In this document: positions 1-32,000 of the stretch, in pieces
Numbering within the stretch: position 1 is the first letter of the stretch
Layout: every line of letters starts with the position of its first letter
Notes under the pieces: model-generated
Told to the model about the DNA's origin: nothing
What the model saw: the letters and a program-made list of their open reading frames with translations, nothing else
The model's database searches: none
Assembly (NCBI RefSeq): GCF_016127575.1
Contig: NZ_CP066019.1
Coordinates: 2,520,001 to 2,552,000, forward strand
DNA: 32,000 nucleotides
Source of the DNA: Cupriavidus necator
GTDB lineage: Bacteria; Pseudomonadota; Gammaproteobacteria; Burkholderiales; Burkholderiaceae
Direction of reading: 5' to 3'
Made by a program: the position numbers and the translations under genes

Positions 1-89
1 AGCCGATGCAATCCTGCGGTGCCGTGCCTGTCCAATGTCTCAGGACACGCGGCGCCACAAGCCGCCGGCCCGAACAAATCCATCCGATC

Positions 90-290
90 ATGCAACGCCT
101 GCTTCTCATCCTTGGCTGCCTGCTGATCGCAGCCGCAGCTGCCTGGCCCTGGCTGTCGAAGCTGCCGCTCGGGCGGCTGCCCGGCGATATCCATATCGTC
201 CGGGACGGGTTCAGCTTCTACTTTCCGATCACGACCTGCATCCTGGTGTCGGTGCTGGTGTCGGTCGTGATCTGGATCTTCCGGCGCTGA
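90..290 (+). CDS. small inner-membrane protein, DUF2905-like
   Basis: Lies in ORF 6..290. The internal ATG at 90 gives 66 aa, MQRLLLILGCLLIAAAAAWPWLSKLPLGRLPGDIHI...FYFPITTCILVSVLVSVVIWIFRR. Two hydrophobic helices flank an LPGD motif, as I remember for DUF2905. The 28 codons upstream are Arg/Pro-rich and look non-coding. Confidence 0.6.
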   Translation: MQRLLLILGCLLIAAAAAWPWLSKLPLGRLPGDIHIVRDGFSFYFPITTCILVSVLVSVVIWIFRR

Positions 291-305
291 GCACTGCGTG
301 GCGGA

Positions 306-2255
306 CTAGGCTTGCGCCTCGGTCCGGAACACCGCCACCGCCCGCTGCATATGCAGCGCCTGCTCCTGCAGCGACTGCGCCGCCGCGGCGGCCTCCTCCA
401 CCAGCGCGGCGTTCTGCTGCGTGACCTGGTCCATCTGCGTCACCGCCTGGTTGACCTGGGCGATGCCGCTGCTCTGCTCGCGCGAGGCATGGCTGATCTC
501 ATCCATCATCGCCGTCACGCGGCCGATGGCGGCAACGGTGTTCTCCATGGTCGCGGCAACGTCCAGCGCCAGCGTGTTGCCCGACGCCACGCGCTGCGCC
601 GATTGCGAGATCAGCGTGCGGATCTCCTTGGCCGAGCTGCCGGCGCGCTGCGCCAGCCCGCGCACTTCGGTCGCCACCACCGCAAAGCCGCGGCCGGCCT
701 CGCCCGCGCGCGCGGCCTCCACCGCCGCATTCAGCGCCAGGATATTGGTCTGGAAGGCAATGCCGTCGATCACCGCGATGATGTCGACGATGCGCCGCGA
801 ATCGGCCTCGATCTCCTGCATGGTCTGCTGCATGCGCCCGACCGCGTCGCCGCCGGCGCGCGCCACGTCAGACGCCTCGCGCGCCAGCTCGCTGGCCTGG
901 CCGGCATTGCTGGCGTTCTGCTGCACGGTGGCCGTCAGCTGCTCCATGCTGGCCGCGGTCTGCTCCAGCGACGAGGCCTGCTCCTCGGTGCGCTGCGACA
1001 GGTCGATATTGCCCTGCGCGATATCGCCCGCCGCCGCCAGCACGTTGTGTGCGCCGGCCTTGGTGTCGCCGATCAGCGCGCGCCAGCTGTCCACCAGCGA
1101 CAGCAGGTGCCGCTTGATCTCGCTCAGTTCATCGCGCCCGCGCACCGCGATGCGCAGGGTCAGGTCGCCCGCGTTGATGCGTTCGACCATCTCCGCCACC
1201 TGCCGCACGTCGCCGCGCGTGCCGCGGCTGAAGCCGATGAACAGGTAGAACGCGGCGGCCACGGTCACCAGCGCAATGCCCGCCAGCAACACGAACTGCC
1301 TTTCCTGCGCCGCGACACGCTGTGCCAGCATGGCGCCAGCGACCTCGGCAAACGCCTTGTTGGCGGCCGCCACGCCTTCGATGGCGGCGGTGGCCTCGTC
1401 GAAGTAAGTCTTGGCATCGATGTCGATGCCGGTCGCGCCCAGCATCCGGACCTTGAGCGTGCGATGGAAATTGTCCATCGCGGCGAGTCGCGCCAGCGCG
1501 GCGCCGATGCGCGGCCGGTACGCCGGTGCCGCGTTCCCGACGCGCGCGATGTCGCGCCGCACCGTTTCCAGCCCCTCGTGGATCTGCTCGGCGAGCGCGC
1601 CCAGACCCGCCTGCTGCGCGGCATCGGCATAGCCGCCCTGCGCGATGATGCCGGCCCCGCGGCCGCGCGCCAGCGCGCTCAGTTCGGCCAGGCGCGGCAT
1701 CGGGCCCACCAGCAGGCTGATCAGGTAGTAGGAGCCCGCTTCGCTGTCCAGCGCCAGTTGCGAGCGCTCAGCCACGTCGCCGATAAACGCCTGCGTCTGC
1801 CGCACCAGTGCGCTGTGGCGCTCGAACAGCGGCCCGGCCATGGTGTCCAGGCCAAGCCCGCGCAGATGCTGCCAGTCCTGCTCCAGCTTGCGCGCCCCGG
1901 CCCCGAGTTCGAAAGCAGGATTCTCCGCGATGCTGCGCGTCAGCCCCGCCAGGCTGGCCGCGGCCTTGTTGTCGGCCCCATCGAAGGTGGCGCGAAAGGC
2001 CGCATTGCCCGACAACACCGCATTGGCGGCGCCGCGCCGGACCTGGGTCTCGCGCATGAAGTCGAGCGCATGCCCGACCACGGTGAGCCCCCGCACTTCA
2101 TCGCCGGTGGTGCGGATCGATCGCGCCGCATCGCTCAGCACCACATACATCGTGCCGCATAGCGGCACCAGGAACAGCACGGCGATCAGCGCGAGCTTGC
2201 GGTTGATATTCAGGCGCGCCATCAGGCGCTCGGCGGGAAGGAAAATAGGAGTCAT
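306..2255 (-). CDS. methyl-accepting chemotaxis protein with a helical periplasmic sensor (NIT/PilJ-like?)
   Basis: C-terminal part of ORF 306..2798. The ATG at 2255 gives MTPIFLPAERLMARLNINRKLALIAVLFLVPL, an N-terminal TM helix. A ~280-aa helical sensor region follows, then a second TM, a HAMP region (INAGDLTLRIAVRGRDELSEI) and the conserved MCP signalling hairpin (IAFQTNILALNAAVEAARAGEAGRGFAVVATEVRGLAQRAG). The start could also be the ATG at 2222. Confidence 0.9.
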   Translation of the reverse strand: MTPIFLPAERLMARLNINRKLALIAVLFLVPLCGTMYVVLSDAARSIRTTGDEVRGLTVVGHALDFMRETQVRRGAANAVLSGNAAFRATFDGADNKAAASLAGLTRSIAENPAFELGAGARKLEQDWQHLRGLGLDTMAGPLFERHSALVRQTQAFIGDVAERSQLALDSEAGSYYLISLLVGPMPRLAELSALARGRGAGIIAQGGYADAAQQAGLGALAEQIHEGLETVRRDIARVGNAAPAYRPRIGAALARLAAMDNFHRTLKVRMLGATGIDIDAKTYFDEATAAIEGVAAANKAFAEVAGAMLAQRVAAQERQFVLLAGIALVTVAAAFYLFIGFSRGTRGDVRQVAEMVERINAGDLTLRIAVRGRDELSEIKRHLLSLVDSWRALIGDTKAGAHNVLAAAGDIAQGNIDLSQRTEEQASSLEQTAASMEQLTATVQQNASNAGQASELAREASDVARAGGDAVGRMQQTMQEIEADSRRIVDIIAVIDGIAFQTNILALNAAVEAARAGEAGRGFAVVATEVRGLAQRAGSSAKEIRTLISQSAQRVASGNTLALDVAATMENTVAAIGRVTAMMDEISHASREQSSGIAQVNQAVTQMDQVTQQNAALVEEAAAAAQSLQEQALHMQRAVAVFRTEAQA

Positions 2256-2520
2256 GGCGGTCGCGGAACTTGGCTTGGTTTTCCTCCTATCGGCCTTGAT
2301 TTGCAGGCCTGAAGCACGAATTTCGAAGGTCTTGATGATGCGCAAATCCAGTGCAGAAAACGCGCTGAAGTGGGGCAGAAAGCACGGGTTGCGGGCAGCG
2401 TCGGCACCGCTGCCTGCCCGCGTGCACCGAAGACGTGTGGGGCATCGGGCAAGGGGTGACGGCGGCCTGTCCGGCCTTGTGCCCTTGACGGCGTCGTCTT
2501 CGGCGCCTCCCTGAGCAAGC

Positions 2521-3543
2521 TCATGCGCGACGGGTCCGCTCGCCGCGCTCGCGCCGCCGCGGGCCCGGGCTCCCGACCATACCTGGCGTGGGAATCGCTT
2601 GCCGCATGGCATCGACAAACAACCTGAGCTTCGCCGGATAGAAGCGCGCATAGGGGTAGACCAGGTAGATCGGCAAGGGATCGGCCTGCCACTGCGGCAG
2701 CAGGTGCAGCAGCCTGCCGCTGGCAATGTCATCGGCAAAGATCCAGGCCGAGCCGACGGCAACGCCCAGCCCCAGCCGGGTCGCCGAATGCAGCGCATAG
2801 AGGCTGTCCGTGCTCATGCGCGGCTGGAATGCGATGCCTTGTCGCGCCAGCGTCTGCGTGTTCTGCAGCACGACCTCATTGCGATAGAAGGTGCGCAGCG
2901 CCAGCCATGGCAGGTCCTCCAGGTCTTCCGGCCGGCGTGGCAGCGGCTTACCCTCAAACAGCGACGGTGCGGCAATGACCGCGCGCGGCACGTCTGCGAG
3001 CCGCACCGCCACCACGCCGGGTTCATGCACTTCGCCCACATGGATCGCGCAATCGATGGCCTCGGCGATGAAATCCGGGGTGCGGTCATGCAGCAGCCAT
3101 TCCACCGAGACTTCGGGGCACTGCTGCAGGTAGCCGGCCAGCGGGCCGACCAGCAGCTCCTGCCCGAAAGCGTGCGGCACCACCACGCGCAACGTGCCGG
3201 CCGGCGCATGCCCGACCCCGCGCACGTCGGCCTCGAACATGGTCCAGTCGGCCACCAGTTCCTTGGCACGCTCATAGCAGCGCTCGCCGTCCTCGGTCAG
3301 CTTCATCGCATGCGTGGAGCGCTGCAGCAGGCGCACGCCGAGCAGCCGCTCCAGCGTCTGCAGGCGCCGGCTGACGGTGGGCTGGGTCGTCTGCAGCTGC
3401 GCTGCCGCCATCGAAAGGCTGCCGGCCTCGACGATGCGCACAAAGGTCTGCAACAGCTCGATGCGGTCGGCGCTGGTGGCGCCGCGGGCGGCTGCCCTGC
3501 CCTGCATGGTGGTGGTTCGCTGCGATGCTGGCTGGCGTTTCAT
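2521..3543 (-). CDS. LysR-family transcriptional regulator
   Basis: Lies in ORF 2521..3687. N-terminal wHTH: IELLQTFVRIVEAGSLSMAAAQLQTTQPTVSRRLQTLERLLGVRLLQRSTHAMKLTEDG, followed by a LysR substrate-binding domain. It is divergent from the MFS gene. The start is uncertain, with ATGs at 3549, 3543 and 3507. Confidence 0.85.
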   Translation of the reverse strand: MKRQPASQRTTTMQGRAAARGATSADRIELLQTFVRIVEAGSLSMAAAQLQTTQPTVSRRLQTLERLLGVRLLQRSTHAMKLTEDGERCYERAKELVADWTMFEADVRGVGHAPAGTLRVVVPHAFGQELLVGPLAGYLQQCPEVSVEWLLHDRTPDFIAEAIDCAIHVGEVHEPGVVAVRLADVPRAVIAAPSLFEGKPLPRRPEDLEDLPWLALRTFYRNEVVLQNTQTLARQGIAFQPRMSTDSLYALHSATRLGLGVAVGSAWIFADDIASGRLLHLLPQWQADPLPIYLVYPYARFYPAKLRLFVDAMRQAIPTPGMVGSPGPRRRERGERTRRA

Positions 3544-3649
3544 ACGCATCTCGTATAACCATTGTTCATCCCGCACGTCTACCAGAATCAGCCCGCGTGG
3601 ACAACACTTCGAGCCATCCAAACCTGCCTGCGGATCTCGCAACCTCGAT

Positions 3650-4870
3650 ATGTCCTCTGTTCCCGCCACCCCATCCGCCGCCACCATTGCCAGCCCGCCC
3701 CTGCCGGGACGCCTGGTGCTGCTGCTTGCCGTCGGCGCGGGCCTGTCAGTCGCCTCGCTGTACTACAGCCAGCCCATGCTCGGGGTGATGGCACCCGACC
3801 TGCATGCCTCCGATTCGGCAACCGGCGCCATCCCGACCCTGACGCAGCTCGGCTATGCGCTGGGCATCCTGCTGCTGGCGCCGCTGGGCGACCGCTATGA
3901 CCGCCGCCGCATCATCGTGGCCAAGGCAGTGGCGCTGGTCGGCGCCTTGCTGCTGGCGGGCCTGGCGCCCGGCATTGGCGCCTTGCTGGTATCCAGCCTG
4001 GTGGTGGGCCTGGCCGCCACCATGGCCCAGGACATCGTGCCCGCTGCAGCGGCGCTGGCGCCCGCGGCGCAGCGCGGCAAGGTGGTCGGGACAGTCATGA
4101 CCGGATTGCTGCTGGGCATCCTGCTGTCGCGGGTGGTGAGCGGCTTCGTCGCCGCGCACTTCGGCTGGCGCGCCATGTTCATGATTGCGGCGGCCAGCAT
4201 CGCGGCGGTCGCGCTGGTTGCCCGGCGCCAGTTGCCGCGCTTCACGCCCACCACGGTGCTGCCGTATGGTGCGCTGCTGGCCTCGCTGGCGGCGCTGTGG
4301 CGCGAGCATGGCGCCTTGCGCCGCGCGGCCCTGGCGCAGGGGCTGCTGTCGGTGGGCTTCAGCGCGTTCTGGTCCACGCTGGCAGTGATGCTGCATGGCG
4401 CACCATTCCATCTCGGCAGCGAGGCCGCGGGGGCGTTCGGCCTGGCCGGCGCCGCTGGCGCGCTGGGCGCGCCGCTTGCCGGGCGCCTTGCCGACCGCAG
4501 CGGGCCGGAGCGGGTGACCCGGCTGGGCGCGGCACTGGCGGCGCTGTCGTTTGCCGCCATGCTGCTGACCCCGCTGGTATCGCCGCATGCGCAGTTGTGG
4601 CTGATCGGCGCCAGCGCCATCGGGTTCGACCTCGGTGTCCAGATCGCCCTGGTCGCGCACCAGACCATCGTCTATGGCATCGATCCGGGCGCGCGCAGTC
4701 GCCTGAATGCCGTGCTGTTCGTCTGCATGTTCACCGGCATGGCCGTCGGCGCCGCGCTCGGCAGCCTGGCACTGGCGCGTTTCGGCTGGACCGGCGTGGC
4801 TGCGCTGGCGAGCGCCGCCGCGCTGGCTGCGCTGGCCGTGCGGCTGGCACCGCGGCGTGGCGCGCGCTGA
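3650..4870 (+). CDS. MFS transporter
   Basis: C-terminal 406 aa of ORF 3314..4870, from the ATG at 3650 (MSSVPATPSAATIASPPLPGRLVLLLAVGAGLSVASLYYSQP). About 12 hydrophobic segments. The MFS loop motif LAPLGDRYDRRRIIV sits between TM2 and TM3. Confidence 0.85.
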   Translation: MSSVPATPSAATIASPPLPGRLVLLLAVGAGLSVASLYYSQPMLGVMAPDLHASDSATGAIPTLTQLGYALGILLLAPLGDRYDRRRIIVAKAVALVGALLLAGLAPGIGALLVSSLVVGLAATMAQDIVPAAAALAPAAQRGKVVGTVMTGLLLGILLSRVVSGFVAAHFGWRAMFMIAAASIAAVALVARRQLPRFTPTTVLPYGALLASLAALWREHGALRRAALAQGLLSVGFSAFWSTLAVMLHGAPFHLGSEAAGAFGLAGAAGALGAPLAGRLADRSGPERVTRLGAALAALSFAAMLLTPLVSPHAQLWLIGASAIGFDLGVQIALVAHQTIVYGIDPGARSRLNAVLFVCMFTGMAVGAALGSLALARFGWTGVAALASAAALAALAVRLAPRRGAR

Positions 4871-4921
4871 GGGCAGCCCCGGCCTGGCATGCTGAGCCTT
4901 CGCGCCGAGGCTGCCGGACCT

Positions 4922-6808
4922 CTACGCGACGGGCGCGAGCCCCTCCCCGTCCGTGCCGGCCTCCTCGCCGTCTCCCGGCGCCAGCGGAACCTCCACCGTC
5001 AGCGCCGTACTGCCCGGCGCCGACCGGATCTGCAAGCGCCCGCCGATGGCCGCCGCGCGCACCTGCATGTTGCGCAGCCCGCGCCCGCCGCGCGTGGCCC
5101 CGGTGTCGAAGCCGCGGCCGTTGTCGGCCAGCGTGATCCGGATCACCTGCGCGTCCATGTCCGCGTGGGCGGTCACGGTAAGGGCGGTTGCCCGCGCGTG
5201 CTGCAGCACGTTGGTGATGCCTTCGAGCAGCAGGTATTGCAGCTCCTGCACCTTGCGCGCGGTGAAATGCGCCAGCGCGGGCAGGCGCTCGACCTCCCAG
5301 TGGATGTCGAGCCCCCCATCGGCGATGCGCGGACCCAGGCGGTAGCGCAGGTTGCCCAGCACTGCCGCCAGGTCGCCGCCGGTGTCCTGCATGGCGTCGA
5401 TGGAAAGCTTCAGCGAATCCAGGGCGTGCCGGACCTGCACGGCGATTTCCGGGGAGCTGGCCTTGCCGGATTCCAGCATCGAGATCGTGGTGACAAGCTG
5501 GCTGCCCAGGCCATCGTGCATGTCGCGCAGGATGCGGCCGCGCTCGCGCAGCGCGGTCTCCTCGGCGGCGATCTTCTGCGTGCGCGCGAAGGCCGCGCGC
5601 AGCTGCGCCTCGCGCTGCGCGACGCGCTCGGTCAGCACCTGGTTGGCGTCCTGCAAGCTCTGCACCGCGCTGGTGTAGCGCTCCACCAGCATCCACGCCA
5701 TCACCACGCTGAACGGCACCGACACATAGCGGGTCATGGAATGGACCCAGTAGTAGTCGCCGGTCAGCCAGACCTTGATCCAGTCCGCCAGGAACAGCAG
5801 CGCCGACACGCCCACGGTGGCGGCCAGCAGCGTCGCCTCGCGGCTGGGCCGGCGCAATGCGCCCCATACCATCGCGCCGGCCACGGTCAGGATGATGCCC
5901 ACCTTGACCAGCCAGCTCAGCGGAAAGACCATCGGGTGGCTCGACATCGCGGCCAGCGGCGCGACCACCGGCAGCGCCAGCCACAGGTAGGCGTTGAGGG
6001 TGCGGTGCAGCCAGCGCCACGGCACGCGGATCACCAGCAGGCAGAAGCGGGCGATGGCGCCCAGGAATACCTCGCGCGCGGCGGCGACGATATAGCTGCG
6101 CAGCTCCGCGGGAATCGCCAGGTCATCGACAAAGTAGTCGAGCAGGCGCACGCTCCAGGCGACCTCGGCCAGCCCGTACAGGCCGAACAGCGGGTCGCGC
6201 TGGCGCCACCAGATCAGCAGCGCGAGGCCGCCCAGCACGACACTGAGCACCGCCGCAATCAGCGGGCCGACCACGCGCAGGCGGAAGGCCTGCTCGAACT
6301 GCGCGCGCACTTCAGCGGCCGGACCCACCGTCACCGGCAGCAGGCCCGAGCGCGCATAGGCGCGCGCCGCCACGGTGATGCGCAGCAGGTTGCCGTGCGC
6401 GCGCGCCAGCTCGGGCGGCACGGCCACGTAGTAGGGGCGCTTGGCCAGCGCCGACGAGGGTGCGTCCAGGCGCCCGCCGGCGGCGATCAGCACGCCATTG
6501 ACGCGTACCTCGTAGCTGCCGCCGGCCCATGGCACGAACAGCCCCCCGGGGTCAGCCGCGGGCCAGTTGCGGTCAAAGCGCAGTTCGTAGGCCAGCGTGC
6601 CGGACTTGCCCGGCTGCTCCCGGTCCCAGTAGTCAGGCAGCGTCAGCGGGCGCGCCGGCAGCACCGTGCCGTCGGTCAGCGTGGCCGAGCGCGTGGCCGC
6701 GGCCAGTTCCATCGTGCCCGCGGCTGCCGCCACGCCGGACAGCATCAGGCAGGCCCATGCCAGCAGCACGACAAGCACGATCCGGAGGTGGCGCGGCCGA
6801 TGCAGCAT
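4922..6808 (-). CDS. sensor histidine kinase with periplasmic domain, multi-TM 7TMR-DISM-like receptor module, HisKA_3 and HATPase
   Basis: 628-aa ORF. Signal/TM segment, then a ~160-aa periplasmic beta-looking domain, then about seven hydrophobic helices, then a coiled coil. The NarX/UhpB-type H-box is ILRDMHDGLGSQL. The ATPase domain carries the motifs LLEGITNVLQHA, DNGRGF and GRGLRNM. Its start lies 9 nt downstream of the response-regulator stop. Confidence 0.85.
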   Translation of the reverse strand: MLHRPRHLRIVLVVLLAWACLMLSGVAAAAGTMELAAATRSATLTDGTVLPARPLTLPDYWDREQPGKSGTLAYELRFDRNWPAADPGGLFVPWAGGSYEVRVNGVLIAAGGRLDAPSSALAKRPYYVAVPPELARAHGNLLRITVAARAYARSGLLPVTVGPAAEVRAQFEQAFRLRVVGPLIAAVLSVVLGGLALLIWWRQRDPLFGLYGLAEVAWSVRLLDYFVDDLAIPAELRSYIVAAAREVFLGAIARFCLLVIRVPWRWLHRTLNAYLWLALPVVAPLAAMSSHPMVFPLSWLVKVGIILTVAGAMVWGALRRPSREATLLAATVGVSALLFLADWIKVWLTGDYYWVHSMTRYVSVPFSVVMAWMLVERYTSAVQSLQDANQVLTERVAQREAQLRAAFARTQKIAAEETALRERGRILRDMHDGLGSQLVTTISMLESGKASSPEIAVQVRHALDSLKLSIDAMQDTGGDLAAVLGNLRYRLGPRIADGGLDIHWEVERLPALAHFTARKVQELQYLLLEGITNVLQHARATALTVTAHADMDAQVIRITLADNGRGFDTGATRGGRGLRNMQVRAAAIGGRLQIRSAPGSTALTVEVPLAPGDGEEAGTDGEGLAPVA

Positions 6809-6817
6809 GGGGTGGGG

Positions 6818-7492
6818 TCACAAGGACTTGAGCAGGCCCAGCTTGGCCGCCTCGAACACGGCCTCGCCGCGCGAGCGCACTGCCAGCTTGCCGTAGATGT
6901 TCTTGATGTGCGATTGCACGGTATGCACGCTCAGCCCCAGATAGCGGGCAGTCTCGGCATAGGTATAGCCGCGCGAGATCAGGTCCAGGATCTCGTTCTC
7001 GCGCACCGACAGCACCACGGCGCCGGTGGCCGCGGCATCGCGCGCAACCGCCTCTGCCGGCGCGCCGCGCAGCCGGTTCACCACCTGCCGCGCGATCAGC
7101 GGGCTCATCGGCGAGCCGCCCGCGCGCAGTTCGCCGATGGAGGCGGCGATGCGGTCCGTGGTTTCGTCCTTGAGCAGGTAGCCGATGGCGCCCGCCTCGA
7201 TGCTGGCCAGCACGTGGTGGTCGTCGCCGAACACCGTGACCACCATGCAGTCGCAGGCGGGATAACGTTCGCGCGCGGCGCGGATCACGTCGATGCCGCT
7301 GCCGTCCGGCAGGCCGAGGTCGCACAGCAGCACGTCGGGCTGGTGCTGCGCCAGCCAGGCCAGGGCCTCCGCCGCGCTGGCGGTGCAGCCTGCCACCACG
7401 GTGGCCGGCGCATGCATCTCGACGGCCTGCACCAGGCGGCTCAGCGCCGCCGGGTCATCCTCCACGATCAGGACACTAGTTGTGCTTGCCAT
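6818..7492 (-). CDS. NarL/LuxR-family response regulator
   Basis: C-terminal 224 aa of ORF 6818..8014, from the ATG at 7492 (MASTTSVLIVEDDPAALSRL). Receiver domain with DLGLPDGSG, plus a C-terminal LuxR HTH (LSVRENEILDLISRGYTYAETARYLGLSVHTVQSHIKNIYGKLAV). Confidence 0.9.
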   Translation of the reverse strand: MASTTSVLIVEDDPAALSRLVQAVEMHAPATVVAGCTASAAEALAWLAQHQPDVLLCDLGLPDGSGIDVIRAARERYPACDCMVVTVFGDDHHVLASIEAGAIGYLLKDETTDRIAASIGELRAGGSPMSPLIARQVVNRLRGAPAEAVARDAAATGAVVLSVRENEILDLISRGYTYAETARYLGLSVHTVQSHIKNIYGKLAVRSRGEAVFEAAKLGLLKSL

Positions 7493-7864
7493 GCCTGTCT
7501 CTTCCCGAGCCATGCCGTTGTGCCGCCCGTTGCGCCGGGCACGACGGCGGATTCTGACATATCCGTCCGCACCAAGGACGGCCGCGCGGCCTCCCTCAGG
7601 GTAAACGCCGCCGCCCCCACCCATCGCACAGTCTGCCGCGGTTTCCCATCCCATATTCTGGGGAGGCGCCTGAATCCACCTGCCCCTATGATCCGGCAAA
7701 ACAGCCCAATCAGCCGCAGCCAGCAGTGCGGGCAACAAGACAGGCAAACAAGCGGGAATACGGGGAAGACCACCGTGACACATAAGACAGCCGGCACACC
7801 GGCCGCACGGGAAATCGGGCATGCAAGGGGGGAGCCCGCAGGCGCCATCCCGGCAACGGCCGCG

Positions 7865-8497
7865 GTGCGGCTGGCTGCCGGGATGGCCGCGTGCGGGCTG
7901 GCGGCGTTGCTGGCCGGTTGCCTGGCCACCGCACCGAACACGGCCGGCGTGGCCGCCATGGAGCTGGACGTCAGCCGCAAGGGCCCGGTGTCCGGCGTCG
8001 GCCTGGACGGTCACGACATCGTGGCCATGGCTGACCAGATGATGCGCGACATCCTGGCGCAGCCGCGTTTTGCGCCGGGCAAGGATGGCAAGCGCCCGCG
8101 CATCGCCCTGGACAGCGCCAACTTCATCAACGACAGCTCACAGCCGCTGGACCGGCAACTGATCGTGGACCGGCTGCGGGTCAGCCTGAACCGCGCCGCG
8201 CAATCCCGCATCCAGTTCGTCAGCGCGCAGACTGCCCTGGTCGAACGCGAGCGCCAGGCCAAGCGCAGCGGCGCCACCGATGCCGGCACGCTGGGCCTGA
8301 CCCGCGCGCGCATCGGTGCCGACTACAGCCTGTCCGGGCGCATCGGCTCGCTCGACAGCCGCAGCGCCGCCACCGGCATGGTGCAGCGCTACATGCAGAT
8401 CTCCTTCGAGCTGGTCGAGGTCGAATCGGGCGAGCTGGTCTGGAGCAACATCTATGAATTCCAGCGCGCCGCGGCCGACGATGTGGTCTATCGGTAG
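7865..8497 (+). CDS. LpoB-like (COG3417) outer-membrane lipoprotein
   Basis: Only the 3' end of the 1202-aa ORF 4889..8497 looks coding. An in-frame GTG at 7865 gives a textbook lipoprotein signal, (M)RLAAGMAACGLAALLAGC. Alternative starts are the ATG at 7883 and the GTG at 7775. The mature part (DIVAMADQMMRDIL...RIALDSANFINDSSQPLDRQLIVDRLRVSLN...YSLSGRIGSLD...YMQISFELVEVESGELVWS) matches my memory of the LpoB/YcfM fold family. Confidence 0.7.
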   Translation: MRLAAGMAACGLAALLAGCLATAPNTAGVAAMELDVSRKGPVSGVGLDGHDIVAMADQMMRDILAQPRFAPGKDGKRPRIALDSANFINDSSQPLDRQLIVDRLRVSLNRAAQSRIQFVSAQTALVERERQAKRSGATDAGTLGLTRARIGADYSLSGRIGSLDSRSAATGMVQRYMQISFELVEVESGELVWSNIYEFQRAAADDVVYR

Positions 8498-8969
8498 GCG
8501 CGCCGGCGCGCTGGCGGCCTGCCTGCTGGCGCTGGCTGGCTGCTCCACCACGCCCCCCGCCCATCGCGGCTGCACGCCGTGGCGGCAGCAGCATGAGCGC
8601 CCCGCCCTGCCCGTCTCGTTCCTCTCGCCGGAGCTGGCCGACATGGTCGGCGTGCGCGAGCTTGGCATCGCACGCACCGCCAGCGGGCTTGGCTCCGTCA
8701 GTGCGGGCCTCTACAACTGCGCCGAATTCGACGTCGCGCTGCTGGTACGCACCCGCTTCCGCCCGCAGCAAGGCGGCACCGCCCCCGAGCCGCCCAGCGC
8801 CTGGCGCACGCTGGTGCTGCCGCCGCGCACGCAGCTCGACTACGCCGAGCACGCCGTCATGGCCGGCTCATTGCCGGGTGCGCTCGAAATCCTGGACGCG
8901 CAGCGGGCGCAGCAGCCCTACCGCCCGGGCCAGCTCTACCCCGCGCTGCCCAGGCCAGCACGCCCATGA
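8481..8969 (+). CDS. YcfL-like (DUF1425) lipoprotein
   Basis: Lies in ORF 8316..8969. The ATG at 8481 gives MWSIGRRAGALAACLLALAGC, a lipobox signal. It overlaps the preceding gene by 17 nt. The core LYNCAEFDVALLVRTRFRPQQG...WRTLVLPPRTQL resembles the YcfL pattern. The assignment is tentative. Confidence 0.5.
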   Translation: MWSIGRRAGALAACLLALAGCSTTPPAHRGCTPWRQQHERPALPVSFLSPELADMVGVRELGIARTASGLGSVSAGLYNCAEFDVALLVRTRFRPQQGGTAPEPPSAWRTLVLPPRTQLDYAEHAVMAGSLPGALEILDAQRAQQPYRPGQLYPALPRPARP

Positions 8970-9043
8970 CGATGCGTTATGCCCGGTCCTGCCGGCACCC
9001 CTGACATCCATCCCGTTCTGCAGCCATGACCGGAGCTTGTTCC

Positions 9044-9832
9044 ATGCCACGTCCTTCCTTGCTGGCGGCCACCCTGGCCGCCGTCCTCCTTGCCGGCTGC
9101 GCCGCCCCGCAGATGGCGCTGAAATCCACCCGCACCGGCGGCGACAGCTCGCCCCAGGTGCGCGCCGATATGGCCGGCAAGGCCGACCTGTCCAGCCTGA
9201 ACGTGGGCGATACCGTGGCCGTGTCCCCCGGCAACAGCAAGGTCGTGGTGGCCTCGACCCCGCTGGTCTACACCCTGTATGAAGATGGCATGGTGACCCA
9301 GGCCGAAGTCAAGCGGCAGCTGGCGGTCAACCGCAAGGACGTGCCCAGGATCGAATTCATCAAGGGCGAACTGCACCGCGGCGACTTCATCCGCCGCGAG
9401 ATCCTGCTGGACCTGCACAGCAAGGACCCCGACGAGTTCAACCGCACCATCCACTTCCTGGCCTTCAACCGCGGCGACAAGGCCTTCCGCGGCGACCTGA
9501 CGGTCTATGACCTGCTGCCCGCCGAGCTGGAACTGGTCAAGCTGGGCAGCGCCAACAAGTACACCGACCAGACCATGGTCAAGGGCGTACTGAGCGGGCT
9601 GCCGTTCCTGTCGCTGGTGACGCTGGCGATGGACAACTATTCGAAATCCGATGAGCAGGTGGCGATGCGGCACGAGCGGCTGGACCAGGTGCAGAAGTTC
9701 ACGTTCCAGCGGGTGGTGCTGGAGCCGGGCCAGGCGATCGGCTTCACCATGAACGTGCGCTACCAACTGCCCGGCGAACAGGAGCTGGCCGATCTGCGTG
9801 AAACCGCCGCGCCGCTGGCACAGCACCGCTGA
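9044..9832 (+). CDS. lipoprotein of unknown function
   Basis: Lies in ORF 9026..9832. The ATG at 9044 gives MPRPSLLAATLAAVLLAGC, a lipobox signal. The mature 240 aa are beta-rich and mixed-charge with normal codon composition. I recognise no family. Confidence 0.6.
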   Translation: MPRPSLLAATLAAVLLAGCAAPQMALKSTRTGGDSSPQVRADMAGKADLSSLNVGDTVAVSPGNSKVVVASTPLVYTLYEDGMVTQAEVKRQLAVNRKDVPRIEFIKGELHRGDFIRREILLDLHSKDPDEFNRTIHFLAFNRGDKAFRGDLTVYDLLPAELELVKLGSANKYTDQTMVKGVLSGLPFLSLVTLAMDNYSKSDEQVAMRHERLDQVQKFTFQRVVLEPGQAIGFTMNVRYQLPGEQELADLRETAAPLAQHR

Positions 9833-9840
9833 GGCCGGCA

Positions 9841-11226
9841 ATGCGGATCCGCAAGACTGCCCGGGGGATGCGGCGCACCGCCGCCGCACTGGCCGCGCTG
9901 GCGCTGGCCGCGCCCCTGCCGGGGGCGGCAGCCTGGTTCGACGGCGAAGAGAAGCGGCTGGCGGCCGAAGCCGACCGCTTCGTTGCCGACAAAGCCGCCG
10001 AACTCCAGCGCATCCTGCATACGCTGTACATGGAAGGCGAGTGGAATGCCGTGCTCAACTTGAACCTGCTGGGCCTGGCCGCGATCGAGGCCGGCCAGCC
10101 GCGCCTGGCCGGGCGCGCCTTCGACATGGCCGCGGCGCGCATCCTGCGCATCTATGCCGACGACCCCAACGCACAGCAAGCCAAGTCGCTGTGGTCCGCC
10201 GAAAGCGTCAAGGACTGGAAGGGCGAACCGTACGAACGGGCCATGACCTTCTACTACCGCGGCCTGCTCTATGCCAGCGCCGGCGACTACCAGAACGCCC
10301 GCGCAGCCTTCCTGCAGGCCGACATCCAGAACGCGTTCGGGCAATACGAGCGCTATGACGGTGATCAGGGCGGCTTTGCGCTGATGGCCTGGCTGGCGGC
10401 CTGGGCCTCGCAATGCGCCGGCGACAGCGCGCGCGCGGCTGAGCTGGCGGCGCGCGCGGCCAGGCACGCACCGGAGCCGTTCTACGCCCAGCCGCGCGGC
10501 ACGCTGCCGCGGCACCTGAGCGTGTTCGAGCTTGGCATCGGCCCGGAGAAAGTCACGCTGGGCGACACCAGGAGCATCCTCGGCTTCCTGCCGCAAGGCG
10601 CGGCAGGCAGCACGCCGCGCATCGCCTATGCATCGGCGGTGAAGCCGATGGCCTCAGGCACTGCCGCCGACCTCGACCGCGTCGCGCTGACCCGGGGCGG
10701 GCGGCCAATCCAGGGCATCCTGGATGGCAAAGCCGTCTTCAAGGAAAACACCGCGACCATTGCCGATGCCGCGGGAGCGCTGTCCTCGGGCCTGGTGAAT
10801 GCTGCGTTGTCGGGAGCCAACAGTGGCAATGCCGGCCTGGCGCAGGGACTGGGCGCAGCCGGGGCTGCCGGCTCGCTGATCAGCCTTGCCGCGGGGGCGA
10901 TGTCCAGGGCGGCCAATGCCGAGGCCGATACCCGCTACTGGGCATCGCTGCCCAAGATCGTCTACCTGCAAGGCCTGGCTGCGCCGCTGGCATCGCCGGC
11001 CGTGCAGTTCACCCCTGGCGGCGGCGGCAAGCCGCGCTCTGCCCTGCTGCAAAGCCGCCATGGCGAATGCTCGCTGGCCTGGGGCCGTGAATATTCCGCC
11101 TTCGATGCCGAGCATGGCGGCGTGGCCAATCCCTCGCCCTGGCCGGCCGAGCCGGTCGAGTCCGGGCGCGAGCGCGCCAACGCGGTCCTGCGCACCGAAC
11201 TGCTGGCCCTGCCGTTCGGCCAGTAG
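9841..11226 (+). CDS. secreted TPR-like protein (COG3014-like?)
   Basis: 461-aa ORF starting 8 nt after the previous gene. Sec-type signal: MRIRKTARGMRRTAAALAALALAAPLPGAAA. The helical-repeat N-terminal half (AGRAFDMAAARI...YERAMTFYYRGLLYASAGDYQNARAAFLQA) looks TPR-like. Confidence 0.6.
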   Translation: MRIRKTARGMRRTAAALAALALAAPLPGAAAWFDGEEKRLAAEADRFVADKAAELQRILHTLYMEGEWNAVLNLNLLGLAAIEAGQPRLAGRAFDMAAARILRIYADDPNAQQAKSLWSAESVKDWKGEPYERAMTFYYRGLLYASAGDYQNARAAFLQADIQNAFGQYERYDGDQGGFALMAWLAAWASQCAGDSARAAELAARAARHAPEPFYAQPRGTLPRHLSVFELGIGPEKVTLGDTRSILGFLPQGAAGSTPRIAYASAVKPMASGTAADLDRVALTRGGRPIQGILDGKAVFKENTATIADAAGALSSGLVNAALSGANSGNAGLAQGLGAAGAAGSLISLAAGAMSRAANAEADTRYWASLPKIVYLQGLAAPLASPAVQFTPGGGGKPRSALLQSRHGECSLAWGREYSAFDAEHGGVANPSPWPAEPVESGRERANAVLRTELLALPFGQ

Positions 11227-11231
11227 CACAG

Positions 11232-11245
11232 CCCCCGTTTGGGGG
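11232..11245 (+). terminator. possible weak intrinsic terminator after the lipoprotein operon
   Basis: CCCCC-GTTT-GGGGG hairpin 6 nt after the stop at 11226, followed by ATATTTCCCACTTTT. The stem is only 5 bp, so support is weak. Confidence 0.3.
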
Positions 11246-11313
11246 ATATTTCCCACTTTTCCCCGAAATTAGAGCGCTTTTGCCAGTTCTGTCGAATTTT
11301 GCAACCTGTACGC

Positions 11314-11319
11314 TACAAT
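11314..11319 (+). promoter_or_regulatory. candidate -10 box (TACAAT) for the OB-fold lipoprotein gene
   Basis: TACAAT lies 46 nt upstream of the ATG at 11366. GGAG is present at 11353-11356. I could not find a convincing -35 hexamer at 17-18 nt spacing. Confidence 0.25.
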
Positions 11320-11365
11320 GCCTCGTCGTCAGCCGACGGGGCTGGCGGATCTGGAGAAAAACAGA

Positions 11366-11986
11366 ATGAAGACGGGAAAACTGGTGGTAGGGCTGGCGCT
11401 GGCCGGGTTGCTGGCGGGATGTGAATCGATGGACGGCGCAATGTCCTCCATCAGCGGCGTGCTCGACGGCACCGGCGACGTGCTGAGCGGCGACTTCCGC
11501 ATGCTGGCGGATCCGAAGCCGGCTTCGCTGGGCGATATCTGGTCGGACTGGAAGAAGAACGAAATCACCGCGAAGAAGAAGTGGGATTCGCAGGCAATCC
11601 TGGTATCGGGTACGGTCTCCCGCATCACCAAGGTGGATGGCCTGGGCAAGTCGGACGACACCATCGCCGTCTACTTCAAGGACTCGGTCAATCCGCAGTG
11701 CACCGGCAAGGCGCTGATGCGCGACGCGCTGATGGTCAACCAGAAGAAGATCAGCAACCTGCAGACCGGGGACAAGGTCAACGTCACCGGCGTGCTGGCC
11801 ACGCGCGATTCGGAAATGGCCAACAGCAGCAATACCGAATGCTATTTCGCGTTCAGCAAGTCGAAGATCGAATCAGCGGCCAATACCACGGCAGCTGCCG
11901 GCAGCGCGGCCGCTCCCGCCAAGGCAGCCACGACCACCAAGTCGACCAAATCGACAAAGTCGACCAAGACCAGCAGCACGAAGTAA
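11366..11986 (+). CDS. lipoprotein with OB-fold (tRNA_anti-like) domain and Ala/Thr/Lys/Ser-rich tail
   Basis: Lies in ORF 11318..11986. The ATG at 11366 follows GGAG and gives MKTGKLVVGLALAGLLAGC, a lipobox signal. The core (EITAKKKWDSQAILVSGTVSRITK...IAVYF...GDKVNVTGVL) resembles the OB-fold 'tRNA_anti-like' lipoproteins. The C-terminus is TTKSTKSTKSTKTSSTK. Confidence 0.65.
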   Translation: MKTGKLVVGLALAGLLAGCESMDGAMSSISGVLDGTGDVLSGDFRMLADPKPASLGDIWSDWKKNEITAKKKWDSQAILVSGTVSRITKVDGLGKSDDTIAVYFKDSVNPQCTGKALMRDALMVNQKKISNLQTGDKVNVTGVLATRDSEMANSSNTECYFAFSKSKIESAANTTAAAGSAAAPAKAATTTKSTKSTKSTKTSSTK

Positions 11987-12284
11987 ACCAGCCAAAGGCG
12001 GCGACGGGCGGCAGTATGGCCGCCTCGCCCCAGGCTGCGCGTCTGGCGTCCCTGCCTCGCACCATGTGGATCCTGCGGCACGGCACGCCCGTCCGGCCCT
12101 GCATCCCTTACAAGCTCTGAAACCGTTGCACGGTAGCGCACGCCAAAGTGCCGCAAATCCCCGTCCGCGGGGCACCCCCCTCCACACGGTACGAATCTTG
12201 CCCCTTCCTGATTACCCGCCAGCGGTTCGCGCACGGCATGTGCGCCCGCACATGGCGCCACACGCACACTGTCAGGAAAACAGC

Positions 12285-13220
12285 ATGGGCTACTACTACG
12301 ATGAGCGCAATGCGCGCAACGCGCGCCAACGCCGCCAGGCATGGCAGGACGATGACTGGCAACCTGAATCCGAACAGGAGCGCTGGCAAGCGCGGCGTCG
12401 GCGCCAGCAAATGGCCCCGGGCCAAACCAGCTACGGCGGCCCCGCCCGCCCGGACCGGGATTTCAACGAAGCGTACGGCGCCCGCAGGTACCCGGCACAC
12501 CCGTCCGGCGAGCGTTACGGCAGCAACCTGCGCTACGGCCTGAACGGCGGCTATGGCTGGGAGCGTGCCAGCGAATGGCGCGACCCGCAGGCGTGGCAAC
12601 GCGACGACGACAACGCCGAGCGCCAGTGGCGCCGCAGCGCCGAACGCGCACGGGATCCGCGTGAATCGCCGCGCACGCGCGGCCATGACACCCACTTCGG
12701 CGACCTGCGCAGTGACACCCGCTACTGGGTCGACCCGCACGAGGACTGGGAAGAGAAGCAGCGCTATGAAATCCGGCGCCACAGCCCGGGCTACCGGGAA
12801 TATGCGCAGCGCCGCGGCTGGGAAACCGACAGCCCCGATGACGAGCGCGAAGGCTCGCATGGCGTGCTCTACAACCTGGGCCGCCGCATCGGCGAAGCCG
12901 TGGGCGACTGGTTCGGCAGCTCCGAACGCCGCACCGGCCCGCGCGGCTACCAGCGCAGCGACGAGCGCATCCGCGACCAGATCTGCGAGCAGCTCAGCTA
13001 CGCTCGCGGCGTTGACGTCAGCGACGTCAGCGTCGACGTCAGCGAAGGCGTGGTGTCATTGACCGGCACCGTGCGCGACCGCGGCCAGAAGTTCTATATC
13101 GAAGACCTGGCCGACGGCACCTACGGCGTCAAGGAAGTCAACAACGACATCCGCGTGCGCCGCGAGGCCCCCGAAGCCCGCAGCACCAGCGATGTGACCG
13201 GCAGCACCTGGCGCGGATAA
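12285..13220 (+). CDS. BON-domain protein with long disordered charged N-terminus (SWFGD/BON type)
   Basis: Lies in ORF 12066..13220. The ATG at 12285 follows AGGA. The C-terminal part, GDWFGSSERRTGPRGYQRSDERIRDQICEQLS...VDVSEGVVSLTGTVRDRGQKFYIEDLADGTYGVKEVNNDIRV, is a clear BON domain preceded by the WFG motif. Confidence 0.8.
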   Translation: MGYYYDERNARNARQRRQAWQDDDWQPESEQERWQARRRRQQMAPGQTSYGGPARPDRDFNEAYGARRYPAHPSGERYGSNLRYGLNGGYGWERASEWRDPQAWQRDDDNAERQWRRSAERARDPRESPRTRGHDTHFGDLRSDTRYWVDPHEDWEEKQRYEIRRHSPGYREYAQRRGWETDSPDDEREGSHGVLYNLGRRIGEAVGDWFGSSERRTGPRGYQRSDERIRDQICEQLSYARGVDVSDVSVDVSEGVVSLTGTVRDRGQKFYIEDLADGTYGVKEVNNDIRVRREAPEARSTSDVTGSTWRG

Positions 13221-13256
13221 CGCCAACGGTGGCGGGCGCCCCAGGCCGAGATCGGC

Positions 13257-14183
13257 CTAGGCGCCCGCCACGCCAACCTCCGCCGCCAGCCGTTCGCGGA
13301 TAAACCCCAGGAACGCACGCACACCCTCAGGCAATGTGCGGCCGGCCAGCGTCTGCAGTTCGACCGCGCGGCTGCGCATGCCGCGCTCCCGGATCGAGGC
13401 GGCGTGCAGTTCACCGCGGCGCAACCTGTCGCCCACGGTGACGGCGCCGGAGATCGACAGCCCGCCACCGTGCAGCACGAAGCTGGTCAGGGTCTCGAAG
13501 TGGTTGGTCACCAGCACCGGCTCGAACACCACCCCGCGTTCGCCGCAAGCGATGTCGAACAGCTGGCGCACGGTGTTGTCGCCCTCCGGCAGCGCCAGGG
13601 GATAAGGCTGCATCTGCGCCAGCGTGACGCTGCGAAAGCGCGCCAGCGGATGGTCCGGCCGCATGATGGCGATCACCGGCGCGGGCTGCCGGTGCTCCAC
13701 GCGGATGCCCTGCTCCGCGGCGCGGCTGTAGGTGATGCCGATGTCCGCATCGCCATGCAGCACGATGCCGGTGACCTCGGCCGGCGACGCCACGCGCACA
13801 TGGAACTGCAGGCCCGGATAGCGCTGGCGGAATTCGGCAATGATGCGCGGCAGGAACTCGATCGCAAACCCCGCCGAGCTGGCCACCCGCACCCGGCCCC
13901 GGCGCAGGCCCTGCAGCGCGGCAATCTCTGACACCACCCGATCGGCTTCCAGCGCGCCGCGCAGCGCATAAGCTGCCAGCAACTCCCCGGCGGCACTCGC
14001 CACCATACCACGCGGCCGGCGGTCGAACAGCGGCACGCCGAGCAACGCTTCGAGCGCGCCGACCTGGCGGCTCACGGCCGACACGGTGACATTCAGCCGC
14101 TGCGCCGCCTCGGTCAGCGAGCCGCTGCGTATCACCTCCAGGAAATAGCGCAGCGAGGTTTCCTGCAGGCGATGCGACAGCAT
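13257..14183 (-). CDS. LysR-family transcriptional regulator
   Basis: 308-aa ORF. wHTH: LRYFLEVIRSGSLTEAAQRLNVTVSAVSRQVGALEALLGVPLFDRRPRG. It is divergent from the amidase gene. Confidence 0.9.
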   Translation of the reverse strand: MLSHRLQETSLRYFLEVIRSGSLTEAAQRLNVTVSAVSRQVGALEALLGVPLFDRRPRGMVASAAGELLAAYALRGALEADRVVSEIAALQGLRRGRVRVASSAGFAIEFLPRIIAEFRQRYPGLQFHVRVASPAEVTGIVLHGDADIGITYSRAAEQGIRVEHRQPAPVIAIMRPDHPLARFRSVTLAQMQPYPLALPEGDNTVRQLFDIACGERGVVFEPVLVTNHFETLTSFVLHGGGLSISGAVTVGDRLRRGELHAASIRERGMRSRAVELQTLAGRTLPEGVRAFLGFIRERLAAEVGVAGA

Positions 14184-14203
14184 GGGCGGCTCCGGGGGCT
14201 GGT

Positions 14204-14218
14204 TTGCGTTTTACGCAA
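14204..14218. promoter_or_regulatory. candidate LysR box (T-N11-A inside a perfect palindrome)
   Basis: TTGCGT-TTT-ACGCAA is a 6-bp perfect inverted repeat in the 118-bp divergent LysR/amidase intergenic region. It contains T-GCGTTTTACGC-A. Confidence 0.4.
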
Positions 14219-14301
14219 GGATATTTGAAAAAATCATCGATTGCGGGAAACCGTGCGCCGCCCGTATGCTTTTTCCCGACACCACAGGAGACCCCCGAGC
14301 C

Positions 14302-15756
14302 ATGGCGCCCACCCGGACCCCCGATCCCATCACCGAACTCGATGCCGTCGCCCTGTCGCGCGCCATCCATGCGCGCGAGGTCTCGTGCGTGGAAGTGCTC
14401 GATGCCTTCCTTGGCCAGATCGACCGCCACAACCCGCGCGTCAATGCCATCGTGGCTCCGGTGGAGCGCGACACCCTGCGCGCGCAGGCCGCCGGGCTCG
14501 ACGCCGAACTGGCACGCGGCGCCAGCCGCGGCCCGCTGCACGGCTTCCCGCAGGCGCCCAAGGACATCAGCCCGGCCGCGGGCATGGTCACCACCAAGGG
14601 CTCGCCGATCTTCGCCGGGCAGGTCAGCGAGTACGACGCCGTGATCTTCGAGCGCATGCGCGCCGGCGGCGCGGTCTTCGTCGGGCGCACCAACTCGCCG
14701 GAGTTCGGCCTGGGCGGCCATACCTACAACCCGGTCTACGGCACCACCCGCAACGCCTTCGACCCGGCGCGTTCCGCCGGCGGCAGCAGCGGCGGCGCCG
14801 CGGTGGCCGTGGCGCTGCACATGCTGCCGGTGGCGGATGGCTCTGACATGATGGGGTCGCTGCGCACGCCCGCGGCGTTCAACCACGTGTATGGCCTGCG
14901 CACCTCGGTCGGCTGCGTGCCGCACGGCCCGGGCGATGAGGTCTTCTTCCAGCAGTTCAGCGTGGCCGGCCCGATGGCGCGCAACGTGCCGGACCTGGCC
15001 CTGCTGCTGTCGGTGCAGGCCGGCTTCGACGCGCGTCTGCCGCTGACGCACCGCGCCGAAGCGCCCGGCACCTTCACGCTGCCGCCCGAACGCGACTGGG
15101 CCGGCGTGCGCATCGGCTGGCTGGGCAACCTGGGCGGCCACCTGCCGACCGAAGCCGGCGTGCTAGATACTTGCGAGCAGGCACTCACGCACCTGCGCAC
15201 GCTCGGCTGCACCGTGGACACCGCGCTGCCCGAGTTCGACCTGGAGCGACTGTGGCACGCGTGGATCGACCTGCGCAGCTTCTCGGTGGCTGGCGCCAAC
15301 GCGGCGCTGTACCACGACCCGGCCAGGCGCGCGCTGCTCAAGCCCGAGGCCGCATGGGAGATCGAGCGCGGCCTGGCCCTGCCGGGCACGCGCGTGTACG
15401 AAGCCCTGTGCGAGCGCAGCGCCTGGTACCAGGCACTGCGCTCGCTGTTCGAGCGCTTCGACTACCTGGTGCTGCCGGCCGCGCAGGTGTTTCCGTTCGA
15501 TGCCGACTGGGACTGGCCGCACACCATCGACGGCCGCGACATGGACACCTACCACCGCTGGATGCAGGTCGTGGTGCCGGCCACCATGGCCGGGCTGCCC
15601 GCCCTGGCCGCACCCGCCGGCTTCGGCCCCCAGGGCCTGCCGGCCGGCATCCAGATCATCGGCCCCGCGCAGGCCGACGCCGCCGTGCTGCAGCTCGGCC
15701 ATGCCTATGACCAGGCCGGCGGCTTCTCGCGCGTGCGCAGCCCCTGGCTCGATTGA
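14302..15756 (+). CDS. amidase (amidase-signature family)
   Basis: Lies in ORF 14182..15756. The ATG at 14302 follows AGGAG. AS-family motifs are present: FPQAPKDI, GRTNSPEFG, the GGSSGGAAVAVA Gly/Ser-rich signature, and GSDMMGSLRTPAAFN. Confidence 0.9.
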   Translation: MAPTRTPDPITELDAVALSRAIHAREVSCVEVLDAFLGQIDRHNPRVNAIVAPVERDTLRAQAAGLDAELARGASRGPLHGFPQAPKDISPAAGMVTTKGSPIFAGQVSEYDAVIFERMRAGGAVFVGRTNSPEFGLGGHTYNPVYGTTRNAFDPARSAGGSSGGAAVAVALHMLPVADGSDMMGSLRTPAAFNHVYGLRTSVGCVPHGPGDEVFFQQFSVAGPMARNVPDLALLLSVQAGFDARLPLTHRAEAPGTFTLPPERDWAGVRIGWLGNLGGHLPTEAGVLDTCEQALTHLRTLGCTVDTALPEFDLERLWHAWIDLRSFSVAGANAALYHDPARRALLKPEAAWEIERGLALPGTRVYEALCERSAWYQALRSLFERFDYLVLPAAQVFPFDADWDWPHTIDGRDMDTYHRWMQVVVPATMAGLPALAAPAGFGPQGLPAGIQIIGPAQADAAVLQLGHAYDQAGGFSRVRSPWLD

Positions 15757-15836
15757 GCCTTCGGCTGGTCCCGGCCCCGCTTCATATTGCTTCCGATTGC
15801 CTTCTATTCCTACAACTGCCGGCAGGAGTGCCAACG

Positions 15837-16826
15837 ATGACCGCAATGCCCCCGAAGCCGTTTCTCGCCTGCGCCGCCGCCCTGACCGCGGTGCTGTCCG
15901 CAACGCCCGCCGCCGCGCAGGCCCAATCCTGGCCGGACCGACCGATCCGGCTGGTGGTGCCCTTCGCCGCGGGCGGCGCCACTGACGTGCTGGGCCGCCT
16001 GCTGGCAGTCGGCCTCGGCGAAAAGCTCGGCCAGTCGGTAGTGGTCGAGAACAAGCCCGGCGCCAGCACCGTGATCGGCGCCACCCAGGTATCCAAGGCC
16101 GCGCCCGACGGCTACACGCTGCTGCTGGCGGCCAGCACCACGCTGACGCTGAACCCGGCCATCCGCCAACACCTGGGCTACGACCCCATCAAGAGCTTCA
16201 CCCCGCTGGGCCTGGTCGCCGACATGAGCCTGGTGCTGGTAGCCAACCCGGACACGCAGATCACCACGCTCAAGGATCTGGTGACGCAGGCCAAGGCGCA
16301 CCCCGACAAGTTCTCCTACGGCTCGTTCGGCGCCGGCTCCTCGGTGCATTTCGGCGCGGAGATGCTCAAGTCCGCCACCGGCATCCGCATGGTCCACGTG
16401 CCCTTCAACGGCAGCGCCCCCAGCCTGACCGCGCTGGCCGGCGGCCAGGTGCCGATCGCGGTCGATACCGTGGTGGCCACCCTGCCGCTGATCAAGGGTG
16501 GCAAGATCCGGCCAGTGGCAGTGCTGTCGCCGCAGCGACTGCCAGCGCTGCCGCAAGTACCGACCGTCGCGGAGAGCGGCTATCCCGGCTTCCAGATGGG
16601 CACGTGGTTCGCGCTGCTGGCACCCGCGGGCCTGCCCGCGCCGGTGCAGCAGAAGCTGGAGAAGGCGCTGGCCGAGGTCGCCAATGCACCCGCCACCAAG
16701 GCACGCATGGTCGAGCTGGCGCTGACGCCGGCCTACGGCAATGGCGCGGCGGTGAAGGCGCGGGTGGAGAAGGAATTGCCTGAGATGCGGGCGGTGGCGG
16801 CGCGGGCGGATATTCGGGCGGAGTAA
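15837..16826 (+). CDS. Bug-family (TctC-like) tripartite tricarboxylate transporter substrate-binding protein
   Basis: Lies in ORF 15753..16826. The ATG at 15837 gives a signal peptide ending AAAQAQS. It is followed by the typical Bug N-terminus WPDRPIRLVVPFAAGGATDVLGRLLA, and later VENKPGASTVIGA, YGSFGAGSSVHF and VPFNGSAP. Confidence 0.9.
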   Translation: MTAMPPKPFLACAAALTAVLSATPAAAQAQSWPDRPIRLVVPFAAGGATDVLGRLLAVGLGEKLGQSVVVENKPGASTVIGATQVSKAAPDGYTLLLAASTTLTLNPAIRQHLGYDPIKSFTPLGLVADMSLVLVANPDTQITTLKDLVTQAKAHPDKFSYGSFGAGSSVHFGAEMLKSATGIRMVHVPFNGSAPSLTALAGGQVPIAVDTVVATLPLIKGGKIRPVAVLSPQRLPALPQVPTVAESGYPGFQMGTWFALLAPAGLPAPVQQKLEKALAEVANAPATKARMVELALTPAYGNGAAVKARVEKELPEMRAVAARADIRAE

Positions 16827-16833
16827 CGAGATG

Positions 16834-16853
16834 GCGGGCCGGCCCCGGCCCGC
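16834..16853. terminator. GC-rich hairpin between convergent genes
   Basis: GCGGGCCGG-CC-CCGGCCCGC is a 9-nt perfect inverted repeat (effectively ~7 bp of stem with a 4-6 nt loop). It sits in the 33-nt gap between the Bug gene stop (16826) and the acyltransferase stop (16860). There is no U-tract on either side. Confidence 0.35.
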
Positions 16854-16859
16854 TGTGGC

Positions 16860-17312
16860 TTACTCCAGCACGCGCATCGTCCGCTCGCCGTCCGGTGCCA
16901 ACTGATGCAGCACTTTGCCCTTGAAAACGGTGGCCTTCAGATCGTCCAGCACGTCCTTGGCGCCACCATAAGGGGCGAACACGTCGATCAGGAACGCCTT
17001 GTCGCCCGACTTCCAATCCCCGGGCGCCAATTGGTACGGCGGCATGGCAAACCGCTCGACCACAGCGTCGGAGAGGTAGGCCCAGGTCACGAAGGCTGTG
17101 GGCATTTCACCCCGCATGTACAGCTTGGCCTGCTCCAGGATCAGCGGCGGCATCACGCGCCACTCCAGGTCAGCGAAGAAGCTGTGGCGCGTCGTTGGAT
17201 TGTTCATCATCAGCCAAGACACCGGGCCCAGCAGCGGGATCTTCTTGATCACGCGCTGCGCTTGCTCGGCAGCAAACTTCATCAGCTGTTCGTTGTCGGT
17301 CGGAATAGTCAT
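16860..17312 (-). CDS. RTX toxin-activating lysine acyltransferase (HlyC/CyaC/RtxC family)
   Basis: 150-aa ORF. It aligns by eye with E. coli HlyC. LGPVSWLMMNNPTTRHSF matches LGHVSWLWASSPLHRNW. MPTAFVTWAYLSD matches YPVAYCSWANLSL. GDWKSGDKAFLIDVFAPYGG matches [20 protein letters not shown]. The His and Asp that are catalytic in HlyC appear to be present. Its start overlaps the TolC stop (ATGA). Confidence 0.9.
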   Translation of the reverse strand: MTIPTDNEQLMKFAAEQAQRVIKKIPLLGPVSWLMMNNPTTRHSFFADLEWRVMPPLILEQAKLYMRGEMPTAFVTWAYLSDAVVERFAMPPYQLAPGDWKSGDKAFLIDVFAPYGGAKDVLDDLKATVFKGKVLHQLAPDGERTMRVLE

Positions 17313-18591
17313 TGGATACTTGTCCTGGGTTGTTTCATGCCGGCAGCAGCGGGCATGGCAGGCACTGCCGGTGTTTCCTGCTGCGCATTGTTGGTCAGCA
17401 GCGCATTCACTCCCTGGACATCCGCCTCAGTCAGCGTGCCGGCCGCCGCCTTCAGCCGCATGCCTTGCAGGATAGTGTCGTAGCGTGCCTTTGCGAGATC
17501 ACGCTGCGCCGCAAAGAGTTGCTGCTCGGCATTGAGCACGTCGATGTTCACGCGCGTGCCGATCCGGTAGCCAATTTTGTTGGCATTGACCGAATCCAGG
17601 CTCGACGTGACCGCAGAAGTCAGCGCCTCGACCTGGGACAGGCCACTCGTCACACCACCATAGGCTTGCCGTGCCTGCGTCGCCGCCTGGCGTCGCGCCG
17701 CTTCCAGCTCCGCGCGCGACTTGTACCGATTGGCGATTGCCTCAGTCACGCGCGAGTTGACGGCGCCGCCCTGGTAGATCGGGATCGTCAGCTGCAGCCC
17801 GATGGTGCCGGACTTGACCCGGTTCTCGATGTCCGCGGGCGAGGTCATCGAACCTGAGGTGTAGTTGTTGCCATAGCCAGCCGTGAAGTCCAGTGTCGGC
17901 AGGTGCGCCGCGCGGTTCCTGGACACCTCTTTCTCGGCAACTTCGACCGCTGCCAACTGCGTGCGCACTTGCGGGTTGTTCTCCCGCGCGTGACCCATCC
18001 AGGCATTGACATCCTTCGGCTCGGGACCCGGCAGGGTCACGTCAGCCTTCAGGCCCGCTACAGGCTCGGGCAATGGCCCGACCAGCCGTTCGAGTTCCGC
18101 CTGCTTCGCCTCCTGATCGTTGAGCGCCTGCACCAGCTGCGAGCGCCCAAGGTCGTGGCGGGACTGCGACTCGTATACATCGGTAATGGTCGCCTCGCCC
18201 ACGTCGTAGCGACGCTTGGCAAGCACACGCTGCTGCTCCACTGCCCGCAATTGCGCCCTGGCAACTGTCACGCTGTCGCGCGCGGTCAGCAGATCGAAGT
18301 ACGCCTGCGAGGTGCGCAGGATCAGGTCGCTCTCGGCCTGGGCGAACTGTCCTGGCGATTGCCGTTGCCGTTCAGGTTGATCGAGGGCAGCACGCCGGCG
18401 CGAGCCTGCAGCAGCTTCTCGCGTCCGGCCTCCAGCGCGTAGCGTGATGCCTCGAAGGTTGGGTCGCCCCCCTGCGCCATCCTGTAGACCGACAGCAGGT
18501 CGATGGCGCTGGCCTGGCTCGGGACAAGAGCGCCGACCGCGGCCAGCGCAGCCACAGCAGCGCTGGTCAAATCATGCATGCGCACCATCAC
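17309..18591 (-). pseudogene. tolC: TolC-family outer-membrane channel, apparently internally deleted and frameshifted
   Basis: Two ORFs in different frames. ORF 18591..18322 carries a signal peptide plus DLLSVYRMAQGGDPTFEASRYALEAGREKLLQARAGVLPSINLNGNGNRQ, then runs out of frame to a stop. ORF 18271..17309 carries the rest of TolC. That second frame stays open and TolC-like upstream to about 18349 (QFAQAESDLILRTSQAYFDLLTARDSVTVARAQL). About 40 aa are missing at the junction near 18350-18357. Confidence 0.6.
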
Positions 18592-19925
18592 CGCTCCCGC
18601 AAGGCTTCATCCTTGTAGCGCATCAGCGGCGACAGGAAGTAGGAAATCATGCGGCGTTGGTCCACGCGGATATCCGCGGTCACGCTCATCCCCGGGGTCA
18701 ACGTCCCCTTGCGCCCATTGACTGAGTTCGGCGTGGCCATCGTGTCGAGCTTGATGCGCACAGGATAGATGGGGCCAAGCTTCTGATCATTGATGGCGTC
18801 GGTACCCACCCACTGCACTTCGCCCTCGATATATCCGAAGCGGGTGAAGTCAAAGGTTTCCACCTTGGTAATGACCCGCTGGCCGCGCTTCACGTAGCCG
18901 ATGTCCTTGTTCTGCACCTGAGCATCCACTTCCAGTGCAGTGTTCTCGGGCACCACGATCGCCACCGGCTGCGCCTGGGTCACCACGCCGCCAACGGTAG
19001 TCACCGCCAGTTGCTGGACGATGCCGTCGATCGGTGCGCGCAGCGTCTGCAGGTCACGCCGCATCGTTGCCTTGACCAGCTCCAGCTCGGCCGTGGCAGA
19101 CTTGCGGCTTTCCTCGGCCAGCTCTGCCGCATGCCGTGCGCTGAACTCTGCCACCGCCTGTGCGCGCTGCTGCTGCGCGGCGTTGAGGCCCGCGCCAGCT
19201 TCGGCCAGCCGGTTGGTCTGCAGAGCCAGTTCCTTCCTGAGGTTGATCAGCTCCAGCCGCGTCTCGATCAGGCCGGTTTCGGCGATATGCCCGGTCTTGA
19301 CGAGTTCCTCGCGCATGTCGTTCTTCTTGCTGACAAGCGGCAGGCTGGCGCGGATCTGCTCCAGACTGGCAGCGGCCCCTTCCCGGTCGGCACGCTTGCG
19401 GGCAATTTCAGCGTCGAGCGCCGCCAGCCTGGCGCGTTGTTCGGCCAGCGCGCTGGTGAGCAGCGCCTGCTGCGTCCGGGCGATATCCGCAGGCAAGCCT
19501 TCGACGGCCTGCATGGTGGGCTTGCCGTCGAGAAGCGCAGTCAGCCGTCGCACCCCGGCTACGGCCTCCCATTGATCGCGCTGCAGCCGGTCACGGTCTG
19601 CTGCAGTGGTGGTCGGGTCGAGTTCGACCAGGATGTCGCCAGCCTTGACCTTCTCACCGTCGCGCACATGGATCTCGCGTACGATGCCGGCTTCGAGCGG
19701 CTGCACCACCTTGGACTTGCCCGAGGGAATGACTTTTCCCTGCGCGGAGACCACCACGTCCATTTTCGCCATCGTGGCGTAGACCAGCGCAAGGACGGCC
19801 ATACCGCAGATACTGCCAGCGACGATCCGTGCCATGCGCGCGGGACGGCGGTTGGCGATGCCCATGGCGGCCGTGGCAAAGGCATCGGCTGCCGCTTGCT
19901 GGTCAGGCTTCATCGGCTCAGACAT
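18588..19925 (-). CDS. HlyD-family type I secretion periplasmic adaptor
   Basis: Lies in ORF 18588..19988. The ATG at 19925 gives MSEPMKPDQQ. One TM helix (IVAGSICGMAVLALVYA), a lipoyl-like motif (GKVIPSGKSKVVQPLEAGIVREIHVRDGEKVKAGDILVELD), a long coiled coil, and the C-terminal HlyD signature (GMSVTADIRVDQRRMISYFLSPL). It overlaps the hlyB-like stop by 8 nt. Confidence 0.9.
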   Translation of the reverse strand: MSEPMKPDQQAAADAFATAAMGIANRRPARMARIVAGSICGMAVLALVYATMAKMDVVVSAQGKVIPSGKSKVVQPLEAGIVREIHVRDGEKVKAGDILVELDPTTTAADRDRLQRDQWEAVAGVRRLTALLDGKPTMQAVEGLPADIARTQQALLTSALAEQRARLAALDAEIARKRADREGAAASLEQIRASLPLVSKKNDMREELVKTGHIAETGLIETRLELINLRKELALQTNRLAEAGAGLNAAQQQRAQAVAEFSARHAAELAEESRKSATAELELVKATMRRDLQTLRAPIDGIVQQLAVTTVGGVVTQAQPVAIVVPENTALEVDAQVQNKDIGYVKRGQRVITKVETFDFTRFGYIEGEVQWVGTDAINDQKLGPIYPVRIKLDTMATPNSVNGRKGTLTPGMSVTADIRVDQRRMISYFLSPLMRYKDEALRER

Positions 19926-22113
19926 GAGCGGCTCCCGGCAACGGTTGCACAGGGGCCTTGTGCTTGATAGTGAGGGTTTCCAGCACACGCGACGCCTCGA
20001 ACAAGGCGCGATACTTGCCCTCGCCAGTGATCAGGTCAGTGTGATGGCCTTGCTCGACCAGTTGCCCGCCATCGAGCACCAGGATGCGGTCGGCCAGGCG
20101 CAGCGTGGAGAGGCGGTGCGCGACGATAAAGACGGTGCGGCCCGCACAGATCTTCTCGAGGTTGTCGTGGATGACGCGCTCAGACTCGTAGTCCAGGCTG
20201 GCGGTGGCCTCATCGAGCAGCAGCAGGCGCGGGTTGGTCGCAAGCGCCCGCGCGATGGCGATGCGGGCGCGCTGGCCGCCCGACAGCAGGCTGCCGCGCT
20301 CACCGATCACGGTGTCGTAGCCTTGGGGCAAGGCATTGACAAAATCGTGTGCCCCGGCCAGCTTGGCGGCTGCCATCACGGCCTCCAGCGACAGGCCCGG
20401 ATCGGAGATGGCGATGTTGTCGCGCACCGACATGTTCATCAGCGCGGCGTCCTGCGACACCACGCCTACCTGGCTACGCAGCCAGGCTGTGTCCACCGTC
20501 GCCAGGTCGAGCCCGTCGATCGTGACCGTTCCACCAGTGGGTGAGTAGAGGCGCTGCAACTGGCGGATCAGCGTCGTCTTTCCGGCACCAGAAACGCCGA
20601 CAACGCCCACGACTTCCCCAGCGGGGATGGAAAAGGAGACATCCGACAGCACTTGGGCGCCGTCGGCCTGATAGGCAAAGCTCACCCGGTCGAAGCGGAC
20701 AAAGCCCTGAATCGCTGCCCGTTGGGTCTGGTCCGAAAGCTGGCCCGCCTCGGCCGGCGTATCCATGATGCCGCCCAGCCGCCTGACCGCCACGCGCATC
20801 TGCTGGAATTCCTGCCACAGCGACGAGAGCTTGATGATCGGTGCATTGACCCGGCCCGACAGCATGTTGAAAGCAATCAGCCCGCCCACGGTGAGGTTGC
20901 CGTCGATCACCTGCATGGCACCGACGCCCAGCAGCACCACGGTCAACACCTTGCTGGTCAGATTGATGACCTGGTTGGTCCAGTTGCCGGTATGGCCCGA
21001 TTCGAATGCGGCTACCGCGTAGCGCACCAGCCGGCTTTCCCAGCGGCGCTGCCAGTTGGCTTCAACGGCCTGACCCTTGAGGGTCTCCATCGCGCCGATG
21101 GTCTCCACCAGGAACGCCTGATTGTCGGCGCCCAGTGCGAACTTGTCTTCCAGCTTCTTGCGCAGGATCGGGCTGATCACATACGACGCACCAAAGAAGA
21201 TCGGCAGGAAGCAGATCACGATAATGGTCAGGAGCGGGCTGTAATAGAACATGACCGCCAGGAACACCAGCGCGAAGAACAGGTCCAGCCAGGCGGTCAG
21301 CGCCTGCCCGGTCAGGAAGTTGCGCGCCGTCTCCAGTTCGCGCATCGAAGCCATCACGTCACCGGCGCGGCGCGAGTTGAAGTACGACATCGGCAGGCGC
21401 ATCAGGTGCCGGAACAGGCGCGCGCCCAGTTCGACATCGACGCGATTGGTCGTATGGGTGAGCAGGTACTGGCGCAGGCCATTCAGCATCGCCTCGAACA
21501 GCGCCACGCCAGCCAGGGCCACCAGCATCACGACCAGCGTCGCCTGCGAGCGGTGGGCCAGCACCTTGTCGATCACGACCTGGAAGGCAAGCGGCGTCAC
21601 CAGTGCAAAGAGTTGCACGACGAACGATGCCAGCAAGACTTGGGTGAGTTCGGTTTTGTACTTCTTGATGGCCTGCCAGAACCATGCAAAGCCGAACGCC
21701 GAGGTGCCGGCATTGGCCGTGCCATCGGTCAGGGATGCCACGCTGCGGCCGGCTTCGATCCAGGTATTGGCGAACTCGCCGGCGAACGCCGCCGCTGGCA
21801 CTGCCTGCGGTGGCTGGTCCGGGTCCCGCTGCACGTGGACGACATCGGCATCCACCTTGCCGACCAGCACAACCCGGCCACTGCGGGTCAGGGCCAGCGC
21901 GGGCAATGCTGCGCGACGCAGCTTGTCCACCCCGCCCTCGACCAACCTGGCGTCGAAGCCAAGGTCATCCAGGCCCCACAGCAGCCGGCTGGCGTCAAAG
22001 TCATCACGCACGTCCCAGCGGCGTGCGAGGCCCTCGGGATCGGCCTTGACCTCATGCAGGCGCGCGAATACGGCAAGCATGCCAAGATTGGGCAGTGTTG
22101 GCTTCCGATTCAT
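19918..22113 (-). CDS. type I secretion ABC transporter (HlyB family) with N-terminal C39-like domain lacking the catalytic Cys
   Basis: 731-aa ORF with a six-TM exporter core. Walker A is GVSGAGKTTL, the ABC signature is LSGGQRARIAIARAL, Walker B is LLLLDEATASLD and the H-loop is IVAHRLST. The first ~125 aa (LAVFARLHEVKADPEGL...) resemble the C39-like domain and contain no cysteine. Confidence 0.95.
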   Translation of the reverse strand: MNRKPTLPNLGMLAVFARLHEVKADPEGLARRWDVRDDFDASRLLWGLDDLGFDARLVEGGVDKLRRAALPALALTRSGRVVLVGKVDADVVHVQRDPDQPPQAVPAAAFAGEFANTWIEAGRSVASLTDGTANAGTSAFGFAWFWQAIKKYKTELTQVLLASFVVQLFALVTPLAFQVVIDKVLAHRSQATLVVMLVALAGVALFEAMLNGLRQYLLTHTTNRVDVELGARLFRHLMRLPMSYFNSRRAGDVMASMRELETARNFLTGQALTAWLDLFFALVFLAVMFYYSPLLTIIVICFLPIFFGASYVISPILRKKLEDKFALGADNQAFLVETIGAMETLKGQAVEANWQRRWESRLVRYAVAAFESGHTGNWTNQVINLTSKVLTVVLLGVGAMQVIDGNLTVGGLIAFNMLSGRVNAPIIKLSSLWQEFQQMRVAVRRLGGIMDTPAEAGQLSDQTQRAAIQGFVRFDRVSFAYQADGAQVLSDVSFSIPAGEVVGVVGVSGAGKTTLIRQLQRLYSPTGGTVTIDGLDLATVDTAWLRSQVGVVSQDAALMNMSVRDNIAISDPGLSLEAVMAAAKLAGAHDFVNALPQGYDTVIGERGSLLSGGQRARIAIARALATNPRLLLLDEATASLDYESERVIHDNLEKICAGRTVFIVAHRLSTLRLADRILVLDGGQLVEQGHHTDLITGEGKYRALFEASRVLETLTIKHKAPVQPLPGAAHV

Positions 22114-22277
22114 GGCCGCCCCCGTGCCAGGGCCATCACAGCCCGAAGCAATGCATTCATCGTTCTATCCCATCGAAAAAATCAAGCGCTCCCGGCGGGT
22201 GGCGTGTTTCTCCCCCGCGGGATAGTTTTTATTGCCAGGCTCAGTGACTGCGGGCCTTCATATGCCGAATATCAAGG

Positions 22278-25200
22278 TCATGACGGTTGGCCCATGCCCA
22301 AGTCCACCGCGCTGGCCTGTGCGGCGCGGTCCATCATTTCGGCAAGGGTGTCCTCACGCGGAGGGACAAAGCCGCCAGGGGCCTGAGACCCATCGGCCGT
22401 CGTCAGCAGCTTGTTCCACTGGAGGCAACTCCATTGCACGGCTTCCGCGCTGTGCGGCGGATAGGGACAAGCTGAAGATGGCGTCTCGGCGGTGGCGAGC
22501 AGCTGTGCCACGGCGTCGGCGGCAAAGGCAGCATCGATCGGCTCGTTCGGCGCGATTCCCTGCTGGACCTCTTCCAGGTACAGGGCGAAGCCGGGCAGCG
22601 GCACATCCTTGCCAGCGAACATCACGTCTGCGGCCTCACTCTTGCTGCCATCGGTGTGCGTGACCTCCACCGTGCCGAACACGACGTTGCCATGATCGAG
22701 GTGGGCCTCGCCCTGTCGCTGGAGTGCGATGGAGGCAATGCCAGCCTGATCCAGTGTCTTGTGCTCGGCCTCGCTGAACTCGCCATTGCCATTGACGTCC
22801 TGCACTACCTTGAACTGGCTCCAGGCAGCGTCTTCCTTGCTGATCCTGCCGTCGCCATTGGTGTCGAAGGTGGCCAGCGCCTCAAGGTCTGTCTTCGTGC
22901 CGGGCGCGAAATTGGTCAGGCGCGTCTCTTCCACAATGATCTTGCCGTCGCCGTCGGCATCGAAGCCTAGTACGCCGTCGGTCGCGGCGGCCCATCCGAT
23001 TTGCTCAGGCTGGCCGTCATGATTCGCGTCGGCCCTGACGTTGGATTGATCCGCCGCTAGCAACTCCACGCCGTTGCCATTCAGGTCTATCACGAGGGGC
23101 GTGTAGCCGCCACTTGCATTGGTGCCCTTGTGGGTAGCGTTAATCACCACGTCCATGAATGCCCCCTGAGCATCGGCAATACGGATGGTGAAGGCGTCAG
23201 TACCGGTGTAAGGGTCTCCCGCATGGCTCTCGTACTGCCAGTTGGCATAGCGGCTGACGAGCTCACCTGAGTGTTCAAAGCCATATTCGGTTTCCCGATA
23301 GGTGTTGGCATAGGCGTAACCGTGTTGCGGCGCCTGAACAATCGATATGACAATGGCCGCTGTATCGCCATCTGGATCGTAGGCAATGATCCGGCCCGTT
23401 TCTCTTCGGGGATCATTGGCGGGGACAAGAACCCGATCTGACTCATAGCTTGCCCCCGCGAAAAAGTAGTCGCCATCCATCTGGTCTAGTGCCAGTGGCT
23501 TGAGCATGCCATTCTGATAGTGCGATGGTGTATAAGGCCGCCCGCCGGCATCAAACAGTTGGCCTTGCAAGTTCAGCGACAAGGCCAGTGCTTCGTCATA
23601 GACTGGCTGAAAGACAGGGCCATCACTGTATACATACTGCCCGGCAGAGCCCGCACCTGCACCCGGAGCAGCCTTGCCCACCACGACCGGCGGGCCGACG
23701 TAATACCCAAAGATGGCGCGACCATACTCGACGGACTCGATGATCGGCGCCTTGTTCACATGCTCAACATGCAGGAAGGCCGTGGCCCAGGTCTGCCCTC
23801 CGTAGGGATCGGACACCAGGTACTGAAAGGACGCTTGCCCATAGAAGTCGTGGTCAGGCGTGAACCGGACTTGGCCATCGGCCTGGATCTCGACCGTACC
23901 GTGCTGCGCATTGGCAACCTGGGTGACTGCGAGCGCGTCGCCATCCGGGTCCGCGTCATTGGCAAGAAATTGCGCCGTATTGATGACGAACGGCGTGTTC
24001 TCATAGCCCGAGAAGCCATCATCAACCGCGACCGGTGTCGTGTTGATCTTCTCCAGGTTGATGGTCGTGGTCGCCATGGCAAAGCCGCCTACACCATCCG
24101 AGATGGTGTAGGTGAAGTGGCCTTGTGCACCCGGGTAGCCGCCAAAGCCAGGCTCCGGCAGGAAGGTCACCGAGCCGTCCGCATTCAGTCGCACAGTGCC
24201 GTGCTCGGCCCCGGACACGCCCACAATGCGCAGATCGCCATGCGGGTTGTCGATGTCGAAGTCATCCGCCAACAAGGCCGCCGCGGTCAGCGTAATGGCC
24301 ACGCCCCTGCGTCCGTCCACGATATTGTCATTGGCGATCGGCGCATCATTGACTGGCGCCACGTGAATAGTCGCCGTCGCGGTCGAGACGCCCCCCACGC
24401 CATCGCTCACTTCATACGTGAAACTGGCATCACCAAAGAAATTTGGATCGGGCACAAAACGGATGGTCCCGTCCGGGTTCAGCGACACGGTACCGTGCGT
24501 GGCGCCGTTGACGCGGGTGATGGAAAGCGCCTCCGGTGGGTTGTCCACATCCGTATCATTGGCAAGCAGTGCGGCGACATCTATGGTCAGCGCGGTGTCC
24601 TCGTTGCTCGCAATCACATCGTCGCGCAGCCGCGGAGCATCATTGACGGGAGCCAAGTCAATGTCCACCCGCCCGGTGGTGATGGCGCCGTGCGGGTCCG
24701 ACACGGTGTATTCGAAGCTGGCGGCACCGAAGTAATCCGCTTCCGGGATAAAGGTGACGGCTCCGTCGGCATTCAGACGCACTTCGCCGTGCTGGGCGTT
24801 GCCGACCGCTACCAGCGTGAGCGTGGCTTGCGCATCGTCCACGTCCCGGTCATTGGCAAGCAAGCTGGCCGCGGTGAAGGCCGCTACCTCGTCCTCATTG
24901 CCACGGAAGTCCTCGCCAGTCACGATCGGCGCGTCATTGACCGGCGCCAGATCGACCGTGGCCATCGCCTCGGTATAGCCGCCCGCGCCGTCGTAGACGG
25001 TGTAGAAGAAGGTCGCGGTGCCGAAGAAGTCCTGCTCCGGCACGAAGCGGATCTGTCCTTCGGGGGTCAGCTCGACCGTGCCGTGCTGGCCGTTGCGCAC
25101 CGAGAACACGGTCAGGTCCGAGTGGGGGTTATCCACGTCCCAGTCGTTGGCCAGCAGCGTCGCCTGCTCGATCAGCAGTATGGTGTCCTCGTCGGTGGCG

Positions 25201-28200
25201 ACGGTTTCACCCGCCACCACCGGCACGTCATTGACGGGGCGGATTTCGAGGTTGACGGTAGCGGGCGTCAAGCCGCCGTTACCATCCGACACCCAGTAGA
25301 CAAAGCTGGCCGGCCCGAAGTAATCCTGGTCAGGCAGGAAGCGCACGTTGCCGTGGGCATCGAGGGCCACCAGGCCGTGCGTGGCATTCGAAACACGCAG
25401 GATGCTCAGCACGTCGCCGATGGTGGGCGTATCCACATCGAAATCGTTGGCAAGCAGCTGTCCCGAGGTGAACAGCAGGCCGGTATCTTCATCGAAAGCG
25501 GCCGTTTCACCGGCAGTGACCGGCGCATCATTGACCGGCGCAATGTCCAAGTAGACGCGGCCAGTCGCCTGCAGGCCATACTCATCCTCGACGGTGTAGC
25601 GGAAACGCGCCGGCCCCCAATAGTCTGGGTCAGGGGTGAACACAATGCGCTGGCTGCCGTCGGGCAGCAGTGTCAGGGTCACCGTGCCATTCTCGCCGCC
25701 GTAGACGTTGATCAGGCGCAGTGGCTGGGTCAGGACGTCGCGCGAGGTATCGTTGGCCAGCAGCACTGCCGCATCGATGGCATAGCGCGTGTCCTCGATG
25801 CCTGCGACCTGCTCATCGGCTACGTCCGGCGCGATGATCTGAATATCCTCGCCGTTCGGCCCAGCTGCCACGCGGCCGGGCGTTGTGGTCAGGATCGTAT
25901 CGTCACTTGCGGCATCGTAATTGACACCAACCGCCGGCACTGATCTGATCAGATCCAAAGTGACTTCGACTGGCGACCCGAGCGTTGCCTCGCTGCCAAC
26001 CGGGCGCGTCGCCGGTGGCAAGGCGTTGACTGGCACCTGTACAAAGGGCGGCTGAGCCACAGTCGGTTGCGGCTGGTCCGGCGAATCAACCGTCGTTCCA
26101 AGTTCCACCGGCAGGCGGCTGATGGTGTTGTTGCCGGTTGTATCGATAGCGGGGGCTGGCGCATCAGGCTGCCCGCCACCTTCTGCCGCGTTGGCAACGC
26201 CGGTCACGGCACCCGCCGCGACACCCAGCAGCGCGCCGGTGCCCGCAAACAGGCTGTCGCTGCTCTTGATCCACTGATCGCGGATCGCAGCGAAGGCATC
26301 AGTTGGGCTAGCTGGCGGAGCGCTGGTAACACGGCCGTCCGCCGGGCGCACCGTGTCAGTACGCTGCGCAGGCCTGCCGGGATTTGGGTCCTTCGAGGTC
26401 AGGCGGCTGTCATCCGGCTCGACACGGGTGGCAGTAGCCCGCCCGACCGGGGTCGTGCCCTCGCCATCAGCCACGCGGTCATCGCCAGCGACGATCGCGT
26501 CTTCGGCAAGCGTCTGCTCGTGCTGCTTGTCGCTGGCGGTTTTGATGCGACTGTCGCCTTCGGCAACTTGCATCTCAGCGCTGGCGTCTTCCAAGGCTAC
26601 GCCGCCATGGGTATGGCCAGCTTCGCCCGTGTAATCATGAGTGACGACGGCATTCAGGACCGTCTCGCCGCCTTCCTTCGCGTGCAGCATGCCGGCAAAG
26701 GCATCGAGCCGGCCATCGCCGTCCGTGTCCACAAACGCCACCTGATAGGCGTCGCCGCGCACATCCGCTGTCAGGTGGTGCTCGGTGACCATCATGACGC
26801 TGCCATCGGCGGCGCGCAGGACGGGTGGCGTGCTGGTGAAATCCAGGCTGGCGATACCCCGGTCGAGGAACGATGCGAACTCGCCCTGATCGGTCTGGCC
26901 GTTGCGGTTAACGTCCAGCCAGATGCCCAGGGCGGCAAAGGCCGGGTCGGAAGTGTCCAGCTTGCCGTCGTGGTTGACATCGAGCCATTGCACGCTGTTG
27001 CGGGCATGGGCGGCGGAGGCATCCGGGTCGTTGGTCAGGATCTCGTTCTGCCCGATCCTGCCATCGCCGTTCACATCGATGGAGAGGATGCCCTGGTTGG
27101 CGTTCACCCAGTCCGTCTGCTCGATGTAGCCGTCCAGATCGACGTTCTTGCCGATCCGGCCAGGGTTCACACCTGCAGGCAGTTCCGGCTTCAGGTCGAC
27201 CGTCAGCGCAGTAAAATGCTGGCGGATGCCGTCAGCGTCTGCCTCAGGCATGCCTGCGTCGGCCTTAGCCTCATGCCAATCCGGGCTGTGCAGTTGCAGG
27301 CCAGCTCGCGACCGGTTCTCTTCAATGCTGCCCGTTGCCGGAGCAGTGACGACGCCAGATTCGCGCATGTGGGCGAGCACCGATTCCGCTTCCCAGGCCG
27401 GGACGATGGCAGCGAACGCCTGCTGCATGAACTGCTGCGCAATGGTCGCCTGGCTGGTGTCATAGCGCAAACCAGCGCCATCATAGTAGCGTCTCTGCTC
27501 CTGGCCGTTGTCGTCGATCCACTTGAGATACAGCTGACCGCCGTTATCGTTCAGGCGCGCCCCATCAGGATCGAAGAGATAGCCGATGGTCGGCAGGCGC
27601 TGTGGAATGATGGCGTAAAGTGGGTTGCCGTTGGCATCCACCTGCTGGGCAAGCGACACCTGCAGGGCGTCGATCAGGCTTTGCAGGATGTTGGCAGGCG
27701 TCGCGCCGCCGTCCTCGGCATCGGTGGTCTTGAGCACGTGAATGCTGCCGTCCGGATTCCACACAGCGGTGGCTTCACCTTCTAGCGTCGGAAGATCCTT
27801 TGCGGACAGCATTGAGCCGATCATTGTCACGGCGATAGCCGCGAAGGCAACAGGTGGGCAATAGGAGGTATAGCCTGCCACCGTCATGCCCGCAGCGATG
27901 GTACTCAGTGCCGCCCCGGCAACCTGATACTCATTGCCATCCTCGATGGCCATTACCAGCGTGACAATGCTTGCGACCAGCGCCAGCCCACCAGCAATCT
28001 GCCCTGTCGTCGCAGCGCTATCCAGCAGAGTGCCAGCGGATGCCGACTCAGCCTGGAATGCAACAATTCCTTGTTCCTTGAGCGCGTTGGCGTAGATGGC
28101 TGCCGCCTGGCTGCCGAGGTTGGTACTGGCAGCAGCGATGCCCAGTCCGTTGCCGTCTTGAATGGCGTTGAACAGGTTCAGGCCAGCAGCGAGGGCATTC

Positions 28201-29558
28201 AGTCCGACGCCGACGCCATCGGGCAAAAGTTTGCCGCTGCCGAGGCGATCCAGATTGATCAGCATCGCTGCGCTGGCGGCCACAATCGCCTTCGTGTCGC
28301 CGGATTCGATTGCCTGGATCAGGGACAGCATGCTTTGGACGCTGCCAAGCGCGTCCACAGGGCTTATTGCCTCTGGCACGGGTGTGGGCTGCGAGTCAGG
28401 CCGCGTATCATGCTCGTCGAATGGCAGACCACCGATAGCTGGGCCTGTCAGGTCCAGCTCACCGCCTGCGCTAACAGTGACCATCTCACCATGCAAGCCA
28501 GTAAGGCGGACATTACCGTCGTCGGTTGCCACAGTAGCAAGCACATTGCGCTGCCCATCCACCAGCACTAGTGTGCCGTCTCCGAGAGTGTAGAGGGTAA
28601 CGTCCCTGCCATAGAGATGCTCAATGGTGCCTTGCCAGTGGGCGGCCCGCTCAGCAAAAGCCTGATGTTGAGCGGCAAGCATTTCCTCTGTAGGCGTAGC
28701 TGCATCGGAATGCGTGCCACTATGGTCAGCAAGCTGAATGCGATCCCCACCAAGCCCAGCTAGCGCATTGCCAACACCGATAGCGCCGCGGGCGTCCGAG
28801 AACGGCAACCTATCGAGCAATTGCTTGAATTGATCTTGGACATGACTGCCAATTTCCCGCAAGGTATTGGCTGCATCCACTCCCATGGATTCGAAGAAGC
28901 CTGCCTGGTCGATTCGACCAACAGCATCCATGAAATTCTGCAACTCTTTCCCGGACGCTATGCCCGGTGCCTTTTCCAGCCAATCGCTTGCCATGGCGCG
29001 CACCACCGGATCAGGCGAGGTCGATGCGCCGTACATGAACGCCAGCGTGGCGGTGTTGGCCGCAAGTGCGTCGCTGTAACCACCACCCGTGTCGCGCAGC
29101 ATGCTCCAGAACCGCTCGACTTGTGCCGGGCCACCCATTTTCTCCATCAGGCGGAAGGGGGTATCTAGGGTCCAGGCGGAAGGGGGAAGACCATTGTCTT
29201 TGAAGACCTGGCGGTGAAAGTTCCAGACTTCCCTGCTATCGATGTCACGTGTGACAGGCAGACTACCGTCGATAGTCTGTTGATACAGCGCATCAAGATA
29301 GCCTTTTGCCATGTCCAGCTTAATCTTCTCAACCTGCGCCCCAGTCAACGGCCTCCCCAGGTCCTTGGCAGTGTTGTGCATATACGTCAGCGCTGAGGCG
29401 CCGGCGATACTAGTGGCGTCGGCCACACCACCGGCCCAGCCTGAGTACTTGTATCCGTAGCCTTCGAGCCGGCTATAGACTTGCGACGGAGTAAGCGTGC
29501 CTGCGTTAAGCTGAAACCTAATATCTTTCAACGACCGTGCAGATATCGGATTTGGCAT
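22278..29558 (-). CDS. giant (2426 aa) T1SS substrate: putative acylated pore-forming toxin or adhesin with cadherin-like repeats and DxDxDG calcium modules
   Basis: Single uninterrupted ORF immediately upstream of the hlyB/hlyD-like genes. Hydrophobic Gly/Ala-rich region at aa ~400-590. Seven ~99-aa repeats with the pattern PVNDAP...EDT...LLANDxDVD...HGTV...DG...F.P...YFG.ASF.Y.VSDG.GG. Two modules rich in DVNGDG, DVNHDG, DTDGDG, DADGDG and DTNGDG motifs. No N-terminal signal peptide. Acidic overall, with a 111-aa C-terminal tail. Confidence 0.9.
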   Translation of the reverse strand: MPNPISARSLKDIRFQLNAGTLTPSQVYSRLEGYGYKYSGWAGGVADATSIAGASALTYMHNTAKDLGRPLTGAQVEKIKLDMAKGYLDALYQQTIDGSLPVTRDIDSREVWNFHRQVFKDNGLPPSAWTLDTPFRLMEKMGGPAQVERFWSMLRDTGGGYSDALAANTATLAFMYGASTSPDPVVRAMASDWLEKAPGIASGKELQNFMDAVGRIDQAGFFESMGVDAANTLREIGSHVQDQFKQLLDRLPFSDARGAIGVGNALAGLGGDRIQLADHSGTHSDAATPTEEMLAAQHQAFAERAAHWQGTIEHLYGRDVTLYTLGDGTLVLVDGQRNVLATVATDDGNVRLTGLHGEMVTVSAGGELDLTGPAIGGLPFDEHDTRPDSQPTPVPEAISPVDALGSVQSMLSLIQAIESGDTKAIVAASAAMLINLDRLGSGKLLPDGVGVGLNALAAGLNLFNAIQDGNGLGIAAASTNLGSQAAAIYANALKEQGIVAFQAESASAGTLLDSAATTGQIAGGLALVASIVTLVMAIEDGNEYQVAGAALSTIAAGMTVAGYTSYCPPVAFAAIAVTMIGSMLSAKDLPTLEGEATAVWNPDGSIHVLKTTDAEDGGATPANILQSLIDALQVSLAQQVDANGNPLYAIIPQRLPTIGYLFDPDGARLNDNGGQLYLKWIDDNGQEQRRYYDGAGLRYDTSQATIAQQFMQQAFAAIVPAWEAESVLAHMRESGVVTAPATGSIEENRSRAGLQLHSPDWHEAKADAGMPEADADGIRQHFTALTVDLKPELPAGVNPGRIGKNVDLDGYIEQTDWVNANQGILSIDVNGDGRIGQNEILTNDPDASAAHARNSVQWLDVNHDGKLDTSDPAFAALGIWLDVNRNGQTDQGEFASFLDRGIASLDFTSTPPVLRAADGSVMMVTEHHLTADVRGDAYQVAFVDTDGDGRLDAFAGMLHAKEGGETVLNAVVTHDYTGEAGHTHGGVALEDASAEMQVAEGDSRIKTASDKQHEQTLAEDAIVAGDDRVADGEGTTPVGRATATRVEPDDSRLTSKDPNPGRPAQRTDTVRPADGRVTSAPPASPTDAFAAIRDQWIKSSDSLFAGTGALLGVAAGAVTGVANAAEGGGQPDAPAPAIDTTGNNTISRLPVELGTTVDSPDQPQPTVAQPPFVQVPVNALPPATRPVGSEATLGSPVEVTLDLIRSVPAVGVNYDAASDDTILTTTPGRVAAGPNGEDIQIIAPDVADEQVAGIEDTRYAIDAAVLLANDTSRDVLTQPLRLINVYGGENGTVTLTLLPDGSQRIVFTPDPDYWGPARFRYTVEDEYGLQATGRVYLDIAPVNDAPVTAGETAAFDEDTGLLFTSGQLLANDFDVDTPTIGDVLSILRVSNATHGLVALDAHGNVRFLPDQDYFGPASFVYWVSDGNGGLTPATVNLEIRPVNDVPVVAGETVATDEDTILLIEQATLLANDWDVDNPHSDLTVFSVRNGQHGTVELTPEGQIRFVPEQDFFGTATFFYTVYDGAGGYTEAMATVDLAPVNDAPIVTGEDFRGNEDEVAAFTAASLLANDRDVDDAQATLTLVAVGNAQHGEVRLNADGAVTFIPEADYFGAASFEYTVSDPHGAITTGRVDIDLAPVNDAPRLRDDVIASNEDTALTIDVAALLANDTDVDNPPEALSITRVNGATHGTVSLNPDGTIRFVPDPNFFGDASFTYEVSDGVGGVSTATATIHVAPVNDAPIANDNIVDGRRGVAITLTAAALLADDFDIDNPHGDLRIVGVSGAEHGTVRLNADGSVTFLPEPGFGGYPGAQGHFTYTISDGVGGFAMATTTINLEKINTTPVAVDDGFSGYENTPFVINTAQFLANDADPDGDALAVTQVANAQHGTVEIQADGQVRFTPDHDFYGQASFQYLVSDPYGGQTWATAFLHVEHVNKAPIIESVEYGRAIFGYYVGPPVVVGKAAPGAGAGSAGQYVYSDGPVFQPVYDEALALSLNLQGQLFDAGGRPYTPSHYQNGMLKPLALDQMDGDYFFAGASYESDRVLVPANDPRRETGRIIAYDPDGDTAAIVISIVQAPQHGYAYANTYRETEYGFEHSGELVSRYANWQYESHAGDPYTGTDAFTIRIADAQGAFMDVVINATHKGTNASGGYTPLVIDLNGNGVELLAADQSNVRADANHDGQPEQIGWAAATDGVLGFDADGDGKIIVEETRLTNFAPGTKTDLEALATFDTNGDGRISKEDAAWSQFKVVQDVNGNGEFSEAEHKTLDQAGIASIALQRQGEAHLDHGNVVFGTVEVTHTDGSKSEAADVMFAGKDVPLPGFALYLEEVQQGIAPNEPIDAAFAADAVAQLLATAETPSSACPYPPHSAEAVQWSCLQWNKLLTTADGSQAPGGFVPPREDTLAEMMDRAAQASAVDLGMGQPS
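23745..25826 (-). repeat. seven diverged in-frame tandem repeats of ~297 bp (cadherin-like domains)
   Basis: The reverse complement of the PVNDAP codons (..catcattgac..) recurs at about 24350, 24650, 24938, 25230 and 25530. Degenerate copies lie near 24040 (INTTPV) and 23750 (VNKAP). This corresponds to aa 1245-1938 of the giant ORF. Confidence 0.85.
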
Positions 29559-29570
29559 GAGCAGACCGTC

Positions 29571-30455
29571 TTATCGCTGTTGAAGAGTAGGCGTGGCGGC
29601 GGGCTCGCCGGGCTGCACCCGGAAACCTAGGATCAATTCACGTGCCTTACGTTCGTATTCCATCCACTGACTCAACGTACGGGCATCGTATTGGAGATTC
29701 ACTTCGGCCTTCATTGAGGGATAGAGAGAAAAGCGATGGATGCAGACATTGCGCGGACTTTCCTCGAACGGCTCCCCATTTGCGTTGCATTCAATGAATG
29801 ACACGTCCTTGCCATCATTCGTAAAGAAGAACAGGCGATCCCTCGATACAACAGGACCACTCGGATAACGCACAATCTCTTCGGATCTGTACTCGGCTAG
29901 TCCATAGCGTGTCTCGGGCTGCCGGTCGTATCGCCTATTGCGGAACCTGGCAAGCCCCTTAACTGTGACATGCTGATCGTAGGGATTGCCTAGCACCATC
30001 TTTTCTTTATGTACGTTCAGTGATTGATTGGCGCTCACCCCAATCGGCAGCCATTCCTCTGGCCCCTCCATCGACTTCTGCGCTCGGTAGTAACTTGCCT
30101 CGTTCGCCGCCGTCCTCGGCGCAAAGTCCGGCAGATGCACCATCAGGGGTAGTGAATTGATCTTCGAAGCAAAGGTGCGCACCGGCGCCTTCCAGTTGCG
30201 ACGCTCTGGATCAAATACACTCGGATCTCCTTCGTACTCGGTCACCAAGTGGGTGTAGTTCAGCGGGACGGAAACCGGCACACCGCCAAGGTCACCAATA
30301 ATCGGATCACGTCCCCGTGGAAGATCAAAGGGACCGGCCCATGCAGCCAAGCGCGCATTAATGGCCACCATAGCAACTGCAATGAGCAGCAACATAGGCG
30401 CCGCATACATCAGGCAGCGGCGAACTGATCGTTTCATTGATGAACTATTCAACAT
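29571..30455 (-). CDS. membrane-anchored protein of unknown function, first gene of the T1SS locus
   Basis: 294-aa ORF (an alternative ATG lies at 30437) in a ~47-48% GC stretch where chance ORFs of this length are unlikely. One N-terminal TM/signal-anchor: RRCLMYAAPMLLLIAVAMVAINARLAAWAG. The remainder is hydrophilic with mixed charge. Its stop lies 12 nt before the toxin ATG. I recognise no family. Confidence 0.6.
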   Translation of the reverse strand: MLNSSSMKRSVRRCLMYAAPMLLLIAVAMVAINARLAAWAGPFDLPRGRDPIIGDLGGVPVSVPLNYTHLVTEYEGDPSVFDPERRNWKAPVRTFASKINSLPLMVHLPDFAPRTAANEASYYRAQKSMEGPEEWLPIGVSANQSLNVHKEKMVLGNPYDQHVTVKGLARFRNRRYDRQPETRYGLAEYRSEEIVRYPSGPVVSRDRLFFFTNDGKDVSFIECNANGEPFEESPRNVCIHRFSLYPSMKAEVNLQYDARTLSQWMEYERKARELILGFRVQPGEPAATPTLQQR

Positions 30456-30988
30456 ACTGCAGCCTACTCTTTACTCTCATGATGAGCACATCAGCAGCAC
30501 CCCAAAAATCTGATTGCGGATATCGTCTTTGGCATGTAATCGTTCCTTACTCTCAAAGCTTGAGTGCAACGCACTCACCCAAGGCCACCAGCGAACCGAA
30601 ACTTGGGAGAGCGCTGGAACAGGCCCCTAAGAATCCCGGCGCACGCATCATACCAAATCCACTTTCCGGATCATGCGGGAATATTCCCCAAGAACTACCG
30701 GAAGATTCGGAAAATAAATAATAAGATCAGAAATTAAATTCTCTAATACCAGTCCGGGGATCGAGTCCATGCTGGGTCGCGCCAGGATACCGCGAGCGAT
30801 CCGGCCCACTCCTTTGTTTATGGCAATTGTTTACATTTGCTCTTGACATGTCCTACAGCGCGCTCTTGAACAACTCCAGCGGCACACAGTCGCGATGCTT
30901 GTCGTTCGGCTATATTGCAGCGCCGCCCTCAGAATGGGTCGTGGCCGAGCCTGTGCAGTCGATGCCGGGAATAGCGTTGTCGCGGGCC

Positions 30989-31765
30989 CTATTGCACATG
31001 CGCCGCGAACCCCACTGCCCCCGGCTCAACCTCCTCACGCAGCGTCAGTTGCGGAATCCGGTAGTCCCCCGCGTTCTGCCGCCGGAAGGGGATCGGTGCG
31101 GTCGTCCCCAGCATATCCAGCCGCTGGCCCAATTCCTCGCGAATCCCCGCAAAGCGCGCCTCATCAACCTTGCTGGTCCGATACACCAGGTACGGCGGCA
31201 GCACGTCAGACCCGGGGTAGTACAGGATTCCGTGATGGATCGGGAACAGGATGTCGTCGATCGGGCCATTGATCCCGCGCGGGCTGTAGTGCGACTCCCA
31301 GCCGCCGGTCGTGACAATCAGCATGGCACGCTTGCCGGCGAGGCTGCCCTCGCCATAGCGGTCGCCCCAGCGCTCGTCGGAGTGCTCACCCACGCCGTAG
31401 GCAAAACCATAGGCATAGACGCGCTCGACCCAGCCCTTCAGGATGGCCGGCATCGAGAACCACCACAGCGGGAACTGCAGGATCACGGCGTCGGCCCAGC
31501 GCAGCTTTTCCTGCTCATGCGCAATGTCATCGCTCTGCAGCCCGTTCTCGAAGGCGTGCTTGGAATCCAGTGACGGGTGGAAGGGTGCGTTGCCCGGCTG
31601 CGCCTTGGTGTCGGCGCCGTCGAGCTGGGCCTTCCACTGCATCGCATACAGGTCCGAGACCTGGACCTGGTGCCCGGCATCGCGCAAGCGCTGCACGGCA
31701 AAGTCGCGGATCGCGCCGTTAAGCGACCTCGGTTCCGGGTGGGCATACACAAGCAATACGTTCAT
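30989..31765 (-). CDS. NAD(P)H dehydrogenase (quinone)-like flavodoxin-fold oxidoreductase
   Basis: Lies in ORF 30989..31780. The ATG at 31765 gives MNVLLVYAHPEPRSLNGAIRDFAV. The motifs WADAVILQFPLWWFSMPAILKGWVERV and GKRAMLIVTTGG are typical of the NQO1/MdaB-type Flavodoxin_2 family. Confidence 0.85.
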   Translation of the reverse strand: MNVLLVYAHPEPRSLNGAIRDFAVQRLRDAGHQVQVSDLYAMQWKAQLDGADTKAQPGNAPFHPSLDSKHAFENGLQSDDIAHEQEKLRWADAVILQFPLWWFSMPAILKGWVERVYAYGFAYGVGEHSDERWGDRYGEGSLAGKRAMLIVTTGGWESHYSPRGINGPIDDILFPIHHGILYYPGSDVLPPYLVYRTSKVDEARFAGIREELGQRLDMLGTTAPIPFRRQNAGDYRIPQLTLREEVEPGAVGFAAHVQ

Positions 31766-31816
31766 GACAGCGGCTTCCAATGATTGAGTGAACCCAGCAT
31801 AGGCCGTCGTCAGCTA

Positions 31817-31831
31817 TATTAGAAATGAATA
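31817..31831. promoter_or_regulatory. candidate LysR box
   Basis: TATT-AGAAATG-AATA is a 4-bp inverted repeat with T-N11-A geometry. It sits in the 87-bp divergent region between the oxidoreductase and the LysR gene. Confidence 0.3.
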
Positions 31832-31852
31832 TCCAATATCCCAGGTATTGTC

Positions 31853-32000
31853 ATGAATAATCTCAGACGGCTGGACCTGAACCTGCTGGTGACGCTGGAT
31901 GTGCTGCTGTCCGAGCACAACGTGACCCGCGCGGCGCAGCGGCTGCACCTGTCGCAGCCTTCGGTCAGCGTCCACTTGTCGAGGCTGCGCGATTACTTCG
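31853..32000 (+). CDS. LysR-family transcriptional regulator (5' fragment, runs off the window)
   Basis: Not in the ORF track. My own translation from the ATG at 31853 gives [49 protein letters not shown], a classic LysR wHTH. Confidence 0.8.

Follow-up and report, generated by a model that had tools for sequence, protein, structure and literature searches.

Organization of the locus

The DNA analyzed here, a 32,000-nucleotide window from chromosome 2 of Cupriavidus necator H16, contains six minus-strand ORFs, all at the coordinates given by an earlier note on the sequence, and an intergenic region upstream of them:

30456..30988, minus strand: AT-rich intergenic region upstream of X, probable operon promoter region, marked by a drop in GC
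29571..30455, minus strand: X, candidate immunity protein (294 aa), anchored in the membrane at its N-terminus, with a periplasmic domain of Smlt3025/FrpD-like fold
22278..29558, minus strand: substrate (2426 aa)
19918..22113, minus strand: HlyB-type ABC exporter
18588..19925, minus strand: HlyD-type periplasmic adaptor
17309..18591, minus strand: gene for a TolC-type outer-membrane channel, disrupted to a pseudogene in H16
16860..17312, minus strand: HlyC-family toxin-activating lysine acyltransferase (150 aa)

The X gene lies 12 nt from the substrate gene, which is followed after 164 nt by the exporter gene. The adaptor start was placed at an ATG located 63 nt downstream of the start of the longest ORF, giving an 8-nt overlap and a product of 445 aa (orthologs, 445-447 aa). 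The exporter matched TIGR01846 (type_I_sec_HlyB) with 819 bits (cut-off 726), and both ABC_membrane and ABC_tran were found; the adaptor matched TIGR01843 with 368 bits, and the 150-aa ORF reached 111 bits for the HlyC-family profile PF02794 (cut-off 25). These strong matches bear out the earlier proposal that the genes of a type I secretion system stand together with one for a HlyC-family acyltransferase. In the probable promoter region, GC drops to ~0.54 versus ~0.70 in the left-hand flank; one weak sigma-70-like site is present at 30718-30745, and the frequency of such sites is not above chance.

As already noted from the sequence, the gene order is non-classical: X-A-B-D-OMP-C here, versus C-A-B-D in hlyCABD, cyaCABDE and apxCABD. 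The order A-B-D-OMP-HlyC also occurs in six other loci (L003, L013, L014, L015, L016 and L017), and a partner gene followed by A-B-D-OMP-HlyC, or the visible part of it, is kept in all loci with the downstream side visible. We found no functionally characterized system with this operon layout and no characterized homolog.

State of the TolC-type gene in H16

The TolC-type gene is indeed disrupted, as the earlier note stated. It occupies two frames, whose TIGR01844 fragments cover profile positions 2-56 and 131-412. Alignment of the DNA with two intact orthologs (475 and 471 aa) yielded a single 148-column gap, which corresponds to a clean deletion of 148 bp that shifts the frame; its two ends meet near 18349/18350. 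Because the dedicated outer-membrane channel gene of H16 is broken, the system in this strain is either crippled or reliant on another TolC. The locus might thus be a decaying, non-functional remnant without a current role in H16, and the deletion is joined on this side by a degraded relative (L004), which has a fusion of the substrate with the TolC C-terminus beside a Tn3 transposase, and by the absence of the scaffold described below from most species-representative genomes. We consider this possible but doubtful: the other five ORFs are intact, including a 7.3-kb reading frame, the acyltransferase retains the residues invariant in its clade, and type I secretion systems can use an unlinked TolC. 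Moreover, a remnant in one strain would say nothing about the nature of the system.

Domain structure of the substrate

The substrate is CAJ97095.1, annotated as "RTX toxin exported protein", and was divided as follows:

28806..29558, minus strand: payload, Smlt3024-type effector domain (aa 1-251), from homology to RTX-protein N-termini, P0006 and the published Smlt3024 list
28374..28805, minus strand: variable linker between payload and scaffold (aa 252-395); scaffold homology starts further on
27798..28373, minus strand: Ala/Gly-rich helical hydrophobic segment, candidate membrane-insertion region (aa 396-587), from AF2 and hydropathy
27219..27797, minus strand: conserved alpha/beta domain with a confident AF2 model (aa 588-780)
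26679..27218, minus strand: internal self-processing-module (SPM) fold without the Asp-Pro site (aa 781-960), from phmmer and Foldseek against the FrpC SPM
25839..26678, minus strand: low-complexity linker (aa 961-1240) with a short hydrophobic stretch at aa ~1111-1116
23694..25838, minus strand: seven tandem-95/Cadherin_5 repeats (aa ~1241-1955), from PF17892 and NF012211
22599..23099, minus strand: C-terminal full-length SPM-like Ca2+-binding module (aa 2154-2320), from phmmer against 6sjw
22278..22598, minus strand: C-terminal tail (aa 2321-2426 plus stop), presumed type I secretion signal by position only

The effector domain itself extends from aa 1 to ~215. Similarity to it occurs at the N-terminus (positions ~1-220) of many proteins in a list of 150 cluster representatives, most of them RTX proteins, and P0006 shares 63% identity with the substrate over aa 1-251. 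This H16 protein was named, for its aa 1-~200, as a Smlt3024 homolog in 2019 (PMC6759196), with E-values against Smlt3024 of 1e-33 in PSI-BLAST and 1.5e-36 in JACKHMMER; the homology is that of the iterative searches in that study, at ~20% identity. In the periplasm, Smlt3024 slows the growth of E. coli, and Smlt3025 neutralizes it (PMC6759196). Part of the locus has therefore already been linked to a described effector/immunity family. The earlier note could not assign the pairing of acylation machinery with this substrate to a described toxin family; for the layout as a whole we likewise found no characterized match, but the payload and X are homologous to Smlt3024 and Smlt3025.

Homology of the substrate to scaffold relatives with other payloads starts at aa ~393-404. 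The reported absence of GGxGxD nonapeptides was reproduced, since neither GG.G.D nor GG.G.[DN] matched, and a profile search for overlooked RTX blocks gave no PF00353 match; the RTX N-terminal domain had no match in the profile search either. The substrate had been called cadherin-like with DxDxDG motifs. The repeats are confirmed (PF17892, 460 bits; NF012211, 468 bits; seven stretches each), and the motifs, ten of the form D-x-[DN]-x-[DN]-G, are better described as part of two FrpC-type SPM folds, for which the HMM scores are far above chance.

Of the 192 residues in the hydrophobic segment, which is kept in the scaffold relatives, 41 are Ala and 22 are Gly; the AF2 model of the segment contains seven long helices (pLDDT <50), and hydropathy peaks at aa 457, 523-533 and 574-580. 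In the alpha/beta domain many alignment columns are near-invariant, and Foldseek against the PDB found no match to this domain. The internal SPM matches the FrpC SPM (6sjw/6sjx) in phmmer with E ~5e-10 and in Foldseek with 1.2e-5 across 186 columns, and reads F-T/A-L at the equivalent of FrpC Asp414-Pro415. The C-terminal SPM aligns with 6sjw from chain residue 1 (phmmer, E 6.8e-17) and has Thr-Pro in place of the FrpC Asp-Pro, with the junction GGYT/PLVIDLNGNG; in relatives, the residue before Pro is T, M, K, C, F, Y or P, never Asp. With both SPMs lacking Asp-Pro, self-cleavage would not be expected from the sequence. The C-terminal tail is conserved among Cupriavidus relatives.

X and other partner genes

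X, 100% identical to E6A55_30860 of C. necator H16, had been described as an unknown membrane protein. It does carry a membrane anchor, but it is a homolog of the immunity protein Smlt3025: the AF2 model (pLDDT 76) gave one strong Foldseek match in the PDB, 6PDK Smlt3025 (E 1e-9), and the X family profile matches 6pdk by sequence (E 5.6e-8). For an RTX protein with only the payload domain in common with the substrate, the upstream gene product is 54% identical to X; the one encoded upstream of a different payload has no relationship to X. Two Cys are conserved among X homologs, some of which have a lipobox; in Cupriavidus, X lacks a lipobox and has an uncleaved membrane anchor, suggesting a location in the inner membrane and not at the cell surface. 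In other loci, the upstream genes encode lipoboxes, signal peptides or membrane anchors, and two that are paired with lipase payloads gave weak Sel1 matches. Thus, the identity of the gene directly upstream varies with the payload, and its product is always exported or membrane-anchored.

Modular architecture and the acyltransferase

An exhaustive search separated payload and scaffold modules. The scaffold is confined to giant cadherin-like proteins with 0-1 GGxGx[DN] matches (22/22), and the extension N-terminal of it ranges from 0 to 900 aa. According to Pfam, payloads on scaffold relatives are NlpC/P60, M23 (three), Tle1-like (two), Lipase_3 and SLT with LysM; the NlpC/P60, M23 and SLT payloads are peptidoglycan hydrolases, and the others are Tle1-like and class-3 lipases. 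The system is hosted by soil and freshwater Betaproteobacteria. Many RTX proteins with the same payload as the H16 substrate have a FrpC-like layout with Asp-Pro at the SPM start. In the locus of one RTX protein with this payload (L001), no HlyC gene follows the OMP gene. The HlyC-family acyltransferase accompanies the scaffold, not the payload, and in the relatives examined the operon ends with its gene.

The acyltransferase matches ApxC (4whn) with E 2e-9. Asp110, equivalent to the catalytic Asp of ApxC/HlyC, is invariant in its clade and His43 nearly so; when the protein is aligned to ApxC and HlyC without gaps, the catalytic His is two residues off its place. No lysine is conserved across the whole scaffold family, and the acyl acceptor may therefore differ between lineages. 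K679 in the alpha/beta domain, a Lys in 12 of 19 full-length relatives, is the best, though weak, candidate on sequence conservation.

Discussion

The locus is probably a polymorphic antibacterial toxin system exported by type I secretion, with other bacteria, not eukaryotic cells, as its likely target. In Smlt3024/Smlt3025, from the bacteria-killing type IV system of Stenotrophomonas maltophilia (PMC6759196), the effector is listed as a homolog of the payload, the partner resembles X in sequence and fold, and the partner gene likewise adjoins the effector domain. However, export is type IV there and type I here, where the XVIPCD signal domain is absent, the effector makes up the first 10% of the 2426-aa substrate, its immunity gene lies upstream, and the operon includes a lysine acyltransferase. 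FrpC/FrpD of Neisseria meningitidis, a "clip-and-link" RTX protein with a lipoprotein partner, is also type I secreted and has SPM folds; there as here, the exported partner is encoded upstream, has a fold of the FrpD/Smlt3025 class and binds or matches the N-terminal domain. Unlike FrpC, the H16 substrate has neither RTX nonapeptides nor Asp-Pro in its SPMs, and adds cadherin-like repeats, a conserved helical and alpha/beta core and an acyltransferase; we know of no acyltransferase linked to frpDC.

The earlier note implied an RTX-cytolysin-like frame with haemolysis and cytotoxicity, which is probably wrong, considering that payload and X are homologous to an antibacterial pair and that the relatives' payloads are hydrolases and lipases. 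A divergent acylated pore-forming cytolysin of the HlyA/CyaA kind, acting on eukaryotic cells (amoebae, fungi or plants) with cadherin-like and SPM modules in place of the RTX block, seems very unlikely. It would fit the HlyC-family acyltransferase, the dedicated HlyB/HlyD/TolC set and, as in RTX cytolysins, a helical hydrophobic segment ahead of the Ca2+-binding modules, and the succession from an N-terminal enzyme through a hydrophobic segment to a Ca2+-binding region resembles CyaA. Yet peptidoglycan hydrolases and T6SS-type antibacterial lipases as payloads, exported partner genes that vary with the payload, one of them homologous to an antibacterial immunity protein, and soil and freshwater hosts all argue against it, as does the substrate itself, in which RTX N-terminal domain and PF00353 matches and Foldseek similarity to solved RTX acylated domains are lacking. 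With hlyCABD, cyaCABDE and apxCABD the H16 locus shares the HlyC-family acyltransferase, the HlyB-type exporter, the HlyD-type adaptor, a hydrophobic segment N-terminal of Ca2+-binding modules and a presumed C-terminal secretion signal; besides its gene order, it differs from them in lacking GGxGxD repeats, an RTX N-terminal domain match and a conserved Gly-Lys acylation site, and in having antibacterial enzymes as payloads with immunity genes. MARTX toxins and CyaA are also large type I substrates with linked acyltransferases (RtxC and CyaC), in which hydrophobic or repeat regions are thought to translocate enzymatic cargo; however, they have eukaryotic targets, RTX or MARTX repeats and no immunity genes, and the cysteine protease domain that releases MARTX cargo has no counterpart here.

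A precedent for acylation comes from class IV CdiA/CdiC, in which a polymorphic antibacterial toxin outside the RTX group, with an immunity gene, has acquired a HlyC-family acyltransferase, and lipidation by CdiC leads to better binding to the target outer membrane (PMC8510554). Acylation probably helps the H16 toxin engage the target membrane. CdiA differs in its type V secretion, C-terminal toxin and downstream immunity gene. The Lys that is acylated in CdiA is part of a defined receptor-binding domain and is conserved in all cases with cdiC; a conserved Lys of this kind was not found here. Since CdiA is a surface-displayed filament, it is also a precedent for a cell-surface adhesin or contact-dependent toxin filament, whose acyl chain would anchor in the producer's own outer membrane while the cadherin-like stalk shows the N-terminal enzyme to neighbors or serves matrix or cell-wall remodeling. 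This overlaps with the antibacterial toxin reading and differs from it on the role of acylation and the release of the protein. Repeats like the seven tandem-95/Cadherin_5 units here are a typical feature of giant adhesins secreted by type I systems (PMC3034196), and FrpD is proposed as a tether of FrpC at the cell surface (PMC5233953). Such a filament nevertheless appears improbable: an N-terminal retention module and LapG/LapD-type partners are absent from the locus, the N-terminus is a toxin domain, and the anchor of Cupriavidus X points to the inner membrane.

In the favored antibacterial system, the acyltransferase would attach a fatty acyl chain from acyl-ACP to a pro-toxin lysine within the cytoplasm, and the HlyB/HlyD/TolC-type system would export the giant protein with its C-terminus leading. 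Outside the cell, Ca2+ may drive the SPM-like and cadherin-like modules to fold, which would replace the role of the RTX beta-roll, and the acyl chain and hydrophobic helices may engage the outer membrane of a neighboring Gram-negative cell. The N-terminal payload would then enter the periplasm and inhibit growth, and periplasmic X would shield sibling cells. To our knowledge, no way for a type I secreted protein to pass the outer membrane of a target bacterium has been described. It also counts against this scheme that neither SPM offers an Asp-Pro bond for payload release, that no lysine is conserved across the scaffold family, that the catalytic His of the acyltransferase is displaced by two residues, that the TolC-type gene of H16 is broken and that the published homology to Smlt3024 is at ~20% identity.

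In sum, the locus of C. necator H16 probably encodes a toxin in which an antibacterial effector domain with a candidate immunity protein is joined to an acyltransferase-linked, type I secreted scaffold, and toxins of such build are apparently undescribed as a class.

Organization of the operon

The earlier note had described six co-directional ORFs, tightly packed on the minus strand, and all of their coordinates, gaps and overlaps were reproduced:

30455-29571, minus strand: X, the 294-aa upstream gene product; a 12-nt gap follows
29558-22278, minus strand: A, the 2426-aa substrate; a 164-nt gap follows
22113-19918, minus strand: B, ABC exporter (TIGR01846 type_I_sec_HlyB, 819 bits); overlaps D by 8 nt
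19925-18588, minus strand: D, adaptor (TIGR01843 type_I_hlyD, 368 bits); TGATG overlap with the next gene
18591-17309, minus strand: TolC-type gene, matching TIGR01844 in two frames (C fragment 240 bits); ATGA overlap with the next gene
17312-16860, minus strand: C, HlyC-family acyltransferase

The exporter and adaptor matches both lie above their profile cut-offs, which bears out the HlyB-type and HlyD-type assignments. With the acyltransferase gene in last place, the operon reads X-A-B-D-TolC-C and departs, as had been claimed, from the C-A-B-D order of acylated RTX cytolysins. The TolC-type gene is indeed disrupted; an alignment with two intact orthologues revealed a single clean 148-bp deletion that shifts the frame, with its junction near 18349/18350 (window 18322-18360). 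Since the deletion is clean and the intact orthologues are 93% identical at the DNA level, the comparison suggests that the gene was inactivated recently in H16, a laboratory strain in wide use. The dedicated outer-membrane channel gene of this strain is a pseudogene, and an unlinked TolC might stand in for it. In a degraded relative (L004:3903-8993), the substrate is truncated near aa 1130, where its frame runs on into the final ~50 residues of TolC. This locus has thus lost B, D and nearly all of tolC but for its end; it keeps its HlyC gene, beside which lies a Tn3-family transposase.

The locus has a G+C content of about 0.54-0.66, against about 0.70 for the left-flank genes, and its neighbours are ordinary genes of the chromosome, which encode an amidase and a Bug-family binding protein to one side and a flavodoxin-like quinone reductase to the other. 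Scans of the locus for promoters and terminators gave counts equal to chance expectation, and a scan of the 164-nt gap between A and B found no convincing attenuator. Where H16 has this gap, two distant loci (L016:10220-10708 and L014:4700-5125) carry a small GNAT-family acetyltransferase gene between the substrate and ABC exporter genes, additional to the terminal HlyC gene. Elsewhere in the window, a 1202-aa ORF (4889-8497, plus strand) has a C-terminal LpoB (peptidoglycan-synthase activator) domain as its sole Pfam match, its first ~1040 residues being without Pfam assignment. Two further ORFs (8936-9889, minus strand, 317 aa; 9841-11226, plus strand, 461 aa) have no Pfam match at E <= 1e-5 and, given the 70% G+C DNA, may not be real genes.

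Modules of the substrate

Over residues 1-60 the substrate has the same sequence as CAJ97095.1 (WP_011617781.1, Q0JYS9), whose beginning is printed in the supplement of PMC6759196; the CAJ97095.1 record, also 2426 aa long, bears the name "RTX toxin exported protein". The absence of nonapeptide repeats was confirmed, with zero regex matches to GG.G.D or GG.G.[DN] and no PF00353 match. A profile search instead identified seven Cadherin_5/tandem-95 repeats. The DxDxDG motifs that had been used to characterize the protein are present, but they are part of two folds of the FrpC type, the self-processing module (SPM) of Neisseria meningitidis. Residues 2154-2320 align end to end with the FrpC SPM from its first residue (6sjw, E 6.8e-17), so that the C-terminus consists of an SPM-like module and a tail; residues ~781-960 match it both by sequence (E ~5e-10) and, as a predicted fold, by Foldseek (1.2e-5 over 186 columns).

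FrpC cleaves itself at the Asp414-Pro415 bond. This scissile Asp-Pro is absent from both SPMs of the window protein, which have Thr-Pro in the C-terminal copy and Thr-Ala in the internal one (F-T|A-L), and none of the scaffold relatives examined has Asp at this position, the residue there being T, M, K, C, F, Y or P. Because the cleavage dipeptide is replaced in the window protein and its relatives, both folds are best read as Ca2+-dependent folding units and not as cleavage sites; lacking an Asp-Pro site, the protein may not release its payload at all. Many relatives (P0150, P0151, P0156, P0163, P0165, P0174, P0216, P0218 and the protein of L014) carry, at the position of FrpC's scissile Asp and immediately ahead of the C-terminal SPM-like module, a poly-Gly run, then K-C, K-K, C-C or C-F, then Pro; 'GGGGGKCP' and 'GGGGGGCCP' are examples. 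These proteins have very few Cys residues elsewhere, and the Gly-Lys context resembles known HlyA acylation sites. The corresponding H16 site (aa ~2140-2155, window ~23094-23141) reads HKGTNASGGYTP.

The conserved core (residues 395-960) was modelled with AlphaFold2 from 24 sequences. Residues 395-587 were predicted, with low confidence, to form seven long Ala/Gly-rich helices, and residues 588-780 a confident alpha/beta domain that is followed by the SPM fold. A Foldseek search with this model returned only the FrpC SPM; the alpha/beta domain had no solved relative among the matches, and a relationship of the core to solved acylated or pore-forming RTX domains was rejected. Nor did Pfam detect an RTX N-terminal domain in residues 1-400 or 401-1000. 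A helical hydrophobic segment is present despite the lack of any RTX pore-forming profile or fold match.

Separate histories of payload and scaffold

An exhaustive HMMER search with substrate residues 1-800 yielded 369 cluster representatives, and most of the best 150 of these 369 fall into two groups. Members of the first match residues 1-~215, nearly always at their own extreme N-terminus; the long ones are classical RTX proteins with 4-35 GGxGx[DN] motifs, and most of them have an SPM at residue ~230-360, often with the canonical Asp-Pro (e.g. RDPLVLDLDGDG), which is the layout of FrpC. Members of the second match residues ~400-800, and their conserved region begins anywhere between residue 5 and residue ~900. 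All 22 examined are cadherin-like, with 0-1 GGxGx[DN] matches; they are mostly giants of 2000-2900 aa (a few shorter ones are probably fragments) and have a C-terminal SPM-like module without Asp-Pro wherever the junction motif was found. Since the matches to the two regions separate in this way, the H16 protein joins a payload otherwise borne by RTX proteins to an RTX-free scaffold. In the C-terminal part of one payload-sharing RTX protein (L001:5259-6662), a cysteine-peptidase-like segment (GTCALTSIANLL) was seen by eye between RTX blocks.

Pfam searches of the N-terminal extensions of scaffold relatives identified NlpC/P60, Lipase_3, SLT with LysM, Peptidase_M23 (three times, once with a peptidoglycan-binding domain) and T6SS Tle1-like phospholipase (twice), and among close Cupriavidus relatives a scaffold of 65-92% identity is preceded by N-termini of lipase or HExxH type. 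These payloads are the usual set of periplasm-acting interbacterial effectors, and the family shows the variable toxin domains on a conserved delivery scaffold by which polymorphic toxins are recognized. A botulinum neurotoxin light chain relationship of aa 35-137 was dropped, as the phmmer matches (E 0.2-0.8) were not significant. A role in anti-phage defence was likewise set aside, with no PADLOC model matching X, the payload or the acyltransferase.

A word-indexed protein search found six relatives only. This count was not taken as a measure of rarity, as a 2456-aa orthologue with 71% full-length identity escaped the search, the index probably lacking very long proteins. A scan of species-representative genomes with two narrow peptide patterns gave 3 loci, an undercount.

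The upstream gene

X, which had been taken for an unknown membrane protein, proved to be a homologue of an immunity protein. Its sequence is 100% identical to hypothetical protein E6A55_30860 of C. necator H16. An AlphaFold2 model of X (pLDDT 76, 17-sequence alignment) had one strong PDB match, 6PDK, which is Smlt3025 (E 1e-9, probability 1.00), and the X family profile also finds 6pdk_A by sequence (E 5.6e-8). Smlt3025 confers immunity to a type IV effector of Stenotrophomonas maltophilia and has the topology of FrpD, the partner lipoprotein of FrpC; periplasmic Smlt3024 slows the growth of E. coli, and Smlt3025 neutralises it (Bayer-Santos et al. 2019, PMC6759196).

At 54% identity, X matches the product encoded upstream of P0006, an RTX protein with only the payload in common with the H16 protein (63% over aa 1-251), and is unrelated to the upstream gene of a scaffold relative with a different payload. 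The upstream genes of other loci bear lipoboxes, signal peptides or membrane anchors, and the two that are paired with lipase payloads have weak Sel1-repeat matches. The adjacent, putative immunity gene thus varies with the toxin domain, again as in polymorphic toxins. This is the pattern of an immunity gene, and X is homologous to one. An X homologue (P0014, L009:6807-7457; 49% identical, 216 aa, without the N-terminal anchor) was also seen in Cupriavidus sp. NPDC089707, on the opposite strand and ~2.4 kb upstream of a lipase-payload scaffold gene (L009:9000-12534) that has its own Sel1-like upstream gene; P0014 may be an orphan immunity gene.

The acyltransferase and its candidate acceptor

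The 150-aa ORF passes the HlyC-family profile (PF02794 at 111.1 bits, the cut-off being 25, over profile positions 2-124 of 127), as expected from its earlier assignment, and matches ApxC (4whn, E 2e-9). The catalytic dyad is His23/Asp93 in HlyC and His24/Asp93 in ApxC. The equivalent of the Asp is D110 ('LIDVFAP'), which is invariant in the clade of the window enzyme. In an ungapped alignment with HlyC and ApxC, the position of the catalytic His is occupied by Thr41, and a nearly invariant His43 ('TRH') lies two residues on; a 2-residue loop insertion in the window enzyme would bring the dyad back.

The order A-B-D-OMP-HlyC recurs in L003 (a relative 91% identical, with a lipase payload), in L013 (a second C. 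oxalaticus locus), in L014 (a Sulfuricella MAG), in L015 (a Limnohabitans contig) and in the distant L016 and L017 (M23 and Tle1-like payloads, respectively). At L001, which encodes an RTX protein with the payload of H16, no HlyC gene follows the OMP gene. Gene content indicates that the acyltransferase goes with the scaffold and not with the payload. The clade is common, with 70-96% identity within Cupriavidus and ~50-60% in freshwater Betaproteobacteria.

A conserved acyl-acceptor Lys was sought in alignments of 40 core regions, 43 C-terminal regions and 19 full-length proteins, and no Lys proved to be conserved throughout the scaffold family. Lys occurs in at least 60% of sequences only at K679 and in one cadherin-repeat column, where the H16 protein has Arg. 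K679, in 'LYLKW', is the best candidate acceptor (Lys in 12 of the 19 full-length proteins). Lys is strikingly scarce in these 19 proteins (the window substrate and 18 relatives): it makes up 0.4-1.9% in 18 of them, and the 2006 aa of P0172 include 9. Off-target acylation or cross-linking could have been selected against, or the scarcity could be plain compositional bias.

Discussion

Part of this system has a precedent. Bayer-Santos et al. reported that the N-terminal domain of many RTX proteins resembles Smlt3024, which fits the payload group of our HMMER search, and proposed FrpC/FrpD as a possible type I antibacterial effector-immunity pair (PMC6759196). Their S2 Table and S4 Fig list CAJ97095.1/Q0JYS9 among the Smlt3024 homologues (E 1e-33 and 1.5e-36), together with the C. 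oxalaticus orthologue; neither the H16 locus nor its acyltransferase or scaffold is discussed in the supplement. A check showed that Smlt3024 is not the same protein as TfcB, an S. maltophilia effector whose solved structure has a GH19 fold. The window locus has a partner homologue in common with the Smlt3024/Smlt3025 pair, but its export genes are those of a type I system, with none for type IV secretion among them; the substrate is therefore not filed as a type IV effector. Pfam scans, with a library that may lack the model, gave no match to XVIPCD, the C-terminal signal for the type IV coupling protein. The substrate shares the SPM fold with the FrpC 'clip-and-link' proteins but not the scissile Asp-Pro, and differs from the classical acylated RTX cytolysins (HlyA/CyaA/ApxA) in lacking nonapeptide repeats, the C-A-B-D order and a recognizable RTX-type pore-forming domain or acylated segment. 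Lipidation of a non-RTX antibacterial toxin by a HlyC-family enzyme is known from CdiC, which modifies class IV CdiA so that it binds more strongly to the outer membrane of the target (Halvorsen et al. 2021, PMC8510554).

A literature search, in which few subscription journals were covered, gave no HlyC-linked, RTX-free type I polymorphic toxin. Earlier work already covers the payload-immunity part; the scaffold, the conserved operon and the link to acylation appear to be undescribed. The statement that this pairing of acyltransferase and substrate lacks a described family stands, and the implied picture of an RTX-like cytolysin is probably wrong, given payloads of antibacterial type and the homology of X to an immunity protein. 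A better description is that of a polymorphic antibacterial toxin which leaves the cell by type I secretion and is paired with an immunity gene.

As to mechanism, we tentatively propose, while thinking it somewhat likelier to fail than to hold, that a fatty-acylated giant type I protein carries N-terminal payloads across the outer membrane of rivals, a bacteria-targeting counterpart of CyaA and MARTX and, after CdiC, a second independent recruitment of a HlyC-type enzyme. The conserved helical and alpha/beta core would serve as the carrier of interchangeable peptidoglycan hydrolases, lipases and Smlt3024-type effectors; the targets would be rival Gram-negative cells, whose outer membrane the acylated protein would cross; and the non-cleaving SPM and cadherin modules would act, in place of RTX repeats, as a Ca2+-driven export ratchet.

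Bacteriocins and secretion of types IV, V, VI and VII are credited with most delivery of toxins between bacteria; type I systems are known to serve microcins, some few RTX bacteriocins and the Cdz system of Caulobacter. If the proposal is true, a type I system, usually a simple one-step exporter, would be the basis of a full interbacterial weapon, possibly a new class of widespread Betaproteobacterial polymorphic toxins with interchangeable cell-wall- and membrane-degrading payloads and the simplest secretion system. The locus also provides a putative new type of substrate for toxin-activating acyltransferases and a natural example of RTX-repeat-free type I export, and the 2019 idea of FrpC/FrpD as an antibacterial pair could be put to the test in a non-pathogenic, genetically tractable model organism. 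C. necator H16 is an industrial and 'power-to-food' chassis whose 'RTX-like' gene is flagged for safety review; the evidence favours an antibacterial system, whose outer-membrane channel gene is broken, over a cytolysin.

Follow-up and report, generated by a model that had tools for sequence, protein, structure and literature searches.

FrpC of Neisseria meningitidis, with its partner FrpD, and ApxIVA of Actinobacillus are among the described systems closest to the giant protein analysed here, and like it they are substrates of type I secretion systems (T1SS) with an N-terminal domain of unknown function, a calcium module of the self-processing (SPM) type and an upstream, co-transcribed partner that is exported or a lipoprotein. 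FrpD binds residues 1–414 of FrpC with a Kd of ~0.2 nM, and both proteins are without known function (PMC5233953). The residues defining the SPM of FrpC are D419/421/423/G424 with D456, D462–E474, D499–D511, D521–E532, W451/W519, D478 and D579, and the scissile Asp-Pro bond, which borders the module on its N-terminal side, is needed for self-processing of the FrpC type (PMC7078468). The acylated RTX cytolysins of the CyaA and HlyA type share with the present locus the HlyB/HlyD/TolC export and an acyltransferase of the HlyC/CyaC family, and CyaA resembles it also in the order of an enzyme-type head, a hydrophobic helical region, a conserved segment and a calcium-binding region. In CyaA the hydrophobic and acylated region carries the enzyme domain of the toxin across the membrane. 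The giant T1SS adhesins LapA, SiiE, FrhA and MpIBP likewise have calcium-binding Ig- or cadherin-like repeats in tandem and, close to the C-terminus, a distinct domain. CdiA/CdiB/CdiI and the Rhs-type toxins, finally, combine a delivery body with a sharply bounded variable domain, an adjacent co-varying partner and truncated orphan units, and in class IV CDI an acyltransferase of the HlyC family, CdiC, has been recruited to an antibacterial toxin, where it lipidates CdiA for binding of the outer membrane of the target (PMC8510554). A 2012 survey of polymorphic toxin trafficking takes a C-terminal toxin domain as the defining feature of such toxins, and type I secretion appears in it only in connection with large RTX toxins.

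The window, that is the whole stretch of 32,000 nucleotides of Cupriavidus necator DNA that was analysed (contig NZ_CP066019.1, positions 2,520,001 to 2,552,000), contains an operon with the order partner gene, giant ORF, hlyB, hlyD, tolC (disrupted) and hlyC; all features below are on its (-) strand and are numbered from its first letter. The giant ORF (22278–29558) is intact, with all codons for 2426 aa uninterrupted over 7.3 kb, and so are the partner gene, hlyB, hlyD and hlyC. The HlyB-type ABC exporter (19918–22113, 731 aa) scores 819 bits with TIGR01846, above the cut-off, and also matches ABC_membrane and ABC_tran, and the HlyD-type periplasmic adaptor (18588–19988, 466 aa) scores 368 bits with TIGR01843, likewise above the cut-off. 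The gene for the TolC-family outer-membrane channel (17309–18591) matches TIGR01844 above the cut-off, at model positions 131–412 only. It is split over two reading frames by a frameshift and the loss of ~37 codons, and tblastn with intact homologues places the missing part at reference residues ~94–130; the system may therefore be inactive or rely on another TolC. For T1SS operons TolC is often encoded elsewhere. The last gene (16860–17312) encodes 150 aa and is a homologue of the HlyC/CyaC-family lysine acyltransferases (PF02794, 4.5e-32; ApxC, 4whn, 2e-9), so that the dedicated acyltransferase of the initial annotation is real. The catalytic Asp (…LIDV…) is aligned, and the catalytic His is two residues off in the ungapped alignment (PTTRH vs PLHRK), with the same offset in the copy of a related locus (L005). 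An hlyC gene comes last in all six of the loci that carry the conserved body of the giant, here called the chassis, and extend beyond tolC; the locus L002, which has no chassis, has no hlyC. GC3 is ~0.8 for the core of the operon, and lower for the partner gene and the head. No orphan or truncated toxin-immunity cassettes were seen within the window itself.

Nine regions had been distinguished in the translation by the initial annotation, and all of them are found where it had placed them, namely a domain without recognised family at aa 1–~325, a hydrophobic and nearly uncharged region, a region of no known family, a DxDxDG calcium module, an acidic Pro-rich linker with a short hydrophobic stretch, seven cadherin-like repeats, a separate divergent domain, a second DxDxDG module and a C-terminal tail. 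The N-terminal head (28569–29558, aa 1–330, GC3 0.615) is predicted to be mostly helical and shows no match to Pfam, NCBIfam or the PDB and no recognisable catalytic motif; its AF2 model is poor (pLDDT 50.5), and a fold search with the head returned nothing usable. The same head is common only to three relatives (P0003, P0005 and P0015) and the orthologue in C. oxalaticus. It is followed by a linker (28356–28568, aa 331–401) predicted to be beta-rich, with strands at aa 309–343, and then Pro-rich, and in alignments with relatives bearing other heads the variable head gives way abruptly to the conserved chassis at about aa 402. Upstream, the partner gene (29571–30455, 294 aa, GC3 0.59) has its stop 12 nt from the giant ORF and encodes a protein with an N-terminal membrane anchor or signal, of which aa 7–294 are identical to the C. 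necator H16 protein E6A55_30860. The window represents chromosome 2 of C. necator H16, or else a strain that does not differ from H16 at this gene. The partner has no Pfam, NCBIfam or PDB match and no similarity to FrpD. Homologues with 54–70% identity are encoded upstream of every protein with the same head, including one with an RTX-type body, and no relatedness was found between this partner and those of other head types. The product of 29571–30455 is a candidate for the cognate protein that binds the head or confers immunity to it.

The chassis starts with a hydrophobic helical region (27789–28355, aa 402–590) in which A-I-(E/Q)-x-G-(D/N) turn motifs recur; 9.5% of its residues are charged and 59% are G, A, V, L or I. 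About seven helices are predicted with low confidence, and two Kyte-Doolittle 19-residue windows exceed 1.6, at aa 517–541 (maximum 2.15) and aa 566–586 (maximum 1.66). The hydrophobic character is kept in nearly all of the 47 family members scored, and the region is a candidate membrane-insertion or translocation module. Segment scans gave no match to the RTX N-terminal domain PF02382 even at E≤10; the resemblance to RTX cytolysins is therefore one of character and not of detectable homology. The adjoining signature domain (27189–27788, aa 591–790; motif …LP.IGY.YDPDG…LYLKW.D..G..QTRYYDG…) belongs to no known family, yet is the best-conserved part of the protein in the family, with invariant columns. 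A profile of the family chassis found nothing significant in the PDB, CyaA fragments included. Among 17 chassis sequences no lysine column is conserved, the best being K679 with K in 9 and R in 4, so that none stands out as the acylation site.

The two DxDxDG modules proved to be homologues of the FrpC SPM that lack the Asp-Pro bond, which refines their first description as calcium modules. Module 1 (26709–27218, aa ~781–950, with DxDxDG at 805, 828, 860, 882 and 944) matches the FrpC SPM with a phmmer E-value of 5.4e-10 against the PDB (aa ~807–909) and 2e-14 in BLASTP, and module 2 with 2e-13 in BLASTP; its identity in the orthologues is 89–91%. The first calcium site of module 1 is degenerate or lost, and Thr-Ala stands in place of Asp-Pro. 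Module 2 (22608–23102, aa 2153–2317) matches the FrpC SPM chain 6sjw (phmmer against the PDB, E 1.2e-15) and has Thr2153-Pro2154 at the position of the scissile bond. When mapped by hand from the phmmer alignment, the four calcium sites, W451 and D579 have equivalents in module 2, with D replaced by N at two positions, while W519 corresponds to Val and the region of D478 falls in a gap of four residues. In the family members the residue preceding the Pro of module 2 is T, C, Y, K, A or Q and never D. With Asp-Pro replaced in both modules and throughout the family, the H16 protein is not expected to cleave itself in the manner of FrpC, and in this it differs from FrpC and ApxIVA. It differs from them also in the absence of RTX repeats, neither a match to HemolysinCabind (PF00353) nor a GGxGxD motif being present in the 2426 aa, and in the addition of the hydrophobic region, the signature domain, the cadherin-like repeats and an hlyC gene.

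Between the two modules there is an acidic, Pro-rich linker (25827–26708, aa 951–1244), whose short hydrophobic Gly/Ala stretch at aa 1103–1125 (26184–26252) has a Kyte-Doolittle value of 1.71. The W-I-K and hydrophobic stretch of the linker are kept only in close relatives, and aa 1101–1240 show just 42–45% identity in orthologues. The linker is followed by seven tandem cadherin-like or tandem-95 Ig-like repeats of ~98 aa (23745–25826, aa 1245–1938; bounds 1245–1345, 1349–1444, 1448–1543, 1548–1641, 1645–1739, 1747–1838 and 1845–1936), for which Cadherin_5 (4e-141), Big_9, Cadherin_4 and the NCBIfam tandem-95 model NF012211 (7.7e-144) each match seven stretches; relatives have 5–25 copies. 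The divergent domain (23109–23744, aa 1939–2150, GC3 0.605) shows a weak Big_9 match over aa ~2058–2139 only, and a domain of this type precedes the C-terminal SPM in most full-length relatives. Its identity in orthologues is 52–55%, as against 79–85% for the flanking repeats and module 2, and being fast-evolving but present family-wide it is a candidate target-recognition domain; as a variable internal domain it could be the receptor binder, a point of resemblance to CdiA and Rhs-type toxins. The tail (22281–22607, aa 2318–2426, ~109 aa) is poorly conserved, with 43–50% identity in orthologues, and is presumed from its position to be the type I secretion signal; in HlyB-type systems the secretion signals are C-terminal.

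An exhaustive phmmer search with the signature domain found 81 cluster representatives at E≤1e-3, 62 of them at E≤1e-10, and the body plan is recurrent, with ~25 giants of 2000–4484 aa that have the same module order; full-length relatives contain 0–2 GGxGxD motifs. At least eight head groups are found on the one chassis. The heads in relatives include Peptidase_M23 (9e-12), NlpC/P60 (1.3e-5, above the cut-off), Lipase_3 (1.4e-5, above the cut-off in P0002), a Tle1-like head (3.8e-4, below the cut-off) and one with a metallopeptidase-like HExxH seen by eye. Conversely, the head type of the window is found on two different bodies, one of them of the RTX type (L002); in P0005 it sits on a body that resembles FrpC and contains an SPM and RTX repeats. 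Each head type is preceded by its own upstream gene, and partners are related only where the heads are related. This co-variation is seen in three independent head types, that of the window, the lipase type (6e-20) and the P0006 type (63% identity); for the P0004/P0010 type no similarity between partners was detected, with just 87 partner residues to compare. Of the partners inspected, all but two have a signal peptide, lipobox or membrane anchor at their N-terminus; in L009, one of the exceptions, the hydrophobic segment lies inside the called ORF, and the other, the call in L002, has no such segment. Distant homologues of the window partner likewise carry one of these elements. Some partners of relatives have Sel1-like repeats. 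The locus L003 holds a tandem array with a tail fragment followed by a partner and truncated unit and then by a partner and the next unit, and L010 a remnant in which a fragment of cadherin type and additional small genes lie upstream. L001 contains an additional, truncated partner paralogue and L004 a fragment of one. In Cupriavidus sp. IK-TO18 the orthologue is broken into pieces of 455 and 2044 aa, and in P0001 a deletion has fused the toxin gene to the 3' end of tolC, beside a Tn3 transposase gene. No description of the family was found in the searchable literature.

The initial annotation had taken the protein for a mosaic of RTX cytolysin and giant T1SS adhesin. Of this the low-charge hydrophobic region with its membrane-spanning propensity, HlyC, HlyB/HlyD/TolC and the cadherin-like repeats stand, while RTX repeats, detectable homology to PF02382 or to cytolysins, and the retention features of LapA are all missing; nor is the protein a routine member of a described adhesin family with a mere linker for its hydrophobic region, the character of which is kept family-wide. 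The head, which is exchangeable and varies together with the upstream gene, points away from a cytolysin/adhesin hybrid and towards a polymorphic toxin-immunity system. Judging from the sequence comparisons, the 2426-aa protein is probably what a polymorphic toxin system exports through its T1SS. Its targets would most likely be other bacteria, and it would probably be lipidated and have a cognate immunity protein located in the envelope. In such a system the HlyC homologue would act in the cytoplasm and acylate at least one lysine of the body, and the C-terminal tail would engage the ABC/adaptor/TolC channel so that the chain exits C-terminus first. Extracellular calcium would fold the cadherin-like repeats and both SPM modules, neither of them cleaving, which would stand in for the RTX beta-rolls of other T1SS substrates, and the repeat rod with the variable domain at aa 1939–2150 would touch the target cell. 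The lipidated hydrophobic region and aa 591–790 might then enter the envelope of the target and take the head through it, comparable to CyaA, and the head would damage the envelope, with the cognate partner neutralising it in sister cells. More tentatively, the family may constitute an unrecognised class of interbacterial weapon, in which a type I-secreted, HlyC-lipidated giant with SPM instead of RTX modules would deliver exchangeable envelope-degrading heads into Gram-negative rivals, and in which cassettes of head and immunity gene would be replaced as units at the 5' end of the gene, the recombination taking place inside the chassis-coding sequence.

Compared with CdiA and Rhs toxins such a system would use type I and not type V or VI secretion, its variable domain is N-terminal, as expected where the secretion signal is C-terminal, its partner gene is located upstream and not downstream, and the H16 protein has no FHA, VENN, PT-HINT or Rhs elements. 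The head repertoire (amidase/endopeptidase, Tle1-like and class 3 lipase) and the partners with signal peptide or lipobox are like those of the T6SS effectors Tae and Tle with Tai and Tli, and the difference is in the delivery route, the effector here being fused to a giant T1SS body. Some points count against an antibacterial toxin: the passage of a T1SS-released protein over the Gram-negative outer membrane is unexplained, the known hydrophobic toxins activated by HlyC act on eukaryotic membranes, the head has no recognisable fold or catalytic motif, no chassis lysine is conserved, the His of the acyltransferase is displaced and tolC is disrupted.

Co-variation of the partner would be equally expected for an anchoring pair of the FrpD/FrpC type, and this counts against immunity as its function. 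An upstream outer-membrane or envelope anchor might bind the head at high affinity and tether the giant to its producer, with the cadherin-like rod serving adhesion or biofilm formation. Such a surface system would agree with the two homologues of the FrpC SPM, with a lipoprotein-like gene preceding a T1SS substrate as in frpDC, with tandem Ig-like repeats typical of T1SS adhesins and with the window-type head of P0005 on an FrpC-like body, but we consider it unlikely. The heads of relatives are peptidoglycan hydrolases and lipases, which fit weapons and not anchors, and arrays of truncated alternative head and partner units are a hallmark of toxin-immunity diversification. The Asp-Pro bond for clip-and-link of the FrpC type is gone, the partner resembles neither FrpD nor any PDB chain, and adhesion does not explain the conserved hydrophobic region and HlyC. 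Unlike LapA, SiiE, FrhA and MpIBP, the H16 protein has an enzyme-type exchangeable head, a hydrophobic region and an hlyC gene, and it has no recognised retention module and no C-terminal RTX repeats; the dialanine site for LapG (AAG) is absent from its first 400 aa, and a scan of ten flanking ORFs gave no LapG- or LapD-like gene.

The other target that might be considered is eukaryotic, i.e. a CyaA- or MARTX-like toxin against amoebae, fungi, nematodes or plant cells, in which HlyC acylation and the hydrophobic region would form pores or translocate an effector and the upstream proteins would have some other role. To our knowledge all characterised HlyC-family enzymes, CdiC aside, activate toxins that act on eukaryotic membranes, the module order parallels that of CyaA, the membranes of eukaryotes could also be a target of lipase heads, and C. 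necator is a soil bacterium under grazing by protists. Peptidoglycan, the target of the M23 and NlpC/P60 heads, does not occur in eukaryotes, and the head-specific partner genes with export signals would be left unexplained. The H16 protein, moreover, has neither nonapeptide repeats nor detectable sequence homology to the hydrophobic and acylated segments of RTX cytolysins, and we consider a eukaryotic target improbable. From CyaA and HlyA it differs further in that its family has exchangeable heads paired with partner genes, directed in relatives at peptidoglycan or lipids. The architecture could also be real and the system no longer functional in this strain, leaving a relic gene, and the frameshift and internal deletion in tolC, the split IK-TO18 orthologue and the deletion fusion in P0001 would be in line with decay. 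We find this very unlikely: the 7.3-kb ORF, hlyB, hlyD, hlyC and the partner gene are intact, the channel could be supplied from elsewhere in the genome as for many T1SS operons, and the IK-TO18 frameshift could be an error of the draft assembly.

Returning to the polymorphic toxin as the preferred reading, it has a practical side, as C. necator H16 is an industrial and "power-to-food" strain and the locus carries both the activation and the secretion modules, with tolC broken. A recent safety screen of H16 reported an RTX-like hit without activation or secretion module nearby, which may or may not be the giant ORF. Type I secretion is not normally counted as a route for polymorphic toxins, and a family of reversed polarity, with an N-terminal head, an upstream immunity gene, an acyltransferase and non-cleaving SPMs, would widen the picture of bacterial warfare. 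If true, it would be the second case, after CdiC and CdiA, of HlyC-type lipidation turned against bacteria, it would point to a role of SPM domains in calcium-dependent folding independent of self-cleavage, and it would provide a testable idea for the function of FrpC and FrpD. Should the weapon class exist, FrpC/FrpD of Neisseria may share this toxin-immunity logic and not be an adhesion device.

On the minus strand, 22278..29558 forms an unbroken open reading frame that encodes the 2426-aa protein, here called the giant. It is the second gene of a minus-strand operon that starts with a gene of unassigned family encoding 294 aa (29571-30455, the partner gene), and continues after the giant with an HlyB-type ABC exporter (TIGR01846, 819 bits), an HlyD-type adaptor (TIGR01843), a TolC-family gene (17309-18591) and finally an HlyC-family acyltransferase (PF02794, 4.5e-32; ApxC, 4whn, 2e-9), the enzyme that the initial annotation had taken as a hallmark of cytolysins. 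All nine regions described there are present in the giant. The head, aa 1-~330, had been left without a recognised family and has no match in Pfam, NCBIfam or PDB, and the nearly uncharged region proposed to follow it contains 9.5% charged residues and 59% G/A/V/L/I over aa 402-590, with two Kyte-Doolittle windows above 1.6 (maximum 2.15). The short hydrophobic stretch at aa 1103-1125 lies as described inside a Pro-rich acidic linker, the seven cadherin-like repeats, of about 98 aa each, occupy aa 1245-1936 (Cadherin_5, 4e-141; tandem-95, 7.7e-144), and the two DxDxDG modules were recovered as motif clusters at aa 805-949 and 2158-2259. The suggested mixture of RTX cytolysin and T1SS adhesin hallmarks holds for the hydrophobic region, HlyC and the repeats, but the giant differs from RTX cytolysins in having neither their repeats nor a detectably homologous hydrophobic or acylated domain, and from LapA-type adhesins in having no recognised retention system. 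Neither the GGxGxD motif nor a HemolysinCabind match occurs anywhere in the giant, no LapG or LapD genes were found within the window, and an AAG site is missing from the head.

The conserved segment starting at about aa 402, here called the chassis, consists of the hydrophobic region and a signature domain at aa 591-790. AlphaFold2 models of the head (pLDDT 50.5, alignment of three sequences) and of the chassis (pLDDT 39.7, five sequences) are interpretable for secondary structure only, and Foldseek gave no PDB match to the head model at E<=0.001, with TM scores below 0.2 at this pLDDT of 50.5. The chassis profile had no significant PDB match either; the top one, at E 0.56, joins profile positions 17-111 (about aa 410-510) to residues 248-350 of the Chelona toxin (9biw), which we take to be the translocation domain of a diphtheria-like toxin, and was treated as noise that is probably compositional. 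A glycine zipper in the hydrophobic region was rejected, with 29 small-xxx-small motifs against 31 +/- 3.3 in shuffled sequences.

A word-indexed search with aa 1-800 found six relatives, all from Cupriavidus or metagenomes, and the head alone found one, while a pattern-limited scan of genome contigs gave relatives in a single species only. The word-indexed search understated the family, as exhaustive phmmer and a partner-gene search showed a wider spread: among 1.84 billion cluster representatives, phmmer with aa 395-800 gave 81 matches at E<=1e-3, 62 of them at E<=1e-10. When the modules of the window were mapped onto these matches, about 25 giants of 2000-4484 aa followed a single body plan, in which a variable N-terminus of 0-840 aa is followed by the hydrophobic region, the signature domain, a module of the FrpC self-processing type (SPM), 5-25 tandem-95 repeats, a divergent domain, a second SPM (missing in a few, e.g. 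P0009 and P0010) and a tail. GGxGxD motifs are essentially absent from these giants. Of the 47 members scored, nearly all have a hydrophobic stretch with few charges in the 190 aa ahead of the signature domain.

Conservation among the relatives starts abruptly at about aa 402. Before this junction P0001 and P0002 have lipase-like domains, P0004 and P0006 two other unrelated domains, and P0003, P0015 and a C. oxalaticus orthologue (73% identity) the same head as the window. Head types among the relatives include Peptidase_M23 (9e-12), NlpC/P60 (1.3e-5), Lipase_3, a Tle1-like phospholipase (3.8e-4, under the cut-off) and, in two representatives, an HExxH motif; M23, NlpC/P60, lipase and Tle1-like activities are typical of envelope-targeting antibacterial effectors. 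The head of the window is also found on P0005, whose body resembles FrpC in its SPM and RTX repeats and lacks the hydrophobic chassis. In its locus (L002, 1516-6662) the window-type head and partner accompany an FrpC-like body where both chassis and HlyC gene are absent, indicating that the cassette moves between two types of T1SS carrier; the SPM of this protein likewise starts with Thr-Pro. The GC3 of head and partner gene is 0.59-0.62, compared with 0.70-0.83 for chassis, SPM and export genes.

A gene is located directly upstream of the giant in every locus examined, and in an all-against-all BLASTP these partners are related only where the heads are related. The partner of the window is 54-70% identical to those of L001, L002 and C. 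oxalaticus, and its 294-aa ORF contains the whole 288-aa protein E6A55_30860 of H16 without a mismatch. P0002 and P0037 have lipase heads that are 41% identical, both preceded by Sel1-like lipoproteins matching each other at 6e-20, and the heads of P0006 and P0008 are preceded by a 285-aa membrane-anchored protein with 63% identity; for a fourth head pair (P0004/P0010) no partner similarity was detected, with only 87 partner residues for comparison. The N-terminus carries a signal peptide, a lipobox or a membrane anchor in all partners but two, namely that of L009, whose ORF as called has its hydrophobic segment in the interior, and that of L002, which as called has none; distant homologues of the window's partner begin with such an element as well. 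Partners and heads also occur in tandem arrays. In L003 the tail left from a truncated copy is followed by a partner with a head and chassis cut at about aa 730, and last by a further partner with a further head and chassis; a truncated partner paralogue is present in L001, a partner fragment in L004, and a cadherin fragment with additional small genes upstream in L010.

Module 1 (about aa 781-950) matches the FrpC SPM over aa ~807-909 (E 5.4e-10), module 2 (aa 2153-2317) matches FrpC SPM chain 6sjw at E 1.2e-15, and the similarity of the two modules to one another scores 2e-13. The residues defined for FrpC, in which the scissile bond is Asp414-Pro415 (PMC7078468), were mapped onto the alignment of module 2 with the FrpC SPM. 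Equivalents of all four calcium sites, W451 and D579 are kept, a valine is found at the position of W519, the D478 region falls in an alignment gap, and the scissile pair is replaced by Thr2153-Pro2154. Module 1 starts with FTALTVDLKPEL, giving Thr-Ala at the scissile position, and its first calcium site is degenerate. The residue preceding the module-2 proline is T, C, Y, K, A or Q in the relatives, and D in none. The giant thus differs from FrpC-type clip-and-link proteins in lacking their Asp-Pro bond, so self-cleavage by the FrpC mechanism is not expected and the modules are read as SPM-type calcium-folding units. We infer that they stand in for RTX beta-rolls in the calcium-driven folding of the giant.

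The acyltransferase gene is the final one in all six chassis-bearing loci that reach past TolC (the window, L005, L008, L009, L010 and L012/13); with its absence from the chassis-less L002, this distribution links enzyme and chassis. When aligned with ApxC without gaps, the catalytic Asp is matched and the His is displaced by two residues, with the same offset in the L005 copy. No lysine conserved throughout the family was found across the chassis, and K1098, beside the short hydrophobic stretch, is conserved solely in close relatives. The giant contains 39 K compared with 93 R and 219 D, and the 738 residues at aa 1099-1836 (24051-26264) include no lysine at all. FrpC SPM-type modules link to lysines, and this stretch could matter in a predicted substrate of lysine acylation that carries such modules. 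The giant and ABC exporter genes of the window are separated only by a 164-nt gap; in three distant loci an extra gene of about 155 aa is located here (L008 10274-10735, L009 17479-17976, L012 10295-10753), with a weak GNAT/Acetyltransf_1 match, and the mutual resemblance of the three products suggests a second possible modifying enzyme.

Compared with the two closest full-length orthologues, identity is 89-91% in module 1, 84-85% in the repeats, 79-83% in module 2, 68-73% in the head, 66-68% in the hydrophobic region and signature domain, 52-55% in aa 1939-2150, 43-46% in the tail and 42-45% in aa 1101-1240. The segment aa 1939-2150 (23109-23744) is the least conserved structured part, and its GC3 (0.605) is down at the level of the head cassette while its neighbours reach about 0.78, which suggests separate exchange or diversifying selection and makes it a candidate target-recognition module.

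The tolC gene of the window lies in two frames and misses about 37 codons, reference residues ~94-130, relative to intact homologues from related loci. This copy is probably a pseudogene in the strain under study, which may be why automated scans do not call the T1SS complete. The lipase-headed P0001 (L005, 3903-7487 and 8457-10075) is fused in frame to the end of tolC: the toxin gene breaks off at about aa 1014 of the body, and the final ~60 codons of tolC continue the frame; an HlyC gene and a Tn3-family transposase gene follow, and P0001 is apparently a deletion remnant of an entire operon. A scan of the window for promoters and terminators gave counts no better than chance. The toxin locus has no match in the plasmid and chromid collection, and the flanking DNA is 77-82% identical to Cupriavidus chromids. 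With the perfect match to E6A55_30860, this assigns the window to chromosome 2 of C. necator H16, or to a strain whose copy of that gene is identical. Elsewhere in the window, a 1202-aa ORF (4889-8497, plus strand) has a C-terminal LpoB domain (1.8e-28) as its sole Pfam match; LpoB is an activator of peptidoglycan synthase, and this ORF is much longer than usual LpoB lipoproteins, leaving about 1000 aa without explanation. A 2026 preprint on a food-safety screen of H16 noted an RTX-like match, which may or may not be the giant, without an adjacent secretion or activation module; the present operon has both HlyC and HlyB/HlyD. No description of the family was found in a full-text literature search, the coverage of which excludes subscription-only journals.

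The broken tolC could indicate that the locus is a relic, which we regard as very unlikely. It is also improbable that giant and partner form a pair for anchoring or adhesion like FrpD/FrpC: partner co-variation and SPM homology would be accounted for, but hydrolase heads, cassette arrays and HlyC would be left unexplained. HlyC, together with the hydrophobic region, would be expected of a toxin directed against eukaryotes like CyaA or MARTX, an improbable reading as well, since peptidoglycan-specific heads and partners find no explanation in it.

On balance the giant is probably a polymorphic toxin exported by a T1SS and laid out in reverse, judging from its anatomy and the comparison of loci. 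Its system agrees with polymorphic toxin systems in structural criteria, and differs in having the variable domain at the N-terminus and a T1SS for export. In the reference survey of 2012, polymorphic toxins are defined by C-terminal toxin domains, and type I secretion is named for large RTX toxins alone. A C-terminal secretion signal would explain why, in a T1SS polymorphic toxin, the variable toxin domain is N-terminal and the cognate gene upstream. The conserved body would provide for export, calcium-driven folding and contact with the target. CdiC, of the HlyC family, provides a precedent: it lipidates class IV CdiA in its receptor-binding domain, which can then engage the target outer membrane (PMC8510554). 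In the giant, the presumably lipidated hydrophobic region would bring the head into the target envelope.

Follow-up and report, generated by a model that had tools for sequence, protein, structure and literature searches.

A hydrophobic helical block as a candidate delivery module in a family of putative type-I-secreted polymorphic toxins

The window, a 32,000-nucleotide stretch of Cupriavidus necator DNA, encodes a 2426-aa protein (22278..29558, minus strand) in which residues 400-590 form a strongly hydrophobic, helix-rich block. We somewhat favor the view that this block is a membrane-interacting delivery module of a polymorphic toxin exported by a type I secretion system (T1SS), and the family to which it belongs probably serves to kill rival bacteria. 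The swapped hydrolase and phospholipase heads of its relatives, together with cognate upstream genes, suggest that the protein takes an enzyme into rival bacteria and is not a stand-alone haemolysin pore. The features on which this view is built are collected in Table 1.

Table 1. Features of the toxin gene and of the genes around it in the window
Feature	Coordinates	Strand	Basis
Upstream 294-aa protein with N-terminal signal/anchor sequence	29571..30455	-	Homolog comparison
Variable N-terminal head, residues 1 to ~300	28659..29558	-	Homolog comparison; no Pfam match
Beta-hairpin segment and Pro/Asp/Ser-rich linker, residues ~310-399	28362..28631	-	Alignments, AF2
Hydrophobic helical module, residues 400-590	27789..28361	-	Translation, hydropathy, AF2, conservation
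Conserved alpha/beta domain, residues 592-760	27279..27785	-	Profile conservation, AF2
SPM-like Ca-binding module 1 (SPM/EF-hand-like), residues ~781-960	26679..27218	-	PDB 6sjw
Second short hydrophobic helix, residues 1100-1127, LFAGTGALLGVAAGAVTGV	26178..26261	-	Hydropathy
Seven to eight cadherin-like / tandem-95 repeats, residues ~1250-1940	23739..25811	-	Pfam, NCBIfam
SPM-like Ca-binding module 2, residues 2153-2317	22608..23102	-	PDB 6sjw
HlyB-type T1SS ABC transporter	19918..22113	-	TIGR01846, 819 bits; ABC_membrane, ABC_tran
HlyD-type membrane-fusion protein	18588..19988	-	TIGR01843, E 5e-110
TolC-like outer-membrane protein gene, apparently interrupted	17309..18585	-	TIGR01844, three-frame translation
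HlyC/TAAT-family lysine-acyltransferase homolog, last operon gene	16860..17312	-	PF02794, E 4.5e-32

RESULTS

Residues 400-590 form a distinct hydrophobic block

Translation of the minus-strand ORF gave, at residues 400-590, exactly the peptides quoted in an earlier sequence-only reading of this DNA, which had described a Gly/Ala-rich hydrophobic region of about 190 aa. A plus-strand reading of the same interval was dropped, its translation being full of stops. Composition (A 21%, L 12%, and G 11.5%, with 18 charged residues among 191) and hydropathy both agree with that description. The mean Kyte-Doolittle (KD) hydropathy of the block is +0.71, compared to -0.21 ± 0.17 (maximum, 0.11) for the remaining 191-aa segments of the protein; the block thus lies about 5 SD above the rest and is too far beyond the other segments to be a chance feature. 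Its conservation over 93 clusters of related proteins, described below, also ruled out a chance or low-complexity origin.

The most hydrophobic 19-residue stretches were located within residues 514-543 (peak mean KD, 2.15) and 562-590 (1.66), and the first of these exceeds the peak of 1.97 found for the hydrophobic domain of Escherichia coli HlyA. Residues 520-538 make up a 19-mer that is free of charged residues and has a transmembrane-grade score, summing on a Hessa-type scale to 1.2 kcal/mol compared to 1.9 for the best HlyA helix. Within the block, a threefold repeat was also observed, each copy ending in A-I-x-x-G-[DN] (residues 415-421, 464-470, and 536-542).

AF2, using a 25-sequence alignment, modelled the block as seven helices of 17-33 residues with short turns between them (400-419, 422-439, 449-467, 471-502, 508-540, 543-560, and 568-584). 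The pLDDT over these helices was 60-80, and their packing was like that of a soluble helical repeat. When the module model was compared to the PDB with Foldseek, the best matches were weak, TPR-like helical repeats (best E 0.13, TM ≤0.23).

The module begins a constant chassis behind interchangeable heads

A profile of residues 395-780 detected 93 related clusters among 1.84 billion representatives searched, 61 of them at E<1e-10, and in all 93 the module was preceded by an N-terminal region whose length ranged from 0 to 950 aa. Of 36 relatives, 32 retained one or more 19-mers with KD>1.5, and the motif A[IL]xxG[DN] was found two to three times in nearly all of the 36. The carriers named among the relatives include Cupriavidus, Herbaspirillum, and Sedimenticola; since a profile search of genome contigs returned two loci only, both from one Cupriavidus genome, the taxonomic spread rests on few named proteins. 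A tblastn search with the module against 72,556 plasmids gave zero matches. Family members are presently labelled "cadherin-like," "Ig-like domain-containing protein," or "hypothetical protein."

The module and the parts downstream of it were common to six close homologs and the 93 clusters, with N-termini that were unrelated, and in local alignments the likeness to relatives with other heads started at residues 234-374, depending on the partner. On these alignments, a constant chassis begins with the module, behind interchangeable heads and with a sharp junction. The heads recognized in relatives are enzymes of the cell-envelope type and include Peptidase_M23 (P0022, P0031, and P0064), NlpC/P60 (P0019 and P0074), SLT plus LysM (P0044), Tle1-like domains of the type found in type VI secretion (T6SS) (P0092 and P0015), and a Lipase_3/phospholipase-like domain (P0002), and in some family members the head is an HExxH domain. 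The head of the window protein is common only to P0003, P0005, and P0016; no recognizable activity was found for it with Pfam or with AF2 and Foldseek (mean pLDDT of 65, no Foldseek match).

The genes upstream of the toxins varied along with the heads. Where heads differed, the upstream genes were mutually unrelated, while at two M23 loci the upstream proteins were 27% identical (E 4e-8), and by eye most upstream proteins carried a signal peptide, a lipobox, or a membrane anchor. The 294-aa protein encoded upstream in the window, which had no family match in Pfam or NCBIfam, was 66% and 54% identical to its counterparts at L015 and L014, two loci whose toxins have the same head, and was unrelated to the upstream proteins at loci with other heads. 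We regard it as a candidate for the cognate immunity protein of this head, or for an accessory protein to it. An additional truncated partner gene was seen at L015.

In Cupriavidus locus L003, two tandem cassettes, each consisting of upstream gene, head, and module, were found. In the first, the toxin gene stops after 705 aa, and in the second it is cut off by the contig end. No such orphan cassettes were noticed within the 32-kb window. At the level of sequence, the polymorphic-toxin traits of swapped domains, a co-varying partner gene, and orphan cassettes are all found here.

Several of these observations would also suit a soluble, Ala/Gly-rich helical spacer that is conserved as a homologous-recombination handle for head swaps. 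Modules from one genome were 78-88% identical in local alignments despite different heads (P0002, P0004, and P0006), the orphan cassettes stop inside or just past the module, and the helical-repeat packing and TPR-like matches point the same way. Nevertheless, we consider this explanation unlikely. Hydrophobicity, the helix-turn motif, and the alpha/beta domain behind the block are retained in other genera at ~25-30% protein identity, which recombination at the DNA level cannot account for; furthermore, a spacer does not account for an uncharged 19-mer with a transmembrane-grade score or for the co-occurrence of HlyC and the module.

Calcium-binding modules and stalk follow the block

The linker region joins the head to the hydrophobic module, with AF2 strands at residues 321-371. 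Directly C-terminal to the last hydrophobic helix is the alpha/beta domain, which AF2 predicted with a pLDDT of >90. It is the best-conserved part of the profile (positions ~174-349) and holds the top family motifs (P..EG.A.A.W, IPQRLP.IGY, LYLKWID..G.EQ.RYYDG, and A.VPAWEA), and no fold match to it was found in the PDB.

Every Ca-binding module is C-terminal to the block (Table 1), as the sequence-only reading had stated. The first SPM-like module matched the FrpC self-processing module (SPM; PDB 6sjw) at E 5e-10 over residues 808-909, and the second at E 1e-16 over residues 2154-2317, in an alignment that runs from SPM residue 1. A sequence search of the PDB with the protein returned SPM matches only, and PF26745 (SPM) was a precomputed Pfam match in relatives. 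At the aligned position, the Asp-Pro scissile bond was absent from both modules, with His-Phe/Phe-Thr in module 1 and Thr2153-Pro2154 in module 2. Cleavage of the FrpC clip-and-link type is therefore not expected, and self-cleavage by this mechanism was dropped from consideration. At the scissile position, X-Pro or Asp-Ala/Ser was read by eye in relatives.

The cadherin-like region between the two modules matched Cadherin_5 (E 4e-141), Big_9, and the tandem-95 family NF012211 (E 8e-144). RTX nonapeptide repeats (PF00353, HemolysinCabind) were absent from the 2426-aa protein, and among the relatives they were found only in P0005 and the distant P0092. The C-terminal tail after SPM module 2 is presumed to be the T1SS signal. 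The short hydrophobic helix at 1100-1127 is surrounded by Pro-rich, otherwise disordered sequence; a corresponding hydrophobic stretch can be seen by eye in the sequences of relatives.

A HlyB-type export operon with a HlyC homolog accompanies the module

The score of the ABC transporter passed the cut-off of TIGR01846, the HlyB subfamily, and fell short of that of TIGR03375, which we take to represent LapB-type transporters. The TolC-like gene matched TIGR01844 at E 5e-71 over model positions 131-412 only, with an 88-aa N-terminal piece in one frame and the other 320 aa in another; in three-frame translation it was without ~60 aa that are present in relatives (L007 and L015 compared). As this gene seems to be interrupted, the window's copy of the toxin may not leave via its own system.

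The order toxin-ABC-MFP-OMP-HlyC was shared by the window, L007 (Herbaspirillum), L008, L009, and L010, and at L001 HlyC was located downstream of the toxin. A HlyC gene was thus present in all six of the module-bearing loci inspected, and the HlyC-type setting proposed for the block, a PF02794 gene within a HlyB/HlyD/TolC-type operon, was found to be kept in distant relatives. P0005, which has the same head as the window protein on an RTX-repeat chassis and no hydrophobic module, is encoded in a T1SS operon without HlyC (single locus).

The HlyC homolog of the window matched ApxC (PDB 4whn) at E 2e-9. It has a Thr aligned to the catalytic His24 of ApxC and a His two residues later, the latter being shared by most family members and not by L010, and the catalytic Asp (ApxC Asp93) is kept in the motif LIDV. 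Residual activity has been reported for the His24Ala variant of ApxC (PMC8510554). When 20 full-length relatives were aligned, no lysine column proved to be conserved, and the sole K-rich column (G-K-R) corresponds to Arg1750 in the window protein. A HlyC homolog was also found in a Ralstonia two-partner-secretion locus (ShlB/filamentous hemagglutinin).

A long stalk of cadherin-like repeats is a typical feature of T1SS adhesins that stay on the cell surface. T1SS substrates are exported C-terminus first, so the N-terminal part exits last, and the helices might accordingly act as a producer-side anchor or stall that holds the N-terminal end in the cell's own envelope or in the T1SS channel. 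The stalk would then be on the surface and the head in the periplasm of the producer until contact, a mirror of CdiA and LapA-type adhesins, and a periplasmic immunity protein would shield the producer too. We find this quite unlikely, given a transporter that passes the TIGR01846 cut-off and fails the presumed LapB-type one, and given that no LapG- or LapD-suggestive match to Pfam or NCBIfam was obtained for the ORFs scanned in and next to the operon. Known retention modules are, to our knowledge, folded beta-rich domains and not hydrophobic helices. In addition, P0001 (1194 aa) has the module and no repeat stalk, and the link to HlyC would be left unexplained.

The block is not related to the RTX hydrophobic domain in profile comparisons

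The sequence-only reading had likened the block to the membrane-inserting region of HlyA/CyaA-type toxins. The RTX hydrophobic domain PF02382 gave no match at E≤10 in residues 1-1154, and neither the block nor the head was matched by Pfam or NCBIfam over the same residues. In hhalign, the 25-sequence family alignment aligned to a HlyA-type alignment with a probability of 0.6%; the latter profile had little depth (6 sequences, Neff 1.7), as mostly close HlyA relatives had come out of the word-indexed search. A weak BLAST match to HlyA residues 232-319 was gone once composition was corrected. More broadly, Pfam, hhalign, and Foldseek against the PDB revealed no sequence or fold likeness to known pore-forming or translocation domains. 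By these comparisons, the block is not a relative of the RTX/haemolysin hydrophobic domain. The proposed likeness is therefore sustained in placement and physical character, and not in homology, with remote homology to the RTX pore-forming domain not supported by Pfam, which was silent, or by the hhalign result.

Least likely of all is that the block is an RTX-type cytolysin pore domain, lytic mainly on eukaryotic membranes after acylation by HlyC and with adhesin-like targeting by the remainder of the protein: the HlyA-like hydropathy and placement, the HlyB-type operon with its HlyC homolog, and the genuine nonapeptide repeats of P0092 would fit, but the profile tests were negative and the BLAST likeness compositional, the window protein has no such repeats, hydrolase and Tle-type lipase heads with co-varying, signal-bearing partners fit bacterial targets, and a conserved gene resembling an immunity determinant against a pore was not seen.

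DISCUSSION

Our preferred reading is that residues 400-590 act as a membrane-interacting delivery module. In the model that we infer for secretion, acylation, membrane insertion, target identity, immunity function, and toxicity of this system, the toxin would be made in the cytoplasm, probably be lipidated there by the HlyC-family enzyme of the operon, and be exported C-terminus first by the HlyB/HlyD/TolC-type system. Outside the cell, calcium would drive folding via the two SPM-like modules and the cadherin-like repeats. The helical hairpins of the block, which have acidic G-[DN] at their tips and of whose helices one or two are of transmembrane grade, could then enter the target membrane. 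A Gram-negative competitor's outer membrane is the likeliest target, and this insertion would bring or anchor the interchangeable N-terminal enzyme at the site of its substrate. The cargo would be a peptidoglycan hydrolase or phospholipase in relatives and an uncharacterized domain in the window protein, and sister cells would be protected by the product of the gene immediately upstream, which is small and bears a signal. Alpha-helical insertion is unusual for the Gram-negative outer membrane, and this counts against the delivery reading, as do the negative comparisons with known pore-forming and translocation domains, the modest AF2 confidence and soluble-type packing of the helices, the missing conserved lysine, the Thr at the catalytic His position of the HlyC homolog, the head without recognizable activity, the apparent interruption of the TolC-like gene, and the single locus behind the HlyC-absent comparison.

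More tentatively, the family may represent a form of interbacterial attack not recognized before, with giant, self-translocating, lipidated T1SS toxins in which a dedicated hairpin module takes swappable peptidoglycan hydrolases and phospholipases across the outer membrane of a rival, and which diversify through mirror-image, N-terminal arrays of toxin/immunity cassettes. In that case, the hairpin module could be unrelated to the entry domains of RTX toxins, colicins, or CDI systems.

In the openly accessible literature searched, we found no description of polymorphic or antibacterial T1SS toxins with N-terminal enzymes or HlyC. If the delivery reading holds, polymorphic antibacterial effectors would have a further route in type I secretion, beside types IV, V, VI, and VII, and toxin-activating acyltransferases would have a second set of antibacterial clients in addition to that of CdiC. 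The module would also become a candidate for a new and compact means of passing enzymes across the Gram-negative outer membrane, and such an enzyme-moving module would be relevant to bacteriocin engineering. A defined module with a recognizable motif would furthermore allow annotation of the family's loci.

Parts of this arrangement are familiar from known systems. Both SPM-like modules resemble that of Neisseria FrpC (6sjw; PMC7078468), from which they differ in having no defining Asp-Pro bond. Unlike LapA-type retained adhesins, the window protein is paired with a transporter that is HlyB-type by cut-off, and no Pfam or NCBIfam match suggestive of LapG or LapD came from the operon and its flanking ORFs. 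Caulobacter CdzC/CdzD constitute a contact-dependent bacteriocin of T1SS-exported, hydrophobic, glycine-zipper-type antibacterial proteins (PMC5380434); in contrast to the window protein, the Cdz proteins are small and are not known to have an enzyme head, a repeat stalk, or HlyC.

Bordetella CyaA is built along similar lines (RTX review PMC3034196 and established knowledge), with an N-terminal cargo enzyme of ~300-400 aa followed by hydrophobic helices, an acylated region, Ca-binding modules, and a C-terminal T1SS signal, and with a HlyB/HlyD/TolC-type exporter and a HlyC/CyaC-family acyltransferase in the locus. In the window family, however, the hydrophobic region showed no homology to the RTX domain when compared to PF02382 and to a HlyA-type profile, calcium is bound through SPM-like and cadherin-like modules instead of nonapeptide repeats, and the cargo is polymorphic, of antibacterial type, and accompanied by cognate upstream genes. 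With HlyA, the window protein has in common an A/G/L-rich composition, a best helix of comparable hydropathy (KD 2.15 and 1.97, respectively), T1SS export, and HlyC, but its module follows a 400-aa enzyme-type domain whereas that of HlyA is near the N-terminus, it fails the sequence-profile and profile-profile tests, and RTX repeats are absent.

Antibacterial systems offer other parallels. The variable heads belong to the same enzyme families as the periplasm-acting T6SS effectors (Tle1 phospholipases, Tae/M23/NlpC-P60 amidases), which are paired with periplasmic immunity proteins, and the small partner proteins next to the heads carry signals or lipoboxes, but here no contractile injector is involved and the enzyme is fused via the hydrophobic module to a giant T1SS substrate. 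Class IV CdiA effectors, which are lipidated by CdiC (PMC8510554), similarly combine toxin and immunity modules with orphan cassettes. CdiA uses two-partner secretion (type Vb), carries its toxin at the C-terminus, and has its immunity gene downstream, whereas the window family uses a T1SS and has an N-terminal toxin and an upstream partner gene, and is thus its mirror image in layout.

A hydrophobic helical block at the N-terminal side of the calcium-binding modules

The block lies within a minus-strand ORF encoding 2426 aa, and the peptides quoted in the sequence-only reading were recovered as exact matches at residues 400-590; plus-strand translation of the same coordinates gave stops only. 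The region had been described as Gly/Ala-rich and hydrophobic, which was borne out by its composition (Ala 21%, Leu 12%, Gly 11.5%; 18 charged residues of 191) and by a mean Kyte-Doolittle (KD) value of +0.71, compared to -0.21 ± 0.17, and never >0.11, for 191-residue windows elsewhere in the protein. This hydrophobicity is not a chance effect of composition. The top 19-residue KD windows reached 2.15 (within 514-543) and 1.66 (within 562-590); for comparison, the hydrophobic domain of Escherichia coli HlyA peaks at 1.97. With Hessa-type scale values, residues 520-538 summed to 1.2 kcal/mol, compared to 1.9 for the best HlyA helix. AlphaFold2, with a 25-sequence alignment, predicted seven helices within residues 400-584 with only moderate confidence (pLDDT 60-80) and, directly after them, a very confident alpha/beta domain (592-760). 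The helices form three helix-turn units, and the first helix of each closes with A-I-x-x-G-[DN] (415-421, 464-470, and 536-542). These helices and the transmembrane-grade segment 520-538 agree with the hydrophobic stretches and short turns read from the sequence.

The block also lies, as had been proposed, N-terminal to all calcium-binding modules, since the cadherin-like repeats and the modules resembling the FrpC-type self-processing module (SPM) are all downstream. Domain searches found no RTX nonapeptide repeats in the protein. The defining feature of FrpC self-processing is an Asp-Pro bond (PMC7078468), and this bond is absent at both SPM-like modules of the window, module 2 having Thr-Pro; by eye, those of relatives have X-Pro or Asp-Ala/Ser at the scissile position. 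Judged by sequence, the window modules are probably Ca-dependent folding units, not clip-and-link modules. The second, isolated hydrophobic helix is of transmembrane grade, and the counterpart stretch in relatives often closes with Q-W-P (by eye). For the head (the variable N-terminal domain), no activity was recognised by family searches or by structure prediction and fold search.

Features of the toxin operon and of related loci (L-numbers)
Feature	Position	Strand	Evidence or remark
Flanking amidase and TctC/Bug-family receptor genes	14182-16826		these genes, 66% G+C, and the closest homologs indicate a Cupriavidus-like betaproteobacterial source
HlyC-family acyltransferase homolog	16860-17312	minus	PF02794, E 4.5e-32
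TolC-like gene	about 17309-18585	minus	two frames
ABC transporter, HlyB subfamily	downstream of toxin	minus	TIGR01846, 819 bits
Toxin ORF	22278-29558	minus	2426 aa
C-terminal tail	after SPM-like module 2	minus	
SPM-like module 2, full-length	22608-23102 (residues 2154-2317)	minus	E 1e-16
Lysine-rich column, Arg here	about 24309-24311 (residue 1750)	minus	alignment
Cadherin-like/tandem-95 repeats, seven to eight	between second helix and SPM-like module 2	minus	E about 1e-141
Second short hydrophobic helix, in disordered Pro-rich stretch	26178-26261 (residues 1100-1127)	minus	hydropathy
SPM-like Ca-binding module 1	26679-27218 (residues 808-909 matched)	minus	PDB 6sjw FrpC, E 5e-10
Hydrophobic block	27789-28361 (residues 400-590)	minus	hydropathy
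Partner, 294 aa, N-terminal signal/anchor sequence	immediately upstream of toxin	minus	no family match
GNAT gene	L007 8468-8941; L008 10220-10708; L010 10274-10735; L011 8581-9060		Acetyltransf_1
Two adjacent HlyC-family paralogs	L009 18438-19807		second longer (283 aa), divergent
Frameshift-split ortholog	L015 10001-17367		Cupriavidus sp. IK-TO18

Search for homology to the RTX pore-forming domain

The Pfam RTX N-terminal domain (PF02382) gave no match to the block, even at E ≤ 10, and pairwise BLAST to HlyA residues 232-319 (33% over 98 aa) gave an alignment only with composition correction off. Foldseek of the module model against the PDB reached a best E of 0.13. The remote relationship to the RTX hydrophobic domain that the sequence-only reading had put up for checking was not upheld: comparing the profile of 25 family modules with an HlyA-type alignment gave a probability of 0.6%. 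The parallel with the RTX pore-forming domain thus stands for physical character and position and falls for homology. From its sequence, the block is a lookalike of that domain, not a detectable family member, and a hydrophobic module without a known relative.

One chassis with swappable heads and partner genes

Six closely homologous proteins, of which three are named as Cupriavidus, came from a word-indexed search; they have the block and downstream parts in common and differ in their N-terminal domains (two lipase-like, one HExxH, one other). The related protein P0005 carries the head of the window toxin on a different chassis, with SPM and true RTX nonapeptide repeats and without the block. 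Searching a profile of residues 395-780 against 1.84 billion representatives gave 93 clusters, 61 at E<1e-10. Most full-length members have 2000-4500 aa and the downstream architecture of the window toxin; 0-950 residues of unrelated sequence precede the module, and the constant chassis begins exactly at the block, which is preceded by a short segment of beta-hairpin and linker. Named members came from Herbaspirillum and Sedimenticola, labelled only 'cadherin-like' or 'Ig-like'. The heads include Peptidase_M23, NlpC/P60, SLT plus LysM, T6SS Tle1-like phospholipase, and Lipase_3/phospholipase-like domains. From the periplasmic side, enzymes of these types attack peptidoglycan or the lipids of membranes. 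Of 36 members, 32 kept one or more 19-mers with KD>1.5, and nearly all kept two to three copies of an A[IL]xxG[DN] motif; the block is therefore conserved at the level of protein properties, to about 25-30% identity. In L015, a frameshift exactly where the module begins divides the window gene's ortholog into two ORFs: the first (P0003) loses the frame beyond about residue 392, and the second begins MLSLVQAIESGD.

A small partner gene stood directly upstream of the toxin at every inspected locus with upstream sequence available. Partners of different-head loci were mutually unrelated, with signal peptides, lipoboxes, or membrane anchors seen by eye in most, whereas those of same-head loci were homologous. 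The window partner was 66% identical to the L015 protein and 54% identical to that of L014, although the L014 toxin (P0005) has only the head in common; the partners of two M23 loci were also related (27% identity, E 4e-8). L015 has an extra truncated partner-gene copy 1.5 kb farther upstream. Cupriavidus L003 carries two tandem cassettes of partner gene, head, and module, both lacking the C-terminal export region. Of their toxin genes, one stops at 705 aa and the next runs past the contig end. L002 has nearby fragments of other heads and of chassis. Partner covariation and cassettes are the signature of polymorphic toxin-immunity systems, in which the partner would confer immunity.

Linkage to export and acyltransferase genes

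In the window, the toxin gene is followed on the same strand, after a 165 bp gap, by genes for an ABC transporter, HlyD adaptor, TolC-like protein, and HlyC-family homolog. The same order, with a GNAT gene after the toxin in some, was found in L007 (Herbaspirillum), L008, L009, and L010, and HlyC also lies downstream of the toxin in L001. The T1SS operon of P0005, the sole related toxin without the module, has no HlyC. HlyC goes with the hydrophobic module (six loci with, one without), a suggestive association in a small sample. Another HlyC homolog occurs in a Ralstonia two-partner-secretion (ShlB/filamentous-hemagglutinin) locus. The small GNAT gene, which could encode a second modifying enzyme, adjoins the toxin or transporter where present and is absent from the window operon.

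The window TolC-like gene has an 88-aa N-terminal piece (MVRMHDLTSAAV...) closed by a stop and its other 320 aa in another frame. It is about 60 aa short compared to the 469-473-aa orthologs of L007 and L015, and the break may mark a pseudogene or result from faulty assembly.

In the HlyC-family proteins of the window, L001, and L007-L010, a Thr aligns to the catalytic His (ApxC His24; also His in HlyC). Most have a His two residues past it (missing in L010), and the catalytic Asp is retained. Some activity was reported to remain in an ApxC His24Ala variant (PMC8510554). A full-length alignment of 20 proteins held no conserved lysine; its sole lysine-rich column, in a G-K-R within one cadherin-like repeat, had K in 14 and R in 5. 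A G-K-R also surrounds the acylated Lys690 of HlyA, perhaps by coincidence.

A candidate membrane-insertion module

We lean toward a membrane-insertion or translocation role for the block within a T1SS polymorphic toxin, because of its position at the chassis start, the highest hydrophobicity in the protein, acidic-tipped helical hairpins, and the accompanying HlyC-family enzyme. After export and Ca-dependent folding, the block would insert into a target membrane and bring the N-terminal enzyme to the cell envelope of a Gram-negative competitor, or anchor it there, while the upstream partner would protect kin. What the sequences demonstrate is the anatomy, its conservation and modularity, the covariation of partners, and the gene linkage; export, acylation, insertion, target, and immunity follow by inference.

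The alternatives all seem unlikely. The best placed is a soluble spacer serving chiefly as a recombination handle, consistent with near-identical modules within one genome and the TPR-like look of the predicted model, but hydrophobicity was kept across genera. Less probable is a producer-side anchor holding the head in the producer's periplasm till contact: the long repeat stalk and a periplasmic partner suit it, whereas the HlyB-type transporter, the HlyC link, and a member lacking the stalk (P0001) do not, and the scanned neighbour genes gave no LapG/LapD-like match. Least probable is the pore of a stand-alone RTX-like cytolysin, given the failed homology tests and the heads and partners it leaves unexplained.

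The preferred reading, insertion or translocation, takes its analogy from CyaA, in which cargo enzyme, hydrophobic region, acylated and Ca-binding regions, and T1SS signal follow in that order (PMC3034196), as N-terminal head and hydrophobic region do in the window toxin. Full-text searches, mostly of literature outside subscription journals, turned up no account of T1SS polymorphic toxins that carry cell-envelope enzymes at the N terminus, nor of comparable toxins linked to HlyC. The family would join two known kinds, polymorphic toxin systems and T1SS acylated toxins, and may have been described elsewhere. Compared to Rhs and CDI systems, the window family is a mirror image, with an N-terminal toxin and an upstream partner gene.

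Follow-up and report, generated by a model that had tools for sequence, protein, structure and literature searches.

The window, which is the whole stretch of 32,000 nucleotides of Cupriavidus necator DNA that was analysed, carries on its minus strand a T1SS operon and, directly upstream of the gene for its giant substrate, an ORF at 29571..30455. The ORF begins with ATG, encodes 294 aa and is listed, from the reading frame, profile, hhalign and model results described below, as a putative immunity-protein gene and a distant member of the Smlt3025 superfamily. Its stop codon is separated from the start codon of the giant gene (22278..29558, minus strand, 2426 aa from ORF, profile and sequence reading) by a spacer of 12 nt (29559..29570, minus strand), suggesting co-transcription and translational coupling of the two genes. 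Comparably short gaps between the two genes were found in C. oxalaticus, Variovorax and metagenomic loci. The earlier note on this DNA had placed a 294-aa ORF 12 nt upstream of a toxin gene, and both the ATG ORF and the gap were found as described, and the peptide that it quotes occurs in the translation; the minus strand is not mentioned there.

Downstream of the giant gene, and also on the minus strand, are genes for a HlyB-type T1SS ABC permease/ATPase (19918..22113; TIGR01846, 819 bits), a HlyD-family T1SS periplasmic adaptor (18588..19988; TIGR01843, 368 bits) and a TolC-like outer-membrane channel (17309..18591). The T1SS setting proposed earlier is correct because this HlyB-type exporter, HlyD adaptor and TolC-like fragments are encoded there. 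The tolC-like gene is broken up into an N-terminal ORF of 89 aa (18322-18591) and an ORF of 320 aa in a different frame (17309-18271), with an apparent internal deletion, and from this layout it is probably disrupted. The last operon gene (16860..17312, minus strand) encodes a HlyC-family RTX toxin-activating lysine acyltransferase (PF02794, E=4.5e-32). HlyC was seen elsewhere only on a Martelella plasmid, in a set of loci most of whose flanks end inside the giant genes.

Base composition varies along the operon, with a GC content of 0.542 (GC3 0.59) for the ORF and 0.572 (GC3 0.66) for the toxin 5' end, against 0.645 (GC3 ~0.8) for hlyB/hlyD and ~0.70 for the host flank. The lower GC common to the ORF and the toxin 5' end, which had already been remarked upon, thus sets these two apart from the remainder of the operon, which is what a swapped cassette would be expected to show. 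The 533 bp on the 5' side of the ORF (30456..30988, minus strand) have a low GC of 0.52 and are the presumed promoter site. A promoter and terminator scan of this 5' side gave results at chance level, the lone promoter-like site at 30745-30718 included. No third small gene is conserved 5' of the pair, the ORFs of 88, 93 and 154 aa found there in three loci being mutually unrelated.

Judged by its conservation, the ORF is a genuine gene and no chance reading frame, because an identical protein exists in C. necator H16, to which the locus belongs, orthologues of 70% identity are present in C. oxalaticus and C. taiwanensis, and an exhaustive search with the family profile matched 682 cluster representatives at E<=1e-3. 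The C. oxalaticus orthologue is intact and its 70% identity extends across the full length. The H16 protein, which is 100% identical, is annotated as 288 aa from Met7, and the GenBank start for the ORF is likewise Met7, at 30437. The family comprises ~680 clusters (50% identity). The ORF product had been said to resemble no familiar T1SS component, and indeed scans with Pfam and NCBIfam matched no family.

The N-terminus of the ORF product contains one hydrophobic segment (residues ~14-36; 30348..30416, minus strand) with a Kyte-Doolittle maximum of 2.47 in a 19-residue window, preceded by the basic stretch KRSVRR and followed by a candidate signal-peptidase site between A38-W39-A40 and G41. 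This agrees with the single N-terminal TM/signal anchor and hydrophilic remainder proposed in the earlier note. There is no lipobox in the N-terminus of the H16 protein. Among 110 family members 102 have either a lipobox (22) or a TM/signal segment (80) at the N-terminus, and hydropathy predicts that segment 14-36 is an export signal placing the protein in the periplasm. The remainder would form a folded periplasmic domain (residues ~50-280; 29616..30308, minus strand), for which the AF2 model (pLDDT 76, pTM 0.72) gives an N-terminal beta-hairpin, eight more beta-strands and a C-terminal helix. Two cysteines, Cys223 and Cys238, are nearly invariant in the conserved columns of the family.

Attempts to relate this fold to known proteins led to a single structure. 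A phmmer search of the PDB with the ORF sequence alone found nothing, and it was only with the A1 profile of ORF homologues that 6PDK, the structure of Smlt3025, was reached (E=5.6e-8). The relationship was also found by hhalign of the A1 profile against Smlt3025 (97%, E=8.5e-11), by pairwise BLASTP on the immunity side (3e-6) and by Foldseek of the AF2 model against the PDB, where 6pdk (E=1e-9, prob 1.0, TMt 0.55) was the only match at E<=1e-3 and the runner-up had E=1.6e-3. The order of strands and helix in the model agrees with the published description of 6PDK. Identity between the ORF product and Smlt3025 is just 18-23%. Neither the ORF nor the sequences P0010 and P0016 matched the NCBIfam equivalog model NF050129 (cut-off 500 bits) even at E<=10, in a scan in which the control P0021 scored 559.8 bits, which makes the ORF product a relative within the superfamily and no equivalog. 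Remote homology and structure prediction had been suggested as checks, and since profile, AF2 and Foldseek all point to 6PDK, the ORF product is, on sequence and model evidence, a distant and so far unannotated member of the Smlt3025 superfamily.

The giant protein consists of a toxin-like head, hydrophobic segments at aa 517-542 and 566-588, a first SPM-like module, repeats, a second SPM-like module and a C-terminal region. An Ala/Gly-rich part lies within aa 1-380. The head (aa 1-225; 28884..29558, minus strand) was delimited by BLASTP, hhalign and alignment. Its first ~215 aa match Smlt3024 by BLASTP (E=3e-6) and the N-terminal domain does so by hhalign (E=4.4e-6), while the best NCBIfam match, a weak one, is NF050128, the Smlt3024 family. 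Nine residues (G53, A56, H115, F119, W129, T130, G143, E148 and W151) are invariant across 26 sequences including Smlt3024, and the H16 giant keeps all nine of them. That aa 1-~215 belong to the Smlt3024 toxin family is shown by homology and synteny. No XVIPCD match was found in the giant protein. A model of the head from a two-sequence run reached a pLDDT of 62 and gave no meaningful Foldseek match.

Behind the head are seven cadherin-like 'tandem-95' repeats of ~98 aa (aa ~1245-1934; 23757-25826, minus strand) and two SPM-like modules. Module 1, a Ca-binding type (aa 807-909; 26832..27140, minus strand; phmmer against 6sjx, E=5.4e-10), matches the self-processing module of FrpC in part and has no Asp-Pro at its start. 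Module 2 (aa 2154-2317; 22608..23099, minus strand; phmmer against 6sjw, E=1.2e-15) opens with Thr2153-Pro2154 in place of the Asp-Pro of the canonical scissile bond, so that on reading the sequence Asp-Pro is missing from both H16 modules. A canonical Asp-Pro SPM follows the toxin head directly in eight related loci, as it does in FrpC. Variovorax defluvii JCM 17804 is a relative that combines an Asp-Pro SPM with an intact tolC. The junction of head and SPM in one relative reads VDPLMLDLDGDG.

Both partners of the H16 pair are thus homologous to a pair from Stenotrophomonas maltophilia, Smlt3025 and Smlt3024 (X-Tfi and X-Tfe of a bacteria-killing T4SS; 6PDK; NF050129 and NF050128). Smlt3025 has been shown experimentally to be the periplasmic immunity protein of the T4SS toxin Smlt3024, which is toxic only in the periplasm; rescue is obtained only with exported Smlt3025, which neutralises Smlt3024 by binding it directly, in a stable complex (PMC6759196). 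Smlt3024 merely slows growth. In both systems the immunity gene is directly upstream of the toxin gene and its product is exported and membrane-tethered, by prediction in the case of H16. The two immunity proteins are also alike in size (~290 aa) and in a fold of beta-hairpins, an eight-stranded antiparallel sheet and a C-terminal helix. They differ in that Smlt3025 has a lipobox and the ORF product a TM/signal anchor, and their identity of ~20% falls below the NCBIfam equivalog threshold. The toxins differ as well, Smlt3024 being an effector of 440 aa with a C-terminal XVIPCD, whereas the H16 head tops a T1SS substrate of 2426 aa with cadherin-like repeats and SPM-like modules. The H16 operon, unlike the Smlt3024/Smlt3025 locus, also encodes the HlyC acyltransferase.

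Surveys of related loci revealed a strict association of the two partners. A member of the ORF family adjoins the toxin domain in all 26 genome loci, which were found by way of that domain, and in 25 of them the immunity gene is directly upstream on the same strand. The same immunity-toxin arrangement was found on an Azotobacter plasmid and, weakly, in Providencia. When metagenomes were scanned with the A1 profile, the toxin gene was directly downstream of the immunity gene in six of eight informative loci. Pairwise identities of immunity proteins and toxin domains correlate (r=0.77), and in a Mantel test 0 of 2000 permutations gave a value as high. When H16 is compared with C. oxalaticus, the two members of the pair show 70% and 75% identity and the ABC exporter 67%; the pair being no more divergent than the exporter, this comparison gives no indication of diversifying selection. 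Tandem arrays of immunity genes and 5' toxin fragments are present in Snodgrassella and Stenoxybacter. One orphan family copy lies beside two Imm11 genes and another beside ParE/Phd, and in Cupriavidus sp. IK-TO18 both genes of the pair have decayed together. Tandem arrays, orphans and joint decay are hallmarks of immunity genes.

The association extends beyond T1SS. The pair also occurs on XVIPCD (T4SS-type) toxins, effectors of 440-447 aa, in Stenotrophomonas and Neisseria oralis, and because of this the partner follows the toxin domain and not the secretion machine. The possibility had been raised that homologues occur mainly outside a T1SS context; this does not hold for the close family, although the wider superfamily is found with T4SS as well. 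The same observations bear on the idea that the ORF product is a T1SS-specific accessory, a periplasmic chaperone or gate controlling the secretion or folding of the giant. T1SS genes are close neighbours of the family both in the window and in no fewer than 11 of the 26 related loci, which together with the 12-nt coupling to the substrate gene would fit such a role. However, the family accompanies the toxin domain across secretion systems, orphan members occur with no T1SS nearby, and what the family is linked to is the initial ~215 aa of the substrate, not the ABC and HlyD genes, which lie upstream in some loci and downstream in others. To our knowledge no HlyBD-TolC-type T1SS requires such a component. 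A T1SS-specific accessory role is accordingly regarded as highly improbable. The chaperone, retention and secretion-regulator options of the earlier note fit less well altogether, and are hard to square with a pair that occurs on T4SS effectors and as orphans lacking T1SS.

What the ORF product most likely does, by homology and by analogy with the Stenotrophomonas pair, is to bind and neutralise a growth-inhibiting head of the giant. We consider it probable, from sequence, model and analogy taken together, that it is the cognate immunity protein for the N-terminal toxin domain of the giant encoded 12 nt downstream. Of the roles put forward earlier, producer self-protection is the one favoured by the Smlt3025 homology, the Smlt3024-like head and the strict synteny, and the homologous partners and their synteny likewise bear out the view that the ORF and the N-terminal part of the toxin work together.

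The closest parallel among T1SS substrates is the FrpD/FrpC pair of Neisseria meningitidis, for which a docking or adhesion role of the FrpD lipoprotein with FrpC(1-414) has reportedly been proposed. As in H16, the gene just upstream of the T1SS substrate encodes a small exported protein (5EDF, 5EDJ), and the self-processing module of FrpC (SPM; 6SJW, 6SJX) has its counterpart in the two SPM-like modules of the H16 giant. [quoted passage not shown] FrpC and FrpD themselves form a toxin/immunity pair. On the docking view, the ORF product might hold the giant's N-terminal domain at the producer cell or mediate adhesion, with no detoxifying role. Membership of the ORF in the FrpD family was rejected on sequence grounds, as hhalign of FrpD (residues 43-271, identical to 5EDJ_A) against a 62-sequence family profile gave a probability of 0.3%. 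Nor was 5EDF listed in PDB searches with the ORF family profiles at E<=10, and FrpD was not among the best 50 Foldseek matches of the ORF model. With no sequence relation to the ORF family apparent, FrpD counts as an analogue and no more. It is a lipoprotein of the outer membrane, whereas the H16 protein lacks a lipobox and hence any way of reaching the outer membrane or the cell surface, and a protein tethered to the inner membrane would be out of reach of a substrate in the T1SS conduit or outside the cell. Retention would have no meaning for pairs on small T4SS effectors or for orphans, and the homologous domain Smlt3024 is a demonstrated toxin. A docking or retention role is therefore thought unlikely.

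In the polymorphic toxin/immunity systems CdiA-CT/CdiI, Rhs and MafB, as here, the immunity gene adjoins the toxin, arrays of orphan immunity genes and toxin fragments occur, the toxin domain is common to several secretion systems and the cassette has its own GC. The immunity proteins of those systems are cytoplasmic, in contrast to the predicted periplasmic one of H16, where the toxin is N-terminal because T1SS signals are C-terminal. It follows that the immunity gene and orphan cassettes lie upstream and not downstream. The LapA/LapG/LapD system, which retains giant T1SS adhesins, shares with H16 a giant repeat-rich T1SS substrate with a special N-terminus and periplasmic accessory proteins, but the N-terminal domain of the H16 giant is Smlt3024-like, unlike the LapA retention module. 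A LapG- or LapD-type identity for the ORF was rejected, the Pfam and NCBIfam scans having matched no LapG-type protease or LapD domain, and an RtxH-like one likewise for want of a supporting match; the earlier note had also set aside a LapG-like and, as far as could be told, an RtxH-like identity.

If the ORF product is an immunity protein, it would be exported by Sec by means of its N-terminal hydrophobic segment and would either be tethered to the inner membrane on its periplasmic side or be released there. Its beta-sheet domain, probably with a Cys223-Cys238 disulfide, would bind and block toxin heads entering the periplasm, for example those delivered by sibling cells. T1SS export bypasses the periplasm, so that immunity is sensible only if the toxin re-enters cells. 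The giant would leave the cytoplasm through HlyB/HlyD/TolC, with acylation by the HlyC of the operon probable, and would presumably reach the envelope of a neighbour by way of its cadherin-like repeats and hydrophobic segments. In many relatives the Asp-Pro self-processing module directly behind the head would free the head on contact with extracellular Ca2+. The H16 giant has no Asp-Pro site and release there, if any, would work differently.

Since its SPM-like modules lack Asp-Pro and tolC looks disrupted, the H16 system may, as read from the sequence, be inactive or act differently, for instance as an adhesin. These two features, together with the truncated copies of both genes in related Cupriavidus strains and the atypical GC of the island, could also mean that the locus is the relic of a horizontally acquired island in decay, with an ORF of immunity descent whose function has been lost in H16. 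Against this, the 7.3-kb toxin gene is intact, as is the ORF, the nine invariant toxin residues are kept, identity to the intact C. oxalaticus orthologue is 70% over the full length, and other TolC paralogues could serve the exporter. Loss of function in H16 is thus an improbable reading, and retention of an immunity function remains the preferred one. C. necator H16 is genetically tractable, which makes the immunity idea directly testable.

The analysis proposes a function for a conserved family of 'hypothetical proteins' of ~680 clusters, for which Pfam has no model and which the NCBIfam Smlt3025 model fails to detect. The analysis also links the T4SS pair Smlt3024/Smlt3025 with the enigmatic FrpC-type T1SS 'clip-and-link' RTX proteins, a connection that had previously existed as a hypothesis alone. 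Given the strict synteny, many of the giant T1SS proteins with RTX or cadherin repeats that bear an adhesin or haemolysin annotation may well be equipped with an antibacterial head and an antidote dedicated to it. We put forward tentatively, as a proposal with a little less than an even chance of being right, that Smlt3024-headed giant T1SS substrates are widespread unrecognised interbacterial toxins with the ~680-cluster family as their periplasmic immunity proteins, and with Ca2+-driven 'clip-and-link' release of the warhead a possibility. The anhydride chemistry of SPMs, used in protein engineering (NeissLock), may have a natural role, as is suggested by the relatives in which an Asp-Pro SPM stands immediately behind the toxin head. 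What FrpC/FrpD-type and SPM-containing RTX proteins do biologically is said to have been unexplained since the 1990s; if the proposal is true, their role would be bacterial competition.

The ORF is a real gene. It runs on the reverse strand (29571..30455), opens with ATG, encodes 294 aa and stops 12 nt ahead of the start of the 2426-aa giant-protein ORF directly downstream (22278..29558, reverse strand). The product has a single hydrophobic segment at residues ~14-36, after a basic KRSVRR, and is hydrophilic for the remainder. The earlier note's description of its position, near-abutting toxin start, N-terminal anchor, hydrophilic domain and low GC was correct throughout, with only the strand unstated. 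A 100% identical protein is found in Cupriavidus necator H16 (annotated start Met7, 288 aa), intact orthologues of ~70% identity occur in C. oxalaticus and C. taiwanensis and more distant relatives (25-37% identity) in Variovorax and metagenomes. When 1.84 billion cluster representatives were searched exhaustively with a profile, 682 relatives passed E<=1e-3, 147 of them also E<=1e-30, and nearly all were 250-330 aa long; none of 62 diverse family members had a Pfam match.

Searches with the ORF as a single sequence gave no match. The remote-homology and structure-prediction check proposed in the earlier note was run, and profile, hhalign and AlphaFold2/Foldseek all led to the same protein. 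A profile of 17 ORF homologues matched one PDB entry, 6PDK (E=5.6e-8). This entry is Smlt3025, which confers immunity to Smlt3024, a T4SS effector of Stenotrophomonas maltophilia. Comparison of the ORF family with Smlt3025 by hhalign gave 97% probability (E=8.5e-11) and pairwise BLASTP gave 3e-6. With the AlphaFold2 model of the ORF (pLDDT 76, pTM 0.72) as query, 6pdk was the sole Foldseek match at E<=1e-3 (E=1e-9, probability 1.0, TM 0.55), and the predicted order of elements, an N-terminal hairpin, then eight strands and a C-terminal helix, is that of the published description of Smlt3025. NF050129, the curated NCBIfam equivalog for Smlt3025, did not match the ORF, and judged from sequence the relationship is a distant one.

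Smlt3024 is toxic only when sent to the periplasm, is rescued only by an exported form of Smlt3025 and forms a stable complex with it (Bayer-Santos et al. 2019, PMC6759196). A lipobox was present at the N-terminus of 22 out of 110 family members, and 80 had a TM or signal segment, as does the H16 protein, in whose sequence A38-W39-A40|G41 can be read as a possible cleavage site. Smlt3025 shares Cys 223 and Cys 238, as do >=90% of 62 diverse family members, and the pair would fit a disulfide formed in the periplasm.

The same study reported 221 large RTX proteins with an N-terminal domain resembling Smlt3024, in genera including Cupriavidus, Snodgrassella and Neisseria (Bayer-Santos et al. 2019, PMC6759196). 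In the giant protein the toxin head (aa 1-225 at 28884..29558, reverse strand) is conserved over its first ~215 aa wherever an ORF homologue sits upstream. This region aligned with Smlt3024 from the same N-terminal positions by BLASTP (E=3e-6 over aa 38-160) and by hhalign (E=4.4e-6, 150 columns), and its best NCBIfam match, a weak one, was the Smlt3024 family. Nine residues were invariant in a 26-sequence alignment including Smlt3024 (G53, A56, H115, F119, W129, T130, G143, E148 and W151). The toxin-head model was all-helical, with pLDDT 62 from a shallow alignment, and no fold match was found for it. With the ORF related to Smlt3025 and the head to Smlt3024, each member of the H16 pair is homologous to its counterpart in a proven toxin/immunity pair.

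The co-occurrence of the family with giant substrates, also raised in the earlier note, was surveyed from both sides. With the toxin-head alignment as query against one genome per species, 26 loci were found, in Variovorax, Cupriavidus, Zoogloea, Polaromonas, Stutzerimonas, Snodgrassella, Stenoxybacter, Neisseria and other genera. The family HMM found a member at all 26, directly upstream of the head on the same strand at 25, and T1SS ABC or HlyD genes lay in the short flanks of at least 11. A scan with the family alignment gave nine metagenome loci, one without room downstream; a toxin head followed the family gene immediately in six of the eight informative loci and two were orphans. Pairwise identities of immunity protein and toxin domain were correlated (r=0.77, 25 loci), a value reached by 0 of 2000 Mantel permutations. 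On an Azotobacter plasmid the order is ABC, HlyD, family member and giant VCBS protein. On a Martelella plasmid it is HlyC, a 268-aa exported protein that has diverged beyond the reach of the family HMM, a 1683-aa RTX protein with toxin head, and ABC; here the HlyC gene (L048 3690-4115) lies directly upstream of the putative immunity gene.

The pair also occurs with T4SS-type toxins, as both Smlt3024 and a 447-aa Neisseria oralis protein carry the C-terminal T4SS signal XVIPCD; the partner gene therefore tracks the toxin head rather than the T1SS, which speaks against a T1SS-specific role as chaperone, gate or retention partner. In N. flavescens (L032 5021-6912) and N. oralis (L033 5030-7269) a lipoprotein family member and a small toxin-head protein (328 or 447 aa) are inserted just past nuoG- and nuoH-like genes. 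The XVIPCD match of the N. oralis protein is borderline (24.8 bits vs a cut-off of 24.9) and points towards delivery by a T4SS in a Neisseria. On a Providencia alcalifaciens plasmid a 198-aa signal-peptide ORF upstream of an immunity-like gene (L047 3542-4138) matches the toxin-head profile (E=3.5e-10) and could represent the domain as a stand-alone protein exported by Sec.

Hallmarks of immunity genes were found across the family. Two to four tandem copies with 68-92% mutual identity occur in Stenoxybacter and Snodgrassella (L027 1269-5868, L031 2323-5940, L029 3683-5937 and L030 3853-5937), followed in three of the four loci by 63-103-aa 5' toxin-gene fragments ahead of the full-length toxin. 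These arrays look like orphan cassettes in N-terminal orientation, the mirror image of those of CDI, Rhs and Maf loci. One orphan copy without a toxin downstream adjoins two Imm11 genes (L044 1198-2486 and 3059-3919; PF07791, E=2e-5 and 3.5e-3) in what looks like an immunity-gene island, and another adjoins a ParE/Phd pair. In Cupriavidus sp. IK-TO18 (proteins P0007 and P0018) and Cupriavidus sp. NPDC089707 (locus L017) the immunity gene is shortened (207 or 216 aa) and only 455-aa or 116-aa fragments are left of the toxin gene, with the two rearranged on opposite strands in L017; decay seems to affect the module as a whole. In a Variovorax MAG an 88-aa ORF overlapping the immunity-gene start (L004 3364-3630) is what is left of another giant toxin gene upstream; it matches the H16 giant protein at aa 629-702 with 53% identity (E=7e-23).

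The island at ~16.9 to 30.8 kb has GC below that of the host flank (~0.70). The ORF (0.542) and toxin 5' end (0.572) are both lower than hlyB/hlyD (0.645); together they span 28884-30455 with GC 0.54-0.57 and GC3 0.59-0.66, against 0.64-0.65 and ~0.8 for the T1SS genes of the same operon (17309-22113). The orthologous locus of C. oxalaticus lies in an unrelated chromosomal neighbourhood, which together with the low GC and GC3 suggests that the cassette was acquired or swapped separately.

Downstream of the giant gene, on the reverse strand, are an HlyB-type ABC exporter (TIGR01846, 819 bits), an HlyD adaptor (TIGR01843) and a TolC-like outer-membrane gene (17309-18591) that is broken into two ORFs in different frames, one N-terminal and carrying a signal peptide (89 aa, 18322-18591), the other of 320 aa (17309-18271). 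About 50 residues of a typical TolC are apparently missing at the junction, and the gene is probably a pseudogene in H16, or else reflects a sequencing error. The operon ends with an HlyC-family RTX toxin-activating lysine acyltransferase (16860-17312, reverse strand; PF02794, E=4.5e-32), implying by analogy with pore-forming RTX toxins that the giant cadherin-repeat protein would be fatty-acylated. That protein has seven ~98-aa cadherin-like 'tandem-95' repeats, EF-hand-like Ca sites, two hydrophobic segments (aa 517-542 and 566-588) and no GGxGxD nonapeptides. Two modules match the FrpC self-processing module (SPM), at aa 807-909 (26832-27140, reverse strand; E=5.4e-10) and aa 2154-2317 (22608-23099, reverse strand; E=1.2e-15). 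Both lack the scissile Asp-Pro, the second beginning Thr2153-Pro2154, and may be non-cleaving Ca2+-dependent folding modules. In eight relatives (L013, L014, L016, L019, L020, L023, L025 and L036) a canonical Asp-Pro SPM start directly follows the head at residues ~229-276, for example VDPLMLDLDGDG at residue ~261 and VDPLMLDLDGDGLELK, an architecture shared with FrpC. Asp-Pro is the bond that FrpC cleaves upon Ca2+ binding (PMC7078468), which suggests, by analogy, that extracellular Ca2+ triggers release of the head. With no Asp-Pro, no GGxGxD and an apparently disrupted tolC, release and activity in H16 are uncertain.

Homology, synteny and the published experiments on the prototype indicate that the ORF product would be exported and bind the toxin head, and that the head would inhibit growth by acting in the periplasm. 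The giant protein would leave the cytoplasm via HlyB/HlyD/TolC, bypassing the periplasm, so that the producer's cytoplasm would be safe, and the immunity protein would guard against toxin arriving from siblings. The hydrophobic segments and the HlyC gene suggest that an acylated, membrane-active step may be involved.

FrpD, the partner of FrpC in Neisseria meningitidis, was also compared as a candidate family member. FrpD residues 43-271 (identical to 5EDJ_A) gave an hhalign probability of 0.3% against the 62-sequence family profile, which is no relation, and 5EDF was absent from the top 50 Foldseek matches of the ORF model. FrpD thus counts as an analogue that may be very remotely related, and not as a demonstrable member.

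The family prototype, the toxin head on RTX proteins and the hypothesis of FrpC/FrpD as a T1SS toxin/immunity pair were already published in 2019 (Bayer-Santos et al. 2019, PMC6759196), and no later literature on T1SS-linked Smlt3025 homologues was found. New in the present analysis is that an unannotated gene of H16 belongs, distantly, to the family, that immunity and toxin genes keep strict synteny at T1SS loci, that many relatives have an Asp-Pro SPM directly behind the toxin head, that orphan cassettes lie upstream, and how large this family is, for which no Pfam model exists.
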